Source: a virus. From it: a DNA stretch of 39,452 nucleotides. Each line of letters starts with the position of its first letter. The stretch's first letter is position 1. The position numbers and the translations under genes were made by a program. This document shows, in pieces, positions 1 to 39,452 of the stretch. The stretch spans positions 1 through 39,452 of IMG/VR virus record IMGVR_UViG_3300043392_000021; one strand, given 5' to 3'. The notes beneath the pieces are model-generated. The model did not search any database. It was not told the origin of the DNA and saw only the letters and a program-made list of their open reading frames with translations.

Positions 1-127
1 TGGAACCCAGCGCCATCATCGAACTGTTCGAGCTGGACGCCACCGCGTTTGGCGGTGACCTGCTGCGGTTCCACGCCGGCACCAACGGCCTGCGGCAGAA
101 CCTGGTCTGGCAGGGCAACACCTACAC
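1..127. repeat. Terminal overlap copy 1 (identical to 39326-39452); marks a circularly closed contig
   Basis: Compared both window ends base by base: 127/127 identical. The repeat lies inside one ORF, and joining 39325 to 1 keeps that frame open. Confidence 0.95.
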
Positions 128-668
128 CGCATTCCCGGTCCAGGCGTCCGGGTTCGACCTGTCCGGCAACGGCCAGCTGCCACGCCCCAAGCTGCAGGTG
201 GCCAACGTTACCGGCGCCATCACCCTGCTGGTGCTGACCTACGACGACCTGCTGGGCGCCAAGGTCACCCGCAAGCGCACGCTGGCGAAATACCTGGACG
301 CGGTGAACTTCCCAGGCGCCACCAATCCGTCCGCCGACGCCACGGCCGAGTTTGCCGACGACGTGTTCTTCATCGACCGCAAGACGACCGAGACCCGCGA
401 CCTGGTGGAATTTGAACTGGCCGCCGTGTTCGACGTGGCCGGCGTGCAGCTTCCCCGCCGGCAGATCATCCAGAACGTCTGCACCTGGCGCTATCGCGGC
501 ACGGAATGCGGCTACACCGGCACCAACTACTTCGACGCCACCGACCAGCCGGTCGGCAGCGCTGGCCTGGACGTCTGCGCCAAGCGCCTGAGCAGCTGCG
601 AGGCGCGCTTTGGCACCAACAGCCCGCTGCCGTTCGGCAGCTTCCCAGCGGCCGGCCTGACCCGATGA
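1..668 (+). CDS. L: Minor tail protein L (lambda gpL family), 3' portion; the gene starts at 39286 across the circular junction
   Basis: The translation continues the 39286 ORF. gpL-like pattern: ...WQGNTYTAFPVQASGFDLSGNG...LDAVNF...CTWRYRGTECGYTG...CAKRLSSCEARFG (conserved Cys cluster). Stop TGA 666-668 overlaps the next ATG (ATGA). Confidence 0.9.
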   Translation, partial: EPSAIIELFELDATAFGGDLLRFHAGTNGLRQNLVWQGNTYTAFPVQASGFDLSGNGQLPRPKLQVANVTGAITLLVLTYDDLLGAKVTRKRTLAKYLDAVNFPGATNPSADATAEFADDVFFIDRKTTETRDLVEFELAAVFDVAGVQLPRRQIIQNVCTWRYRGTECGYTGTNYFDATDQPVGSAGLDVCAKRLSSCEARFGTNSPLPFGSFPAAGLTR

Positions 669-1375
669 CCTGGCGCGACGAGGCCATCCAGCACGCCATT
701 GCCGAAATGCCACGCGAGGCCTGCGGCCTGGTGGTCATCATCAAGGGCCGCGAACGTTACCGGCCCTGCCGGAACATGGCCATCGGCACCGATCAGTTCA
801 TCATGGACCCGGCCGACTACGCCGAGGCCGACGCCCTGGGCGACATCATGGCGGTGGTGCATTCGCACCCCAACGGGCCAGCCAGCCCGTCGCAGGCCGA
901 CCTGGTGTCCTGCGAGGCCACAGGGCTGCCGTGGCACATCGTCAGCGTGCCAGGCGGCCAGTGGCACTACATGGAGCCGACCGGCTACCAGGCGCCCCTG
1001 GTGGGCCGCGAGTGGTCGCACAGCGTGCTGGACTGCTACAGCCTGATCCGCGACTGGTTCGCGCAGGAGCGTGGCATCGCCCTGCCCGAATTCGCCCGCC
1101 AGGACGAGTGGTGGCTGCGTGGCGGCGACCTTTACCTGGACGGTTTCCCGCGCGCAGGGTTCCGTGAGATCGCCCCGGCGGACATGGATGAAGGTGACGT
1201 CATCCTGATGCGAGTGGCCAGCCCGGTGCCGAACCATGGGGCTGTTTACCTGGGCGATAATCGCATCATCCACCACGTCCAGAACCGCCTGTCATGCCGC
1301 GACATCTACAGCGAGTTCTGGCGCCAACGAACAACGCATGTGCTGAGACATGAGAACCATCATTCTGCTGGGTGA
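665..1375 (+). CDS. K: Tail tip assembly protein K (JAB/MPN + NlpC/P60 domains)
   Basis: ATG 665 overlaps the L stop. JAMM motif HSHPNGPASPSQAD. NlpC/P60-like LDCYSL...NHGAVYLGDNRIIHH. Sits in the lambda K position between L and I. Confidence 0.9.
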   Translation: MTWRDEAIQHAIAEMPREACGLVVIIKGRERYRPCRNMAIGTDQFIMDPADYAEADALGDIMAVVHSHPNGPASPSQADLVSCEATGLPWHIVSVPGGQWHYMEPTGYQAPLVGREWSHSVLDCYSLIRDWFAQERGIALPEFARQDEWWLRGGDLYLDGFPRAGFREIAPADMDEGDVILMRVASPVPNHGAVYLGDNRIIHHVQNRLSCRDIYSEFWRQRTTHVLRHENHHSAG

Positions 1376-1934
1376 ATTGGGCAAGCGATACGGCCGCCGC
1401 CATCAGCTGGACGTCAAGTCGCCAGCCGAAGCCGTCCGCGCGCTGTGCGCCAACTTCAAGGACTTCGCCGCGTTCGTTTCTTCGTCAACTGAGCGCAACA
1501 TCGGCTATCGCGTGCTGAACATGCGCGAGGAAGTCGGTGAGGACGAACTGCACAACCCCGCCGGCCAGCGCATCGCCATCGTGCCGGTGGTGGTCGGTGC
1601 TGGTGGCGCCCTGGGCAAGATCCTGCTGGGCGCCGCGCTGATCTTCGCGGCCACGTTCAACCCTTTCATCTTCCTGGGCGGGTCGGCCCTGCTGACCGGT
1701 GTCGTTGGCCAGATCGCGTTCGGCGTCGGCGTGTCGCTGGCCCTGAACGGCGTGTCGCAGCTGCTGGCGCCGACCAAGAAGGACGAGGAAAAGAAAGAGG
1801 ACAATTCCTACGTGTTCAACGGCGCGGTCAACACCACCACGCAGGGCCAGCCGGTTCCGCTTGGCTACGGCCGCATGATCGTGGGCAGCGCCATCATCAG
1901 CGCCGGCGTCAACGTGGAGGACATTGAGGTATGA
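1350..1934 (+). CDS. I: Tail assembly protein I (ubiquitin-like N-terminus, hydrophobic Gly-rich C-terminus)
   Basis: 194 aa. N-terminus MRTIILLGELGKRYG...; Gly/Ala-rich hydrophobic segment; ...PLGYGRMIVGSAIISAGV typical of the lambda I family. Synteny K-I-J. ATGA overlap with J. Confidence 0.85.
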   Translation: MRTIILLGELGKRYGRRHQLDVKSPAEAVRALCANFKDFAAFVSSSTERNIGYRVLNMREEVGEDELHNPAGQRIAIVPVVVGAGGALGKILLGAALIFAATFNPFIFLGGSALLTGVVGQIAFGVGVSLALNGVSQLLAPTKKDEEKKEDNSYVFNGAVNTTTQGQPVPLGYGRMIVGSAIISAGVNVEDIEV

Positions 1935-4900
1935 CGACACTGCGTTCGCGCGCCTATGGCCGCATCCTGGACCTGGTGTCCGAAGGCGAGATCGAGGGCC
2001 TGGTGGACGGCGCCAAGTCCATCTACCTGGACGACACGCCGCTGCAGAACCCGAACGGGTCCTACAACTTCCAGAACGTCACCTACGAAACCAGGTCCGG
2101 CAGCAACGACCAAAGCCACATCGCTGGTTTCCCGTCGGTCGAGGCCGAGAGCGTGGTCGGCCTGGAGGTCAAGAAGTCCGCATCGGTCACGCGCACGATT
2201 TCCAATCCCGACGTGGACGCGGTGCGTGTCACGGTTTCCCTGCCGGCGCTGTATCGGCAACAGGACGACGGCGACCTTAAGGGCACGTCCGTCAGCATCG
2301 CCATCGACGTGCAGAGCAATGGCGGCGGTTTTGTCCCGCAGATCATTTCCCGCCAATACCTGACCGAAACCACAACGATCAGCGCCGGCACGTTCAGGTC
2401 CGTGAGTTCCAACGTCTACGGCATGGCCCTGACCGTGCAGTGGGGCAATGTGGCCATCGACGAGATAACAAACGCCCCTGGGTTCGACGAAAGCATCCAT
2501 GTGGTGCAATACAAGGCATCGTCGGCCAGCACCTGGATCACCACGGACATCCGCCGCGTCATCGGTGAGAACAACACCGAAGCCACGTTCTACACCCCGA
2601 CGCTGCCGGCTGGTCAATATGACATCCGGGTCATCGCCACGGTGGGAACCAACCTGCCTCCTATCATTTCGGCATCCGCAGCCACCGGGTCGCCCTATGA
2701 CGTCATCAGCGGCAAGGCGCAGAGCAAATACCAGCGCAGCTATCGCGTCCAACTGTCCGGGTCTGGCCCGTGGGACATTCGCGTGCGCCGACTGACGGAC
2801 GACACCACCAGCCCCAAGATCCAGAACAAAACCTACTGGGACGGCTACACCGAGATCATCGACGCCAAGCTGCGCTACCCCAACAGCGCGCTGGTGGCCC
2901 TGAAGTTCGATGCGTCATCGTTCAGCGGCATCCCGCGCCGCGCCTATGACCTGAAGCTGCGCCGGGTCCAGGTGCCAATCAACTACAACCCCGTCACCAG
3001 GGCCTACACCGGCACCTGGAACGGCACGTTCAAGACAGCATGGACCGACAATCCGGCCTGGTGCTTCTATGACCTTGTGACCAATCCGCGCTACGGCCTG
3101 GGCGGGTTTGTTGACCCGGCCCAGGTGGACAAGTGGGCACTGTATTCCATCGGGCAATACTGCGACGAACTGGTGGACGACGGGTTCGGCGGCACCGAGC
3201 CGCGATTCACCTGCAACATCTACATGCAGAGCCGCGCCGAGGCCTACAAGGTGGTCCAGGACATGGCGTCCTGTTTCCGGTCGATGGTTTACTGGGCGTC
3301 CGGCAGCCTGACGCTATCCCAGGACGCGCCCAGCGACCCGGTGGCCCTGTTCACGCAGTCGAACGTGGTGGACGGCCTGTTCACCTATTCCGGCAGCAGC
3401 GCCAAGGCGCGGCACACCGTGGCGCTGGTCAGCTGGAACGACCCGGCCGACCTTTACAAGCAGAAGGTGGAATACGTCGAGGACCAGGACGCCATCGCCC
3501 GCTTTGGCGTGGTGCAGACCGAGATCGTGGCCACCGGCTGCACCAGTCGCGGCCAGGCCGCGCGCGTGGGCCGCTGGCTGCTGTATTCCGAGCGCTACGA
3601 GTCCGAGACGGTGACGTTCCGCACCGGCATCGAGGGCGCAGTGGCCAAGCCTGGCCAGATCGTCAAGGTGGCCGACGCATCGCGCGCCGGCGTGCGTCTT
3701 GGCGGCCGCGTCCGCAGCGCCACCACGTCGGCCATCACCCTAGACGCCCCTGTCACGCTTGGCACAGCCAGCTGGACCATCTACGCCATGCTGCCCGACG
3801 GCACCGTGGCCCAGGGGCAGGTGGCAAGCGCCAGCGGCAACACCGTGAACTTGGCGGCGCCGATCAGCGCAGCCCCGCAGCCTGGCGCCCAATGGATCAT
3901 GTCGGCCAGCAGCGTCGAGGCGCAAACCTTCCGCGTGCTGAGTGCTGTCGAGCAGGACCAGGGCATCGTGGAGATCACAGCGCTGCGGCACGACCCGGAC
4001 AAATACGACGCGGTCGAGAACGGCCTGGTGCTGCAGCCGCGCGACATCACCGAACTGACGCCTGTGCCGGCTGCGCCGACGGACCTGGTGGCCGCCGAGA
4101 ACCTTTACACCTACCAGGCCGAGGTTCGGGCCATGGTGAACATCGGCTGGAGCAACGTCCATGGCGCCAGCACCTACCGCGTGCAGTGGAGCAAGGACGA
4201 CGGCAACTTCGCAGAAGCTATCACCAGCACCAGCGACTACGACATCCTGGACATCACGCCCGGCACGTTCGTGGTGCGGGTCTATTCCATCGGCCCGACC
4301 GGCAAGCAGTCGGCCACCTATGCCGAGGCCACCATCACAGCGCTGGGCAAGACCGCGCCGCCGGCCAACGTGGTGAACCTGGCGTCCAGCATCGACAAGG
4401 ACATCGGCGTCACGCTGACCTGGGACAAGGTGGCCGACCTGGACCTGGACGTCTACGAGATCCGCCAGGGAACCAACTGGGACACGGCCACCGTCATCGG
4501 CCAGGTCAAGGCCACGGTCTACACCCTGGGCTACATCCCGACGGGCGGCCAGACCTACCTGGTGAAGGCGCTGGACACCACTGGCAACTACAGCACAACG
4601 GCTGCAGCCATCACGGTCAGCCTGTCGGCGCCAACCGCTGTGAGCCTGACGCAAGAGGTGATCGACAACAACGTGCTGCTGCGCTGGACCGCATCGAGCG
4701 CGTCGCTGACCATCCGCCACTACCTGGTGCGCCGTGGTTCCACCTGGGCCGGCGCCACCGAGATCGGAACCGTGGCCGGCTTGTTCAGCGCGATTTTTGA
4801 GACCGTCGCCGGCACGTTCACCTACTGGGTGGCCGCCGTGGACCTGGCTGGCAACGTGGGCACGCCGACGCCCGTCAGCGCCCTGGTGAGCCAGCCGCCG

Positions 4901-5614
4901 GACTACCAGCTGAAGCTGAACCAGAACAGCACGTTCAGCGGCACCAAGTCGAACATGGCGGCCATGGATGGCGCCTACCTGGCCCCGGCAGACACCAGCG
5001 AGACCTGGCAGAGTCACTTCACCAGCCGAGGCTGGACGACGCCACAGGACCAGATCAACGCCGGGTTCCCGGTCTACGCCATGCCGGCGCCGACCAGCGG
5101 CTACTACGAGGAAATCATCGACTACGGGTCCGTCCTGGCCAGCACCAAGATCGGCGTCACGCTGTCCTATGTGACGAGCGCCGGCACGGTCACCGTCACA
5201 CCCACCATCAGCGTGCGCAAGCTGACCACCGACCCGTGGACCAACTACGCTGGCCTGTCGTCGGTGTTCGCCACGGACTTCCGCTATGTGAAGGTCCGAT
5301 TCGACTTCGCCGGCAGCGGGAATGACGACTTCATCACCATCACCGGCATGAACGTGCGCATGGACGTCAAGCTGAAGAACGACGCCGGCACTGGCACGGC
5401 GGTGTCCACCGACAGCGGCGGCACCCCGGTGAACTTTAATGTGAGTTTCATCGACATCGAGAGCATTACCGTGACGCCATCGGGCACAGCGGCGCGGATT
5501 GCGGTTTATGATTTCGTTGACGTTCCCAATCCAACAAGTTTCAAAGTTCTATTGTTCGACACAGCCGGCAACCGCGTCAGCGGCGGGTTCAGCTGGTCGG
5601 CCAAGGGGGTCTAA
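1931..5614 (+). CDS. J: Tail tip / host specificity protein J with fibronectin-III-like repeats
   Basis: 1227 aa. N-terminus RILDLVSEGEIEGLVDGAKSIYLDDTPLQNPNGSYNFQNV... and the central YDLKLRRVQVPINY...WTDNPAWCFYDLVTNPRYGLG match the gpJ pattern. About three FN3-like repeats (e.g. YRVQWSKDDGNF..., VYEIRQGTNWDTA..., YLVRRGSTWAGA...). Confidence 0.92.
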   Translation: MTTLRSRAYGRILDLVSEGEIEGLVDGAKSIYLDDTPLQNPNGSYNFQNVTYETRSGSNDQSHIAGFPSVEAESVVGLEVKKSASVTRTISNPDVDAVRVTVSLPALYRQQDDGDLKGTSVSIAIDVQSNGGGFVPQIISRQYLTETTTISAGTFRSVSSNVYGMALTVQWGNVAIDEITNAPGFDESIHVVQYKASSASTWITTDIRRVIGENNTEATFYTPTLPAGQYDIRVIATVGTNLPPIISASAATGSPYDVISGKAQSKYQRSYRVQLSGSGPWDIRVRRLTDDTTSPKIQNKTYWDGYTEIIDAKLRYPNSALVALKFDASSFSGIPRRAYDLKLRRVQVPINYNPVTRAYTGTWNGTFKTAWTDNPAWCFYDLVTNPRYGLGGFVDPAQVDKWALYSIGQYCDELVDDGFGGTEPRFTCNIYMQSRAEAYKVVQDMASCFRSMVYWASGSLTLSQDAPSDPVALFTQSNVVDGLFTYSGSSAKARHTVALVSWNDPADLYKQKVEYVEDQDAIARFGVVQTEIVATGCTSRGQAARVGRWLLYSERYESETVTFRTGIEGAVAKPGQIVKVADASRAGVRLGGRVRSATTSAITLDAPVTLGTASWTIYAMLPDGTVAQGQVASASGNTVNLAAPISAAPQPGAQWIMSASSVEAQTFRVLSAVEQDQGIVEITALRHDPDKYDAVENGLVLQPRDITELTPVPAAPTDLVAAENLYTYQAEVRAMVNIGWSNVHGASTYRVQWSKDDGNFAEAITSTSDYDILDITPGTFVVRVYSIGPTGKQSATYAEATITALGKTAPPANVVNLASSIDKDIGVTLTWDKVADLDLDVYEIRQGTNWDTATVIGQVKATVYTLGYIPTGGQTYLVKALDTTGNYSTTAAAITVSLSAPTAVSLTQEVIDNNVLLRWTASSASLTIRHYLVRRGSTWAGATEIGTVAGLFSAIFETVAGTFTYWVAAVDLAGNVGTPTPVSALVSQPPDYQLKLNQNSTFSGTKSNMAAMDGAYLAPADTSETWQSHFTSRGWTTPQDQINAGFPVYAMPAPTSGYYEEIIDYGSVLASTKIGVTLSYVTSAGTVTVTPTISVRKLTTDPWTNYAGLSSVFATDFRYVKVRFDFAGSGNDDFITITGMNVRMDVKLKNDAGTGTAVSTDSGGTPVNFNVSFIDIESITVTPSGTAARIAVYDFVDVPNPTSFKVLLFDTAGNRVSGGFSWSAKGV

Positions 5615-6454
5615 ATGGCGAACTGGGCCAATCCAACACTTACCAGCACTTACACAAACTTCGTCACCGAGGTGAAGGACCGCGACGTCGAAGTCGCGCT
5701 GTGGTTTGAGGGCGCATCGCCCACGAACCTGCCGACCAACGCCAAGCGCCTGAACACGTCCACCGGCCGCTTCGAGAAGTGGAACGGCAGCGACTGGGTG
5801 GACGCGGTGGCCACGTTCACATTCCCCGCCCTGTCGGTCGCTGGCACCCTGGCGGTGACCGGCGCGGCCACGTTCAGCAGCACCGTGGCGCTGTCCGCAG
5901 ACCCGACCACCGCGCTGCAGGCGGCGACCAAGCAATACGTCGACAACGGCCTGACGCCGAAGGCCAACCTGGCCAGCCCAACGTTCACCGGCACGCCGGC
6001 GGCGCCGACGGCAGCCGTGGACACCAACACCACGCAACTGGCCACGACGGCGTTCGTGATCGGCCAGGGCTACGCGAAGCTGGCGTCGCCCACGTTCACC
6101 GGCACGGTGACCGCAGCAGCGCTGACCGCCACCGGCCAGGTGACGTTCAGCAGCACCGGCGCGGCCGTCCTGAACAAGGGCACCACGGCACAGCGCCCGA
6201 CGCCGGTGTCCGGCATGCTGCGGTTCAACACCACCGACAACAAGTTCGAGGGCTACAACGGCAGCGCCTGGGGCAGCATCGGCGGCGGCGCAACCGGTGG
6301 CGGGTCTGACGACATCTTCTACGAGAACGGCCAGACCGTCACGACCAGCTACAGCATCACGTCCGGCAAAAACGCTATGTCGGCCGGTCCCGTTACAATC
6401 GCGTCCGGCGTCACCGTCACGGTGCCGTCGGGCAGCACCTGGGTGGTGATCTAA
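5615..6454 (+). CDS. Tail fibre protein
   Basis: 279 aa, immediately after J. Duplicated fibre motif LASPTFTGTPAAPTAAVDTNTTQLATTAFV / LASPTFTGTVTAAAL. Also RFNTTDNKFEGYNGSAWGSIGG and the C-terminal ...GVTVTVPSGSTWVVI typical of phage fibres. Confidence 0.8.
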   Translation: MANWANPTLTSTYTNFVTEVKDRDVEVALWFEGASPTNLPTNAKRLNTSTGRFEKWNGSDWVDAVATFTFPALSVAGTLAVTGAATFSSTVALSADPTTALQAATKQYVDNGLTPKANLASPTFTGTPAAPTAAVDTNTTQLATTAFVIGQGYAKLASPTFTGTVTAAALTATGQVTFSSTGAAVLNKGTTAQRPTPVSGMLRFNTTDNKFEGYNGSAWGSIGGGATGGGSDDIFYENGQTVTTSYSITSGKNAMSAGPVTIASGVTVTVPSGSTWVVI

Positions 6455-6811
6455 ATGTCCATTCTCAAAGTCAACGCAGTCCAAGGCACCGACGGCATCG
6501 AGCGCTACCTGGCGCGCGCCTGGGTGAACTTCAACGGCACCGGAACCGTGGCGATCCGCGCCAGCGGCAATGTGTCGAGCATCACCGACAACGGCACCGG
6601 CAACTACCGGATCAACTTCACCAACGCCATGCCCGACGCCAATTTCGCATTCAGCGGCGGCTACAAGGCTGCAGACGACAGCACCGGCAGCAATTCGGAC
6701 GGCAACATCGCGCCGTTTTCGTTTTCCACGACTGGCGTCAGCGTCCTGACGCTGAACGGCGCGGCTGCTGTCAATGACTGCGCCATCGTCTGCGCAGCGA
6801 TCTACCGATAA
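6455..6811 (+). CDS. Small fibre-associated protein, paralogue 1 (putative receptor-binding tip)
   Basis: 118 aa. The ATG directly abuts the fibre stop. Shares AWVNF(N/G)GTGTVAIR.S.NV.S.TDNGTG.Y...FTN and the C-terminal CAA..R with 6821-7204. N-terminus MSILKVNAVQ resembles the next two ORFs. Confidence 0.7.
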   Translation: MSILKVNAVQGTDGIERYLARAWVNFNGTGTVAIRASGNVSSITDNGTGNYRINFTNAMPDANFAFSGGYKAADDSTGSNSDGNIAPFSFSTTGVSVLTLNGAAAVNDCAIVCAAIYR

Positions 6812-6820
6812 GGCGACACC

Positions 6821-7204
6821 ATGAGCATCGCAAAATTCGACACCCTGCAGAACGCCGCTGGCAGCAAGTCCGTGCCGGTGGCCACCGTGGTCGATGGCAG
6901 CGCCAAGGCGTGGGTGAACTTTGGCGGCACTGGCACGGTGGCAATCCGGTCCAGCTTCAACGTCACCAGCGTGACCGACAACGGCACCGGCGACTACACC
7001 GTGCTGTTCACCAACACCCTGGCCGACAGCAACATTGCATTGGCAGGCATGGGGCGGCGTTCCACAGCCGGCACCAACATTGCCCAGCTGGAACTCGCGG
7101 CCAGTTCCGGAAGCTATGGCAACTGGGGGTTCCAGGTCAAAATTTTCGACAACGCCGGCGCCCAGGTGGACGCCGAGTCCGTCATGTGCGCGGCGTTCCG
7201 ATAA
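6821..7204 (+). CDS. Small fibre-associated protein, paralogue 2 (putative receptor-binding tip)
   Basis: 127 aa. Clear paralogue of 6455-6811 (KAWVNFGGTGTVAIRSSFNVTSVTDNGTGDYTVLFTN...MCAAFR). N-terminus MSIAKFDTLQ. Confidence 0.7.
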   Translation: MSIAKFDTLQNAAGSKSVPVATVVDGSAKAWVNFGGTGTVAIRSSFNVTSVTDNGTGDYTVLFTNTLADSNIALAGMGRRSTAGTNIAQLELAASSGSYGNWGFQVKIFDNAGAQVDAESVMCAAFR

Positions 7205-7225
7205 TCAGAAAGGCAGGGCCGATGT

Positions 7226-7543
7226 GTGAGCACACTCAAAGTCAACAACATTCAAACCACCGCTGGCGTGGACCAGTTCGCAAACCTGGAGGCGTCCAGC
7301 GGCTACCAAAAACTGCCAGGCGGACTGATTATTCAGTGGGGAATTGGCGCAGCCAACACGGCGGTCACGTTCCCCATTGCGTTTCCTACTGCTGTTTTGA
7401 ATTGCGTGGTCACCACCAATTCCAGCAACACCGCCAGTAGCAACATTTCGCACGCGCATTTCCACCTGGCCACGCTGACCACGACTGGGTTCACGCGGAC
7501 CAATGACACCTACGGCTGCCGCTACATCGCCATTGGCTACTAA
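7226..7543 (+). CDS. Small fibre-tip protein (gp53-like C-terminal fibre domain type)
   Basis: GTG start. 105 aa. N-terminus MSTLKVNNIQTTAG is shared with the two upstream ORFs. LPGGLIIQWG...VTFPIAFPTAVLNCV is a motif I associate with phage tail-fibre C-terminal domains. Confidence 0.65.
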   Translation: MSTLKVNNIQTTAGVDQFANLEASSGYQKLPGGLIIQWGIGAANTAVTFPIAFPTAVLNCVVTTNSSNTASSNISHAHFHLATLTTTGFTRTNDTYGCRYIAIGY

Positions 7544-7555
7544 GAGGACCACACC

Positions 7556-7750
7556 ATGCAAGACAAGCGCATCATCTACCCCACGCCCGACGGCGGCGTG
7601 GCAATCATCATCCCGGCGCCCGACTGCGGCCTGAGCATCGAGGAAATCGCCCGCAAGGACGTGCCCGCCGGCGTGGACTACCGCATCGTTGACGTGTCGG
7701 ACATCCCGGCCGACCGCACGTTCCGCAACGCCTGGGAATATGGAGCCTAA
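7556..7750 (+). CDS. Hypothetical phage protein
   Basis: 64 aa. AAGAGGA ribosome-binding site a few nt upstream. GC-rich codon third positions consistent with neighbouring genes. Confidence 0.6.
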   Translation: MQDKRIIYPTPDGGVAIIIPAPDCGLSIEEIARKDVPAGVDYRIVDVSDIPADRTFRNAWEYGA

Positions 7751-7753
7751 GCC

Positions 7754-7975
7754 ATGATCCGCATCAACATCGAGAAAGCCAAGAACATCGCCCACGACGT
7801 GCGCCGCGCCAAGCGCGCCGAGGAATTCGCGCCGCTGGACGTCAAGGCCACCATCCCGGCCGAGGCCAAGGCAGCCGAGGCGGCCCGCCAGGCCGTGCGC
7901 GACAAGTATGCCGACATGCAGGCGGCCATCGACCAAGCGGCCACGCCGGACGAACTGAAAGCGATCATTTCGTGA
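7754..7975 (+). CDS. Hypothetical phage protein (Ala/Lys-rich helical)
   Basis: 73 aa. Starts 3 nt after the previous stop. Its stop overlaps the next GTG (GTGA). Confidence 0.55.
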   Translation: MIRINIEKAKNIAHDVRRAKRAEEFAPLDVKATIPAEAKAAEAARQAVRDKYADMQAAIDQAATPDELKAIIS

Positions 7976-8136
7976 CGTTCGTGCTGACACTGGACGAGCA
8001 GGACCTGGCGGTCATCGCCGCCGGTCTTGGCGAACTGCCGCTAAAGGTCGCCAAGGCGACCTTTGATAAAATCAACCAGCAGGTGGCGCAGCAGCCGCCT
8101 GAAGGCCACGACCAGGCTGTCGGCGGCACTGATTAA
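7972..8136 (+). CDS. Hypothetical small protein (54 aa, not in ORF track)
   Basis: GTG 7972 overlaps the upstream TGA (GTGA coupling). Open to TAA 8134-8136. Translation MTFVLTLDEQDLAVIAAGLGELPLKVAKATFDKINQQV... Fills an otherwise non-coding gap. Confidence 0.4.
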   Translation: MTFVLTLDEQDLAVIAAGLGELPLKVAKATFDKINQQVAQQPPEGHDQAVGGTD

Positions 8137-8155
8137 CGAACATTCAGACAGCATC

Positions 8156-8401
8156 ATGGAAAACCCCAGCATTCACCATGACCTTGGCCGACACGACGCG
8201 CAGATTGAGGGCCTTCAACAGCAGGTCAAGCAGCTGCACCGTGACATGCAGGCCATGAACGAAACGCTGGTGGAGATCAACCGCACGCTATCCGAGGCGC
8301 GCGGTGGCTGGAAAACCCTGATGCTTGTCGGAGGCATCGCGGCCGCTGTTGGCGCCACCATCGCCAAGCTGGCTACATGGTTTGGATGGGTCCCAAAATG
8401 A
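8156..8401 (+). CDS. Tail-anchored coiled-coil membrane protein (lysis-cassette associated)
   Basis: Internal ATG 8156 of track ORF 8063-8401. 81 aa. Helical N-terminus (QIEGLQQQVKQLHRDMQAMNETLVEINRTL) and one C-terminal TM (TLMLVGGIAAAVGATIAKLATWFGW). ATGA overlap with the next gene. Confidence 0.55.
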   Translation: MENPSIHHDLGRHDAQIEGLQQQVKQLHRDMQAMNETLVEINRTLSEARGGWKTLMLVGGIAAAVGATIAKLATWFGWVPK

Positions 8402-8895
8402 TCGAACTGCTGGGTGGTGGTGTCTTGGGCGGCCTGATCGGCGGCCTTCTGCGTTTGGCGCCCGAGGTCCTGAAGTGGGCCGACCGCAAGGACGAGCGCA
8501 AGCACGAACTGGACATGTTCAAGCAGCGCTGCGAACTGGAGCGCCATCGAGGCGACCAGCGCCTGGCCGAGATCGGCGCCCAGCACCAGGCCGACAACGA
8601 CGCCGGCGTCCTGGCGGCCTTCCAGGCGGCCATCGACAGCCAGGCCAACATGGCAGCAGCTGCGGGCGGCTGGGCTGCCAAGATCAGCGCAGCCGTGCGC
8701 CCCATCCTGACCTACTGGGCCTGGACCCTGTATTCGGCGGCGTTCCTGCTGCTGCTGTGGGTCACCTGGCAGGTGACGCGTGACCCGGTGCAGATCGTGA
8801 ACCTGGTGCTGACCGCCGACTTCATGGCGCTGCTGGCCGGCATCACGAACTACTGGTTCCTGGACCGCACCCTGAGCAAGCGCGGCCTGGCATGA
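8398..8895 (+). CDS. Putative holin (multi-TM membrane protein)
   Basis: ATG 8398 overlaps the upstream stop. 165 aa with hydrophobic segments at the N-terminus and two near the C-terminus (ILTYWAWTLYSAAFLLLLWVTW; IVNLVLTADFMALLAGITNYWFL). Directly precedes and overlaps the endolysin. Confidence 0.5.
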   Translation: MIELLGGGVLGGLIGGLLRLAPEVLKWADRKDERKHELDMFKQRCELERHRGDQRLAEIGAQHQADNDAGVLAAFQAAIDSQANMAAAAGGWAAKISAAVRPILTYWAWTLYSAAFLLLLWVTWQVTRDPVQIVNLVLTADFMALLAGITNYWFLDRTLSKRGLA

Positions 8896-9350
8896 GCGTC
8901 AACCTGGCCATCGCAGCAGAACTGTGCCAGCGGTTTGAGGGTTTCCGCAGCAAGCCCTACCTGTGCCCGGCCGGCGTGCCGACCATCGGCTACGGCAGCA
9001 CCTACTATCCCGGCGGCCGCAAGGTGACGCTGCAGGACGCGCCGGTCAGCGAGGCCCAGGCCCGCGAGATCCTGATGCACGAACTGTTCAGCACCTACCT
9101 GCCAGGCGTGGCCAGGCTGTGCCCGGTCCTGGTCACGCTGGCGTCACGCGACCCTGGCAAGCTGAACGCCATTGTGGACTTTGCTTATAACCTGGGCGTC
9201 GGGAACCTGCAGATCAGCACCCTGCGCCGCAAGATCAACGAACAGAACTGGCCCGCAGCGCGTGAGCAGCTGATGCGCTGGACCAAGGCAGGCGGCCGGG
9301 AATTGCCCGGTCTGGTCAAACGTCGGAAGGCTGAAGCCGTCTATTTATGA
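8892..9350 (+). CDS. Endolysin, GH24 lysozyme family
   Basis: 152 aa. Motif FEGFRSKPYLCPAGVPTIGYGSTY (catalytic Glu plus TIGYG) and LPGLVKRRKAE are characteristic of T4/lambda-type phage lysozymes. Confidence 0.9.
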   Translation: MSVNLAIAAELCQRFEGFRSKPYLCPAGVPTIGYGSTYYPGGRKVTLQDAPVSEAQAREILMHELFSTYLPGVARLCPVLVTLASRDPGKLNAIVDFAYNLGVGNLQISTLRRKINEQNWPAAREQLMRWTKAGGRELPGLVKRRKAEAVYL

Positions 9351-9706
9351 AAAACACGCCCAGCGCCGAGCAGGCGCTGCTGTTCGACAAGTATGTCCAG
9401 CACTGGCAGACGGTGCTGTCCCTTGGCGACTGGCGCATCGAGCGCGGCGAGAAGCCGGCCAAGAACGCCATGGCGTCGGTCGAGTTCAACGAGGGCGCCC
9501 GCCTGGCCGTCTATCGCCTGGGCGACTGGGGCGGCGAGAAGATCACCGAGAAGTCGCTGGAACGGACAGCGCTGCACGAACTGCTGCACATCCTTCTGCA
9601 CGACCTGGTCCTGAGTGCCGCAGATCACCGGACCAGCGACGAGCAGCTGGAGGCGGCAGAACACCGCGTCATTAACGTGCTGGAGCGCGTTCTAACCCTG
9701 GAGTGA
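9347..9706 (+). CDS. Small HExxH (zincin-like) phage protein
   Basis: 119 aa. ATGA overlap with the endolysin. Single HELLH motif in ALHELLHILLHD. No signal peptide, TM or lipobox. Confidence 0.6.
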   Translation: MKNTPSAEQALLFDKYVQHWQTVLSLGDWRIERGEKPAKNAMASVEFNEGARLAVYRLGDWGGEKITEKSLERTALHELLHILLHDLVLSAADHRTSDEQLEAAEHRVINVLERVLTLE

Positions 9707-9707
9707 T

Positions 9708-10679
9708 ATGGTTGCGCCTACCGTTTCCGACAACGAGTTCATCGAACTTTGGAATGCCCACAAGTCCGCCCAGAAGGTGGCCGAGGTCCTGAGCATAGAC
9801 CTGCGTGGCGTCAAGCGCCGCCGCCGCGCCATTGAGATCAAGCACGGCATCAAGCTGGCCGCCGACGACTTCCGCGCAGCGAAATACCAAAACCTGCACA
9901 CCGGCCATCACCACCGCGACGCCATCCGCCTGGGCATCGAGAACGGCACAGTCCTGATCTTCAGCGACGCGCATTTCTGGCCAGGCATCCGCACCACGGC
10001 GTTCAAGGGCCTGCTGTGGGCCATCGACCAGTTCAAGCCCAAGGCGATCATCAACAACGGCGACGCATTCGATGGCGCGTCCATCAGCCGGCACCCGCGC
10101 ATCCTGTGGCAGCAGACGCCCAGCGTGATCGAGGAACTGAAAGCCTGCGAGATGGCCTTGGGCGAGATCGAGGACCTGGCCGGCCGCGCCAGGCTGATCT
10201 GGACCATGGGCAACCACGACGCCCGCTTCGCCAGCCGCCTGGCCAATTCCGCGCCCGAATATGCCAACGTCCACGGCACCAAGCTGTCGGACCATTTCCC
10301 CAAGTGGGAGACCGCCTGGGCGTGCTGGCCGACCGACAGCGTGATCGTCAAGCACCGCTACAAGAACGGCATCCACGCCACCCACCAGGGCACGGTGTCC
10401 AGCGGCAAGTCCATCGTGACCGGTCACCTGCACAGCCTGAAGGTCACGCCGTGGTCGGACTACAACGGCACCCGCTACGGCGTGGACACCGGCACCCTGG
10501 CAGATCCGGCCGGCCCGCAGTTCGCGGACTACCTGGAGCAGAACCCGACCAACTGGCGCAGCGGGTTCGCCGTGCTGACGTTCGTGAACGGCCATCTGCT
10601 GTGGCCCGAGGTGGTCCACAAGTTCGACCAGGACATCATCGAATTCCGCGGCGAACTGATCGACGTGGGGGACCTATGA
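9708..10679 (+). CDS. Calcineurin-like metallophosphoesterase with N-terminal HTH-like domain
   Basis: 323 aa. Ordered phosphoesterase motifs SDAH (DxH), NNGDAFDG (GDxxD), GNHD (GNHD/E) and GHLH (GHxH). N-terminal about 60 aa EFIELWNAHKSAQKVAEVLSIDLRGVKRRRRAIE looks like an HTH. Confidence 0.85.
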   Translation: MVAPTVSDNEFIELWNAHKSAQKVAEVLSIDLRGVKRRRRAIEIKHGIKLAADDFRAAKYQNLHTGHHHRDAIRLGIENGTVLIFSDAHFWPGIRTTAFKGLLWAIDQFKPKAIINNGDAFDGASISRHPRILWQQTPSVIEELKACEMALGEIEDLAGRARLIWTMGNHDARFASRLANSAPEYANVHGTKLSDHFPKWETAWACWPTDSVIVKHRYKNGIHATHQGTVSSGKSIVTGHLHSLKVTPWSDYNGTRYGVDTGTLADPAGPQFADYLEQNPTNWRSGFAVLTFVNGHLLWPEVVHKFDQDIIEFRGELIDVGDL

Positions 10680-10819
10680 GCCATTGGCTGATCGGCGCCA
10701 CCGGCCTGGCATACGCCGTGGTGGCCGTGGACCAGTTCATGAAGGGCAACGTCAACGGCGCCGGCATGTGGGCCGGCTACGCATTCGCCCAGGTGTTCCT
10801 GTGGAGGGCTGCCCTGTAA
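10676..10819 (+). CDS. Small membrane protein (47 aa)
   Basis: ATG 10676 overlaps the upstream TGA. MSHWLIGATGLAYAVVAVDQF...GMWAGYAFAQVFLWRAAL gives two hydrophobic helices. The stop TAA shares its last A with the next ATG (TAATG). Confidence 0.5.
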   Translation: MSHWLIGATGLAYAVVAVDQFMKGNVNGAGMWAGYAFAQVFLWRAAL

Positions 10820-11031
10820 TGGATGAAGTGGACATCGCCAACGACGCCATGCTGGAAAGCCTGGAGCGCACCCTGGCGGCCCTGCGCAAGGAACCCAAAG
10901 GCCCGCAGCCCGAGTTCTGCGTGGAGTGCGAGGAACCCATCCCGCCGGCCAGGCAGAAGCTACGCCTGGACCTGTGCATCGACTGCGCCCAGCTTCGGGA
11001 GCGCGCGCAGCGGGTCCTGCGCAACAACTGA
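10819..11031 (+). CDS. TraR/DksA-family C4 zinc-finger protein
   Basis: 70 aa. CVECEEPIPPARQKLRLDLCIDC (CxxC-x17-CxxC) near the C-terminus, as in phage TraR-like proteins. The last 72 nt overlap the integrase 3' end on the opposite strand. Confidence 0.8.
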   Translation: MDEVDIANDAMLESLERTLAALRKEPKGPQPEFCVECEEPIPPARQKLRLDLCIDCAQLRERAQRVLRNN

Positions 11032-12210
11032 CACCAGCCACCGGTCCCATTTCTTCATGGCGTCGGTCACCAGCGGCAGATAGTCCGCCCTGTCATAGTG
11101 GCGGCTGCCGGTGTCGGTCTTGGCGTGCTGCTGGATCAGGTCGCGGGTGAACCGGTCCAGGCCCGCATCGGCCGCGCGCGACTTCCATGTCCGGCGCAGG
11201 TCGCGCACCTGGAAGTGGGCCAGCGGCGCATCTTCCAGCCAGCGCATCACGGCCGTGGTCACCGAGTGGTCCTGGATGGGCATCAGCAGGCCCGTGCGGT
11301 GGACCTTGAGCAGTTCGCGGATCACAGCCACCGCCAGCGATGGCAGCGGCACCGCGTGCGGGTGGCGCCCGCCTTTGGTCTTGGGCGCAGGAATGTGCCA
11401 GACGCCGGCGTCCAGATCGACTTCGTGCGCTTCCATCCGCAGGGTTTCCCGCAGCCGCTGGCCGCAGCAGATCATCAGCCGCAGGGCCGCGCGCGTTTCC
11501 AAGGCGAACCCGCCACGGTCGAGCGCATGCCAGAATGTGGCCAGTTCCTTGGCCGACAGCGCCCGGTCGCGCGGCACGCTGGCGCCGGTGTCCTTCTGGA
11601 TGGCGGCCACCGGGTTCACCTGGATGCCCCAGTCCTGGCGCAGTTCGGCCCGGTAATCGTTGGACGACTTCATGCCGAAATTGAACGCGGCCGACAGGTA
11701 GGACCGCACGCGGTCGGCGGCCACCTTGGCGCCCCGCCCGTAGATCGTGGCCAGGTAGGCCGACACGTCGCTGGCGTGGACGTCGCCGGCCAGCTTGCCA
11801 GGCCCCAGGTGGTCGGCCGCGAACTTCAAGCAGCGCCGGACTTCCACCGCGCTGGATTTCCCGTCGGCGGCCATCCGGTCACAGTATGCGTCGAACAGGC
11901 GCTGGACGGTCGGCTGCTGGGCCGCCACGGCCATCGCCGCAGGGTTACGGCCGGCGGACAAGTTATCGCGCACCCTGGCATTGAACAGCGCCCTGGCGTC
12001 GGCCAGCGACATGTCTGGATACCGGCCCAGCTGCAGCTTCCGGCGTTTGCCGTCCTGCTGCCACATGGCGGTCCACATGGCGGTGACGCCGGTGCTGTAT
12101 CGCCTGATGACGAGCATCAGGACGCCGCTGCCGCGTTCGCCGGTGCTGTCGCGCAGGACGGTTTCGGCCTGGCAGGATTTCATGGCGCGGGTGATTTCTG
12201 CTGGTGTCAT
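10960..12210 (-). CDS. int: Tyrosine integrase, P4-like (tRNA-targeting type)
   Basis: 416 aa from ATG 12210. N-terminal arm-binding-type domain (LRDSTGERGSGVLMLVIRR...RRKLQLGRYPDMSLADARALF). Catalytic pattern CGQRLRE (R), KTKGGRHPHAVPL (K), RDLRRTWKS (HxxR position), QQHAK (H), SRHYDRADYL (Y). Adjacent to a tRNA fragment. Confidence 0.92.
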   Translation of the reverse strand: MTPAEITRAMKSCQAETVLRDSTGERGSGVLMLVIRRYSTGVTAMWTAMWQQDGKRRKLQLGRYPDMSLADARALFNARVRDNLSAGRNPAAMAVAAQQPTVQRLFDAYCDRMAADGKSSAVEVRRCLKFAADHLGPGKLAGDVHASDVSAYLATIYGRGAKVAADRVRSYLSAAFNFGMKSSNDYRAELRQDWGIQVNPVAAIQKDTGASVPRDRALSAKELATFWHALDRGGFALETRAALRLMICCGQRLRETLRMEAHEVDLDAGVWHIPAPKTKGGRHPHAVPLPSLAVAVIRELLKVHRTGLLMPIQDHSVTTAVMRWLEDAPLAHFQVRDLRRTWKSRAADAGLDRFTRDLIQQHAKTDTGSRHYDRADYLPLVTDAMKKWDRWLVSVVAQDPLRALPKLGAVDAQVQA

Positions 12211-12234
12211 ACGGGTGCCGTTACGGGTGCTGTT
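12211..12234 (+). repeat. Two tandem copies of ACGGGTGC(C/T)GTT (putative integrase arm-type sites, int-proximal arm)
   Basis: acgggtgccgtt acgggtgctgtt is read directly and abuts the int start codon. The same 11-12-mer recurs twice at 12462-12485 in the same orientation. Confidence 0.6.
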
Positions 12235-12359
12235 GATGTTTGCAGCCAGGCATCTGGCCTGCCAATGGTTTACAGCCAGACATCCCGGAAAGTCCACATT
12301 TTTCGATGGTTTAGCAGGTGTCGGCGTGATACACCGTGAAGCCGCAGTAAGTGCCAATT

Positions 12360-12409
12360 TCTGACTTTTAATCAGAGGGTCTCGGGTTCGATCCCCGACG
12401 GGCTCACCA
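12360..12409 (+). other. attP core: 3' part of a tRNA-Lys(UUU) gene (anticodon arm to CCA)
   Basis: Anticodon stem tctga/tcaga with loop cttttaa (anticodon TTT). Variable gggtc. T-arm tcggg-ttcgatc-cccga. Acceptor 3' strand cgggctc, discriminator a, CCA. No matching 5' acceptor strand or D-arm upstream, so it is a fragment rather than a gene. Confidence 0.8.
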
Positions 12410-12461
12410 CCAACAAAATCAAGCACTTAAAACGAAAACACCCGCAGCGCAAAAAAGCGCC

Positions 12462-12485
12462 ACGGGTGCTGTTAAGGGTGCTGTT
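12462..12485 (+). repeat. Two tandem copies of A(C/A)GGGTGCTGTT (putative integrase arm-type sites, xis-proximal arm)
   Basis: acgggtgctgtt aagggtgctgtt is read directly. Same motif and orientation as 12211-12234. The two pairs bracket the tRNA-derived core. Confidence 0.6.
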
Positions 12486-12491
12486 GCAGGT

Positions 12492-12692
12492 TTATCCCGC
12501 CTTCGCCCCGAGGGTTCTGGAATCTTCCCAGGACTTCACGGCGTCCAGGGGATACAGAACCCGGCCGCCGATCTTCGTATAACGCGGACCTTCGCCGGTG
12601 CTGCGCCAATTGGCCAGCGTGCGGATCGTGATCGTTTGCTTATACCGCGACACCAGTTCGGCTGGCGTCAGATACTGGGCAGGCACGTCCAT
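12492..12692 (-). CDS. xis: Excisionase / AlpA-type HTH DNA-binding protein
   Basis: 66 aa. LTPAELVSRYKQTITIRTLANWRSTGEGPRYTKIGGRVLYPLDAVKSWE fits the excisionase-family HTH pattern. Lies next to attP and int. Confidence 0.8.
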   Translation of the reverse strand: MDVPAQYLTPAELVSRYKQTITIRTLANWRSTGEGPRYTKIGGRVLYPLDAVKSWEDSRTLGAKAG

Positions 12693-13693
12693 CAGAATAC
12701 CCCCGTGTTATTAACTGCGTTTGCGTTCTGTTCACTTTTGCCCATGTGGTCAAATGAGGGCGCCGCGTCATCAGCAACAAATTTTTGGTTGTTGATTTCC
12801 TGGATGGATGCCGGCGCGGAAGGGTGAACCGCTTGGCGCTGGGCATCGTATTCAGCCGCCGCCGCCTTGAGCTGGTCTTTGAACTTGTCGCCAAGGGCCT
12901 TGCGCACGTTCGCCGGCGTGGCCATCCAGGCCGCCTGGAGCGCCTGCAGGCCCTGTTCCGTGATGTTCAGCAGCAGGCCACGGTGGTGTTCGATGGCCGG
13001 GTTCACCTTGGCGGCGCCATCGACCCAGTGCCGCAGCGCCAGGCCATCATCAGCGCCCAGATACCCTTGCCCACGGCCCAGCACCTGCTGCAGTTCCGCC
13101 GGACACTTCAGCACGTCCTGGCGCCGGCCCTGTTCGTGCATCATCAGCGACACCGTGGCCTCATACGAGAAGTTCTTTTCCTGGATAGGCTGGATGCCCA
13201 GCGGCCTGGGGTTCTTCGGGTCGGTGAAGTCCACCTTCTCGCGCGCCCTGGTGCAGGCAATGATGTGCGCCGGCGACTGCAGCATGTAGGTCATGAACCG
13301 TTTGTGTTCGGCCTTGGCCCGCTTCCAGTCCGGAAACCGGGTCTGGTTGGCGATCCATTCGCAGCCGCCTTCCGATTCCCATTCGTGCGTCACGCTGTCG
13401 ATGACGACTACTTCGGCGCCGGCATTGCATGCCGCTTCGATGGCCTGAATGTATCGGGCCGGCGAGAACGGCGCATAGAAGTCGATGATGTTGAAAGGCT
13501 GCGGCAGCGCGTTCGCATACAGCGACCCGCGCCGGTTTTCGGTGTCGATCAGCACCACCTTGTCGGCGTCACGGCCGGCCAGGCCGTAGGCCAGCTGCAG
13601 GGCCGTGTAGGTCTTGCCAGAGCCGGACACGCCCGACAGCTGGATCAGAAGGCGCGCACCTTGGCGCTGGGCTTTGCGGATTTCAAAGGTCAT
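12692..13693 (-). CDS. P-loop ATPase, Sak4/AAA_24-like recombination protein with C-terminal extension
   Basis: 333 aa. Walker A GVSGSGKT, Walker B-like VVVIDSVTHEWE. Located beside an exonuclease in a leftward operon. Confidence 0.75.
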   Translation of the reverse strand: MTFEIRKAQRQGARLLIQLSGVSGSGKTYTALQLAYGLAGRDADKVVLIDTENRRGSLYANALPQPFNIIDFYAPFSPARYIQAIEAACNAGAEVVVIDSVTHEWESEGGCEWIANQTRFPDWKRAKAEHKRFMTYMLQSPAHIIACTRAREKVDFTDPKNPRPLGIQPIQEKNFSYEATVSLMMHEQGRRQDVLKCPAELQQVLGRGQGYLGADDGLALRHWVDGAAKVNPAIEHHRGLLLNITEQGLQALQAAWMATPANVRKALGDKFKDQLKAAAAEYDAQRQAVHPSAPASIQEINNQKFVADDAAPSFDHMGKSEQNANAVNNTGVF

Positions 13694-13868
13694 GGTTTGC
13701 TTTCAGGGTGGGGGAAGAAATAATGCCGGCCATCGTGGCCTGCAGTTTGTAAAGCGTGACGAGGTGAAACTGGGCCGCTTTGCTGGCATCATCCATGCCT
13801 GCTGCCCGCAGTTCGATGGCGTGTGTCAACGCCGCGTTGATCGCCAACTGCATCTGTTCTGGGGTCAT
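13683..13868 (-). CDS. Hypothetical small protein
   Basis: 61 aa. ATGA-type overlap with the exonuclease stop and an 11-nt overlap with the ATPase start. No recognisable motif. Confidence 0.45.
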   Translation of the reverse strand: MTPEQMQLAINAALTHAIELRAAGMDDASKAAQFHLVTLYKLQATMAGIISSPTLKANHDL

Positions 13869-14710
13869 GCTGCCCCCCGTTCGTTGTCATTGGCGGCCTT
13901 GAGCGCCCATACCGGCAGGCCCAGCGGCCGCACGTCGGTGTCATAACCAGGCCAGCGGTCGGACGACATGCAGTCGGCCAGGATGCGCAGCAGCCGGCGA
14001 TATTCGGCGCGCCCCATGTCGAGCATGGCCTGGTCGGCATAGTAGAACGCGCAGGCATACGGCGGCGCCTTTTCAAACGCGGCGAACACGAACGCATCGG
14101 GCCGCTGGCCAGTGGCCTGTTCCACGCCGTCCACATACCATGCCGCCTGGACCCAGTATCGCCAGTTCCAGGCCGAGCGCTGGAAGCCGTCGGCGCTGGC
14201 ATCTTCCGTAGACTTCAGGTCCACGATGAACGGCATGGACAGCCAGTCGGGCCGGCACTTGCACAGCAGGCCGGTCTCGCGGTCGGTCCAGTAGCAGGAC
14301 ATTTCCGCCTGGCCAGTGCCGAACACTTTGCGCGCCGTCGGGTGGCTGCGCACCACCTGGGCGATGGCCATGCAGGTGGCGGCGTCATCATTGGAGATCA
14401 GTTCCGCGCCAGCTTCAGCAGCAGCGGCCACCGCCAGTTCCCAGGCAGCCTTGCCGTCCTTCGTGCGGCGGTCAACTACCGGCGCGACGTGATGCCGCTT
14501 GGCAAATTCACCAGGTTCCAGCACCGCCGTGTGGATGGCCGTGCCCAGGCGCATCGAGGCCGTCGGTTCGGTGGGCGTGCGGTTCGGGTCCAGATACCGC
14601 GTCCAATAGTGCAGCGGCGACCTGGCGATCTGGTCGAGGCCTGATTTTGAGATGCCAGGGCCGCCGTGGTAATCGGCGTTTGAGATGCCCGCATAAATTC
14701 CTGTCTGCAT
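13865..14710 (-). CDS. PD-(D/E)XK exonuclease (RecE/exonuclease VIII-like domain)
   Basis: 281 aa. N-terminus GISNADYHGGPGISKSGLDQIARSPLHY, then GTAIHTAVLEP, and the core CRPDW...IVDLKST (D...DxK) with YWVQAAWY. This matches the phage PDDEXK exonuclease pattern. Confidence 0.85.
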   Translation of the reverse strand: MQTGIYAGISNADYHGGPGISKSGLDQIARSPLHYWTRYLDPNRTPTEPTASMRLGTAIHTAVLEPGEFAKRHHVAPVVDRRTKDGKAAWELAVAAAAEAGAELISNDDAATCMAIAQVVRSHPTARKVFGTGQAEMSCYWTDRETGLLCKCRPDWLSMPFIVDLKSTEDASADGFQRSAWNWRYWVQAAWYVDGVEQATGQRPDAFVFAAFEKAPPYACAFYYADQAMLDMGRAEYRRLLRILADCMSSDRWPGYDTDVRPLGLPVWALKAANDNERGAA

Positions 14711-14796
14711 GGTTACCTTTCAAGTTTCACCGCGATTCACGGCGGTGCTGATTATGTCATGCGATTCATCCGCACACGGACGAAACATCCGTTATA
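14711..14796. promoter_or_regulatory. Divergent early control region between the leftward recombination operon and the rightward early operon
   Basis: This is the only strand-switch intergenic region apart from attP. It contains direct GCGATTCA repeats (14732-14739, 14761-14768), the inverted repeat caccgc-N8-gcggtg (14728-14747), and the near-perfect inverted pair tgtcatgcga (14755-14764) / tcgcgtgaca (14800-14809). Confidence 0.45.
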
Positions 14797-15033
14797 GTGT
14801 CGCGTGACAGCCACAAAAACCAGATGGATATGAATGAAAATCCTGATGCGTTCTGGAAAGTGCGTGAACTGGCAGTAAGTGCCCGCGTCACGGTCGCCGC
14901 GCTGCTGCGCGAGGCCAACGTCGGACCGTCCACCATCCACCAATGGAAACACGGCCAAGCGCGCCCCAGGGCCAAAACCATCCAACGACTGAACCAGGCG
15001 GCCACCCGGCTGCGCGAAAGGAACCTCAAGTGA
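14797..15033 (+). CDS. Small HTH regulator (Cro-like position); start uncertain (GTG 14797, ATG 14824 or 14830)
   Basis: VRELAVSARVTVAALLREANVGPSTIHQWKHGQ is an HTH-like segment. It is the first gene of the rightward operon. Confidence 0.6.
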   Translation: MSRDSHKNQMDMNENPDAFWKVRELAVSARVTVAALLREANVGPSTIHQWKHGQARPRAKTIQRLNQAATRLRERNLK

Positions 15034-15158
15034 CAATCATCGAAAAAATCATCCTCGCCCTGGTGGTGGCCGGCCTGCTGGCAGTGAAGCTGGTGGCGCT
15101 TGGCATCCTGCTGAAGCTGGCGTCCTACCCGTTCCTGTGGGCCTGGGGTCTGCTGTGA
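15030..15158 (+). CDS. Small hydrophobic membrane protein (42 aa)
   Basis: GTG 15030 overlaps the upstream TGA (GTGA). MTIIEKIILALVVAGLLAVKLVALGILLKLASYPFLWAWGLL. Its stop overlaps the helicase GTG. Confidence 0.45.
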   Translation: MTIIEKIILALVVAGLLAVKLVALGILLKLASYPFLWAWGLL

Positions 15159-16513
15159 GCCTACGCCCGCGCCAGCTGCAGGCCATCGAGGACCTGCGCC
15201 AGGCATACCGCGACGGCTACAGCGCGCCGATCCTGGTGGCGCCAACCGGTTTCGGCAAGACCCACACCAGCGCCGAGATCATCCGCAGCGCCGTGGCGCG
15301 TGGCCACAGCGTCTGGTTCCTGGCGCACCTGCGCGAGATCCTGGACGCCACCAGCCGCAAGCTGGACGCCGAGCGCATCGCGCACGGGTTCATCATGGCC
15401 GGCAAGCCCGAGAACCCGGACGCGGCCGTCCAGGTGGTCATGGTCCAGACCGCCGTGCGGCGCCTGGGCCGCTACCGCAAGCCCGACCTGATTGTGATCG
15501 ACGAGGCCCACCTGGCCGTGGCCGACACCTACCGCAAGGTGGTGCAGGACTGCGGCAGCCCGCGCCTGCTGCTGCTGACGGCCACACCCGTGCGCCTGGA
15601 CGGCCGTGGCATGCGCGAGGTGGCCGACATCATCGTGCCCACCTGCGGAACCGCTGAACTGATCGCTGAAGGCCTGCTGGCGCCCGTGCGCTACTACGCG
15701 CCCACCAGGCCCGACCTGGCTGGCGTGCGCACCATCGCTGGCGACTACGCCCAGGGCGACCTGGCCAAGGCCATGAACCGCCCCAGCATCACCGGCGACG
15801 CGGTGGACCACTACCGGCGCCTGGCGCACGGCCGGCCCGCCGTGGCGTTCTGCACCAACATCGCCCACGCCAAGGCCACCGCCGAGGCCTTCCACCAGGC
15901 CGGCTATCGCGCCATGGCCATCAGCGGCGACAGCAAGCCCGAGGAACGCGACGCGGCCCTGCACGGCCTGAACGCCGGCGACCTGGATGTGGTCTGCAAT
16001 TGCGCCCTGTGGGTGGCCGGCGTGGACGCGCCAGCCATCGGCTGCATCATCATGCTGGCGCCCACCAAGAGCCTGGTCAAATACCTGCAGAGCGTCGGCC
16101 GTGGCCTGCGCACGCATCCAGGCAAGCAGGACCTGATCGTGCTGGATCACGCCGGCAACGCATTCACCCACGGCCTGCCGACCGAGCCGCGCGAATACAG
16201 CCTGGACGGCGCCAAGAAACGCGCCCGCGCACCTGGTGACGAGGCCGAGCCGGTCCGTCAGTGCGAGCGATGCTATTTCGTCCACAGCCCCGCGCCCGTC
16301 TGCCCCAACTGCGGCAACGTCCACCCGGTCAAGGAACGCAAGCTGCAGCAGCAGGCCGGCGACCTGGAGGAACTGCGCGAGGTCAAGCGCGCCAAGCGCC
16401 AGGAAGTCGGCCGCGCGCGCACCTACCACGACCTGATCGCCATCGCCAAGGAACGGAACTACGCCATGGGCTGGGTCTACCAGATGGCCAGGCTGAAGGG
16501 CATCCACCTATGA
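15155..16513 (+). CDS. SF2 DEAH-box helicase with C-terminal zinc ribbon
   Basis: Motif I APTGFGKT, II VIDEAH, III TATP, VI QSVGRGLR. C-terminal CERCYFVHSPAPVCPNCG. GTG 15155 chosen because of the GTGA coupling. Confidence 0.88.
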   Translation: MSLRPRQLQAIEDLRQAYRDGYSAPILVAPTGFGKTHTSAEIIRSAVARGHSVWFLAHLREILDATSRKLDAERIAHGFIMAGKPENPDAAVQVVMVQTAVRRLGRYRKPDLIVIDEAHLAVADTYRKVVQDCGSPRLLLLTATPVRLDGRGMREVADIIVPTCGTAELIAEGLLAPVRYYAPTRPDLAGVRTIAGDYAQGDLAKAMNRPSITGDAVDHYRRLAHGRPAVAFCTNIAHAKATAEAFHQAGYRAMAISGDSKPEERDAALHGLNAGDLDVVCNCALWVAGVDAPAIGCIIMLAPTKSLVKYLQSVGRGLRTHPGKQDLIVLDHAGNAFTHGLPTEPREYSLDGAKKRARAPGDEAEPVRQCERCYFVHSPAPVCPNCGNVHPVKERKLQQQAGDLEELREVKRAKRQEVGRARTYHDLIAIAKERNYAMGWVYQMARLKGIHL

Positions 16514-16776
16514 CCTGCCCAAACTGCGACCACCCGCGCACCACCCTGGTGGACGGCACCATCACCTGCACCTGGTCCGAGGCCTGGCGCCACGAATGCG
16601 AGGCTAGGCACGTCTGCGACCTGCCCACGCTGAACAAGCGCCGCGACTACCTGTTGGTCATCCGCGACAAACGCGGCGAGAAGGCCTGGCTAAAATTGCG
16701 CGCAACTGTCGAACGAGTTTGGCACGCCCGCAGAGGAAACGCCCAGCCGGAGGTGGCGCAAAACACCGGCAGCTGA
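16510..16776 (+). CDS. Hypothetical Cys-rich (zinc-finger-like) protein
   Basis: 88 aa. ATGA overlap with the helicase stop. CPNC...C-x-W...C-x5-C. Confidence 0.5.
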   Translation: MTCPNCDHPRTTLVDGTITCTWSEAWRHECEARHVCDLPTLNKRRDYLLVIRDKRGEKAWLKLRATVERVWHARRGNAQPEVAQNTGS

Positions 16777-16816
16777 CGGTGGCTGTGTCTCCTTTCGGCC
16801 CCGCGCGTCAGCCGAC

Positions 16817-16844
16817 TGGCACCCGTAAGGTGCCAATTCTTTTC
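16817..16844 (+). terminator. Possible intrinsic terminator / attenuator
   Basis: 7-bp stem tggcacc/ggtgcca, loop cgtaa, followed by attcttttc. Confidence 0.3.
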
Positions 16845-16865
16845 ATCAACATTGAGGACCATTCC

Positions 16866-17165
16866 ATGGCAATCACCAAGAAATACGACATCGCGGTCAA
16901 GACCGGCAGCTACCAGGACCGAGCCACCGGCCAGACCAAGAACCGCTACCAGAACATCGGCAGCGTCATGCAAGGCGACAACGGCCCGTTCATCCTGCTG
17001 GACCCGATGATTAACCTGGCGGCCGTGCCCCGCGAGGAAGGCAAGGACCGCATCATCTGCAGCCTGTTTGAGCCGCGCGACAACACCCAGCAGCAGAGCA
17101 CCCCGGCACCGCGCCAGAGCGCGCCGCAGCGGCAGCAGATGGATTCGGACGACATTCCTTTTTAA
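16866..17165 (+). CDS. Putative single-stranded DNA-binding protein (atypical short form)
   Basis: 99 aa. Gln/Pro-rich linker and an acidic C-terminal tail ...QQMDSDDIPF, resembling the SSB DDDIPF protein-interaction tail. Confidence 0.55.
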   Translation: MAITKKYDIAVKTGSYQDRATGQTKNRYQNIGSVMQGDNGPFILLDPMINLAAVPREEGKDRIICSLFEPRDNTQQQSTPAPRQSAPQRQQMDSDDIPF

Positions 17166-17174
17166 GGGGCCAGC

Positions 17175-17552
17175 ATGAGAACGTGCGAAGATTGCCTGCA
17201 CGAGGCAAAGACAGAACACGAGGCGCCATGCAACACCTGCAACTGTTACAGCAACTGGGCGCCTGCCGGCTGCAGCAACTGCGGTGGCCCAGATGGCCGA
17301 CACGCCATCTGGTGCAAGAACAACGCCTACGCCGAGCAGCTGGTGGCCGAGAACGCCAACGCGCGCCAGGTCGGCGGCGACCACTACAAGGGCCAAGCCA
17401 TTCAGCCCTGGGACTACATCGCCAGCAACGGCCTGGGCTACTTCGAGGGCAACGTGATCAAGTATGTCAGCCGCTGGCGTGACAAGGGCGGAGTGGCCGA
17501 TCTGGAGAAGGCCAGGCACTACCTGGACAAGCTGATCGAGTTACAGAAGTGA
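17175..17552 (+). CDS. DUF3310 (SaV-like) family protein with N-terminal Cys-rich region
   Basis: GGDHYKGQAIQPWDYI...FEGNVIKYVSRWRDKGGVADLEKARHYLDKLIE matches the DUF3310 pattern. Confidence 0.75.
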   Translation: MRTCEDCLHEAKTEHEAPCNTCNCYSNWAPAGCSNCGGPDGRHAIWCKNNAYAEQLVAENANARQVGGDHYKGQAIQPWDYIASNGLGYFEGNVIKYVSRWRDKGGVADLEKARHYLDKLIELQK

Positions 17553-18085
17553 AAATCTGCCCTAAGTGCGGAGGCGAGAAAACAGGCACGCATGAAACAT
17601 ATTGCGTGACCTGTTACAACGCATACAAACGAGCCTGGTATCAGCAGAACCGGGATAAAGAGATCGCTAGGTGCGCGGCCTACAACAAAGAGAATCCGCA
17701 AGTGCCAGCTGCGGCGATGCGTAGATCAAGAGAAAAGAACCCAGAAAAGTACCGCGAGTATTCAAAGCAGTACCGAGCCAACAACCCAGAAAAGTCAGCA
17801 ATGTGGGACGCCGGCAAGCGGGCCAAGCGTAGGGCTGCAATCAACGCCACCATTGACAAGATCAGTCCGCAGCAGTGGGCAGACATCAAGCTGAAATACA
17901 AAAACCACTGCGCTTATTGCCTGCAGCCTTTTAAGAGGCTGACCATGGACCACATCATCCCACTGGCGCGTGGTGGTTCGCACACGGCTGACAACATCGT
18001 GCCGTCATGTCACCGATGCAATTCAGCAAAGCAGGCGCGCGACCAGCTGGATTTTGTGGCCAAGCGTTTCGGCAGGCTGATATGA
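17549..18085 (+). CDS. HNH endonuclease
   Basis: GTG start overlapping the upstream TGA. C-terminal CAYC...MDHIIPLARGGSHTADNIVPSCHRCNSAK (HNH/HNN motif). N-terminal CPKC...CVTC zinc finger. Visibly more A/T-rich than neighbouring genes. Confidence 0.88.
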   Translation: MKICPKCGGEKTGTHETYCVTCYNAYKRAWYQQNRDKEIARCAAYNKENPQVPAAAMRRSREKNPEKYREYSKQYRANNPEKSAMWDAGKRAKRRAAINATIDKISPQQWADIKLKYKNHCAYCLQPFKRLTMDHIIPLARGGSHTADNIVPSCHRCNSAKQARDQLDFVAKRFGRLI

Positions 18086-18435
18086 GCGAAGCCGCAATTC
18101 AGCAGCAAATCAGGCTGGCATTGTCGCGTGCTGGTGCCGTGATGCACAGGAACAATATCGGCGCTTACTTCGACCCAAAAACTGGCCGCATGATCCAGTA
18201 CGGCGTCTGCAATCCCGGCGGCAGTGACCTGATCGGCTGGTGCCCCGTTGAGGTCACCCCCGACATGGTGGGAAAGAAAATCGCTGTGTTTTGTGCCGTT
18301 GAGGTCAAGACTGGCACTGGCAGGCCCACCGAGGCACAAATCAACTTCATCACCCAAGTTCTGAAAGCTGGCGGCTACGCTGGCATCGCACGGTCACCAG
18401 AGGACGCTGTTGCGATAACGCGACGCGACAAATAA
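18082..18435 (+). CDS. VRR-NUC domain nuclease
   Basis: 117 aa. GGSDLIGW...FCAVEVKTGTGRPTEAQINFITQVLKAGG (D...ExK core plus Q..F). ATGA overlap with HNH. Confidence 0.8.
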   Translation: MSEAAIQQQIRLALSRAGAVMHRNNIGAYFDPKTGRMIQYGVCNPGGSDLIGWCPVEVTPDMVGKKIAVFCAVEVKTGTGRPTEAQINFITQVLKAGGYAGIARSPEDAVAITRRDK

Positions 18436-18529
18436 ATATTAGGGTTTGTCCTAATCGGAAACCCAAATTTCTTGGCATAATTGCGGACATGGACAGCACG
18501 GTGCTGACCACCAACGAAAGGACCGCAAC

Positions 18530-18844
18530 ATGACCACCAAGACCGCCAGCAACGTCACCGAGCGCATCGAGAACCACGACTTCTGTGTGGCCGACAAAAA
18601 GGGCCGCGCAATGGGCGCACAACTGACATTCCAAACCCGCGAAATGGTGGAAAGCACTGATGGTTTCGGTTTTGCCATCGAGCCTGGCAGCTACTTCTGT
18701 TTTACTCCGTGGGCGACGCGCGGCGGCGAAGTGTTCGGCGCCTTTTCTGGCACCCGCTTCTTCAAAAGCGAAAACGCACGCGCGGCGGCTGCTGCCAAGT
18801 ATCTGGCCGACGCCAAAAAGCGCGCCGCGAAAACCGCCGCCTGA
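18530..18844 (+). CDS. Hypothetical protein
   Basis: 104 aa. AAAGGA ribosome-binding site upstream. Ala/Lys-rich C-terminus. No recognisable motif. Confidence 0.55.
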   Translation: MTTKTASNVTERIENHDFCVADKKGRAMGAQLTFQTREMVESTDGFGFAIEPGSYFCFTPWATRGGEVFGAFSGTRFFKSENARAAAAAKYLADAKKRAAKTAA

Positions 18845-18911
18845 GTCCCCATCGGCCAGGCTGCGGGCCTGGCCAATGCGGATTCCGCAGATCACCAAAG
18901 GAGAACCCACC

Positions 18912-19094
18912 ATGAAATCCAGCCACACCACCACCCCCCGCACCCTGGCGGACTGCCAGTTCACCACCGGCTACGCCAGCATCCGCCCGATGGCCTACCG
19001 CACCAGCACCTGGGAGCGTGTCGCCGGCGTCATGCTGGCCATCGCCATCGGCGTCGGCCTGGCCACCGCCCTGTTCATCGGCCTGTCCGCGTGA
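18912..19094 (+). CDS. Small membrane protein (60 aa)
   Basis: AAAGGAGAA ribosome-binding site upstream of ATG 18912. C-terminal TM VAGVMLAIAIGVGLATALFIGL. Confidence 0.55.
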   Translation: MKSSHTTTPRTLADCQFTTGYASIRPMAYRTSTWERVAGVMLAIAIGVGLATALFIGLSA

Positions 19095-19198
19095 CCTGGC
19101 CGTTCCCACCGCCCACCGGCCCTGTGCCGTGGACGCCCGCCCAAGAACGCGCCTACCAGCGCAAGCAACACAGCCAACTTCCCGACGCACCACTATGA
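19091..19198 (+). CDS. Possible 35-aa Pro-rich ORF (not in ORF track)
   Basis: GTG 19091 overlaps the upstream TGA, and its TGA overlaps the downstream ATG 19195. Double coupling is the only evidence. Confidence 0.3.
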   Translation: MTWPFPPPTGPVPWTPAQERAYQRKQHSQLPDAPL

Positions 19199-19611
19199 CC
19201 ACCCCGACCCAAATCAAACACGGCAGCGCCCAATGGTGGGTTCTGCAGACCATCCGCGACTTCGGCCCCATGACCAAGCGCGACCTGCTGTATCTGGGCA
19301 CGCATGAGACGCCCGAGGCGTTCGACGCACTGCGCAAGCTGCACATGGTGACCAAGAACCACGACGACGAGTTCGAGATCCAGCCCAAGGGCCGCAACGC
19401 CCTGATGGCCGCCAACAAGCAGCGCTGGAAGGACAATCACTTCATCAAGGCCGCCAGCCGCACCCTGGTCAACGCCGGCAGCCGCGTGGCCTACAACGGC
19501 GCCGAACTGCGCCCCTACAACGGCCGGCCAGGCGCCATGGACGCCTACAGCCTGCCCAGCCTGCAGGCCGACCGCCGCGTCCACTACCGCACCGGCGAGG
19601 TGGTGGAATGA
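19195..19611 (+). CDS. Winged-helix-like DNA-binding protein
   Basis: 138 aa. WWVLQTIRDFGPMTKRDLLYLGTHETPEAFDALRKLHMVTK resembles a MarR/wHTH fold. Start chosen at the internal ATG of the track ORF. Confidence 0.5.
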   Translation: MTTPTQIKHGSAQWWVLQTIRDFGPMTKRDLLYLGTHETPEAFDALRKLHMVTKNHDDEFEIQPKGRNALMAANKQRWKDNHFIKAASRTLVNAGSRVAYNGAELRPYNGRPGAMDAYSLPSLQADRRVHYRTGEVVE

Positions 19612-20141
19612 CCACCCGCACCAACGGCATGTCATTCGTGCGCAAGCCAGCCCTGGAGAAGATCGACATCATCCTGGCCGCCTGCAAGCTGGGCCGCACC
19701 CGCCAGGAACTGGAGATCATCACCGGCATGACCCGGCGCACCACGCTGTCCTACCTGATCCACCTGCATGAGACCGGCCGCATGCACATCAGCGGCTGGA
19801 CCCGCGAAGGCATCGGCCAGTTCTACCCGGTGGCTATCTACAAGACCGGCCAGGGCATCGACGCACCCAAGCCGCCGCCCCTGGACGAGACCGAGAAGCA
19901 GAAACGCGCCTGGGCCAAGCTGAAGGCCGACCCGGTGCGCTACGCCAAGCACCGCGCCAAGAAAGCCCGCAAGCCAGTGCAGGCCAAGCCCGCAGCCGAC
20001 AGCCCGTTCAACTGGCGCGGCCAGGCCAGCCGCATCACCAACTCGCCCGAGTTCCGCATGTCCGTGGCGGCCACCCGCAACACGGCCGGCACCGGCGCAG
20101 ATCCGCGCAAGCAGTTCGTCATCAGCCGGGAGCAAGCATGA
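19608..20141 (+). CDS. Winged-helix DNA-binding protein with basic C-terminal tail
   Basis: 177 aa. LEKIDIILAACKLGRTRQELEIITGMTRRTTLSYLIHLHETGRMHISGW looks like a wHTH. ATGA overlap upstream. Confidence 0.55.
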   Translation: MTTRTNGMSFVRKPALEKIDIILAACKLGRTRQELEIITGMTRRTTLSYLIHLHETGRMHISGWTREGIGQFYPVAIYKTGQGIDAPKPPPLDETEKQKRAWAKLKADPVRYAKHRAKKARKPVQAKPAADSPFNWRGQASRITNSPEFRMSVAATRNTAGTGADPRKQFVISREQA

Positions 20142-20287
20142 GCAAAGTGCACCGCCGCTTTCCCGACAAGGACCCCCTGCCGCCCAGCATCTGGCGCCTG
20201 CAGCTGCGCCGCCTGGCCATCTGGATGCTGATCTGCCTGGCGCTGATGTTCAGCGCCGCCCTGGTGGGAGTGCTGGCCCATGCGTAA
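20138..20287 (+). CDS. Small membrane protein (49 aa, not in ORF track)
   Basis: ATG 20138 overlaps the upstream TGA. TM LAIWMLICLALMFSAALVGVLA. Overlaps the next ATG by 8 nt. Confidence 0.4.
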   Translation: MSKVHRRFPDKDPLPPSIWRLQLRRLAIWMLICLALMFSAALVGVLAHA

Positions 20288-20756
20288 GCGCAGCAAATAC
20301 CGCCCCAAGGGCGTGCGCGTTGACGCGCTGGACTACGTGCTGACCAGCATCAAGCCGCTGGCGTCGCTGAAGTCCGAGGTGGCCACCCTGCGCATCCGCA
20401 ACCACGGCGCCCTGGCCGAGGTATGTAAGGGCAACGGCACCCGCGACGACATCGACGTGCTGATCGCAGCCCTGAACATTGCCGAGGCCATGGTGGTCCA
20501 GGGCGTGGGCACCGACTACGCCGGCGAGATTCGCGCCGGCCAGGACGCCCTGCGCGACATGGCCACCCGTGGCGTCGGCCTTGGCGACCGGTTCATCTTC
20601 CGCGCCACAGAACTGCAGGCCATCAACCTGGCCATGGAGATCCACGACGCCCAGCTGGACGCCATCACCGTGGCCCAGCTGGAGCGCGCTATTGCATACG
20701 TTCACCGCGTGGTCCGCGCTGGCGGCGCCCGAAAGATCCTGGAGGCACAGGCATGA
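20280..20756 (+). CDS. Hypothetical phage protein
   Basis: 158 aa, coupled to its neighbours. Basic N-terminus MRKRSKYRPKG. No motif recognised. Confidence 0.6.
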   Translation: MRKRSKYRPKGVRVDALDYVLTSIKPLASLKSEVATLRIRNHGALAEVCKGNGTRDDIDVLIAALNIAEAMVVQGVGTDYAGEIRAGQDALRDMATRGVGLGDRFIFRATELQAINLAMEIHDAQLDAITVAQLERAIAYVHRVVRAGGARKILEAQA

Positions 20757-20941
20757 AAATCACCGCCCGCACCAAAGCCATTGAATGGACACGCCGCGCC
20801 GAGAACAAATACGGCTACCTGATGGACAGCAAGCAACTGAGCCGCAAGGAGGCCATGGAAATGGCATTTTTCGCCGGCTACAAGATGGCCGAGCAGGAAG
20901 CCCGCCTGGCCGCCAAGAAAGCACGCAATGACATCGCATGA
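20753..20941 (+). CDS. Hypothetical small protein
   Basis: 62 aa. ATGA overlap upstream. Confidence 0.5.
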   Translation: MKITARTKAIEWTRRAENKYGYLMDSKQLSRKEAMEMAFFAGYKMAEQEARLAAKKARNDIA

Positions 20942-21122
20942 GTTCTGCCGCCTTCAGCGCGTCGCAGGCCTGAAAAACCATGACGTCCAGCGCCTGTGCT
21001 GTGTCAGCGACCAGACTGTCATCAACTGGCGCAAGGGTTACACTCGCGTCCCTGGCGCGGTCCAGGTCCTGATTCGGCAAGCAGCGGCAACACAATCGAA
21101 AGGCAAGAATGAACCCCATTGA
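20928..21122 (+). CDS. Small HTH-like protein
   Basis: 64 aa. LKNHDVQRLCCVSDQTVINWRKGYTRVP resembles an HTH. Overlaps both neighbours by 14 nt. Confidence 0.45.
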   Translation: MTSHEFCRLQRVAGLKNHDVQRLCCVSDQTVINWRKGYTRVPGAVQVLIRQAAATQSKGKNEPH

Positions 21123-23196
21123 CGCATTCAGCGATGCCATGGCATCCGCTGGTCTGCGGACACAAGACAGCATCGTGCCAGACGGCAAGCTGCACCGGTT
21201 CCACGTCGAGGGCGACAAACCGCGCAGCCAGAACGGCTGGTATGTGCTGCACGACGACGGCGTGCCCGCCGGCGCGTTCGGCAGCTGGAAGCACGACATC
21301 AGCGGCACCTGGTGCGGCAAGTCCGAAAACGAACTGACACCCAACGAGCGCACCCAGCACCGCCAACGCATCGAGCAGATGCGCAAGGAACGCGAAGCCG
21401 AGCAGGAGCGCGTCCGACAGGCTGCCCGAGAGAAGGCCCAGCGCATCTGGGAGTCCAGCCCGCCAGCCAACGACAACCACCCCTACCTGCAGCGCAAGCA
21501 AGTCAAAGCGTTCGGCCTGCGTGAAAGCCGTGGCAGCCTGGTGCTGCCTGTGCGGTCGCCCGACGGCACGCTTCAGTCCCTGCAGTTCATCGACGCCGAG
21601 GGCAACAAGCTGTTCCTCAAAGGCGGCATGAAGGCCGGCTGCTACTTTAAGATCGGCGGCGGCCCAGTGGACCGCGTGATCGTGGCCGAGGGCTATGCCA
21701 CCGGCGCCAGCCTACACATGGCCCATGGCTGCCCCGTGGCCATCGCGTTTGACGCCGGCAACCTGCAACCGGTCAGCATGGCCATTCGCAAGGCCATTGG
21801 CGACCAGATCCCCATCGAGATATGGGCGGACAACGACCTGAACACTAAGGGCAACCCAGGCGTCACCAAGGCTACCAAGGCGGCCGAGGCCGTCGGTGCC
21901 AAGGTGGTGGTGCCCGAGATCGCCGGCGACTGGAACGACGTGGCCGTGGCCAGCGGCATCAGCGCCGTGCGCGACGTGGTGCCGGCCAATGACAACCAGC
22001 CAATGGACATGTCACCCCTGCCGTTCGTTGGCGCCCGTGGCAAGCCCCTGGCCACTATCGAGAACTTGGCCGAGATCTGCCAGCGCCTGGACGTGGTGGT
22101 GCGCTACGACGTGATCCGCAAGGACGACGAGATCCTAGTGCCCGGCGTGGCGTTCAGCGTGGACAACCGCGCCAACGCCAGCCTGGCCTGGCTGACCAGC
22201 CAATGCGCCAAGTTCAACTACCCGACCGGCAGCATTGGCGACTTCGTGACGTTCCTGGCCGACCAGAACCTTTACAACCCGGCTGCCCAGTATGTGAACA
22301 GCCGCCCCTGGGATGGCGTCAGCCGCGTCCAGGACTTCTACGACACCATCACCGCCAAGGGCGACAGCCAGCACCTCAAGGAAGTGCTGATGAAACGCTG
22401 GATGATTTCAGCCATTGCCGCCGCCTTCCGGCCCGAGGGCGTCAGCGCCCACGGCGTCCTGGTGCTGCAGGGCGACCAATACCTGGGCAAGACCAAGTGG
22501 TTCAAAACCCTGGTCCCTGAGTCCACCAGGCTGGCCCAGGACGGCTGGATCTTGCGGCCCGACGACAAGGACAGCGTGAAGCAGGCCTGCAGCTTCTGGC
22601 TGGTCGAACTGGGCGAACTGGATGCCACGTTCCGCAAGTCCGACATCGCCGCCCTGAAGTCGTTTTTGACCCGCGACCGCGACGTCCTGCGCAGGGCCTA
22701 TGCCAAGCGCGAGTCCGAATTTGCCAGGCGCACGGTGTTCTTTGCCAGCGTCAACCCGCGCGAGTTCCTGCACGACATTACCGGCAACCGGCGCTACTGG
22801 ACCATCGAGTGCGAACACATCGACCACAGCCACAATCTGGACATGCAGCAGGTCTGGGCCGAGTTCCATCACATGTGGCGCCAGGGCGAATCCTGGTTCC
22901 TACAGCCCGATGAGATGGCCGAACTGAACGCCCACAACACCGAATTCGAGGTCCGCGACCCCATCGAGGACCGCCTGATGTCCAAGCTGGACTGGCAGGC
23001 ACCGGTGGCCAGCTGGCGCTGGATGACCGTCCTGGACGTGCTGATCGAGGTCGGCGTGGACCGGCCAGAGCGCAACCAACTGAACACCGCAGGCCACATC
23101 ATCCGCCGCCTGAACGGCAACATGGCCAAGAAAACGCACGGCGTTCGCAGGGTATTGATACCACCCAAGCCTGGCGAGGCCGACACGCCGTTCTGA
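21109..23196 (+). CDS. Primase-helicase: Toprim primase fused to a VirE-type P-loop domain
   Basis: 695 aa. Toprim VIVAEGYATGASL ... IWADNDLNTKGNPG. C-terminal P-loop VLVLQGDQYLGKTKWF with WLVELGELD (Walker B-like). Confidence 0.88.
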   Translation: MNPIDAFSDAMASAGLRTQDSIVPDGKLHRFHVEGDKPRSQNGWYVLHDDGVPAGAFGSWKHDISGTWCGKSENELTPNERTQHRQRIEQMRKEREAEQERVRQAAREKAQRIWESSPPANDNHPYLQRKQVKAFGLRESRGSLVLPVRSPDGTLQSLQFIDAEGNKLFLKGGMKAGCYFKIGGGPVDRVIVAEGYATGASLHMAHGCPVAIAFDAGNLQPVSMAIRKAIGDQIPIEIWADNDLNTKGNPGVTKATKAAEAVGAKVVVPEIAGDWNDVAVASGISAVRDVVPANDNQPMDMSPLPFVGARGKPLATIENLAEICQRLDVVVRYDVIRKDDEILVPGVAFSVDNRANASLAWLTSQCAKFNYPTGSIGDFVTFLADQNLYNPAAQYVNSRPWDGVSRVQDFYDTITAKGDSQHLKEVLMKRWMISAIAAAFRPEGVSAHGVLVLQGDQYLGKTKWFKTLVPESTRLAQDGWILRPDDKDSVKQACSFWLVELGELDATFRKSDIAALKSFLTRDRDVLRRAYAKRESEFARRTVFFASVNPREFLHDITGNRRYWTIECEHIDHSHNLDMQQVWAEFHHMWRQGESWFLQPDEMAELNAHNTEFEVRDPIEDRLMSKLDWQAPVASWRWMTVLDVLIEVGVDRPERNQLNTAGHIIRRLNGNMAKKTHGVRRVLIPPKPGEADTPF

Positions 23197-23201
23197 ACAC
23201 C

Positions 23202-23226
23202 ACCCGCCGCCTGGCGGGTTTTTTTT
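23202..23226 (+). terminator. Rho-independent terminator after the primase-helicase
   Basis: Stem acccgcc/ggcgggt, loop gcct, followed by a run of eight T. Confidence 0.8.
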
Positions 23227-23234
23227 GGCCCGCA

Positions 23235-23434
23235 GGGGGGTCACTTATTTGCCGGCAGCCGATAGTGACCCCGCCCCATGACCCCGCCGAAACCCGCATG
23301 TTTACTAGCTTCCGGACACTTGGGGTCACTTGGGGTCACTATATATATAGGATGTTTAGATAAGGGGGAGCGTATACACGTAAGCACGTAGAAGGATAGA
23401 GAGGGGGACGACCCCACGACCCCCTATGACCCCC
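23235..23434. repeat. Iteron-like array: eight copies of GGGGTCA(C/T/G) in both orientations around an AT-rich core (candidate replication origin; alternatively a packaging site)
   Basis: Forward ggggtcact at 23237, 23322 and 23332 (the last two tandem as cttggggtcacttggggtcact). Reverse agtgacccc 23264, atgacccc 23279, cgacccc 23409, cgacccc 23417, tgacccc 23427. The AT-rich tatatatataggatgtttagataag sits between the two sets. Confidence 0.6.
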
Positions 23435-23504
23435 ACCACCACACATCACCAACATTCACGGAAACCCCCACACGCTGGACCAGCCGAGCCGTTATCATCA
23501 AACC

Positions 23505-24191
23505 ATGGAAATCAGCGTCCAATCCACCATCGCCCAGGTCATGCCCAAGCTGGAGCAGTTCACCAACAGGCAAGCCCCGTTCACCATCGCCAAGGCCCTG
23601 ACCGAGACAGCCAAGCATGTGCGCAAGGCCATGGGCGAGGCGACGCCCACAGCGTTCGACCGGCCCACCCCGTTCACGCGCAATGCGTTTGCATTCCTGC
23701 CCGCACGCAAGGACAAGCTGCAGGCCCTGGTGTTCGCCAAGGACAAGCAGGCCCGCTACCTGAAGTTCCAGGTGCAAGGCGGTGGCCGACGGGTCAAGGG
23801 TTTCGAGAAACGCTTTGCTGGTGAAGGCGAGGCAGACGAGCAGTCCGGCCTGCAGCACATGGTGCCCACCGCACGCATCCGCAAGAACGCATACGGCGGC
23901 GTGAGCCTGGCCACCATCAAGAGCATCAGCGCCAACCTGAACACCAGCGGCAAGGCCGGCCGATACTTCATCGGCAAGCCCAAGGGCGCAGGGCAGAACG
24001 CATCGCGTGGCTATGGCATCTACGCACGGGTCAACAACAACAAGCGCGTCGAGGCGCTAATGGTGTTTGCCAACCAGCCGCAATACAAGAAGCGCTTTGA
24101 CATGACAGCCATCGGTGGGCGCGTGGTCGATGCCAAGTTCGAAGCCGAACTGCGCAAGGCCTGGGACTATGCGATGCGCACGGCCAGGTGA
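23505..24191 (+). CDS. Hypothetical protein (228 aa) between the iteron region and the terminase genes
   Basis: Long ORF with genome-typical codon bias. Basic, Lys/Arg-rich. Faint resemblance to HK97 gp10-type virion proteins at the N-terminus, so no confident assignment. Confidence 0.6.
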   Translation: MEISVQSTIAQVMPKLEQFTNRQAPFTIAKALTETAKHVRKAMGEATPTAFDRPTPFTRNAFAFLPARKDKLQALVFAKDKQARYLKFQVQGGGRRVKGFEKRFAGEGEADEQSGLQHMVPTARIRKNAYGGVSLATIKSISANLNTSGKAGRYFIGKPKGAGQNASRGYGIYARVNNNKRVEALMVFANQPQYKKRFDMTAIGGRVVDAKFEAELRKAWDYAMRTAR

Positions 24192-24347
24192 TCGGCGTTA
24201 CAATCGCGGCCCAATGCACACCCACACCATGCACACTGTCGCGCGCACACAACAGAAAATTTCGCGGGTCCTCCCCAAGGGGGGATTGTCGTGGGTAGTT
24301 CGCCCGCGCGACATTTCGCTAGTGGGCTGTTTCCAAGGTAGTTGACC

Positions 24348-24860
24348 ATGGTCGCCCCTACAGCCTACGCAAAACACCGTGGCGTGAGCCTGCAGGCGGT
24401 CATGAAGGCCATCCACGAGGGCCGCCTGGTCGAGTCCGTCACGCGCCGCGAGTCCGGCCGCTACGACGTGGACCCGGTGAAGGCCGACGCCGAATGGTCG
24501 GCCAACACCGACAGCGGCCAGGGCGCACCTGCCCACCTAGCGAACCGCCCGGCAGCCGAGCCGGACGACATCGAGGCCGAGGACGGCCAGCCCATCACCT
24601 ACGCCGAGGCCCGCGCCCAGCATGAACGGTTCAAGGCGCGCCTAGCGCAGCTGGAACTGGAGCAGCGCGAGGGCAAGCTGGTCGAGGCCGACGCGGTGCG
24701 CCGCGAGGCGTTCCGGGTGGCGCGCATTGTGCGCGACGCGCTGCTGAACCTACCCGACCGGGTGGCCGGTGAACTGGCCGCCGAAACCAACCAATTCAAG
24801 GTCCACCAGCGCCTGGTGCAGGAGATCCGCCGCGCGCTGGAGGACCTGAAACTAGAATGA
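24348..24860 (+). CDS. Terminase small subunit (Nu1-like)
   Basis: ATG 24348 (the track start 24342 is TTG). N-terminal HTH-like YAKHRGVSLQAVMKAIHEGRL. C-terminal ELEQREGKLVEADAVRREAFRVARIVRDALLNLPDRVA is typical of Nu1-type small terminases. ATGA overlap with the large subunit. Confidence 0.8.
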   Translation: MVAPTAYAKHRGVSLQAVMKAIHEGRLVESVTRRESGRYDVDPVKADAEWSANTDSGQGAPAHLANRPAAEPDDIEAEDGQPITYAEARAQHERFKARLAQLELEQREGKLVEADAVRREAFRVARIVRDALLNLPDRVAGELAAETNQFKVHQRLVQEIRRALEDLKLE

Positions 24861-26743
24861 ACGACGGCGCCCTGACCTACCGCCAGGCCTTTGCGGACGG
24901 CCTGCGACCAGATCCCGACTACACCGTCAGCACCTGGGCCGATGCCAACCGCATGCTGTCGCAGAAGGCATCAGCAGAGCCTGGCCCATGGCGCACAGAC
25001 CGCACACCCTACCTGGGCGAGGTGATGGACGAACTGTCGCCCAGCAGCCCCGCGCAGCGGGTGGTGCTGATGGCCGGCGCGCAGATCGGCAAGTCCGAGA
25101 CCGGCAACAACTGGCTGGGCTACGTGATCCACCACGCGCCTGGCCCGATGCTGATGGTGCAGCCGACCGTGGACACGGCCAAGCGGTTCAGCAAGCAGCG
25201 CCTGGCGCCCATGATCGAGGAAACCCCGATCCTGAAGCAGCGCATTGCCAACAACACCAGCCGCGATGCGTCCAACAGCATGATGGCCAAGGAGTTCGAC
25301 GGCGGCGTGCTGATTATCACGGGCGCGAACAGCGCGGCCGGCCTGCGGTCCATGCCCATCCGCTACCTGTTCCTGGACGAGATCGACGCCTACCCGCTGG
25401 ACGTGGACGGCGAAGGCGACCCCATCCAGCTGGCGGAGAAGCGCACCACGACGTTCGCCAGGCGCAAGGTCTACATGTGCAGCACGCCGACCATCAAGGA
25501 CGTGTCGCGCATCGAGCGTGAGTTCATGCGCAGCGACCAGCGGCGCTATTTCGTGGCGTGCCCGCACTGTGGCCACAAGCAGCATCTGCGCTGGGCGCAG
25601 CTGAAGTGGACGGACGACGACCCCGAGACGGCGGCCTATGCCTGCGAGTCCTGCGGCACGCTGATCGAGGAACGGCACAAGACCGAGATGCTGGCCGGCG
25701 GCGAGTGGCGCGCGACGGCGACGGGCGACGGCAAGACCGTCGGGTTCCACATCAACAGCCTGTATTCGCCCTTGGGCTGGAAGTCCTGGGCCGAGATCGT
25801 GGCCGAGTTCCAGCAGGCCAAGGGCGACGCGGCATTGCTCAAGACGTTCGTGAACACGGTGCTGGGCGAAACCTGGGAGGAAGAATACGCCACCAAGCTG
25901 GGCGCCGACGACCTGAAGAACCGGGTGGAGTTCTACACCGCAGGCGTCGCCCCTGCCCGCGCCCTGGTGGTGACGGCAGCCGTGGACGTCCAGGACAACC
26001 GCCTGGCGGTCAAGCTGGTGGGCTGGGGCCGCGACGAGGAAGGCTGGGTCATCGACCACATGGAGATCTACGGCGACCCGGCGCAGCCCAAGGTCTGGCA
26101 GCAGCTGGACGAGATCATCCTGAAACCCGTGGCGCATGAACTGGCGCAGCCGGTCAAGGTCATGGCCACGGCCATCGACAGCGGTGGTCACTTTACCAGC
26201 GAGGTCTACGCCTACTGCCGCGACCGGCGCCAGCACAACGTGTTTGCCATCAAGGGCCAGAGCCAGCGCGGCAAGCCGCCCATCGGGAAGCCCACCAAGG
26301 TGGACCTGAACTGGAAGGGCCGGACGATCAAGTCGGGCGCCGAGGTCTACCCGGTGGGTTCGGACACCATCAAGTCCACGATCTTCGCCAGGCTGAAGCT
26401 GAACGAGCCAGGGCCAGGCTATCTGCACTTCCACGCCGAGCTACCCAGCGACTATTTCGACCAATTGACCGCTGAAAAGCAGGTCACGCGCTACGTTAAG
26501 GGTTTTCCCGTGCGTGAATGGGTCAAGAAGTCGGGCGCGCGCAACGAGGCGCTGGACGTGATGGTCTACAACTACGCCGCCCTGCAGTGGCTATACACCC
26601 GGTTCAGCCGGCGGACGATCTGGGACCAGTTCGAGAAATCACTGAACATCACGCCAAAAACAGAGCCTGAAAACGCACCTGTGGCACAGAATAAGCCCGC
26701 CCAAGGTAAAATAAGGCGCGGCAACTTCATCGCAAACTGGTGA
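24857..26743 (+). CDS. A: Terminase large subunit (lambda gpA family)
   Basis: 628 aa. N-terminus FADGLRPDPDYTVSTWADANRML...PGPWRTDRTPYLGEVMD, P-loop-like GAQIGKSE, and zinc-ribbon CPHCGH...CESCG are typical of GpA terminases. Confidence 0.92.
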   Translation: MNDGALTYRQAFADGLRPDPDYTVSTWADANRMLSQKASAEPGPWRTDRTPYLGEVMDELSPSSPAQRVVLMAGAQIGKSETGNNWLGYVIHHAPGPMLMVQPTVDTAKRFSKQRLAPMIEETPILKQRIANNTSRDASNSMMAKEFDGGVLIITGANSAAGLRSMPIRYLFLDEIDAYPLDVDGEGDPIQLAEKRTTTFARRKVYMCSTPTIKDVSRIEREFMRSDQRRYFVACPHCGHKQHLRWAQLKWTDDDPETAAYACESCGTLIEERHKTEMLAGGEWRATATGDGKTVGFHINSLYSPLGWKSWAEIVAEFQQAKGDAALLKTFVNTVLGETWEEEYATKLGADDLKNRVEFYTAGVAPARALVVTAAVDVQDNRLAVKLVGWGRDEEGWVIDHMEIYGDPAQPKVWQQLDEIILKPVAHELAQPVKVMATAIDSGGHFTSEVYAYCRDRRQHNVFAIKGQSQRGKPPIGKPTKVDLNWKGRTIKSGAEVYPVGSDTIKSTIFARLKLNEPGPGYLHFHAELPSDYFDQLTAEKQVTRYVKGFPVREWVKKSGARNEALDVMVYNYAALQWLYTRFSRRTIWDQFEKSLNITPKTEPENAPVAQNKPAQGKIRRGNFIANW

Positions 26744-26747
26744 GAAC

Positions 26748-27302
26748 ATGAACGTCCCAGCCATCATCTATGCCGGCGACACTGTAAAGTGGAACGAGCC
26801 GGCGACTGCAGACTACAGCAGCGCCGCTGGCTGGACGGCCACGTTCGCCCTGCGCCACGCGACCGGGAACGACGCCCTGAACATCACCGGCGTGGCCGAT
26901 GGTGTCGGCGGGTGGAACTTCACGATCACGGCGGCGCAGTCGGCCGGCCTGCACGTCAACGGCCACTACTGGCAGATCGCCGTCACCAAGGACGGCGAGC
27001 GCTACACCCTGGGCACCGGCACGCTGGAGACCAAGGCGAACATCCCGGCCAGCGGCAACACCTACGACGGCCGCAGCCAGGCGCAGATCGACCTGGAGGC
27101 GGTGCGCGCTGAGATGCGCGCGCGGATCACGGGCGGCAGCGTGCAGGAATACACCATCGGCAATCGGTCGCTGAAGAAGATCCCGATGGCCGACCTGATC
27201 GCGCTGGAAACCAAGCTGAAGGCGGACGTGGCGCGCGACGCCCGCGCCGACCGCCTGGCCAAGGGCATGAACAGCGGCCGCGCCGTTTACGTGAGGTTCT
27301 GA
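26748..27302 (+). CDS. Head-tail joining gpW-like domain fused to an N-terminal beta-rich domain
   Basis: 184 aa. The C-terminal about 75 aa (QIDLEAVRAEMRARITGGSVQEYTIGNRSLKKIPMADLIALETKL...GRAVYVRF) resembles lambda gpW including its C-terminal end. The N-terminal about 105 aa has no lambda counterpart. Confidence 0.7.
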   Translation: MNVPAIIYAGDTVKWNEPATADYSSAAGWTATFALRHATGNDALNITGVADGVGGWNFTITAAQSAGLHVNGHYWQIAVTKDGERYTLGTGTLETKANIPASGNTYDGRSQAQIDLEAVRAEMRARITGGSVQEYTIGNRSLKKIPMADLIALETKLKADVARDARADRLAKGMNSGRAVYVRF

Positions 27303-27303
27303 C

Positions 27304-29025
27304 ATGGGAATTCTGGATTTCTTCAAGCGCAAGGCACCGCCTGCGCCCGCGCGTCGCCGTGGGTTTCAAGGCGCGATGTATAACCGCCTGGTGGCCGACT
27401 GGATCACGTCCAGCACCAGCATGGACGCCGAGATCCGCAAGGACCTCAAGCGCCTGCGCGACCGGTCGCGCGACCTGGTGCGCAACAACGACTACGCCCG
27501 CAGCGCCCAGCGCGCCATCACCAACAACGTGGTGGGCCAAGGCGTCAAGATGCAGGCCAGCGTCAAGATGCGGCGCGGCAACCGCATGGACGACACGACC
27601 AACGCCATGGTCGAGGCGGCCTGGGAGAAGTGGAAGCGCAAGCAGCACTGCCACACCGCTGGCGTGCTGTCGTTCAGCGACATCGAGCGCCAGCTGCTGG
27701 ACGCCATGCCGAGCGACGGCGAGATCTTCGTGCGCAAGATCCGCCAGGCCTTCGGTGGCGGCCGCGTGCCGTTCGCCCTGGAGGTCATCGAGGCCGACCG
27801 CCTGGACATCGACCTGAACGAGATGGCCAAGAACGGCAACGAGATCCGCATGGGCGTCGAGCGCGACAGCTGGGGCCGTGCGGTGGCCTATCACTTCAAG
27901 AGCGAACACCCTGGCGACTACCCGTTCGGCGCCGGCGCGGTCAGCAACAAGACCATCCGCGTGCCGGCAGATGACGTCATCCACCTGTTCAAGCAGGAGC
28001 GCCCAGGTCAGACCCGTGGCGTGCCGTGGATCGCGTCGGCCATCATGAAGATGCACCACCTGCAGGGCTACACCGAGGCCGAGGTCATCGCGGCCCGCGC
28101 CGAGGCCTGCCGCATGGGTTTCATCACGTCGCCCGAGGATGACGTCATGAAGGACGGCCAGCAGGACAGCGTGGACGTGGCGAACTTCGAGCCTGGCCTG
28201 ATCCAGCGCCTGCTGCCTGGCGAGACGTTCCAGGACAGCAAGCCCAACCGACCTGGCGGCCAGTATGAGCCGTTCGTGCGCGCCATGCTGCATTCCCTGG
28301 CCGCCGGCCTGGGCGTCAGCTACGCCACCCTGTCGCGCGACTACAGCCAGGCGAACTACAGCAGCGGCCGCCTGGCGCTGCTGGACGACCGCGACAACTG
28401 GCGCGTCCTGCAGGGCTGGCTGGTCGAGAACTTCCACCGGCCGGTTTTCGAGGAATGGCTGGACCTGGCGGTCCTGTCGGGCGAACTGCAGCTGAACGGC
28501 TACGAGGCCAACCCCGAGCCGTTCCGCGCGGTGCGCTGGATTCCGCGCGGCTGGCAGTGGGTTGACCCAGCCAAAGAGATGGCCGCCTACAAGGACGCGG
28601 TGCGCAGCGGTTTCACCACCCTGTCCGACGTCATCGCCCAGCAGGGCGGCGACATCGAGGACGTCATGCAGCAGCGCCAGCGCGAACTGCAGATGGCCCA
28701 GGACATGGACCTGGTGTTCGACACCGACCCTGGCGCCGTGGACAATAAGGGCGCCAACCAGGCCGACCCGGCAGCCGCCGCTGCGGCCGACCAGGCGCCG
28801 GCCGAGCCGCAGCGCGACATGAACATCACGGTGCAGACCGCGCCGCTGAACATCACGCTGAAAACCGACACCGAGGTCATCGAGCGCAAGCGCGACATTA
28901 AAATCGTGCGCAACGCCGACGGCATGGTCACTGGGGCCGAGGCCGTCATCGAGGGCGAACGCAAAGCAATCAGCCTGGTGAAGTGCGACCAGGGCAAAAT
29001 CACCAACACCGGAACCGAGGGTTAA
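27304..29025 (+). CDS. B: Portal protein (lambda gpB family)
   Basis: 573 aa. Sits after terminase and W. ...RLRDRSRDLVRNNDYARSAQRAITNNVVGQGVK... and SRDYSQANYSSGRLALLDDRDNW match the lambda-type portal pattern. Confidence 0.9.
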   Translation: MGILDFFKRKAPPAPARRRGFQGAMYNRLVADWITSSTSMDAEIRKDLKRLRDRSRDLVRNNDYARSAQRAITNNVVGQGVKMQASVKMRRGNRMDDTTNAMVEAAWEKWKRKQHCHTAGVLSFSDIERQLLDAMPSDGEIFVRKIRQAFGGGRVPFALEVIEADRLDIDLNEMAKNGNEIRMGVERDSWGRAVAYHFKSEHPGDYPFGAGAVSNKTIRVPADDVIHLFKQERPGQTRGVPWIASAIMKMHHLQGYTEAEVIAARAEACRMGFITSPEDDVMKDGQQDSVDVANFEPGLIQRLLPGETFQDSKPNRPGGQYEPFVRAMLHSLAAGLGVSYATLSRDYSQANYSSGRLALLDDRDNWRVLQGWLVENFHRPVFEEWLDLAVLSGELQLNGYEANPEPFRAVRWIPRGWQWVDPAKEMAAYKDAVRSGFTTLSDVIAQQGGDIEDVMQQRQRELQMAQDMDLVFDTDPGAVDNKGANQADPAAAAAADQAPAEPQRDMNITVQTAPLNITLKTDTEVIERKRDIKIVRNADGMVTGAEAVIEGERKAISLVKCDQGKITNTGTEG

Positions 29026-29028
29026 CCC

Positions 29029-29442
29029 ATGCCTATCACCACCGCCATCTGCAATTCCTACAAGCAGGAAATCCTGGAGGGCGTTCACAGCAACGCCGAC
29101 ACCTACAAGCTGGCCCTGTTCACGTCGGCCGCCACCCTGGGCGCCACGACCACGGCCTACAGCACCACCAACGAGGTCAGCGGCACCGGCTACACCGCAG
29201 GCGGCGCCACACTGACGGGCCTGTCCACCGGCCTGGCCAGCGGCACGGCCTACCTGACGTTCAGCGACCCCAGCTGGGCCAGTAGCACCATCACGGCGCG
29301 CGGCTGCCTGATCTACAACGCCAGCAAGGGCAACAAGGCCGTGGCCGTGTTCGACTTTGGCGCCGACGTCACCAGCACCAATGGCACGTTCACGGTGGAC
29401 CTGCCGGCAGCCGGCGCGTCCAGCCTGGTCCGCATCGCGTAA
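29029..29442 (+). CDS. Hypothetical protein (137 aa), first gene of the head-module insertion
   Basis: Starts 3 nt after the portal stop. Thr/Ala/Gly-rich beta-type sequence (GTGYTAGGATLTGLSTG...). No protease or scaffold motifs. Confidence 0.6.
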   Translation: MPITTAICNSYKQEILEGVHSNADTYKLALFTSAATLGATTTAYSTTNEVSGTGYTAGGATLTGLSTGLASGTAYLTFSDPSWASSTITARGCLIYNASKGNKAVAVFDFGADVTSTNGTFTVDLPAAGASSLVRIA

Positions 29443-29451
29443 GAGGTCCAG

Positions 29452-30867
29452 ATGGCCATCGAAGTCAAACACGCTACACAGGCGGTCGGCACTGACGCTG
29501 GCAACGGCGAGATCCGCAAGGCGCAATGGAACGAGGGCCACAGCATCAACCTGGCAGCCAGCCGGCTGTTGGGTCGGTTCAGTGCGACCGATGGCGCGGC
29601 GCAGGAAATCAGCGTCGGGTCTGGCCTGACCCTGGACAGCAGCACTGGCGTGCTGTCGGCGTCTGGCGGTGGCGCATCTATTGCGATTGTCAGTGTTACT
29701 GCCCCCTACACAGTTACTGCGGCAGACAGCGGCAAAATTTTGAATGTCACCGCTGGCGTCACAGTGTCTTTGACGGCAGCCGCAACACTTGGCGCTGGTT
29801 TCAATTGTTGGATCTGGAACACTTCTGCTAATAACTTTGTCACGATTGACCCCAATGCGTCAGAAACGATTGACGGTGTTGCGACCTTGGACTTGAGACA
29901 AGGTGAAGGGACGCAAATTGTTTGCCTTGGCACTGAGTGGCAAACGGGCGACAAAAAAACCATGCGGAGTTACTCAGAGAATTTGAACCCAACAGTCACA
30001 AGACCGCAAGCAAACGGCGCAAACAGCATTGCACTAGGGGCAAGCAGTTCTGGTGTTGGGTCTCTTTCATTTTCTGGTTCTCTTGCAGTTAATGGCAGCA
30101 GGGCAGGTGGGACAGATTCTTTCGCCGCAATAATTGGTAACGCAACATCAAGCTACGGAACAACCAATTCAAACGCAGTTGCGATTGGGCCGCTTGCACT
30201 TGCCAGTGGAGCGTCATCAGTTGCTATCGGGCAAAGCACTAGTGTCACTGGCGGCAGTGCGCTTGGTATGCAAACCTTGCAGACCACAACGTCTGGTCTA
30301 CGCAGTGCGTCTTTTTCTTCATACTTATCGTCAAACACAGCAAACTACGGTCTTTTGCTTCCGTCCGAATCCGCCAGTGTCACACAATCGTATGGGATTG
30401 CACAAGGCTACTATGCCTTCGCTGACTCAATTGGCAAGTTTGCGCGCGGGATGCCTATTACCTGGGACAAACTTGGAGGGCATCAAATTGCATCTTTAGG
30501 ATTGGCTGCAGTCACAAGCAATTCAACGCCGGTGGTTATGACATCTAATGGCGCAGCGCCATCAACAAACAATCAGTTGGTTATACCGAACTACAATGCA
30601 ACCGCATTTAGTGGAATTATTGTTGCCCGCCAAATCTCTAGTGGAGTCAACTGCGCCGCATTTAAAATTGAAGGTCTTTTGCATCGGTTTTCAAACACTA
30701 CGACCCTAGTGGCAAGCACGGTAACGGCAATCAGCAACACGCCTGGCTGGGTAGTGTCTTTGGCGGCAGATACCACAAACAGGGCATTGGCAATTAGCGT
30801 GACTGGAGCAGCTGCGGCAACAGTTCGATGGATTGCAAACATCAGCACCGCAGAAGTTGGTTTTTAA
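29452..30867 (+). CDS. Fibre/adhesin-like protein (471 aa) with a composition break after about 65 codons
   Basis: AAGAGG ribosome-binding site. N-terminus ...WNEGHSINLAASRLLGRFSATDGAAQEISVGSGLTLDSSTGVLSA. Central repeats NSIALGASSSG / NAVAIGPLALASG / SSVAIGQSTSVTG are reminiscent of YadA-head/Hep_Hag repeats. Ser/Thr/Ala/Asn-rich throughout. From about 29650 on, the DNA is visibly more A/T-rich. Confidence 0.65.
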   Translation: MAIEVKHATQAVGTDAGNGEIRKAQWNEGHSINLAASRLLGRFSATDGAAQEISVGSGLTLDSSTGVLSASGGGASIAIVSVTAPYTVTAADSGKILNVTAGVTVSLTAAATLGAGFNCWIWNTSANNFVTIDPNASETIDGVATLDLRQGEGTQIVCLGTEWQTGDKKTMRSYSENLNPTVTRPQANGANSIALGASSSGVGSLSFSGSLAVNGSRAGGTDSFAAIIGNATSSYGTTNSNAVAIGPLALASGASSVAIGQSTSVTGGSALGMQTLQTTTSGLRSASFSSYLSSNTANYGLLLPSESASVTQSYGIAQGYYAFADSIGKFARGMPITWDKLGGHQIASLGLAAVTSNSTPVVMTSNGAAPSTNNQLVIPNYNATAFSGIIVARQISSGVNCAAFKIEGLLHRFSNTTTLVASTVTAISNTPGWVVSLAADTTNRALAISVTGAAAATVRWIANISTAEVGF

Positions 30868-30876
30868 GGGAACATC

Positions 30877-31179
30877 ATGGCTATTGAACACAACGTTGAA
30901 AATTCTCAATACGGCATTGCATTTAATAATGCCTATTTCCGAATTGATACCGCAATGATTTTGCGGTGGCCTACGCCGAAGGATTCCAAGCATTTCGTTT
31001 CTCTTGACCTTTATTGTTTTGCAACAAAGCCTTTGGATCAAAACACGGTTCCTTTGAATGTCCAAAAGTTGCACGCGCCGCTTGAAGAAGTCGAAGCGCA
31101 AGACGGCGGGAATTTTTTGGCGAAATGCTATGCCTGGGTCATGACCCAGCCTGACATGGCCGGGTCTGTGTCGGTCTGA
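30877..31179 (+). CDS. Hypothetical protein (100 aa), A/T-richer
   Basis: AAGGGA ribosome-binding site. Shares the atypical composition of the upstream gene's 3' part. Confidence 0.55.
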   Translation: MAIEHNVENSQYGIAFNNAYFRIDTAMILRWPTPKDSKHFVSLDLYCFATKPLDQNTVPLNVQKLHAPLEEVEAQDGGNFLAKCYAWVMTQPDMAGSVSV

Positions 31180-31196
31180 CAAAGTAAGGCAAAGCC

Positions 31197-32114
31197 GTGG
31201 CAACGTTTGATTCCGGCATTTTCGACACTGGCATCTTTGACACGTTTGTCAGCGTCAGCGCCGTGGCCAGCGTCACTGGTGCCCAGGTCGCAAGCCAAGC
31301 AGCAACGGTGCAGGGCCTGGGCGGCGCAACAGGCCAAGCGCTTGGCGGCGAGGCGACGTCAGCGGCCGGTGCGGTTTCTGCATTTGTCCAGATCAACGCC
31401 ACAGCAAGTGTCACTGGCGCTCAAGCCGCGGGTGCGGCCGGCATTGTCACGGCTACGGCCACCGCGTCAGGCACCGCAGCCGTGTCCGGTGCCCAGGCAT
31501 CGACCAGCGCTGGCGCCGCGTCTGTCAGCGGCCAAGCGAACATCGCAGTCAGCGGCACACAGATCACCAGCACGACTGGAACGGCAGCTGGCATCACGTC
31601 GGCATCCGTCAGCATTGCTGGCGCCCAAGCCGCCGCCACCGCCGGCACCGTCATCGCCCTGGGCACCGGATCTGGCGTGGGCACTGTCGCAGGCGCCCAG
31701 GCATCCACGGCCACCGGCCAGGCCGCAGCAGCTGGCCAGGCCAACATCACCGCCACGGGCATCCAGGTCACCATCACCACCGGCACGGTCGGCGTCAGCC
31801 TGTCGGCCACCGTCAGCCTGGCTGGTGCCGAGGCGCGCGCCGCAGCTGGCCAGGTCACCGCGAACGACGGATCTGCCAAGCCTGGCGTGCGCGTGGTGGA
31901 CTATGCCCCGCGTTTCGTCACCAAGAAGGACGCCAAGGCGCGCGTGGTGCCGGTCGAGGCATTGGCCACGGCCGGCCGCGTCGAGGCATTCGGCCAGCGC
32001 AACGTGGTCGCGCGGACTACCTGCGCGCATTCGCGCCTGGTGCGCGGTCGCGTGCGCGGACGTGGCGTGCAGAACCCATCCGACGAGGACATCGCGCTGC
32101 TGCTGGCCCTGTAA
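31197..32114 (+). CDS. Tandem-repeat Ala/Gly/Thr-rich protein (305 aa)
   Basis: GTG start. N-terminus FDSGIFDTGIFDTF, then about nine degenerate roughly 22-aa repeats of type A.(V/I)(S/T)G(A/T)Q(A/I).(S/T).(A/T)G.(A/V). Basic C-terminal region ending NPSDEDIALLLAL. Confidence 0.65.
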   Translation: MATFDSGIFDTGIFDTFVSVSAVASVTGAQVASQAATVQGLGGATGQALGGEATSAAGAVSAFVQINATASVTGAQAAGAAGIVTATATASGTAAVSGAQASTSAGAASVSGQANIAVSGTQITSTTGTAAGITSASVSIAGAQAAATAGTVIALGTGSGVGTVAGAQASTATGQAAAAGQANITATGIQVTITTGTVGVSLSATVSLAGAEARAAAGQVTANDGSAKPGVRVVDYAPRFVTKKDAKARVVPVEALATAGRVEAFGQRNVVARTTCAHSRLVRGRVRGRGVQNPSDEDIALLLAL

Positions 32115-32124
32115 GTCAGCGTTT

Positions 32125-32153
32125 TTCACGCTTTGCCGACTTGGCGTTATAAT
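32125..32153 (+). promoter_or_regulatory. Possible sigma70-type promoter upstream of the protease-capsid gene
   Basis: TTCACG, a 17-nt spacer, then TATAAT (perfect -10), read directly. Confidence 0.3.
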
Positions 32154-32189
32154 TTCATCAGCGGACAATCCGGAAAACCTGGGGACCCT

Positions 32190-34031
32190 ATGCAAGACGA
32201 ACAGAAGCGGTTTCAACTGCCGCAGCTGACCAGAGCGATTCAAACCGACGAGGCCATCACGGTCGATGCCGGATCGCGCACGGTCGAATTCCCGTTTTCC
32301 AGCGAACTGGCGGTCGAACGCTGGTTCGGTGACGAGGTGCTGTCGCACAAGTCCGGCGCTGCAGATCTGACCCGCCTGAACGACGGCGCCCCGCTGCTGT
32401 TCAACCACGACATGGACGAGATCATCGGCGTGGTCGAGAAGGCCTGGATTGGCGACGACAAGCGCGGCCACGCCCGCGTGCGCTTTGCCAAGACGGCGCG
32501 CGCCGAGGAAATCATGTCGATGGTCGAGGATGGCATCCTGCGCAACGTGTCGTTCGGCTACCGCATCAACGAAATGGTGGAGGCCGTCAAGAACGGCAAG
32601 TCCACATACACGGCGACCCGATGGGAGCCGTTTGAGGTGTCTATGGTTACGGTTCCGGCTGACCACACTGTGGGCATTGGCCGGGCCGAGGCCAAAGACG
32701 AGCGCGATGTCGTAGTGCATCGCATTCAAGAGGAATCCGCACAGCCTGCGGAAATCACCATCGAGGAACCAACCATGACCGAGCAATCCGCACCCGTGGA
32801 CGTGCAGGTGGTGGCCACGCAGGCTGCCGAAGCCGAGCGTTCGCGCATCGCCGCCATTGAGGCACTGGGCCAGCGTTTCAACGCACCCGATCTTTCCCGC
32901 AAACTCATCAGCGACGGCACCGCCCTGGACGCCGCCCGCGCCGCTTTCCTGGAGGAAATCAAAGTGGACCAGAAACCCCTGACCGGCAAAGAAGCCGACG
33001 TCGGCCTGACCGACAAAGAAGTGCGTTCGTTCAGCGTGCTGCGCGCCCTGAACGCCCTGGCCAACCCGGCCGACAAGAAGGCCTGGGAAGAAGCCGCATT
33101 CGAGCGCGAGGTGTCGGAAGCCGCTTCCAAGGCTGCCGGCAAGGCCGCCCGTGGCATCTTCGTGCCTGGCGAAGTCCTGCGCGCCAAGCGTGACCTGACG
33201 GCTGGCACCGCCACCGCCGGCGGCAACCTGGTCGCCACCGACCTGCTGGCTGCCAGCTTCATCGACCTGCTGCGCAACCGTTCGGTGGTTCAGCGTGCTG
33301 GCGCCACCGTGATGAACGGCCTGGTGGGCAACATCGCCATCCCGAAGCAGACCGGTGCTGCGACCGCCTACTGGGTGGCCGAATCCGGCGCGCCGACCGA
33401 GAGCCAGCAGACCGTGGGCCAGGTCACCATGACGCCCCGCACCGTGGGCGCCTTCACCGACTTCAGCCGCCGCCTGATCCTTCAGTCGAGCCTGGACGTC
33501 GAGAACATGGTGCGCCGCGACCTGGCCGCCGTGATTGCCCTGGCCATCGACACCGCCGCCCTGTATGGCACCGGCGCGTCGAACCAGCCGACCGGCCTGA
33601 AGCTGCAGTCGGGCATCAACACCAAGGACTTCGCGGCCACGAACCCGACGTTCGCTGAACTGGTGGCGATGGAATCCGAAGTGGCCGTGGACAACGCCGA
33701 CGTGGGCACCATGCGCTACCTGCTGAACCCGGCCCAGCGCGGCGCCGCCAAGTCCACCGAGAAGTTCGCTGGCACCGGCATGACCATCTGGGAACCCGGC
33801 AACAGCATCAACGGCTACGGCACCGAGGTGTCCAACCAGGTGACCGCCGGCGACGTGTTCTTCGGCAACTTCGCCGACCTGATGATCGGTTTCTGGTCTG
33901 GCCTGGACCTGACCGTGGACCCCTACGCTGGCGCCACCAGCGGCACGGTCCGCGTGATCGCCCTGCAGGACTGCGACATCGCCGTCCGCAACGCGGTCAG
34001 CTTCTGCTACGGCAACGCCGGCCTGGCCTAA
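32190..34031 (+). CDS. Fused prohead protease (HK97/S78 type) - linker - HK97-fold major capsid protein
   Basis: ATG 32190 (the track start is TTG 32133). The N-terminal about 190 aa has the protease pattern (EFPFSSELAVERWFG...LLFNHDMDEIIGVVEKAW...SFGYRI...EPFEVSMVTVPADHTVGIG). A helical Ala/Glu-rich linker follows. The C-terminal about 330 aa has the HK97 MCP pattern (LLRNRSVVQRAGATV...NIAIPKQTGAATAYWVAE...FSRRLILQSSLDVENMVRRDLA...ALYGTGASNQPTGL). Confidence 0.88.
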   Translation: MQDEQKRFQLPQLTRAIQTDEAITVDAGSRTVEFPFSSELAVERWFGDEVLSHKSGAADLTRLNDGAPLLFNHDMDEIIGVVEKAWIGDDKRGHARVRFAKTARAEEIMSMVEDGILRNVSFGYRINEMVEAVKNGKSTYTATRWEPFEVSMVTVPADHTVGIGRAEAKDERDVVVHRIQEESAQPAEITIEEPTMTEQSAPVDVQVVATQAAEAERSRIAAIEALGQRFNAPDLSRKLISDGTALDAARAAFLEEIKVDQKPLTGKEADVGLTDKEVRSFSVLRALNALANPADKKAWEEAAFEREVSEAASKAAGKAARGIFVPGEVLRAKRDLTAGTATAGGNLVATDLLAASFIDLLRNRSVVQRAGATVMNGLVGNIAIPKQTGAATAYWVAESGAPTESQQTVGQVTMTPRTVGAFTDFSRRLILQSSLDVENMVRRDLAAVIALAIDTAALYGTGASNQPTGLKLQSGINTKDFAATNPTFAELVAMESEVAVDNADVGTMRYLLNPAQRGAAKSTEKFAGTGMTIWEPGNSINGYGTEVSNQVTAGDVFFGNFADLMIGFWSGLDLTVDPYAGATSGTVRVIALQDCDIAVRNAVSFCYGNAGLA

Positions 34032-34045
34032 TCAGGCAATGAGGA

Positions 34046-34077
34046 ACGGGCCGGCCTAAACACCCGGCCCGTTTTTT
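34046..34077 (+). terminator. Rho-independent terminator after the capsid gene
   Basis: 9-bp stem acgggccgg/ccggcccgt, loop cctaaacac, then tttttt. Confidence 0.8.
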
Positions 34078-34080
34078 AAC

Positions 34081-34308
34081 ATGCAAGTCAAGATCACCAG
34101 AACCACAGTAGCAGCAAAGCAGTTCGTCCTGGCTGGCGAGGTCCACGACCTGCCGGAAGCCGACGCGCGCCTGCTGATCCAACTGGGCAAGGCGGTCGCC
34201 CTGGACGGCGCAGAGCCGCAGCCCGACGTGCTGGATACCAAGGACGCGGTGGCCATCGTTTCGACGGACACCCCAAAACGCAAGGGCCGCAGCCGTGTCG
34301 CTAAGTGA
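34081..34308 (+). CDS. Hypothetical small head-module protein
   Basis: 75 aa. Lies between capsid and connector genes. No motif recognised. Confidence 0.5.
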   Translation: MQVKITRTTVAAKQFVLAGEVHDLPEADARLLIQLGKAVALDGAEPQPDVLDTKDAVAIVSTDTPKRKGRSRVAK

Positions 34309-34573
34309 GAACCTGGACGCTTTCCTGCTGGACTTCGGTGTCGCCGTCACCAATGGCGTGACGGTGGCCACCGGCGTTCTGGACATGCCCAGCGAGGTGA
34401 TCGCAGGCGGCATGGTCATCACGACCGACTACGCGCTGACCGTCAAGTCGAGCGCGTTTCCTGGCCTTGGCTATGGTGACGCCCTGACCGTGGACGGCGC
34501 GGCCTACACGGTGCGCGAAGTGCGCGCCCAGGACGACGGCAAGTTCAGCATCGTTTACCTGTCGAAGGTTTGA
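34295..34573 (+). CDS. Head-tail connector protein (head-closure / gpFII-like type)
   Basis: GTG start. 92 aa. SENLDAFLLDFGVAV...GVLDMPSEV...LTVKSSAFPGLGYGDALTVDGAAYTVREVRAQDDGKFSIVYL is the classic head-tail joining pattern. Confidence 0.7.
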   Translation: MSLSENLDAFLLDFGVAVTNGVTVATGVLDMPSEVIAGGMVITTDYALTVKSSAFPGLGYGDALTVDGAAYTVREVRAQDDGKFSIVYLSKV

Positions 34574-34574
34574 T

Positions 34575-34994
34575 ATGCCCAGCAAGCGCGAAACCATCCT
34601 GCAGCGCATCGTGACGGCCCTGGCCGGCACCGCTGGCGTCGGTTCGCGCATCTACCGCAGCCGGGTCGTTCCTTTGGCGCGTGGCGAGGCGCCGGCCATC
34701 GTGGTGGAGCCTGTCAGCGACAGCGCGACCCAAGACACCCTGGGAACGCTGCAGTGGAACATGACCGTGCGGGTGGCGGTCATCGTTCGCGGCGAGGTGC
34801 CGGACCAGCTGGCGGACGCGGTGATCGTTGACGTGCATTCCAAGCTGATGGGCGACGCCACGCTAGGCGGCTATGTCATCGACATGCTGCCGACCACGGT
34901 GTCGTTTGAAAGCATCGAGGCAGACCAGCCTGCCGGCGTGGTGTCGGCAGAATTCGCGGTCACATACCGCACAGCACTCAATTCGCTGAGTTAA
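34575..34994 (+). CDS. Tail completion / terminator-type connector protein (DUF3168-like)
   Basis: 139 aa. RETILQRIVTALAGTAGVGSRIYRSRVVPLARGEAPAIVVEP... and its position just before the major tail gene. Confidence 0.6.
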   Translation: MPSKRETILQRIVTALAGTAGVGSRIYRSRVVPLARGEAPAIVVEPVSDSATQDTLGTLQWNMTVRVAVIVRGEVPDQLADAVIVDVHSKLMGDATLGGYVIDMLPTTVSFESIEADQPAGVVSAEFAVTYRTALNSLS

Positions 34995-35021
34995 AATCAG
35001 CCAAACCACGCGAGGTTCATC

Positions 35022-35954
35022 ATGCCCCTTCTTACCCGCAAGCGCACCATTCTGGCCAAGACGGAAACGACCTACGGCACCGACAGCACGCCCACCGGCG
35101 CCGCCAACGCCGTCCTGGTGCGCAACCTGAACATCACCCCGCTGAACGCCGAACTGGTCAGCCGCGACCTGGTGCGCCCCTACCTGGGCGCCAGTGAGCA
35201 GCTGCTGGCGTCCAGCTACGTCACGGTGGACTTTGAGGTCGAGATGGCCGGCGCCGGCACCGCTGGCACCGCGCCCGCCTACGGCCCGCTGCTGCTGGCC
35301 TGCGGCATGGCCGCCACCACGTCGGCTGGCGTGTCGGTGACCTATGCCCCGGTGTCGGCCAGCTTCGGCAGCGTCACGATCTACTACAACGTGGACGGCG
35401 TGCTGCATAAAATCACCGGCGCGCGCGGCAACGTCGAGATGGACATCCAGGTCGGCCAGATCCCGGTGTTCAAGTTTACGTTCACCGGCCTTTACAACGC
35501 CCCCACCGACACGGCGGCCCCTGCGGTCACCTACACCGCGTTCCAGACCCCGCTGGCGGCCAACAACGACAACACCACCGGGTTCAGCTTCTACAGCTAC
35601 AGCGGCGCCCTGCAGTCGCTGAACGTGAACCTGAACAACCAGATCAACTACCGCACGCTGATCGGTGCCGAGGACGTCCAGATGCTGGACCGCCAGGCCA
35701 GCGGCACTGTGGTGTTTGAGGCCCCGACCGTCGCCCAGAAGGACTACTGGAGCCTGGCCCTGGGCACGACCCTGGGCACGCTGGACATCACGCACGGCAC
35801 CGCCGCCGGCAACCGCGTGCAGATTTCGTCCAGCCGCGCCAAGGTCAACAACCCGACCTACCAGGATCTGAACGGCATCCACATGCTGCAGGCCCCGTTC
35901 CAGCTGGTGCCCAGCACGGCAGGCAACGACGAATTCAGCATCGTGGTGAAGTAA
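35022..35954 (+). CDS. Major tail (tube) protein
   Basis: 310 aa. GAGG ribosome-binding site. Lies between the connectors and the G/GT chaperones and is followed by a strong terminator. Beta-rich Thr/Ala/Asn composition. Confidence 0.75.
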   Translation: MPLLTRKRTILAKTETTYGTDSTPTGAANAVLVRNLNITPLNAELVSRDLVRPYLGASEQLLASSYVTVDFEVEMAGAGTAGTAPAYGPLLLACGMAATTSAGVSVTYAPVSASFGSVTIYYNVDGVLHKITGARGNVEMDIQVGQIPVFKFTFTGLYNAPTDTAAPAVTYTAFQTPLAANNDNTTGFSFYSYSGALQSLNVNLNNQINYRTLIGAEDVQMLDRQASGTVVFEAPTVAQKDYWSLALGTTLGTLDITHGTAAGNRVQISSSRAKVNNPTYQDLNGIHMLQAPFQLVPSTAGNDEFSIVVK

Positions 35955-35971
35955 AATTCGCCGCGCCACAT

Positions 35972-36001
35972 GACCCGCCCGCTGTGGCGGGTCTTTTTTT
36001 T
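35972..36001 (+). terminator. Rho-independent terminator after the major tail gene
   Basis: Stem gacccgcc/ggcgggtc, loop cgctgt, followed by eight T. Confidence 0.8.
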
Positions 36002-36012
36002 AGGAGAACCCC

Positions 36013-36351
36013 ATGTTCAAGATCGTCCAGAACCCCACCTACACCTGGCCCGTCACGGTCGAATTCCCGTCCGACGGCGGCCGCGTCGAGAAGGCCACGT
36101 TCGACATCGAGTTCAAGCGCCTGACGCAGACCCGCCTGAACGAGATCCGCGACGCCATCGAGAAGGGCACCATCACCGATGGCGACCTGGCGCGCGAGGT
36201 CATCACCGGCTGGACCGGCATCACCGACGAGACCGGCCCGGTGCCCTACAGCGAGGCCGCGCGCGACCAGCTGCTGGACATCCCGCTGGTGGCCAGCGCC
36301 ATCGTCATGGCCATGTTCGGGTCCATCGCTGGAGCCAAGCGAAAAAACTGA
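36013..36351 (+). CDS. G: Tail assembly chaperone G
   Basis: 112 aa. AGGAG ribosome-binding site. Lies upstream of the tape measure. Ends two codons after the slippery heptamer. Confidence 0.85.
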   Translation: MFKIVQNPTYTWPVTVEFPSDGGRVEKATFDIEFKRLTQTRLNEIRDAIEKGTITDGDLAREVITGWTGITDETGPVPYSEAARDQLLDIPLVASAIVMAMFGSIAGAKRKN

Positions 36352-36689
36352 CCGACGCCGCCAAGCACTGGGCAAGTGGCGGCGTTCAAGATGACAGCGC
36401 GGCCGACCTGGCCGCGTTCGGTGCGCCCACCGAGATCATCGAGTCCATTGGCACCGGCAAGGACGGGTCCGAGTTCGGTGTCTGGGAGGAAAACGCGGAA
36501 ACCGTGGTGATGTTCATGCGGCTGCAGACGCAGTGGCAGGTAATACCGGGAGGTTTCGTCGGTCTGAACTACCAGTCGGCAGAGTTCCTATTTAAAATTC
36601 ATCATGTGGCCAACAAGGCCGAAATGATGAACGACCTGCAAGCCATGGAGATCGCCGCGCTGCAGGTCCTGAACAAGCGCAAGGACTGA
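36013..36689 (+). CDS. Tail assembly chaperone GT fusion produced by -1 frameshift at 36342-36348
   Basis: The -1 frame after the slip site encodes ...FGVWEENAETVVMFMRLQTQWQV...GLNYQSAEFLFKIH..., typical of gpT-type extensions. It stops at TGA 36687-36689, just before the tape measure ATG. Confidence 0.75.
36342..36348 (+). promoter_or_regulatory. Programmed -1 ribosomal frameshift site A_AAA_AAC (G to GT)
   Basis: X_XXY_YYZ heptamer in the G frame (cga aaa aac tga). The -1 frame is open from here to 36689 and reads KKLTDAAKHWASGG... Confidence 0.8.
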
Positions 36690-36692
36690 ACC

Positions 36693-38948
36693 ATGGACAT
36701 GAATGTCGCCCTGAAGATCACGGCCGGCGTCACAGGCCAGCAGGCTGTGGACCAGCTGCGCACGTCCATGGATCGCATGAAGGACAGCGTGGACGGCGTG
36801 TCCAACCGCTTCGGCATGCTCAAGGGCGCCCTGGCCGGCTTGGCTGGCACCGCCGTGGTCGCCGGGTTCGTCGGTATGATTAAGAGCGCCATCGACATGG
36901 GCGACAAGCTGAACGACCTGCGCCAGAAAACCGGCATCGCCGTCGAGGACCTGGACGCGCTGGGCTACGCCGCAGAACTGAACGGCAGCAACCTGGACGC
37001 CGTGTCTGGCGCGCTGGGCAAGCTGGCCAAGAACATGGCCGACGCCGCCGGCGGCAGCAAGGACGCCATCGCCACATTCAAGCAGTTCGGCATCAACCAG
37101 GCCGACCTGAAGAACGGCACCATCACCACGACCGAGGCCATGGCCCGCATCGCGGACCGCCTGTCCACCATGGAGGATGGCTGGCAGAAAACCGCCGCCG
37201 CCCAGCAGGTGTTTGGCAAGTCGGCCGCCGACCTGGTGCCCCTGCTGAACGCAGGAGGTGGCGCCATCCGCGACGCCAGGACCGAACTGGAGGCCATGGG
37301 CGCCCTGTTCACCGGGTCGATGGCCCAGGCCGCCGACGAGTTCAACGACAACATGTCCAAGCTGCGCCGCATGGCCACCGCGCTGGGCCTGAGCCTGGCC
37401 CAAGAACTGATGCCGGTGCTGAACGGTTTTGTGCTGGGCATTATCGACGCCAAGTCCAAGTCCGACGACCTGTCTGGCAGCACCGCCCTGTCGGACTGGG
37501 CAACGGTGGCCGCCAAGGGCATCGCAATCCTAGTGGACGTCGCCCGCGTGGCCGCCCAGGCGATCTACGCGCTGGTCGGCAGCTTCCAGGCCGTGTGGGC
37601 CGACATCACCCTGGCCGGCACGTTCCTGAAGGACGGCCCGACCGCCCTGTTCCGCCATGGTGGCGTCGAGGCGCTAAAGCAGGCGCTGAACGAGCGCAAC
37701 CAGGTGGTGGCCGACGCGAACCAGCGTTACGCGAAGCTGTGGAATATGGACGGCAGCCAGGTGCTGAACGCCGTCACCAGCGCCATCGAGAAGCAGAAGA
37801 ACGCCGTCAAACCAATCGCTGGCCCAAAGCCTGCCACCGGTTTCAAGTTCGACTTTGGCGCCGGCAAGGAAACCGAATACGACAAGCTGCTGCAGCAGAT
37901 GAACGAGCAGCTGGCCAAGACCGGCGAGATGACGAAATCCGAGGAACTGCTGCGGCTGTTCCAGACTGAGCGCTACAAGGACCTGACCAGCGCGCAGAAG
38001 GCCGAACTGCTGCGCCTGGCCAACCTGATCGAGATGCGCCAGGAGCATGACAAGAACGTCAAGGACGCAGCCAAGGCCGACGAGGATGCGTCCAAGGCCC
38101 GCACGCAGCAGCTGCTGACCGAGTGGGATGCCGTCAGCAAGCTGAAGGACAGCAAGGCCGACGAACTGGCGATGCTGCAGCTGGAGGCCCAGGCGGTCAA
38201 CATGACCACCGACGAATACGACGCGCGCGTGCGCAAGCTGGAGCATGAGCGCAGCGTGCGCGATGCCATCCGCGGCATGCTGCCCGAGACAGCGGCCGCA
38301 TACAGGGATGTGGCCGATGCCGCATTCCAGGCGTCGGAGAATCAGCGCAGGATCAACGCCGGCGCAGACCAGCTTTACGAGACCGGCGCCAAGCGCGCCA
38401 TCAAGTCCTACGCGGCCGAACTGAACAACGTGGCCAAGGCCACCGAGGACGCATTCGGTCGAGCGTTCCAGGGCATGGAGGACGCCCTGGTCACGTTCGT
38501 GACAACCGGCAAGTCCACGTTTGGCGACCTGGCGCGGTCCATCCTGGCCGACATCGCCCGCATCGCCGTCCGCCAAGCCATCGTCAAGCCGCTGATGTCC
38601 GCGTTCGGTTTTGGTTTTGCGGACGGCGGCATCATGACCAGCGGCGGCCCGATGCCGCTGAAAACCTACGCCAACGGCGGCATCGCCACCAGCCCGCAGG
38701 TCGCGGTGTTCGGTGAGGGCAAGATGCCCGAGGCCTACGTGCCCCTGCCCGATGGCCGCACCATCCCGGTGACCATGAAGGGCGAAGGCGGTGGCAGCAC
38801 CAGCGTGGTGGTGAACGTGAACGTCGAATCCGGCCAGTCGCAGGTCAAGGACGACAAGGGAGCCGGCGACCTGGGCCGCGTCATCGCCGGCGCGGTCAAG
38901 GCCGAACTGATTAACCAAAAACGGCCCGGTGGGCTGCTGGCAGCATAA
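36693..38948 (+). CDS. H: Tail tape measure protein
   Basis: 751 aa. Helical Ala/Leu/Lys-rich. N-terminus GDKLNDLRQKTGIAVEDLDALGYAAELNGSNLDAVSGALGKLAKNM. C-terminus PEAYVPLPDGRTIPV, as in lambda gpH-type proteins. Confidence 0.9.
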   Translation: MDMNVALKITAGVTGQQAVDQLRTSMDRMKDSVDGVSNRFGMLKGALAGLAGTAVVAGFVGMIKSAIDMGDKLNDLRQKTGIAVEDLDALGYAAELNGSNLDAVSGALGKLAKNMADAAGGSKDAIATFKQFGINQADLKNGTITTTEAMARIADRLSTMEDGWQKTAAAQQVFGKSAADLVPLLNAGGGAIRDARTELEAMGALFTGSMAQAADEFNDNMSKLRRMATALGLSLAQELMPVLNGFVLGIIDAKSKSDDLSGSTALSDWATVAAKGIAILVDVARVAAQAIYALVGSFQAVWADITLAGTFLKDGPTALFRHGGVEALKQALNERNQVVADANQRYAKLWNMDGSQVLNAVTSAIEKQKNAVKPIAGPKPATGFKFDFGAGKETEYDKLLQQMNEQLAKTGEMTKSEELLRLFQTERYKDLTSAQKAELLRLANLIEMRQEHDKNVKDAAKADEDASKARTQQLLTEWDAVSKLKDSKADELAMLQLEAQAVNMTTDEYDARVRKLEHERSVRDAIRGMLPETAAAYRDVADAAFQASENQRRINAGADQLYETGAKRAIKSYAAELNNVAKATEDAFGRAFQGMEDALVTFVTTGKSTFGDLARSILADIARIAVRQAIVKPLMSAFGFGFADGGIMTSGGPMPLKTYANGGIATSPQVAVFGEGKMPEAYVPLPDGRTIPVTMKGEGGGSTSVVVNVNVESGQSQVKDDKGAGDLGRVIAGAVKAELINQKRPGGLLAA

Positions 38949-38950
38949 GC

Positions 38951-39289
38951 ATGGCAACATTTACCTGGACACCAGATTTCGGCGCCAAGGCGGTCTATAA
39001 GCCGCGCGTGCGCGTGGCCAGCTTTGGCGACGGCTACGAGCAGCGCCAGGCCGACGGCATCAACGCCCGGAACGACACCTGGGACCTGCAGTTCGACAAC
39101 CGCGACGACAGCGAAACGGCGGCGATCCTGACGTTCCTGGCCGCGCGCGCTGGCGTCGAGGCGTTCGACTGGACGCCGCCCACCGAGGCCACATCCATCC
39201 GCGTGAAGTGCGCCGAGTGGTCGCGGGTGGTGTCGCGCAACAACCTGAACAGCGTCAGCGCCCAGTTCATCCGGGTCTATGAGCCATGA
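38951..39289 (+). CDS. M: Minor tail protein M
   Basis: 112 aa. FTWTPDFGAKAVYKPRVRVASFGDGYEQRQADGIN...WDLQF...FLAARAGVEAFDWTPP matches the gpM pattern. ATGA overlap with L. Confidence 0.88.
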   Translation: MATFTWTPDFGAKAVYKPRVRVASFGDGYEQRQADGINARNDTWDLQFDNRDDSETAAILTFLAARAGVEAFDWTPPTEATSIRVKCAEWSRVVSRNNLNSVSAQFIRVYEP

Positions 39290-39452
39290 CCACACCGCAA
39301 GCCATCACCAGCGAGATCCAGAAGCTGGAACCCAGCGCCATCATCGAACTGTTCGAGCTGGACGCCACCGCGTTTGGCGGTGACCTGCTGCGGTTCCACG
39401 CCGGCACCAACGGCCTGCGGCAGAACCTGGTCTGGCAGGGCAACACCTACAC
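39286..39452 (+). CDS. L: Minor tail protein L, 5' portion (continues at position 1 through the 127-bp overlap)
   Basis: ATG 39286 overlaps the M stop. MTTPQAITSEIQKLEPSAIIELFELDATAFGGDLLRFHAG... is the gpL N-terminal pattern. The unique gene is 39286-39325 plus 1-668 (235 aa). Confidence 0.9.
   Translation, partial: MTTPQAITSEIQKLEPSAIIELFELDATAFGGDLLRFHAGTNGLRQNLVWQGNTY
39326..39452. repeat. Terminal overlap copy 2 (identical to 1-127)
   Basis: 127/127 identity with the window start. Confidence 0.95.

Follow-up and report, generated by a model that had tools for sequence, protein, structure and literature searches.

Small fibre-tip genes behind a side tail fibre point to a multi-part receptor-binding system and a very large unannotated family of candidate connector domains

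Gene layout and coding status of the fibre locus

The window, meaning the whole stretch of DNA analyzed here, is a complete viral genome of 39,452 bp with direct terminal repeats, and its tail module is lambda-like, with J followed by a side fibre and then by three small genes, all on the + strand. J (1931..5614, 1227 aa), the central tail fibre or tip attachment protein, matches Pfam FNIII-A_GpJ (9.8e-39) and Phage-tail_3 (1.1e-27) as well as phrog_31 (1e-286). The side tail fibre (5615..6454, 279 aa) has many PHROG tail-fibre matches. The three small genes, referred to here as mini1, mini2 and mini3, occupy 6455..6811 (118 aa), 6821..7204 (127 aa) and 7226..7543 (105 aa), and are followed on the same strand by p64 (7556..7750, 64 aa) and p73 (7754..7975, 73 aa), downstream of which lie the lysis genes. 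The mini1 start codon directly adjoins the fibre stop (TAAATG), mini3 begins with a GTG at 7226 for which the homologous codon in sister phages is ATG or GTG, and each mini has its own start codon and Shine-Dalgarno-like sequence. With intergenic gaps that are short or zero, the fibre and mini locus reads as one operon, and inspection of the sequence gave no promoter or terminator of note within it. Invertible or shufflon-like switching was rejected, as no convincing repeats or signals were found at the locus.

The 279-aa fibre is composed of an N-terminal attachment region, a repeat shaft, a Gly-rich linker and a C-terminal domain. It is 51% identical to the fibre of the sister phage L141, and its shaft matches a PDB 'tail fiber protein' (9k09) at 7e-4. 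The name 'dock' was coined here for the last ~48 aa of the fibre, after the Gly-rich linker; the feature as mapped spans fibre residues 224–279 (6284..6451, + strand).

A sequence-only reading of the window had described the three ORFs as sharing an N-terminal peptide, and the peptide is indeed present in all of them, with a shared part of ~14 aa that aligns as M-S-[IT]-x-K-[VF]-[ND]-x-x-Q-x-x-x-G. The same reading took mini1 and mini2 for paralogues over their whole length, which the alignment bears out (38% identity full-length, E 7e-22). Between mini1 and mini3 the similarity is confined to residues 1–18 (9 of 18 identical, E 1e-4), while mini2 and mini3 give no significant BLASTP match, yet the N-terminal motif aligns. 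When ORF starts across the 39.4-kb genome were scanned with a relaxed form of the motif, only mini1–3 were found on the + strand; two short minus-strand matches from the same scan are spurious. The Ser2 codon is TCC in mini1 and AGC in mini2 and mini3, and the hydrophobic positions also differ in codon. Beyond the window, the 14-aa N-terminus of mini3 recurs identically in L055 (37.6% GC, of the L055–L057 group), with 10 nucleotide differences in 42 nt, and the protein that bears it in this group is 175 aa long and has no phmmer match to mini1, mini2 or mini3. The same peptide, hereafter the plug, is found on unrelated bodies in phages of 37.6% and 64% GC with synonymous codon changes, and judged from these comparisons it is conserved at the protein level.

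Measured against sister phages, the mini genes have dN/dS values of 0.07–0.30, and because of these values mini1–3 can be regarded as genuine coding genes under purifying selection. None of the three has a signal peptide or TM segment, and searches of Pfam, PHROG and NCBIfam returned no hit to tail fibre assembly chaperones such as Tfa, gpG and gp38.

Head domains of the mini proteins and a probable assembly factor

The body of mini1 and mini2 is a domain that was named 'WVNF' here after its invariant motif. In mini1 the plug (residues 1–19) leads directly into a short N-terminal form of the WVNF head, while mini2 carries the plug and a longer linker (residues 1–29) ahead of its WVNF head. Both match phrog_11355, a 'tail fiber protein' profile, over the domain (2.3e-19 and 2.2e-19, respectively). 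WVNF is the C-terminal domain of 200–830-aa fibres in ~35 loci and is elsewhere a stand-alone protein of 110–135 aa, often in tandem. Across the family the first three strands are near-invariant and the C-terminal half is highly variable, which is what a receptor-binding surface would be expected to show; mini2 and its L143 orthologue share 73% identity up to residue 83 and diverge beyond that point.

An AF2 model of mini1, built from an 86-sequence alignment (mean pLDDT 87.6), folds residues 20–118 as an eight-strand beta-sandwich, mostly at pLDDT >90 with a dip to ~66 at residues 71–80. Residues 1–19 of the monomer reach a pLDDT of only 61–78, and the plug is predicted on this basis to be flexible in the mini1 monomer. 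The best Foldseek matches of the model include the C-terminal domains of the phiAB6 tailspike and the R1 pyocin fibre, the receptor-binding domain of the Pam1 cyanophage tailspike and an H-type lectin from Helix pomatia; the E-values are weak (0.005 and above), but the matches are alike in kind.

Mini3 joins its plug (residues 1–14) to a different body, which the sequence-only reading had taken to be of a fibre-tip type, and the database matches agree. Residues 29–105 match PF21882 (Gp53-like_C) over model positions 1–84 of 84, at 69.2 bits against a cut-off of 24.9 (4.5e-19), and the solved relatives in the PDB are fibre tips, with 4mtm (Acinetobacter phage AP22 gp53) at E 1.2e-6 and the R1/R2 pyocin fibres at E 1e-3 to 1e-2. 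Orthologues of mini3 are 105–108 aa long and have the same N-terminus. From these matches, the heads of the minis are identified as fibre-tip type modules that are homologous to fibre C-termini.

Closely similar sets of genes occur in the sister phages. In L143 and L144/L145 the fibre is followed by a short-N and then a long-N WVNF mini, the Gp53-like mini and finally p64/p73, and in the 39-kb sister phage L141 a fused p64/p73 comes between the pair of WVNF minis and the Gp53-like mini. The heads of the sister phages have diverged to 50–75% identity; because the arrangement is kept while the head sequences diverge, the set of minis is stable in the lineage.

The two small proteins downstream of the minis seem to belong to the WVNF heads. 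A p64 homologue comes after the WVNF domain in 44 of 52 genome loci, with the dock present or absent, and the long WVNF fibres have p64 and neither plug nor dock. Because of these long fibres, p64 can be said to track the WVNF head and not the plug. Homologues of p64 and p73 are fused in L012, L016, L036, L043, L141 and L143, and p73 matches phrog_20196 (2e-5); the two would thus represent the first and second halves of one probable WVNF-specific assembly factor, which probably helps to fold or assemble the WVNF heads. Other arrays carry chaperone-like proteins of the phrog_9114 type.

The dock and the plugs that follow it across phages

Neither Pfam nor NCBIfam has a family for the dock, and the PDB has no sequence match to it; the domain is strongly conserved, with a mean column identity of 73% in alignment A2. 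When its profile was run against 1.84 billion representative proteins, 9,095 clusters matched at E<=1e-3, of which 5,528 reached E<=1e-10. The dock is the exact C-terminus of the protein in 149 of the 150 best clusters, in proteins that range from 60 to 1,257 aa, and on the strength of this search it is a very large family confined almost entirely to protein C-termini. In a confident AF2 model (pLDDT 84–97) the domain is compact and made up of numerous very short strands, and no solved structural relative of the model was found.

The dock is present in at least 566 IMG/VR loci and in 48 cultured-phage records across podo-, myo- and siphophages, including T7-like cyanopodophages (P-SSP7 gp17, S-SBP1), T4-like cyanomyophages (S-CAM7, S-T4, P-TIM68, P-HM2) and phages of Lentibacter, Methylophilales and Vibrio. 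The use of separate mini-genes in place of one long fibre gene had been called unusual in the sequence-only reading, a view that does not survive this census: the layout recurs in all of these loci and in cultured phages of the three morphologies, and the apparent oddity of the window is an ordinary member of a widespread layout.

Directly behind the dock there is nearly always a closely linked gene with a plug. Among dock-ending ORFs with downstream sequence, the next ORF starts −4 to +19 nt past the stop in 82 of 83 cases. The N-termini of these ORFs can be described by a strand-like plug pattern, consisting of a small residue at position 2 and alternating hydrophobic residues that lead into a turn rich in Gly, Asn, Ser or Thr. 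This pattern fits 90% of 51 unique N-termini after docks compared to 18% of 359 control N-termini, which still contain later members of the same arrays. Recurring plug types include MSTLKV.., MPIAINGSG.., MPVKLNS.. and MSKVKITGD..., and the bodies behind them are diverse (WVNF, Gp53-like and several other types). The contrast within the WVNF family is pronounced, as a dock lies upstream of 11 of the 13 WVNF proteins with no more than 40 aa before the domain, whereas none of the 24 long fibres with a covalent C-terminal WVNF is preceded by one. The possibility that the plug is the linker ahead of WVNF in long fibres was rejected, as these fibres carry a different segment at that position ('...LNASGSAPIYACRA'). 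Further, proteins of 57–82 aa in L004, L055, L068 and L090 comprise nothing but plug, Gly linker and dock, and these look like adaptors for extension or branching.

The Prochlorococcus phage P-SSP7 allows this gene order to be compared with genetic data. The C-terminus of its gp17 is 63% identical to the fibre dock over 54 aa (residues 226–279 of the fibre, 662–715 of gp17; E 3.9e-20). As in the window, a dock-ending fibre (gene 36 / gp17) is followed by tightly packed small fibre-like genes (37–39, and 41) with an interspersed small chaperone-like gene, and the cassette genes start with plug-like peptides. Genes 37, 38 and 39 are paralogues that form a cassette immediately behind the fibre gene. 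Three independent resistance-breaking mutants whose genomes were sequenced in full are each mutated in genes 37 and 38, and most of the further resistance-breaking isolates are mutated in gene 23, 37 or 38 (PMC5520035). Schwartz & Lindell (2017) proposed, without structural evidence, that the cassette encodes unrecognised host-recognition proteins (PMC5520035). The sequence-only suggestion that the minis are receptor-binding tips holds as regards their homology to fibre tips, and a role in receptor recognition draws support from these host-range mutations, which are reported for P-SSP7 alone (PMC5520035).

It should be noted that the two phages are not equivalent. P-SSP7 is a T7-like podophage and the window phage a lambda-like siphophage, and the P-SSP7 paralogues share bodies and have different N-termini, whereas the window has three bodies (two of them paralogous) with one N-terminal type. 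No BLASTP match between the bodies of P-SSP7 genes 37–39 and the minis is better than E 0.09, and homology of the cassette bodies to WVNF or Gp53-like heads was rejected. A literature search found no published structural model of the cassette, and in the cryo-EM structures of P-SSP7 and P-SCSP1u the fibre is resolved at its N-terminus only.

A docking model, its alternatives and related systems

The reading that we consider rather probable from the comparative evidence is that the minis are separately translated distal modules of the side fibre, docked through their plugs, with heads that bind the host surface and with assistance from p64/p73. A fibre trimer would be held at the tail tip by the fibre N-terminus, and the C-terminal dock of the 279-aa fibre would take up the plug peptides of the minis non-covalently. 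The minis would in turn display lectin-like heads to host surface structures, probably glycans, and p64/p73 would aid the folding of the WVNF heads. The physical binding of plug to dock, the presence of the minis in virions and the binding of receptors are what we infer from comparing genes and predicted proteins. The initial proposal had been of a common docking site on the fibre or on J; the comparative evidence ties the plug to the conserved C-terminus of the fibre, which fits a site there better than one on J. A single common docking site is not certain, because there are plugs of several types and the P-SSP7 paralogues differ in their N-termini.

The single plug type in the window, together with head domains that are terminal elsewhere, favours minis that take up equivalent sites, as alternatives or in mixture, over a serial chain. 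If so, a population of fibres, or single fibres, would carry several specificities, with a broader host range as the outcome. It is not obviously possible for one trimeric fibre end to hold three different trimeric tips at once. A wider generalization, which we regard as quite possible while stopping short of calling it probable, is that dock and plug constitute a portable connector in podo-, myo- and siphophages, possibly acting through beta-strand complementation and supplying up to three heads per side fibre here. A dock of ~48 aa and a plug formed by a 12–20-aa N-terminal strand would then serve, with a similarly tentative standing, to fasten heads, as well as plug+dock extension pieces, to a shared fibre. 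By analogy, the join may resemble the donor-strand exchange of pili.

That these genes lie side by side and occur together could stem from a shared operon history instead of contact, and no known peptide-binding fold backs the docking idea because the dock model is without a solved structural relative. The minis might be virion adhesins that attach away from the dock, to J, to the shaft or to each other, with the dock as only a cap or folding nucleus and with an N-terminus that binds, for example, p64/p73. The occurrence of p64 after WVNF in 44 of 52 loci regardless of the dock implies that at least one other conserved partner exists, and the dock's want of a recognizable peptide-binding fold is in keeping with this arrangement. 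Nevertheless, we judge it unlikely, since mini3-type and many non-WVNF bodies bear the same plug without any p64 specificity, the long WVNF fibres that do have p64 lack both plug and dock, and the dock-then-plug syntax is also seen in podo-, myo- and siphophages without J. It is distinctly unlikely that the three minis co-assemble via their N-termini into one heterotrimeric cap with three heads per fibre end. Such a cap would suit the three same-type plugs of the window, a pattern that recurs in L143, L145, L004, L055–57 and L068, and also the tiny heads that have no trimerising shaft. The number of tips per array, by contrast, ranges from 1 to >4 across loci (counts derived from imprecise gene walking), a spread for which a fixed number of three tips per dock was rejected as well, and the Gp53-like and pyocin-foot domains are homotrimeric in their crystal structures (4mtm and 6cl5).

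Non-structural roles can also be envisaged for the minis, as fibre chaperones or as lysogenic-conversion or receptor-masking proteins encoded between the tail module and the lysis genes. Many small genes that follow a fibre gene encode chaperones, and the position ahead of the lysis genes is classically occupied by morons; a literature search found no virion proteomics for any such mini protein. Roles of this kind are very unlikely given that genuine fibres end in domains homologous to the mini bodies, that chaperone-like genes are already separate (p64/p73 here and the phrog_9114-type proteins in other arrays), that signal peptides and TM segments are absent, and that the P-SSP7 host-range mutations fall in phage genes (PMC5520035). 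Lastly, the minis could be pieces of one long fibre gene that are joined by stop-codon read-through or were left by decay. J, the fibre, mini1–3, p64 and p73 all lie in one frame in the window, the first six ending in TAA and p73 in TGA, and by hand count 24 of 39 junction gaps across loci are multiples of three. In L141, L143 and L145, however, the gaps are −4, 5, 8, 10 and 16 nt and the stops are a mixture of TGA, TAA and TAG. Because the sister phages differ in frames and stop codons, read-through or a split gene was rejected, and by this comparison the seven genes in one frame are a coincidence and not a read-through signal. With the start codon and Shine-Dalgarno-like sequence of each mini, the C-terminal placement of the dock in all but one of the 150 top clusters and the low dN/dS of the mini genes (0.07–0.30) also standing against it, an origin in a single long gene has next to no probability.

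For minis docked through their plugs, several known systems offer partial likenesses, and together the evidence points to a multi-part or branched receptor-binding system that is related to them, with the dock as a very large unannotated candidate connector domain. In the anchor-branch receptor-binding proteins (RBPs) of K1-5/SP6 (gp37), G7C (gp66/gp63.1) and KP32 (RBP1/RBP2), a conserved N-terminal peptide of 7–29 aa on the secondary RBP docks onto a domain of the primary fibre or adaptor, and the peptide-domain pair is experimentally validated (Latka 2019, PMC6872550; Latka 2026, PMC13352976). The minis, too, have no anchor domain and begin instead with a short conserved peptide. The docking domain of those systems is T4 gp10-like and near the N-terminus of RBP1, whereas the window dock is unannotated and at the extreme C-terminus, with no T4 gp10-like match by sequence or model comparison; the tips also differ, being depolymerase tailspikes in the one case and ~100-aa lectin-like heads in the other. 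The T4 long tail fibre (gp34-gp35-gp36-gp37) is likewise a fibre of several gene products, separately encoded and joined end to end non-covalently with dedicated chaperones, but it has no sequence relationship to the window and consists of long trimers in series, not small alternative heads.

The AP22 gp53 tip (4mtm) and the R1/R2 pyocin feet (6cl5, 6cxb, 6ct8) are of the same family as the mini3 body, and the mini1 model weakly resembles the R1 pyocin foot. In AP22 and the R pyocins the domain forms the end of a long fibre, to whose C-terminus it belongs covalently, whereas mini3 is a stand-alone protein of 105 aa with a plug. In the T5-like phages DT57C and DT571/2, the LtfA/LtfB lateral fibres have been suggested to branch and to widen the host range, and are similar to the window in that a siphophage side fibre is made from two gene products; these are large proteins of another family, for which no syntax of short plug and C-terminal dock is described (PMC4728585). 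Podophages A1002, GP4 and VP1 have chain-like fibres of separate 140–171-aa subunits held on a dock by beta-sheet augmentation, with two paralogous subunit types on one fibre (PMC13730344). They differ in that the strand comes from a nozzle 'rope' protein and the subunits are dimers, and there is no 8jou-type fold match among the top Foldseek hits of mini1.

Should the pairing of plug and dock be real, an abundant fibre-end domain that has neither a Pfam entry nor a solved structure would gain a proposed function; the domain is also present in P-SSP7 and S-CAM7, which are model cyanophages. The pairing would also explain the most-variable gene island downstream of the fibre gene in marine podophages, along with the host-range mutations that fall there. 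Further, it would provide a small, defined handle with which receptor-binding heads could be swapped among unrelated phages of environmental bacteria.

The dock domain and its carriers

The conserved C-terminal domain of the 279-aa side tail fibre (the dock; window 6284-6451, alignment A2) defines a protein family that comprises 9,095 clusters, counted as representatives at 50% identity, in whose members it lies essentially always at the extreme C-terminus. No relatives were found in Pfam, NCBIfam or the PDB. Four of the comparison loci from other phages encode proteins of 57-82 aa that consist entirely of the dock, a Gly-rich linker and an N-terminus resembling the plug, the short peptide common to the three small proteins encoded after the fibre, mini1-3 (L004:1076-1294, L055:166-339, L068:4238-4453 and L090:4331-4579). 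These proteins may act as adaptors that extend or branch the fibre.

The viral contig L055, with a GC content of 37.6%, also encodes a 175-aa protein (L055:2119-2646; also in L056-L058) whose residues 1-14 are identical to those of mini3 despite 10 nucleotide differences; phmmer returned no match between this protein and mini1-3. Three plug-bearing proteins alternate at this locus with chaperone-like genes of ~100 aa.

Layout of the tail genes

J, the fibre, mini1-3 and the two very small ORFs that follow, p64 and p73, have one reading frame in common (window 1931-7975), and all terminate in TAA apart from p73, which ends in TGA. The same-frame layout is a coincidence, because sister phages differ in both frame and stop codons. 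Short intergenic gaps, of 9 or 12 nt, are nevertheless frequent across loci. The sister phage L145 carries an additional 398-aa Collar-domain fibre gene (L145:3421-4617), absent from the window, with p73 on one side and a lysozyme gene on the other.

The WVNF head and the p64/p73 pair

Strands 1-3 of the WVNF head, the lectin-like beta-sandwich of mini1 and mini2, retain 70-80% identity even among phages that are only very distantly related, in contrast to a hypervariable C-terminal half. The N-terminal half, which is the conserved one (window 6515-6625 and 6905-7015), may form an oligomerisation or chaperone-binding face.

A WVNF domain is followed by a p64 homologue in 44 of 52 genome loci, on long fibres and minis alike. 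MW202867 (L001/L002), a Manatee Spring phage titled 'Myoviridae sp.' yet with one gene annotated 'T7-like tail fiber', carries the same dock, p64/p73 and three WVNF minis, which flank the pair on both sides. In L012, L016, L036, L043, L141 and L143, p64 and p73 form a single fused protein of ~135-160 aa. The pair matched no Pfam family, and its sole PHROG match was phrog_20196, of unknown function. p64/p73 (window 7556-7975) probably serves as an assembly factor dedicated to the WVNF head.

Follow-up and report, generated by a model that had tools for sequence, protein, structure and literature searches.

Gene content and base composition of the portal-capsid interval

The window, by which we mean the whole 39,452-nucleotide stretch of viral DNA analyzed here (IMGVR_UViG_3300043392_000021:1-39452), contains four ORFs of 137, 471, 100, and 305 aa between the portal gene and the protease-capsid gene, exactly where a first-pass annotation of this DNA had placed them (Table 1). 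All four genes are on one strand and form part of the late head operon, where only 3-17 nt separate neighboring genes; ORF1 starts 4 nt past the portal stop. When ORF1 to ORF4 were compared with Pfam, PHROGs, and NCBIfam, no protease, scaffold, or decoration family was matched, in keeping with the earlier reading of the block. A separate canonical locus at 1931-7543 encodes gpJ, a 279-aa fiber, and three small paralogs, and the fiber or adhesin module suggested for the portal-capsid interval would indeed lie outside the tail-fiber locus.

Table 1. Features of the portal-capsid interval and its flanks, in window positions
Feature	Position	Strand	Remark
Portal gene, lambda-type (left flank, outside the block)	27304..29025	+	Pfam Phage_portal_2, E 3e-114
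ORF1, 137 aa, proposed fiber bead/adaptor subunit (GP4 Fiber-I-like / whisker-like)	29029..29442	+	
Exchangeable cassette: ORF2, ORF3, and N-terminal half of ORF4	29443..31632	+	DNA comparison with L099
ORF2, 471 aa, fiber-like	29452-30867	+	
ORF2 N-terminal ~75 codons, probable attachment segment	29452..29676	+	Near-native composition; N-terminal motif found elsewhere
ORF2 codons 76-471 (distal part): YadA-head-like repeat shaft plus C-terminal domain	29677..30867	+	
ORF3, 100 aa, small ORF2 partner	30877..31179	+	
ORF4, 305 aa, repeat "stalk/rope" protein	31197..32114	+	
ORF4 tandem repeats (aa ~24-225)	31266..31871	+	Period 22-24 aa
ORF4 conserved C-terminal domain (aa 226-305), proposed virion anchor	31872..32114	+	
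Terminator-like hairpin	32101-32121	+	
Sigma-70-like promoter match	32125-32153	+	5' of capsid gene
Protease-capsid fusion gene (right flank)	32190..34031	+	Peptidase_S78 and Phage_capsid

The central part of the block had been described as A/T-rich, and we found a GC content of 0.41-0.57 at about 29650-31150 compared to 0.64 for the whole window. Core genes have a GC3 of 0.84-0.93. ORF1 shows this native composition (GC3 0.92), and the value is low in ORF3 (0.50) and in codons 76-471 of ORF2 (0.44, with an overall GC of 0.50). Codons 1-75 of ORF2 have a GC3 of 0.77, which places a composition break inside ORF2 near codon 75. The compositionally foreign stretch spans only about 29680-31180, and the composition of ORF1 and ORF4 is native or near-native.

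Exchange of a cassette among relatives

A large clade of metagenomic phages of about 36-40 kb has conserved ORF1 as well as the ORF4 repeats and C-terminus. In every clade member examined, the portal-capsid slot holds ORF1 and an ORF4-like protein, whose gene adjoins ORF1 or is near it, while the content between them differs. The slot consists of ORF1 and a 214-aa ORF4-like protein only in L010-12; of ORF1 followed by proteins of 610-612 aa, 87 aa, and 281 aa in L008 and L101; and of ORF1, a 56-aa ORF, and a 616- or 572-aa fusion in L099 and L100, where a 345-aa N-terminal domain (adhesin-like in L099) precedes the ORF4-type repeats and C-terminus in one polypeptide. An alternative cassette protein gave a weak CBM_4_9 match.

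The nearest relative, L099, has TerL, portal, and capsid proteins that are 100%, 98.4%, and 99.5% identical to those of the window. DNA identity between the two genomes is 98.2% as far as 29442 and 97.1% from 31633 onward, while the sequence between these points is unrelated and L099 has the 56-aa ORF and the 345-aa adhesin-like domain instead. The right-hand recombination breakpoint, 31633, falls within the ORF4 repeats. The proposal of a single four-gene insertion did not survive this comparison, since ORF1 and the ORF4 repeats and C-terminus are resident clade-wide and only 29443-31632 has been exchanged relative to L099. On the other hand, the expectation that the block is not universal was borne out by the cultured phages phiRSP and Mano, which share the head module but pass directly from portal to capsid with the block absent.

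The first-pass annotation had also proposed that a promoter-like element 3' of the block serves the capsid gene in response to the insertion. The element is present (TTCACG-17-TATAAT, matching at 10/12 positions), and the region holds three promoter-like sites compared to 1.1 +/- 1.0 expected by chance. Its hexamers are kept in L008 and L011, relatives with a different cassette or none. Since the site is kept whatever the cassette, the insertion is not its cause, and the idea of compensation falls away. ATG 32190, and not TTG 32133, is probably the start of the capsid gene; this ATG and a GGGGA motif are conserved in relatives.

ORF1 belongs to a large family linked to adaptor and fiber genes

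ORF1 was assigned to PHROG 644, whose function is unknown in that database. The family is large, with >7,900 matches (3,426 clusters at 50% identity), and the best 120 of these are at least 78% identical to ORF1. The confident AF2 model of ORF1 (pLDDT 96) consists of an N-terminal helix and a beta-sandwich. The Foldseek check recommended by the first-pass annotation returned tail and fiber parts for this model, with the Bxb1 tail tip as the top PDB match and GP4 Fiber I (8jou_a) and T4 gp7 also matched. The match to 8jou_a, which belongs to the Fiber I / rope / fiber-tail-adaptor complex of Ralstonia podophage GP4 reportedly described by Zheng et al. in 2023 (PDB 8jou), is weak (prob 0.89, E 0.07, TM 0.43, rmsd 8.5). 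Against BFVD, the model matched small phage proteins and tail-fiber proteins with TM 0.7-0.88, including a domain of a phage 7-7-1 protein annotated as structural; for domains of virion and tail-fiber proteins, TM reached 0.8-0.88. ORF1-like domains were also seen in tandem and fused to a beta-helix protein. We propose that ORF1 is a virion or fiber component.

We found no significant match between ORF1 and Fiber I in single-sequence searches. Profiles of the two families gave reciprocal, collinear, weak matches of 16.5-18.6 bits (hhalign E 0.01), scores that would be below significance if searched in a large database. ORF1 showed no sequence similarity to Sf14 gp31, and the Sf14 and Bas63 whisker chains were absent from the top 50 Foldseek matches of ORF1.

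Gene neighborhoods were compared at 77 IMG/VR loci. The gene 5' of the ORF1 homolog encodes a ~209-aa PHROG "virion structural/tail" protein, a tail-fiber protein, or a portal, and the gene 3' of it encodes a tail fiber or a ~20-aa-repeat protein (the latter in about 20 of 64 evaluable loci). Many of these neighbors are annotated as tail-fiber or baseplate proteins. The ~209-aa protein is 35-46% identical to the one encoded 5' of Fiber-I homologs (Venkman and ctjtQ328). Since this upstream protein is of the same family for both, ORF1 and GP4 Fiber I share a syntenic position.

It is quite improbable that the block encodes head fibers or decoration of the capsid surface, with ORF1 sitting on the lattice as a gpD-like or Hoc-like protein and ORF4 and ORF2 projecting from it. 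The small size and high conservation of ORF1 would suit such a protein, as would its position between portal and capsid, which can be compared with that of lambda D, located upstream of E; in Roseobacter phage CRP-603, moreover, the ORF1 homolog lies immediately 3' of the coat gene. However, none of ORF1 to ORF4 had a fold or profile match to gpD, Dec, Soc, Hoc, beta-tulip, or other decoration proteins, and the synteny of ORF1 is with adaptor and fiber genes. ORF1 also keeps 73-80% identity between phages that share as little as 27-38% in the portal and ~38% in the capsid protein, and its homologs co-occur with P22-type and other coat proteins, while a lattice-bound protein would be expected to co-evolve with the capsid.

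A second alternative holds that the products belong to the tail tip as side fibers or accessory proteins, that their genes merely have an ectopic place among the head genes, and that gene position says nothing about the assembly site. In actinobacteriophage siphoviruses, ORF1-family (Phendrix gp90) and Fiber-I-family genes sit between minor tail genes, and since the best PDB fold match of ORF1 is a Bxb1 tail-tip chain, these two observations together favor a tail-tip location, as do the tail-fiber and baseplate annotations among the neighbors. Nevertheless, we consider this alternative unlikely. The canonical locus already supplies gpJ, the 279-aa fiber, and three small paralogs, and ORF1 and an ORF4-like gene recur directly 3' of the portal in several lineages with portals only 27-38% identical, a linkage that would be unexpected for tail-tip parts. 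In addition, the solved precedents with such a gene position (Sf14 and Bas63) are neck whiskers, and in podoviruses the equivalent gene comes after one that, judging from size, position, and annotation, seems to be the head-tail adaptor gene.

ORF4 is a repeat protein with a conserved C-terminus

Two of the four products had been singled out as fiber or repeat proteins, and this description fits ORF2, with its sub-threshold YadA_head match (see below), and ORF4, in which a 22-24-aa unit with the motif V[ST]GAQ....G.V.A occurs ~9 times in tandem. The V[ST]GAQ element occurs at positions 26, 72, 96, 118, 140, 164, and 186, and at 208 by eye. The repeats are preceded by an N-terminus carrying the motif FDSGIFDTGIFD and followed by a C-terminal domain (...YAPRFV...NPSDEDIALLLAL), which is the best-conserved part of ORF4-like proteins, even of distant ones (L013-L020); the ending ...NPxDE[ED]..LLLA is kept across homologs. 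In relatives, the ORF4 homologs occupy the same slot, range from 214 to 321 aa, and differ by whole-repeat indels, with variable copy number. No annotated relatives of ORF4 were found. The AF2 monomer of ORF4 (pLDDT 34) has no confident autonomous fold and is uninformative on its structure; ORF4 could equally be a self-standing trimeric beta-fiber.

ORF2 and ORF3 form a portable fiber and partner

ORF2 matches PF05658 YadA_head at 20.6 bits, below the cut-off of 25. It has >1,100 homologs, and most of the 120 listed carry a precomputed PF05658 assignment; tblastn with ORF2 gave matches to annotated tail fibers. In this protein, the N-terminal attachment part is conserved and the distal part has been exchanged horizontally, as seen from the GC3 break and from distal homologs in unrelated phages. 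The N-terminal motif recurs in L005 and in Microcystis phage MJing1, in fibers whose genes lie directly 3' of an ORF1-like gene, while the distal part is 45-46% identical to homologs in a P22-like podovirus and a lambda-like siphovirus. ORF3 homologs (39-45% identity) lie immediately 3' of both ORF2 homologs examined. In the siphovirus L006, the homologous pair is found in the post-gpJ tail-fiber locus with a different ORF2 N-terminus, a placement that counts for the tail-tip alternative. ORF3 had no match in Pfam, PHROG, NCBIfam, PDB, or cultured phages, and since no family was matched, no tail-fiber-assembly family was matched either. Judged by their sequences, the distal part of ORF2 is probably a recently acquired receptor-binding part, and ORF3 would be a chaperone or tip-associated accessory inherited with ORF2-type fibers.

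The foreign base composition of ORF2 and ORF3 would also be consistent with a moron or accessory cargo that is not part of the virion (such as a factor acting at the cell surface or in superinfection exclusion) and that entered a permissive site between genes, as would the terminator-like hairpin after ORF4, the promoter-like site before the capsid gene, and the lack of functional annotation for ORF3 and ORF4. However, the four genes are co-oriented and tightly packed in a late head operon, ORF1 and ORF4 are conserved clade-wide with native or near-native composition, the fold and fusions of ORF1 are virion- or fiber-like, and ORF2 and ORF3 homologs are located in structural modules. Altogether, these observations make cargo of this kind highly improbable.

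A probable modular accessory-fiber locus in the head-gene cluster

Taken together, we consider it fairly probable that the block is a modular accessory-fiber (adhesin) locus in the head-gene cluster. Its conserved parts would be ORF1, a small beta-sandwich subunit, and ORF4, a tandem-repeat stalk whose conserved C-terminal ~80 aa anchor it to the particle with the N-terminus outward. The outward end would then be tailored by recombination in the interval that runs from the ORF1 end into the ORF4 repeats. In this phage, that end would be the separately encoded trimeric-type fiber ORF2, whose shaft and tip, with ORF3, would have been recently imported from a lower-GC phage while the resident N-terminal ~75 aa were kept. 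In the nearest relative, an adhesin-like domain is fused straight to the stalk, and in other relatives the outward end carries a beta-helix/CBM-like protein or nothing. Such a fiber may bind host surface glycans reversibly and thereby widen or shift adsorption specificity, supplementing the gpJ tail tip and side-fiber locus.

The first-pass annotation had left the location between neck whiskers and head fibers. The neck is the best-supported site, by analogy, and we tentatively place the fiber at the neck or portal vertex, as for the Sf14 and Bas63 whiskers and GP4 Fiber I, although this placement falls a little short of an even call. It is possible but rather doubtful that the ORF4 repeats pass through ORF1 dimers as a rope passes through beads, with repeat number setting fiber length. 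More speculative still, and somewhat unlikely, is that ORF1 and ORF4 represent a widespread, undescribed class of modular "beads-on-a-rope" accessory fiber in aquatic phages, in which a hyper-conserved bead is polymerized on a repeat protein whose free N-terminus is a plug-in site for fused or docked receptor-binding proteins. If true, these phages would carry a second, rapidly reprogrammable host-recognition organ at the neck.

Comparison with known systems

The first-pass annotation did not recognize the arrangement as a described system, yet the Sf14 and Bas63 whisker genes are a precedent. In Sf14, portal gp29 is followed by whiskers gp30 and gp31, protease, decoration protein, and capsid (PMC11821841); in Bas63, portal gp3 is followed by whisker gp5 and MCP gp8, and whisker dimers wrap the N-terminal "rope" of a C-terminally anchored collar protein (PMC12609058). 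The arrangement described here resembles the Felix-O1-like neck "whisker" genes and is not known from lambda-like long-tailed phages. As in the Ounavirinae whiskers (Sf14 gp30/gp31 and Bas63 gp5), the genes directly follow the portal and precede protease and capsid, a small protein built of an N-terminal helix and a beta-sandwich may likewise be partnered by an extended "rope," and the polarity of N-terminal rope and C-terminal anchor is the one that we infer for ORF4. Those whiskers have been suggested to act in adhesion to LPS or surfaces, similar to what is proposed for this block. However, there is no detectable sequence similarity to Sf14 gp30 or gp31, and unlike the Ounavirinae myophages, this phage is a lambda-like siphovirus whose protease and capsid are fused. 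ORF4 is a separate ~300-aa protein with ~9 repeats rather than a short rope extension, and the exchangeable distal fiber (ORF2 and ORF3) has no counterpart in the Ounavirinae whiskers.

The rope of GP4 is a protein of its own and carries five Fiber-1 dimers (PMC12609058). Fiber I (140 aa) and ORF1 are alike in size and in their N-terminal helix motif, their folds are partly similar, and in related podophages both occupy the same slot, 3' of the probable adaptor gene (~209 aa). After Fiber I, GP4 encodes a 325-aa G/A-rich ~20-aa-repeat virion protein, which may be the "rope" of GP4, a 568-aa fiber with Gly/Asn-rich repeats, and the 93-aa fiber-tail-adaptor (8jou_D), which parallel ORF4, ORF2, and ORF3. 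On the other hand, the homology of ORF1 and Fiber I is marginal (TM 0.43, 16-19 bits), the gene order differs, and GP4 is a T=9 podovirus while this phage is a lambda-like siphovirus. No significant similarity was found between ORF2 and the 568-aa protein or between ORF4 and the 325-aa protein, and at the sequence level the Ig-like GP4 fiber-tail-adaptor and the Sf14 gp30 collar had no homolog among the window proteins tested. The window's 184-aa gpW-like protein has an extra N-terminal domain, which is a candidate for the adaptor ring.

The mode of exchange resembles that of lambda-type stf/tfa cassettes and analogous modular receptor-binding proteins, with a resident N-terminal attachment segment, an exchanged distal part, a breakpoint inside the fiber gene, and a small co-inherited downstream gene (ORF3), and the ORF2-ORF3 pair is used at the canonical post-gpJ locus in L006. 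Unlike stf/tfa, the cassette lies in the head cluster, ORF3 lacks a tail-fiber-assembly family match, and the pair is coupled to ORF1 and a repeat-stalk protein instead of gpJ/gpK-proximal proteins.

A four-gene block in the head module of a lambda-like siphovirus

The window, a whole 39,452-bp JGI metagenome contig, is organised like the complete genome of a lambda-like siphovirus, judging by gene order and family matches (see table). The four ORFs between the portal gene and the protease-capsid fusion are co-oriented and tightly packed, with exactly the boundaries given by the first-pass annotation, which had described them as a single insertion. In line with its remark on motifs, ORF1 to ORF4 matched no protease, scaffold or decoration family in Pfam, PHROG and NCBIfam searches, and a reading of the block as scaffold, protease or decoration protein was dropped for lack of support. 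The A/T-rich stretch is real by both GC and GC3 but covers less than the whole block. Core genes have a GC3 of 0.84-0.93 and ORF1 one of 0.92, whereas ORF2 has 0.77 over codons 1-75 and 0.44 over its remainder, with 0.50 for ORF3 and 0.755 for ORF4. This drop relative to the core genes indicates that the foreign DNA comprises the distal four-fifths of ORF2 together with ORF3.

Several features elsewhere in the window were also observed. A second low-GC island lies in the half of the genome that holds the non-structural genes and may likewise have been acquired recently. The three small paralogues of the canonical tail-fibre locus all begin MSI/T(L/A)K(V/F)N..., with GC3 declining along the series (0.83, 0.84, 0.72); arranged in tandem, they resemble a set of alternative fibre tips or accessory proteins. 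In the head-tail joining protein, the C-terminus is gpW/adaptor-like at aa ~128-173, and a further N-terminal domain of ~120 aa, apparently beta-rich, could be a candidate collar-like neck ring and docking site. The cultured phage Mano, which lacks the block, has a homologue of this protein (47 bits).

Features of the window and of compared genomes
Feature	Position	Strand	Content
gpK, gpI, 1,227-aa gpJ, then 279-aa fibre, three small paralogues, lysis genes	window start
Post-gpJ locus	5615-7543	+	279-aa fibre-like ORF, then small paralogous ORFs of 118, 127 and 105 aa
Second low-GC island	17500-18500		GC 0.53-0.55 vs 0.64
gpA-type large terminase	24857-26743
Head-tail joining protein	26748-27302	+	184 aa, PHROG 5774
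Lambda-family portal	27304-29025
ORF1-ORF4	29029-32114	+	137, 471, 100 and 305 aa
Exchanged segment	29443-31632		ORF2, ORF3, N-terminal half of ORF4
Foreign DNA by GC3	~29680-31180
Peptidase_S78 + Phage_capsid fusion protein	ends 34031
gpFII-like, gpU-like, tube and tape measure proteins			also encoded in window
345-aa domain fused to ORF4-like repeats, relative L099	5592-7442
345-aa domain fused to ORF4-like repeats, relative L100	5592-7310
Terminase-region insert, relative L008	569-1818		N6/N4 DNA methyltransferase, DUF7220 gene
Terminase-region insert, relative L101	1-831		N6/N4 DNA methyltransferase, DUF7220 gene
GP4 repeat protein (L093)	29948-30925	-	325 aa, virion-associated
MiniFlayer gene 6 (OQ357865.1)	5432-5608

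The portal-capsid slot exchanges a cassette between conserved ends

In phiRSP and Mano, cultured phages with the same head module, the portal gene is followed directly by the capsid gene, and coordinate spans imply the same for S-CBS1/3. Metagenomic relatives differ: in every clade member examined the slot opens with ORF1 and closes with an ORF4-like protein, so these ends are resident clade-wide and the block is not one insertion. The slot holds ORF1 and a 214-aa ORF4-like protein in L010-12; ORF1, a 610-612 aa protein (weak CBM_4_9), an 87-aa protein and a 281-aa ORF4-like protein in L008 and L101; and ORF1, a 56-aa ORF and a 616/572-aa protein in L099 and L100, the nearest relatives of the window. 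L008 and L101 also carry an insert between the small and large terminase genes; the window and L099 are without it.

The exchange is clearest between the window and L099, whose TerL, portal and capsid proteins are 100%, 98.4% and 99.5% identical. In the 616-aa protein of L099, the last 263 aa resemble the repeats and C-terminus of ORF4 (68% identity), while the N-terminal 345 aa form a different, adhesin-like domain. DNA identity of 98.2% runs to the end of the ORF1 stop codon at base 29442 and returns at 97.1% from 31633, inside the ORF4 repeats, which marks the slot as a recombination hot-spot between two conserved elements. A cassette is therefore exchanged at defined breakpoints within a conserved ORF1 and ORF4 core, and a single four-gene insertion is ruled out by these breakpoints, the L099 proteins and the GC3 break inside ORF2. 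Judged by its sequences, the slot appears to behave as a receptor-binding locus would. The 345-aa domain of L099 and L100 starts MANRYWVGGTGNWN...NWS..SGG, continues in frame into the repeats and had no match in a Pfam search; the 56-aa ORF ahead of it is acidic.

A promoter-like site downstream of the block had been read as made necessary by the insertion. The site, TTCACG-17-TATAAT, is present, but clade members keep its hexamers whether they carry another cassette or none at all (L008 and L011 aligned); Mano does not. Since the site is conserved without the insertion, an origin of the promoter from the insertion is ruled out. The longest capsid-fusion ORF begins at TTG 32133, overlapping this site; the gene most likely starts instead at 32190, where a conserved ATG follows GGGGA.

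ORF2 and ORF3 are portable

ORF2 has >1,100 homologues, the majority with YadA_head repeats. In a P22-like podovirus (L005), the portal gene is followed by genes for a 120-aa protein, a 132-aa ORF1-like protein (22% identity), a 475-aa ORF2-like protein (45%) and a 100-aa ORF3-like protein (45%), and then by further genes, tailspike, scaffold and coat. In a lambda-like siphovirus (L006), an ORF2-ORF3 homologue pair lies downstream of gpJ, at the canonical fibre locus. ORF3 accompanies the ORF2 tip in both of the contexts read. The ORF2 tip and ORF3 are foreign in origin and portable, and we conclude that they represent a predicted fibre tip and its partner. The N-terminal motif of ORF2 recurs in fibres right after ORF1-like genes in L005 and Microcystis phage MJing1; this resident segment would fit the portable tip to the attachment site of this phage, docking onto the ORF4 N-terminus or ORF1. 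ORF3 may act as a chaperone or tip protein. It had no tblastn match in cultured phages, and a likeness to the L008 87-aa protein suspected by eye found no support in all-against-all phmmer.

ORF4 has a variable and a constant end

ORF4 consists of an N-terminal FDSGIFDTGIFD motif, about nine repeats of 22-24 aa (V[ST]GAQ at residues 26, 72, 96, 118, 140, 164 and 186), a basic segment and a conserved C-terminus (...YAPRFV...NPSDEDIALLLAL). Its homologues show whole-repeat indels and differing N-termini, and all keep the C-terminus. The L099 fusion identifies the N-terminus as the variable, functional end and the C-terminus as the constant one. A large-database search gave only three close matches, swamped by low-complexity words; tblastn against cultured phages found no match for ORF4, and nothing significant for its C-terminus. 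The AF2 model, built from a 4-sequence alignment (pLDDT 34), cannot discriminate between models; it would fit an extended structure that is oligomeric or depends on a partner, without being evidence for one.

We consider it probable that the block proteins are virion components making an accessory adhesion fibre, and tentatively place its anchor at the neck, through the ORF4 C-terminus. The earlier idea of a fibre or adhesin module, plausibly whisker-like and encoded away from the tail-fibre locus, is thus retained without its single insertion.

ORF1 belongs to a large fibre-associated family

ORF1 gave >7,900 matches, many on 36-40 kb contigs, of which the best 120 are all at least 78% identical; the family forms 3,426 clusters at 50% identity. 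It has no Pfam entry and matches PHROG 644, which carries no assigned function. An NCBIfam search returned nothing, and PDB sequence searches with ORF1-ORF4 and with the ORF1 profile returned nothing relevant. In the confident AF2 model (pLDDT 96), a beta-sandwich follows an N-terminal helix. Weak but thematically consistent PDB fold matches were a Bxb1 tail-tip chain, GP4 Fiber I (8jou_a, confirmed as the 140-aa AXG67775, 10 chains), T4 gp7 and the HFTV1 tail, and an independent preprint names T4 gp7, GP4 Fiber I and the Sf14 whisker together for a protein from the fibre cluster of a podophage. Among predicted viral structures, ORF1 matched small phage proteins, a domain of a phage 7-7-1 protein annotated as structural and tail-fibre proteins (TM 0.7-0.88), and some family members are in tandem or fused to a beta-helix protein. 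The fibre could instead sit at the tail tip, as the Bxb1 chain does, which we think unlikely.

ORF1 of L013-L020 is 73-80% identical to that of the window, though TerL is 44-46%, portal 27-38% and capsid 38% identical, which suggests strong constraint or horizontal spread among head modules. Attachment to the capsid surface would suit a block lying among head genes, but conservation of ORF1 despite diverged capsids speaks against a lattice-bound decoration protein, and we regard this location as very improbable.

In 77 IMG/VR loci read around ORF1 homologues, the upstream gene mostly encodes a ~209-aa PHROG "virion structural/tail" protein (34 loci), and otherwise a ~96-aa protein, tail-fibre proteins or the portal (about 10 loci, several portal families). 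Downstream, about 20 loci have fibres whose N-terminal domains are conserved, about 20 have ~20-aa "VTG" repeat proteins (in two classes; a PDB search with class B found nothing) and about 10 have a ~220-aa adaptor-like protein. ORF1 is thus fibre-associated in both synteny and fold class. The 209-aa protein is of the same family (35-46% identity) as the gene directly upstream of GP4-Fiber-I homologues in Venkman and ctjtQ328, so ORF1 and Fiber I hold the same syntenic slot. Reciprocal ORF1-Fiber I profile searches were marginal and collinear (16.5-18.6 bits; hhalign E 0.01), and the ORF1 profile had no significant hhalign score against GP4 Fiber I, Sf14 gp30 or gp31 as single sequences. ORF1 is probably a remote relative or analogue of Fiber I.

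MiniFlayer, a Streptomyces satellite, attaches to the neck of its helper phage. Its gene 6 has a weak match to ORF1, in the C-terminal half (E 8e-4, 40% identity over 58 aa), which would be intriguing in view of that attachment.

Implications and comparison with known systems

If correct, the host range of an abundant ~38-kb phage clade is set partly by a head-cluster fibre, beyond the tail-tip locus, and host-range prediction or phage engineering confined to the post-gpJ region would overlook a second determinant. Near-identical phages differing only in the exchanged segment provide a natural experiment for direct specificity mapping. The findings also offer a working functional hypothesis for ORF1, whose PHROG has thousands of metagenomic members, and for the accompanying "VTG" repeat proteins, and tie the architectures of GP4 Fiber I and the Ounavirinae whiskers to a far wider range of sipho- and podoviruses, most of them uncultured.

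The first-pass annotation recognised no described system with this arrangement, yet in Sf14 the order is TerL, portal gp29, whisker gp30, whisker gp31, protease, decoration protein and capsid (PMC11821841). In Bas63, whisker dimers wrap the rope of the collar "like beads on a string", and the collar protein has an N-terminal rope and a connector-mounted C-terminal domain, the same polarity as ORF4 (PMC12609058). In the Ralstonia podophage GP4, a separate rope protein carries five Fiber-1 dimers and is attached to an Ig-like fiber-tail-adaptor (PMC12609058). ORF1 might likewise sit as beads on a rope of ORF4 repeats, an arrangement we hold possible but doubtful. No collar homologue was found by all-against-all phmmer.

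Downstream of Fiber I, GP4 encodes a 325-aa repeat protein, a 568-aa fibre with Gly/Asn-rich repeats and a 93-aa adaptor (8jou_D), a set whose composition strikingly parallels ORF1, ORF4, ORF2 and ORF3. Outside ORF1-Fiber I, no pairwise similarity between the two sets was significant, including in BLASTP comparisons of ORF2 with the 568-aa fibre and of ORF4 with the 325-aa protein. The 325-aa protein, directly downstream of Fiber I, is G/A-rich with ~20-aa repeats (e.g. IDLTGSGLLEAAMLGSGIGSIELSGSG) and may be a candidate for the rope of the Fiber I complex; it and the 568-aa protein are absent from PDB sequences. Altogether, a portal-adjacent whisker or accessory-fibre locus is already known, and what is new here is its lambda-like siphovirus setting, its long repeat stalk and its plug-in receptor-binding cassette.
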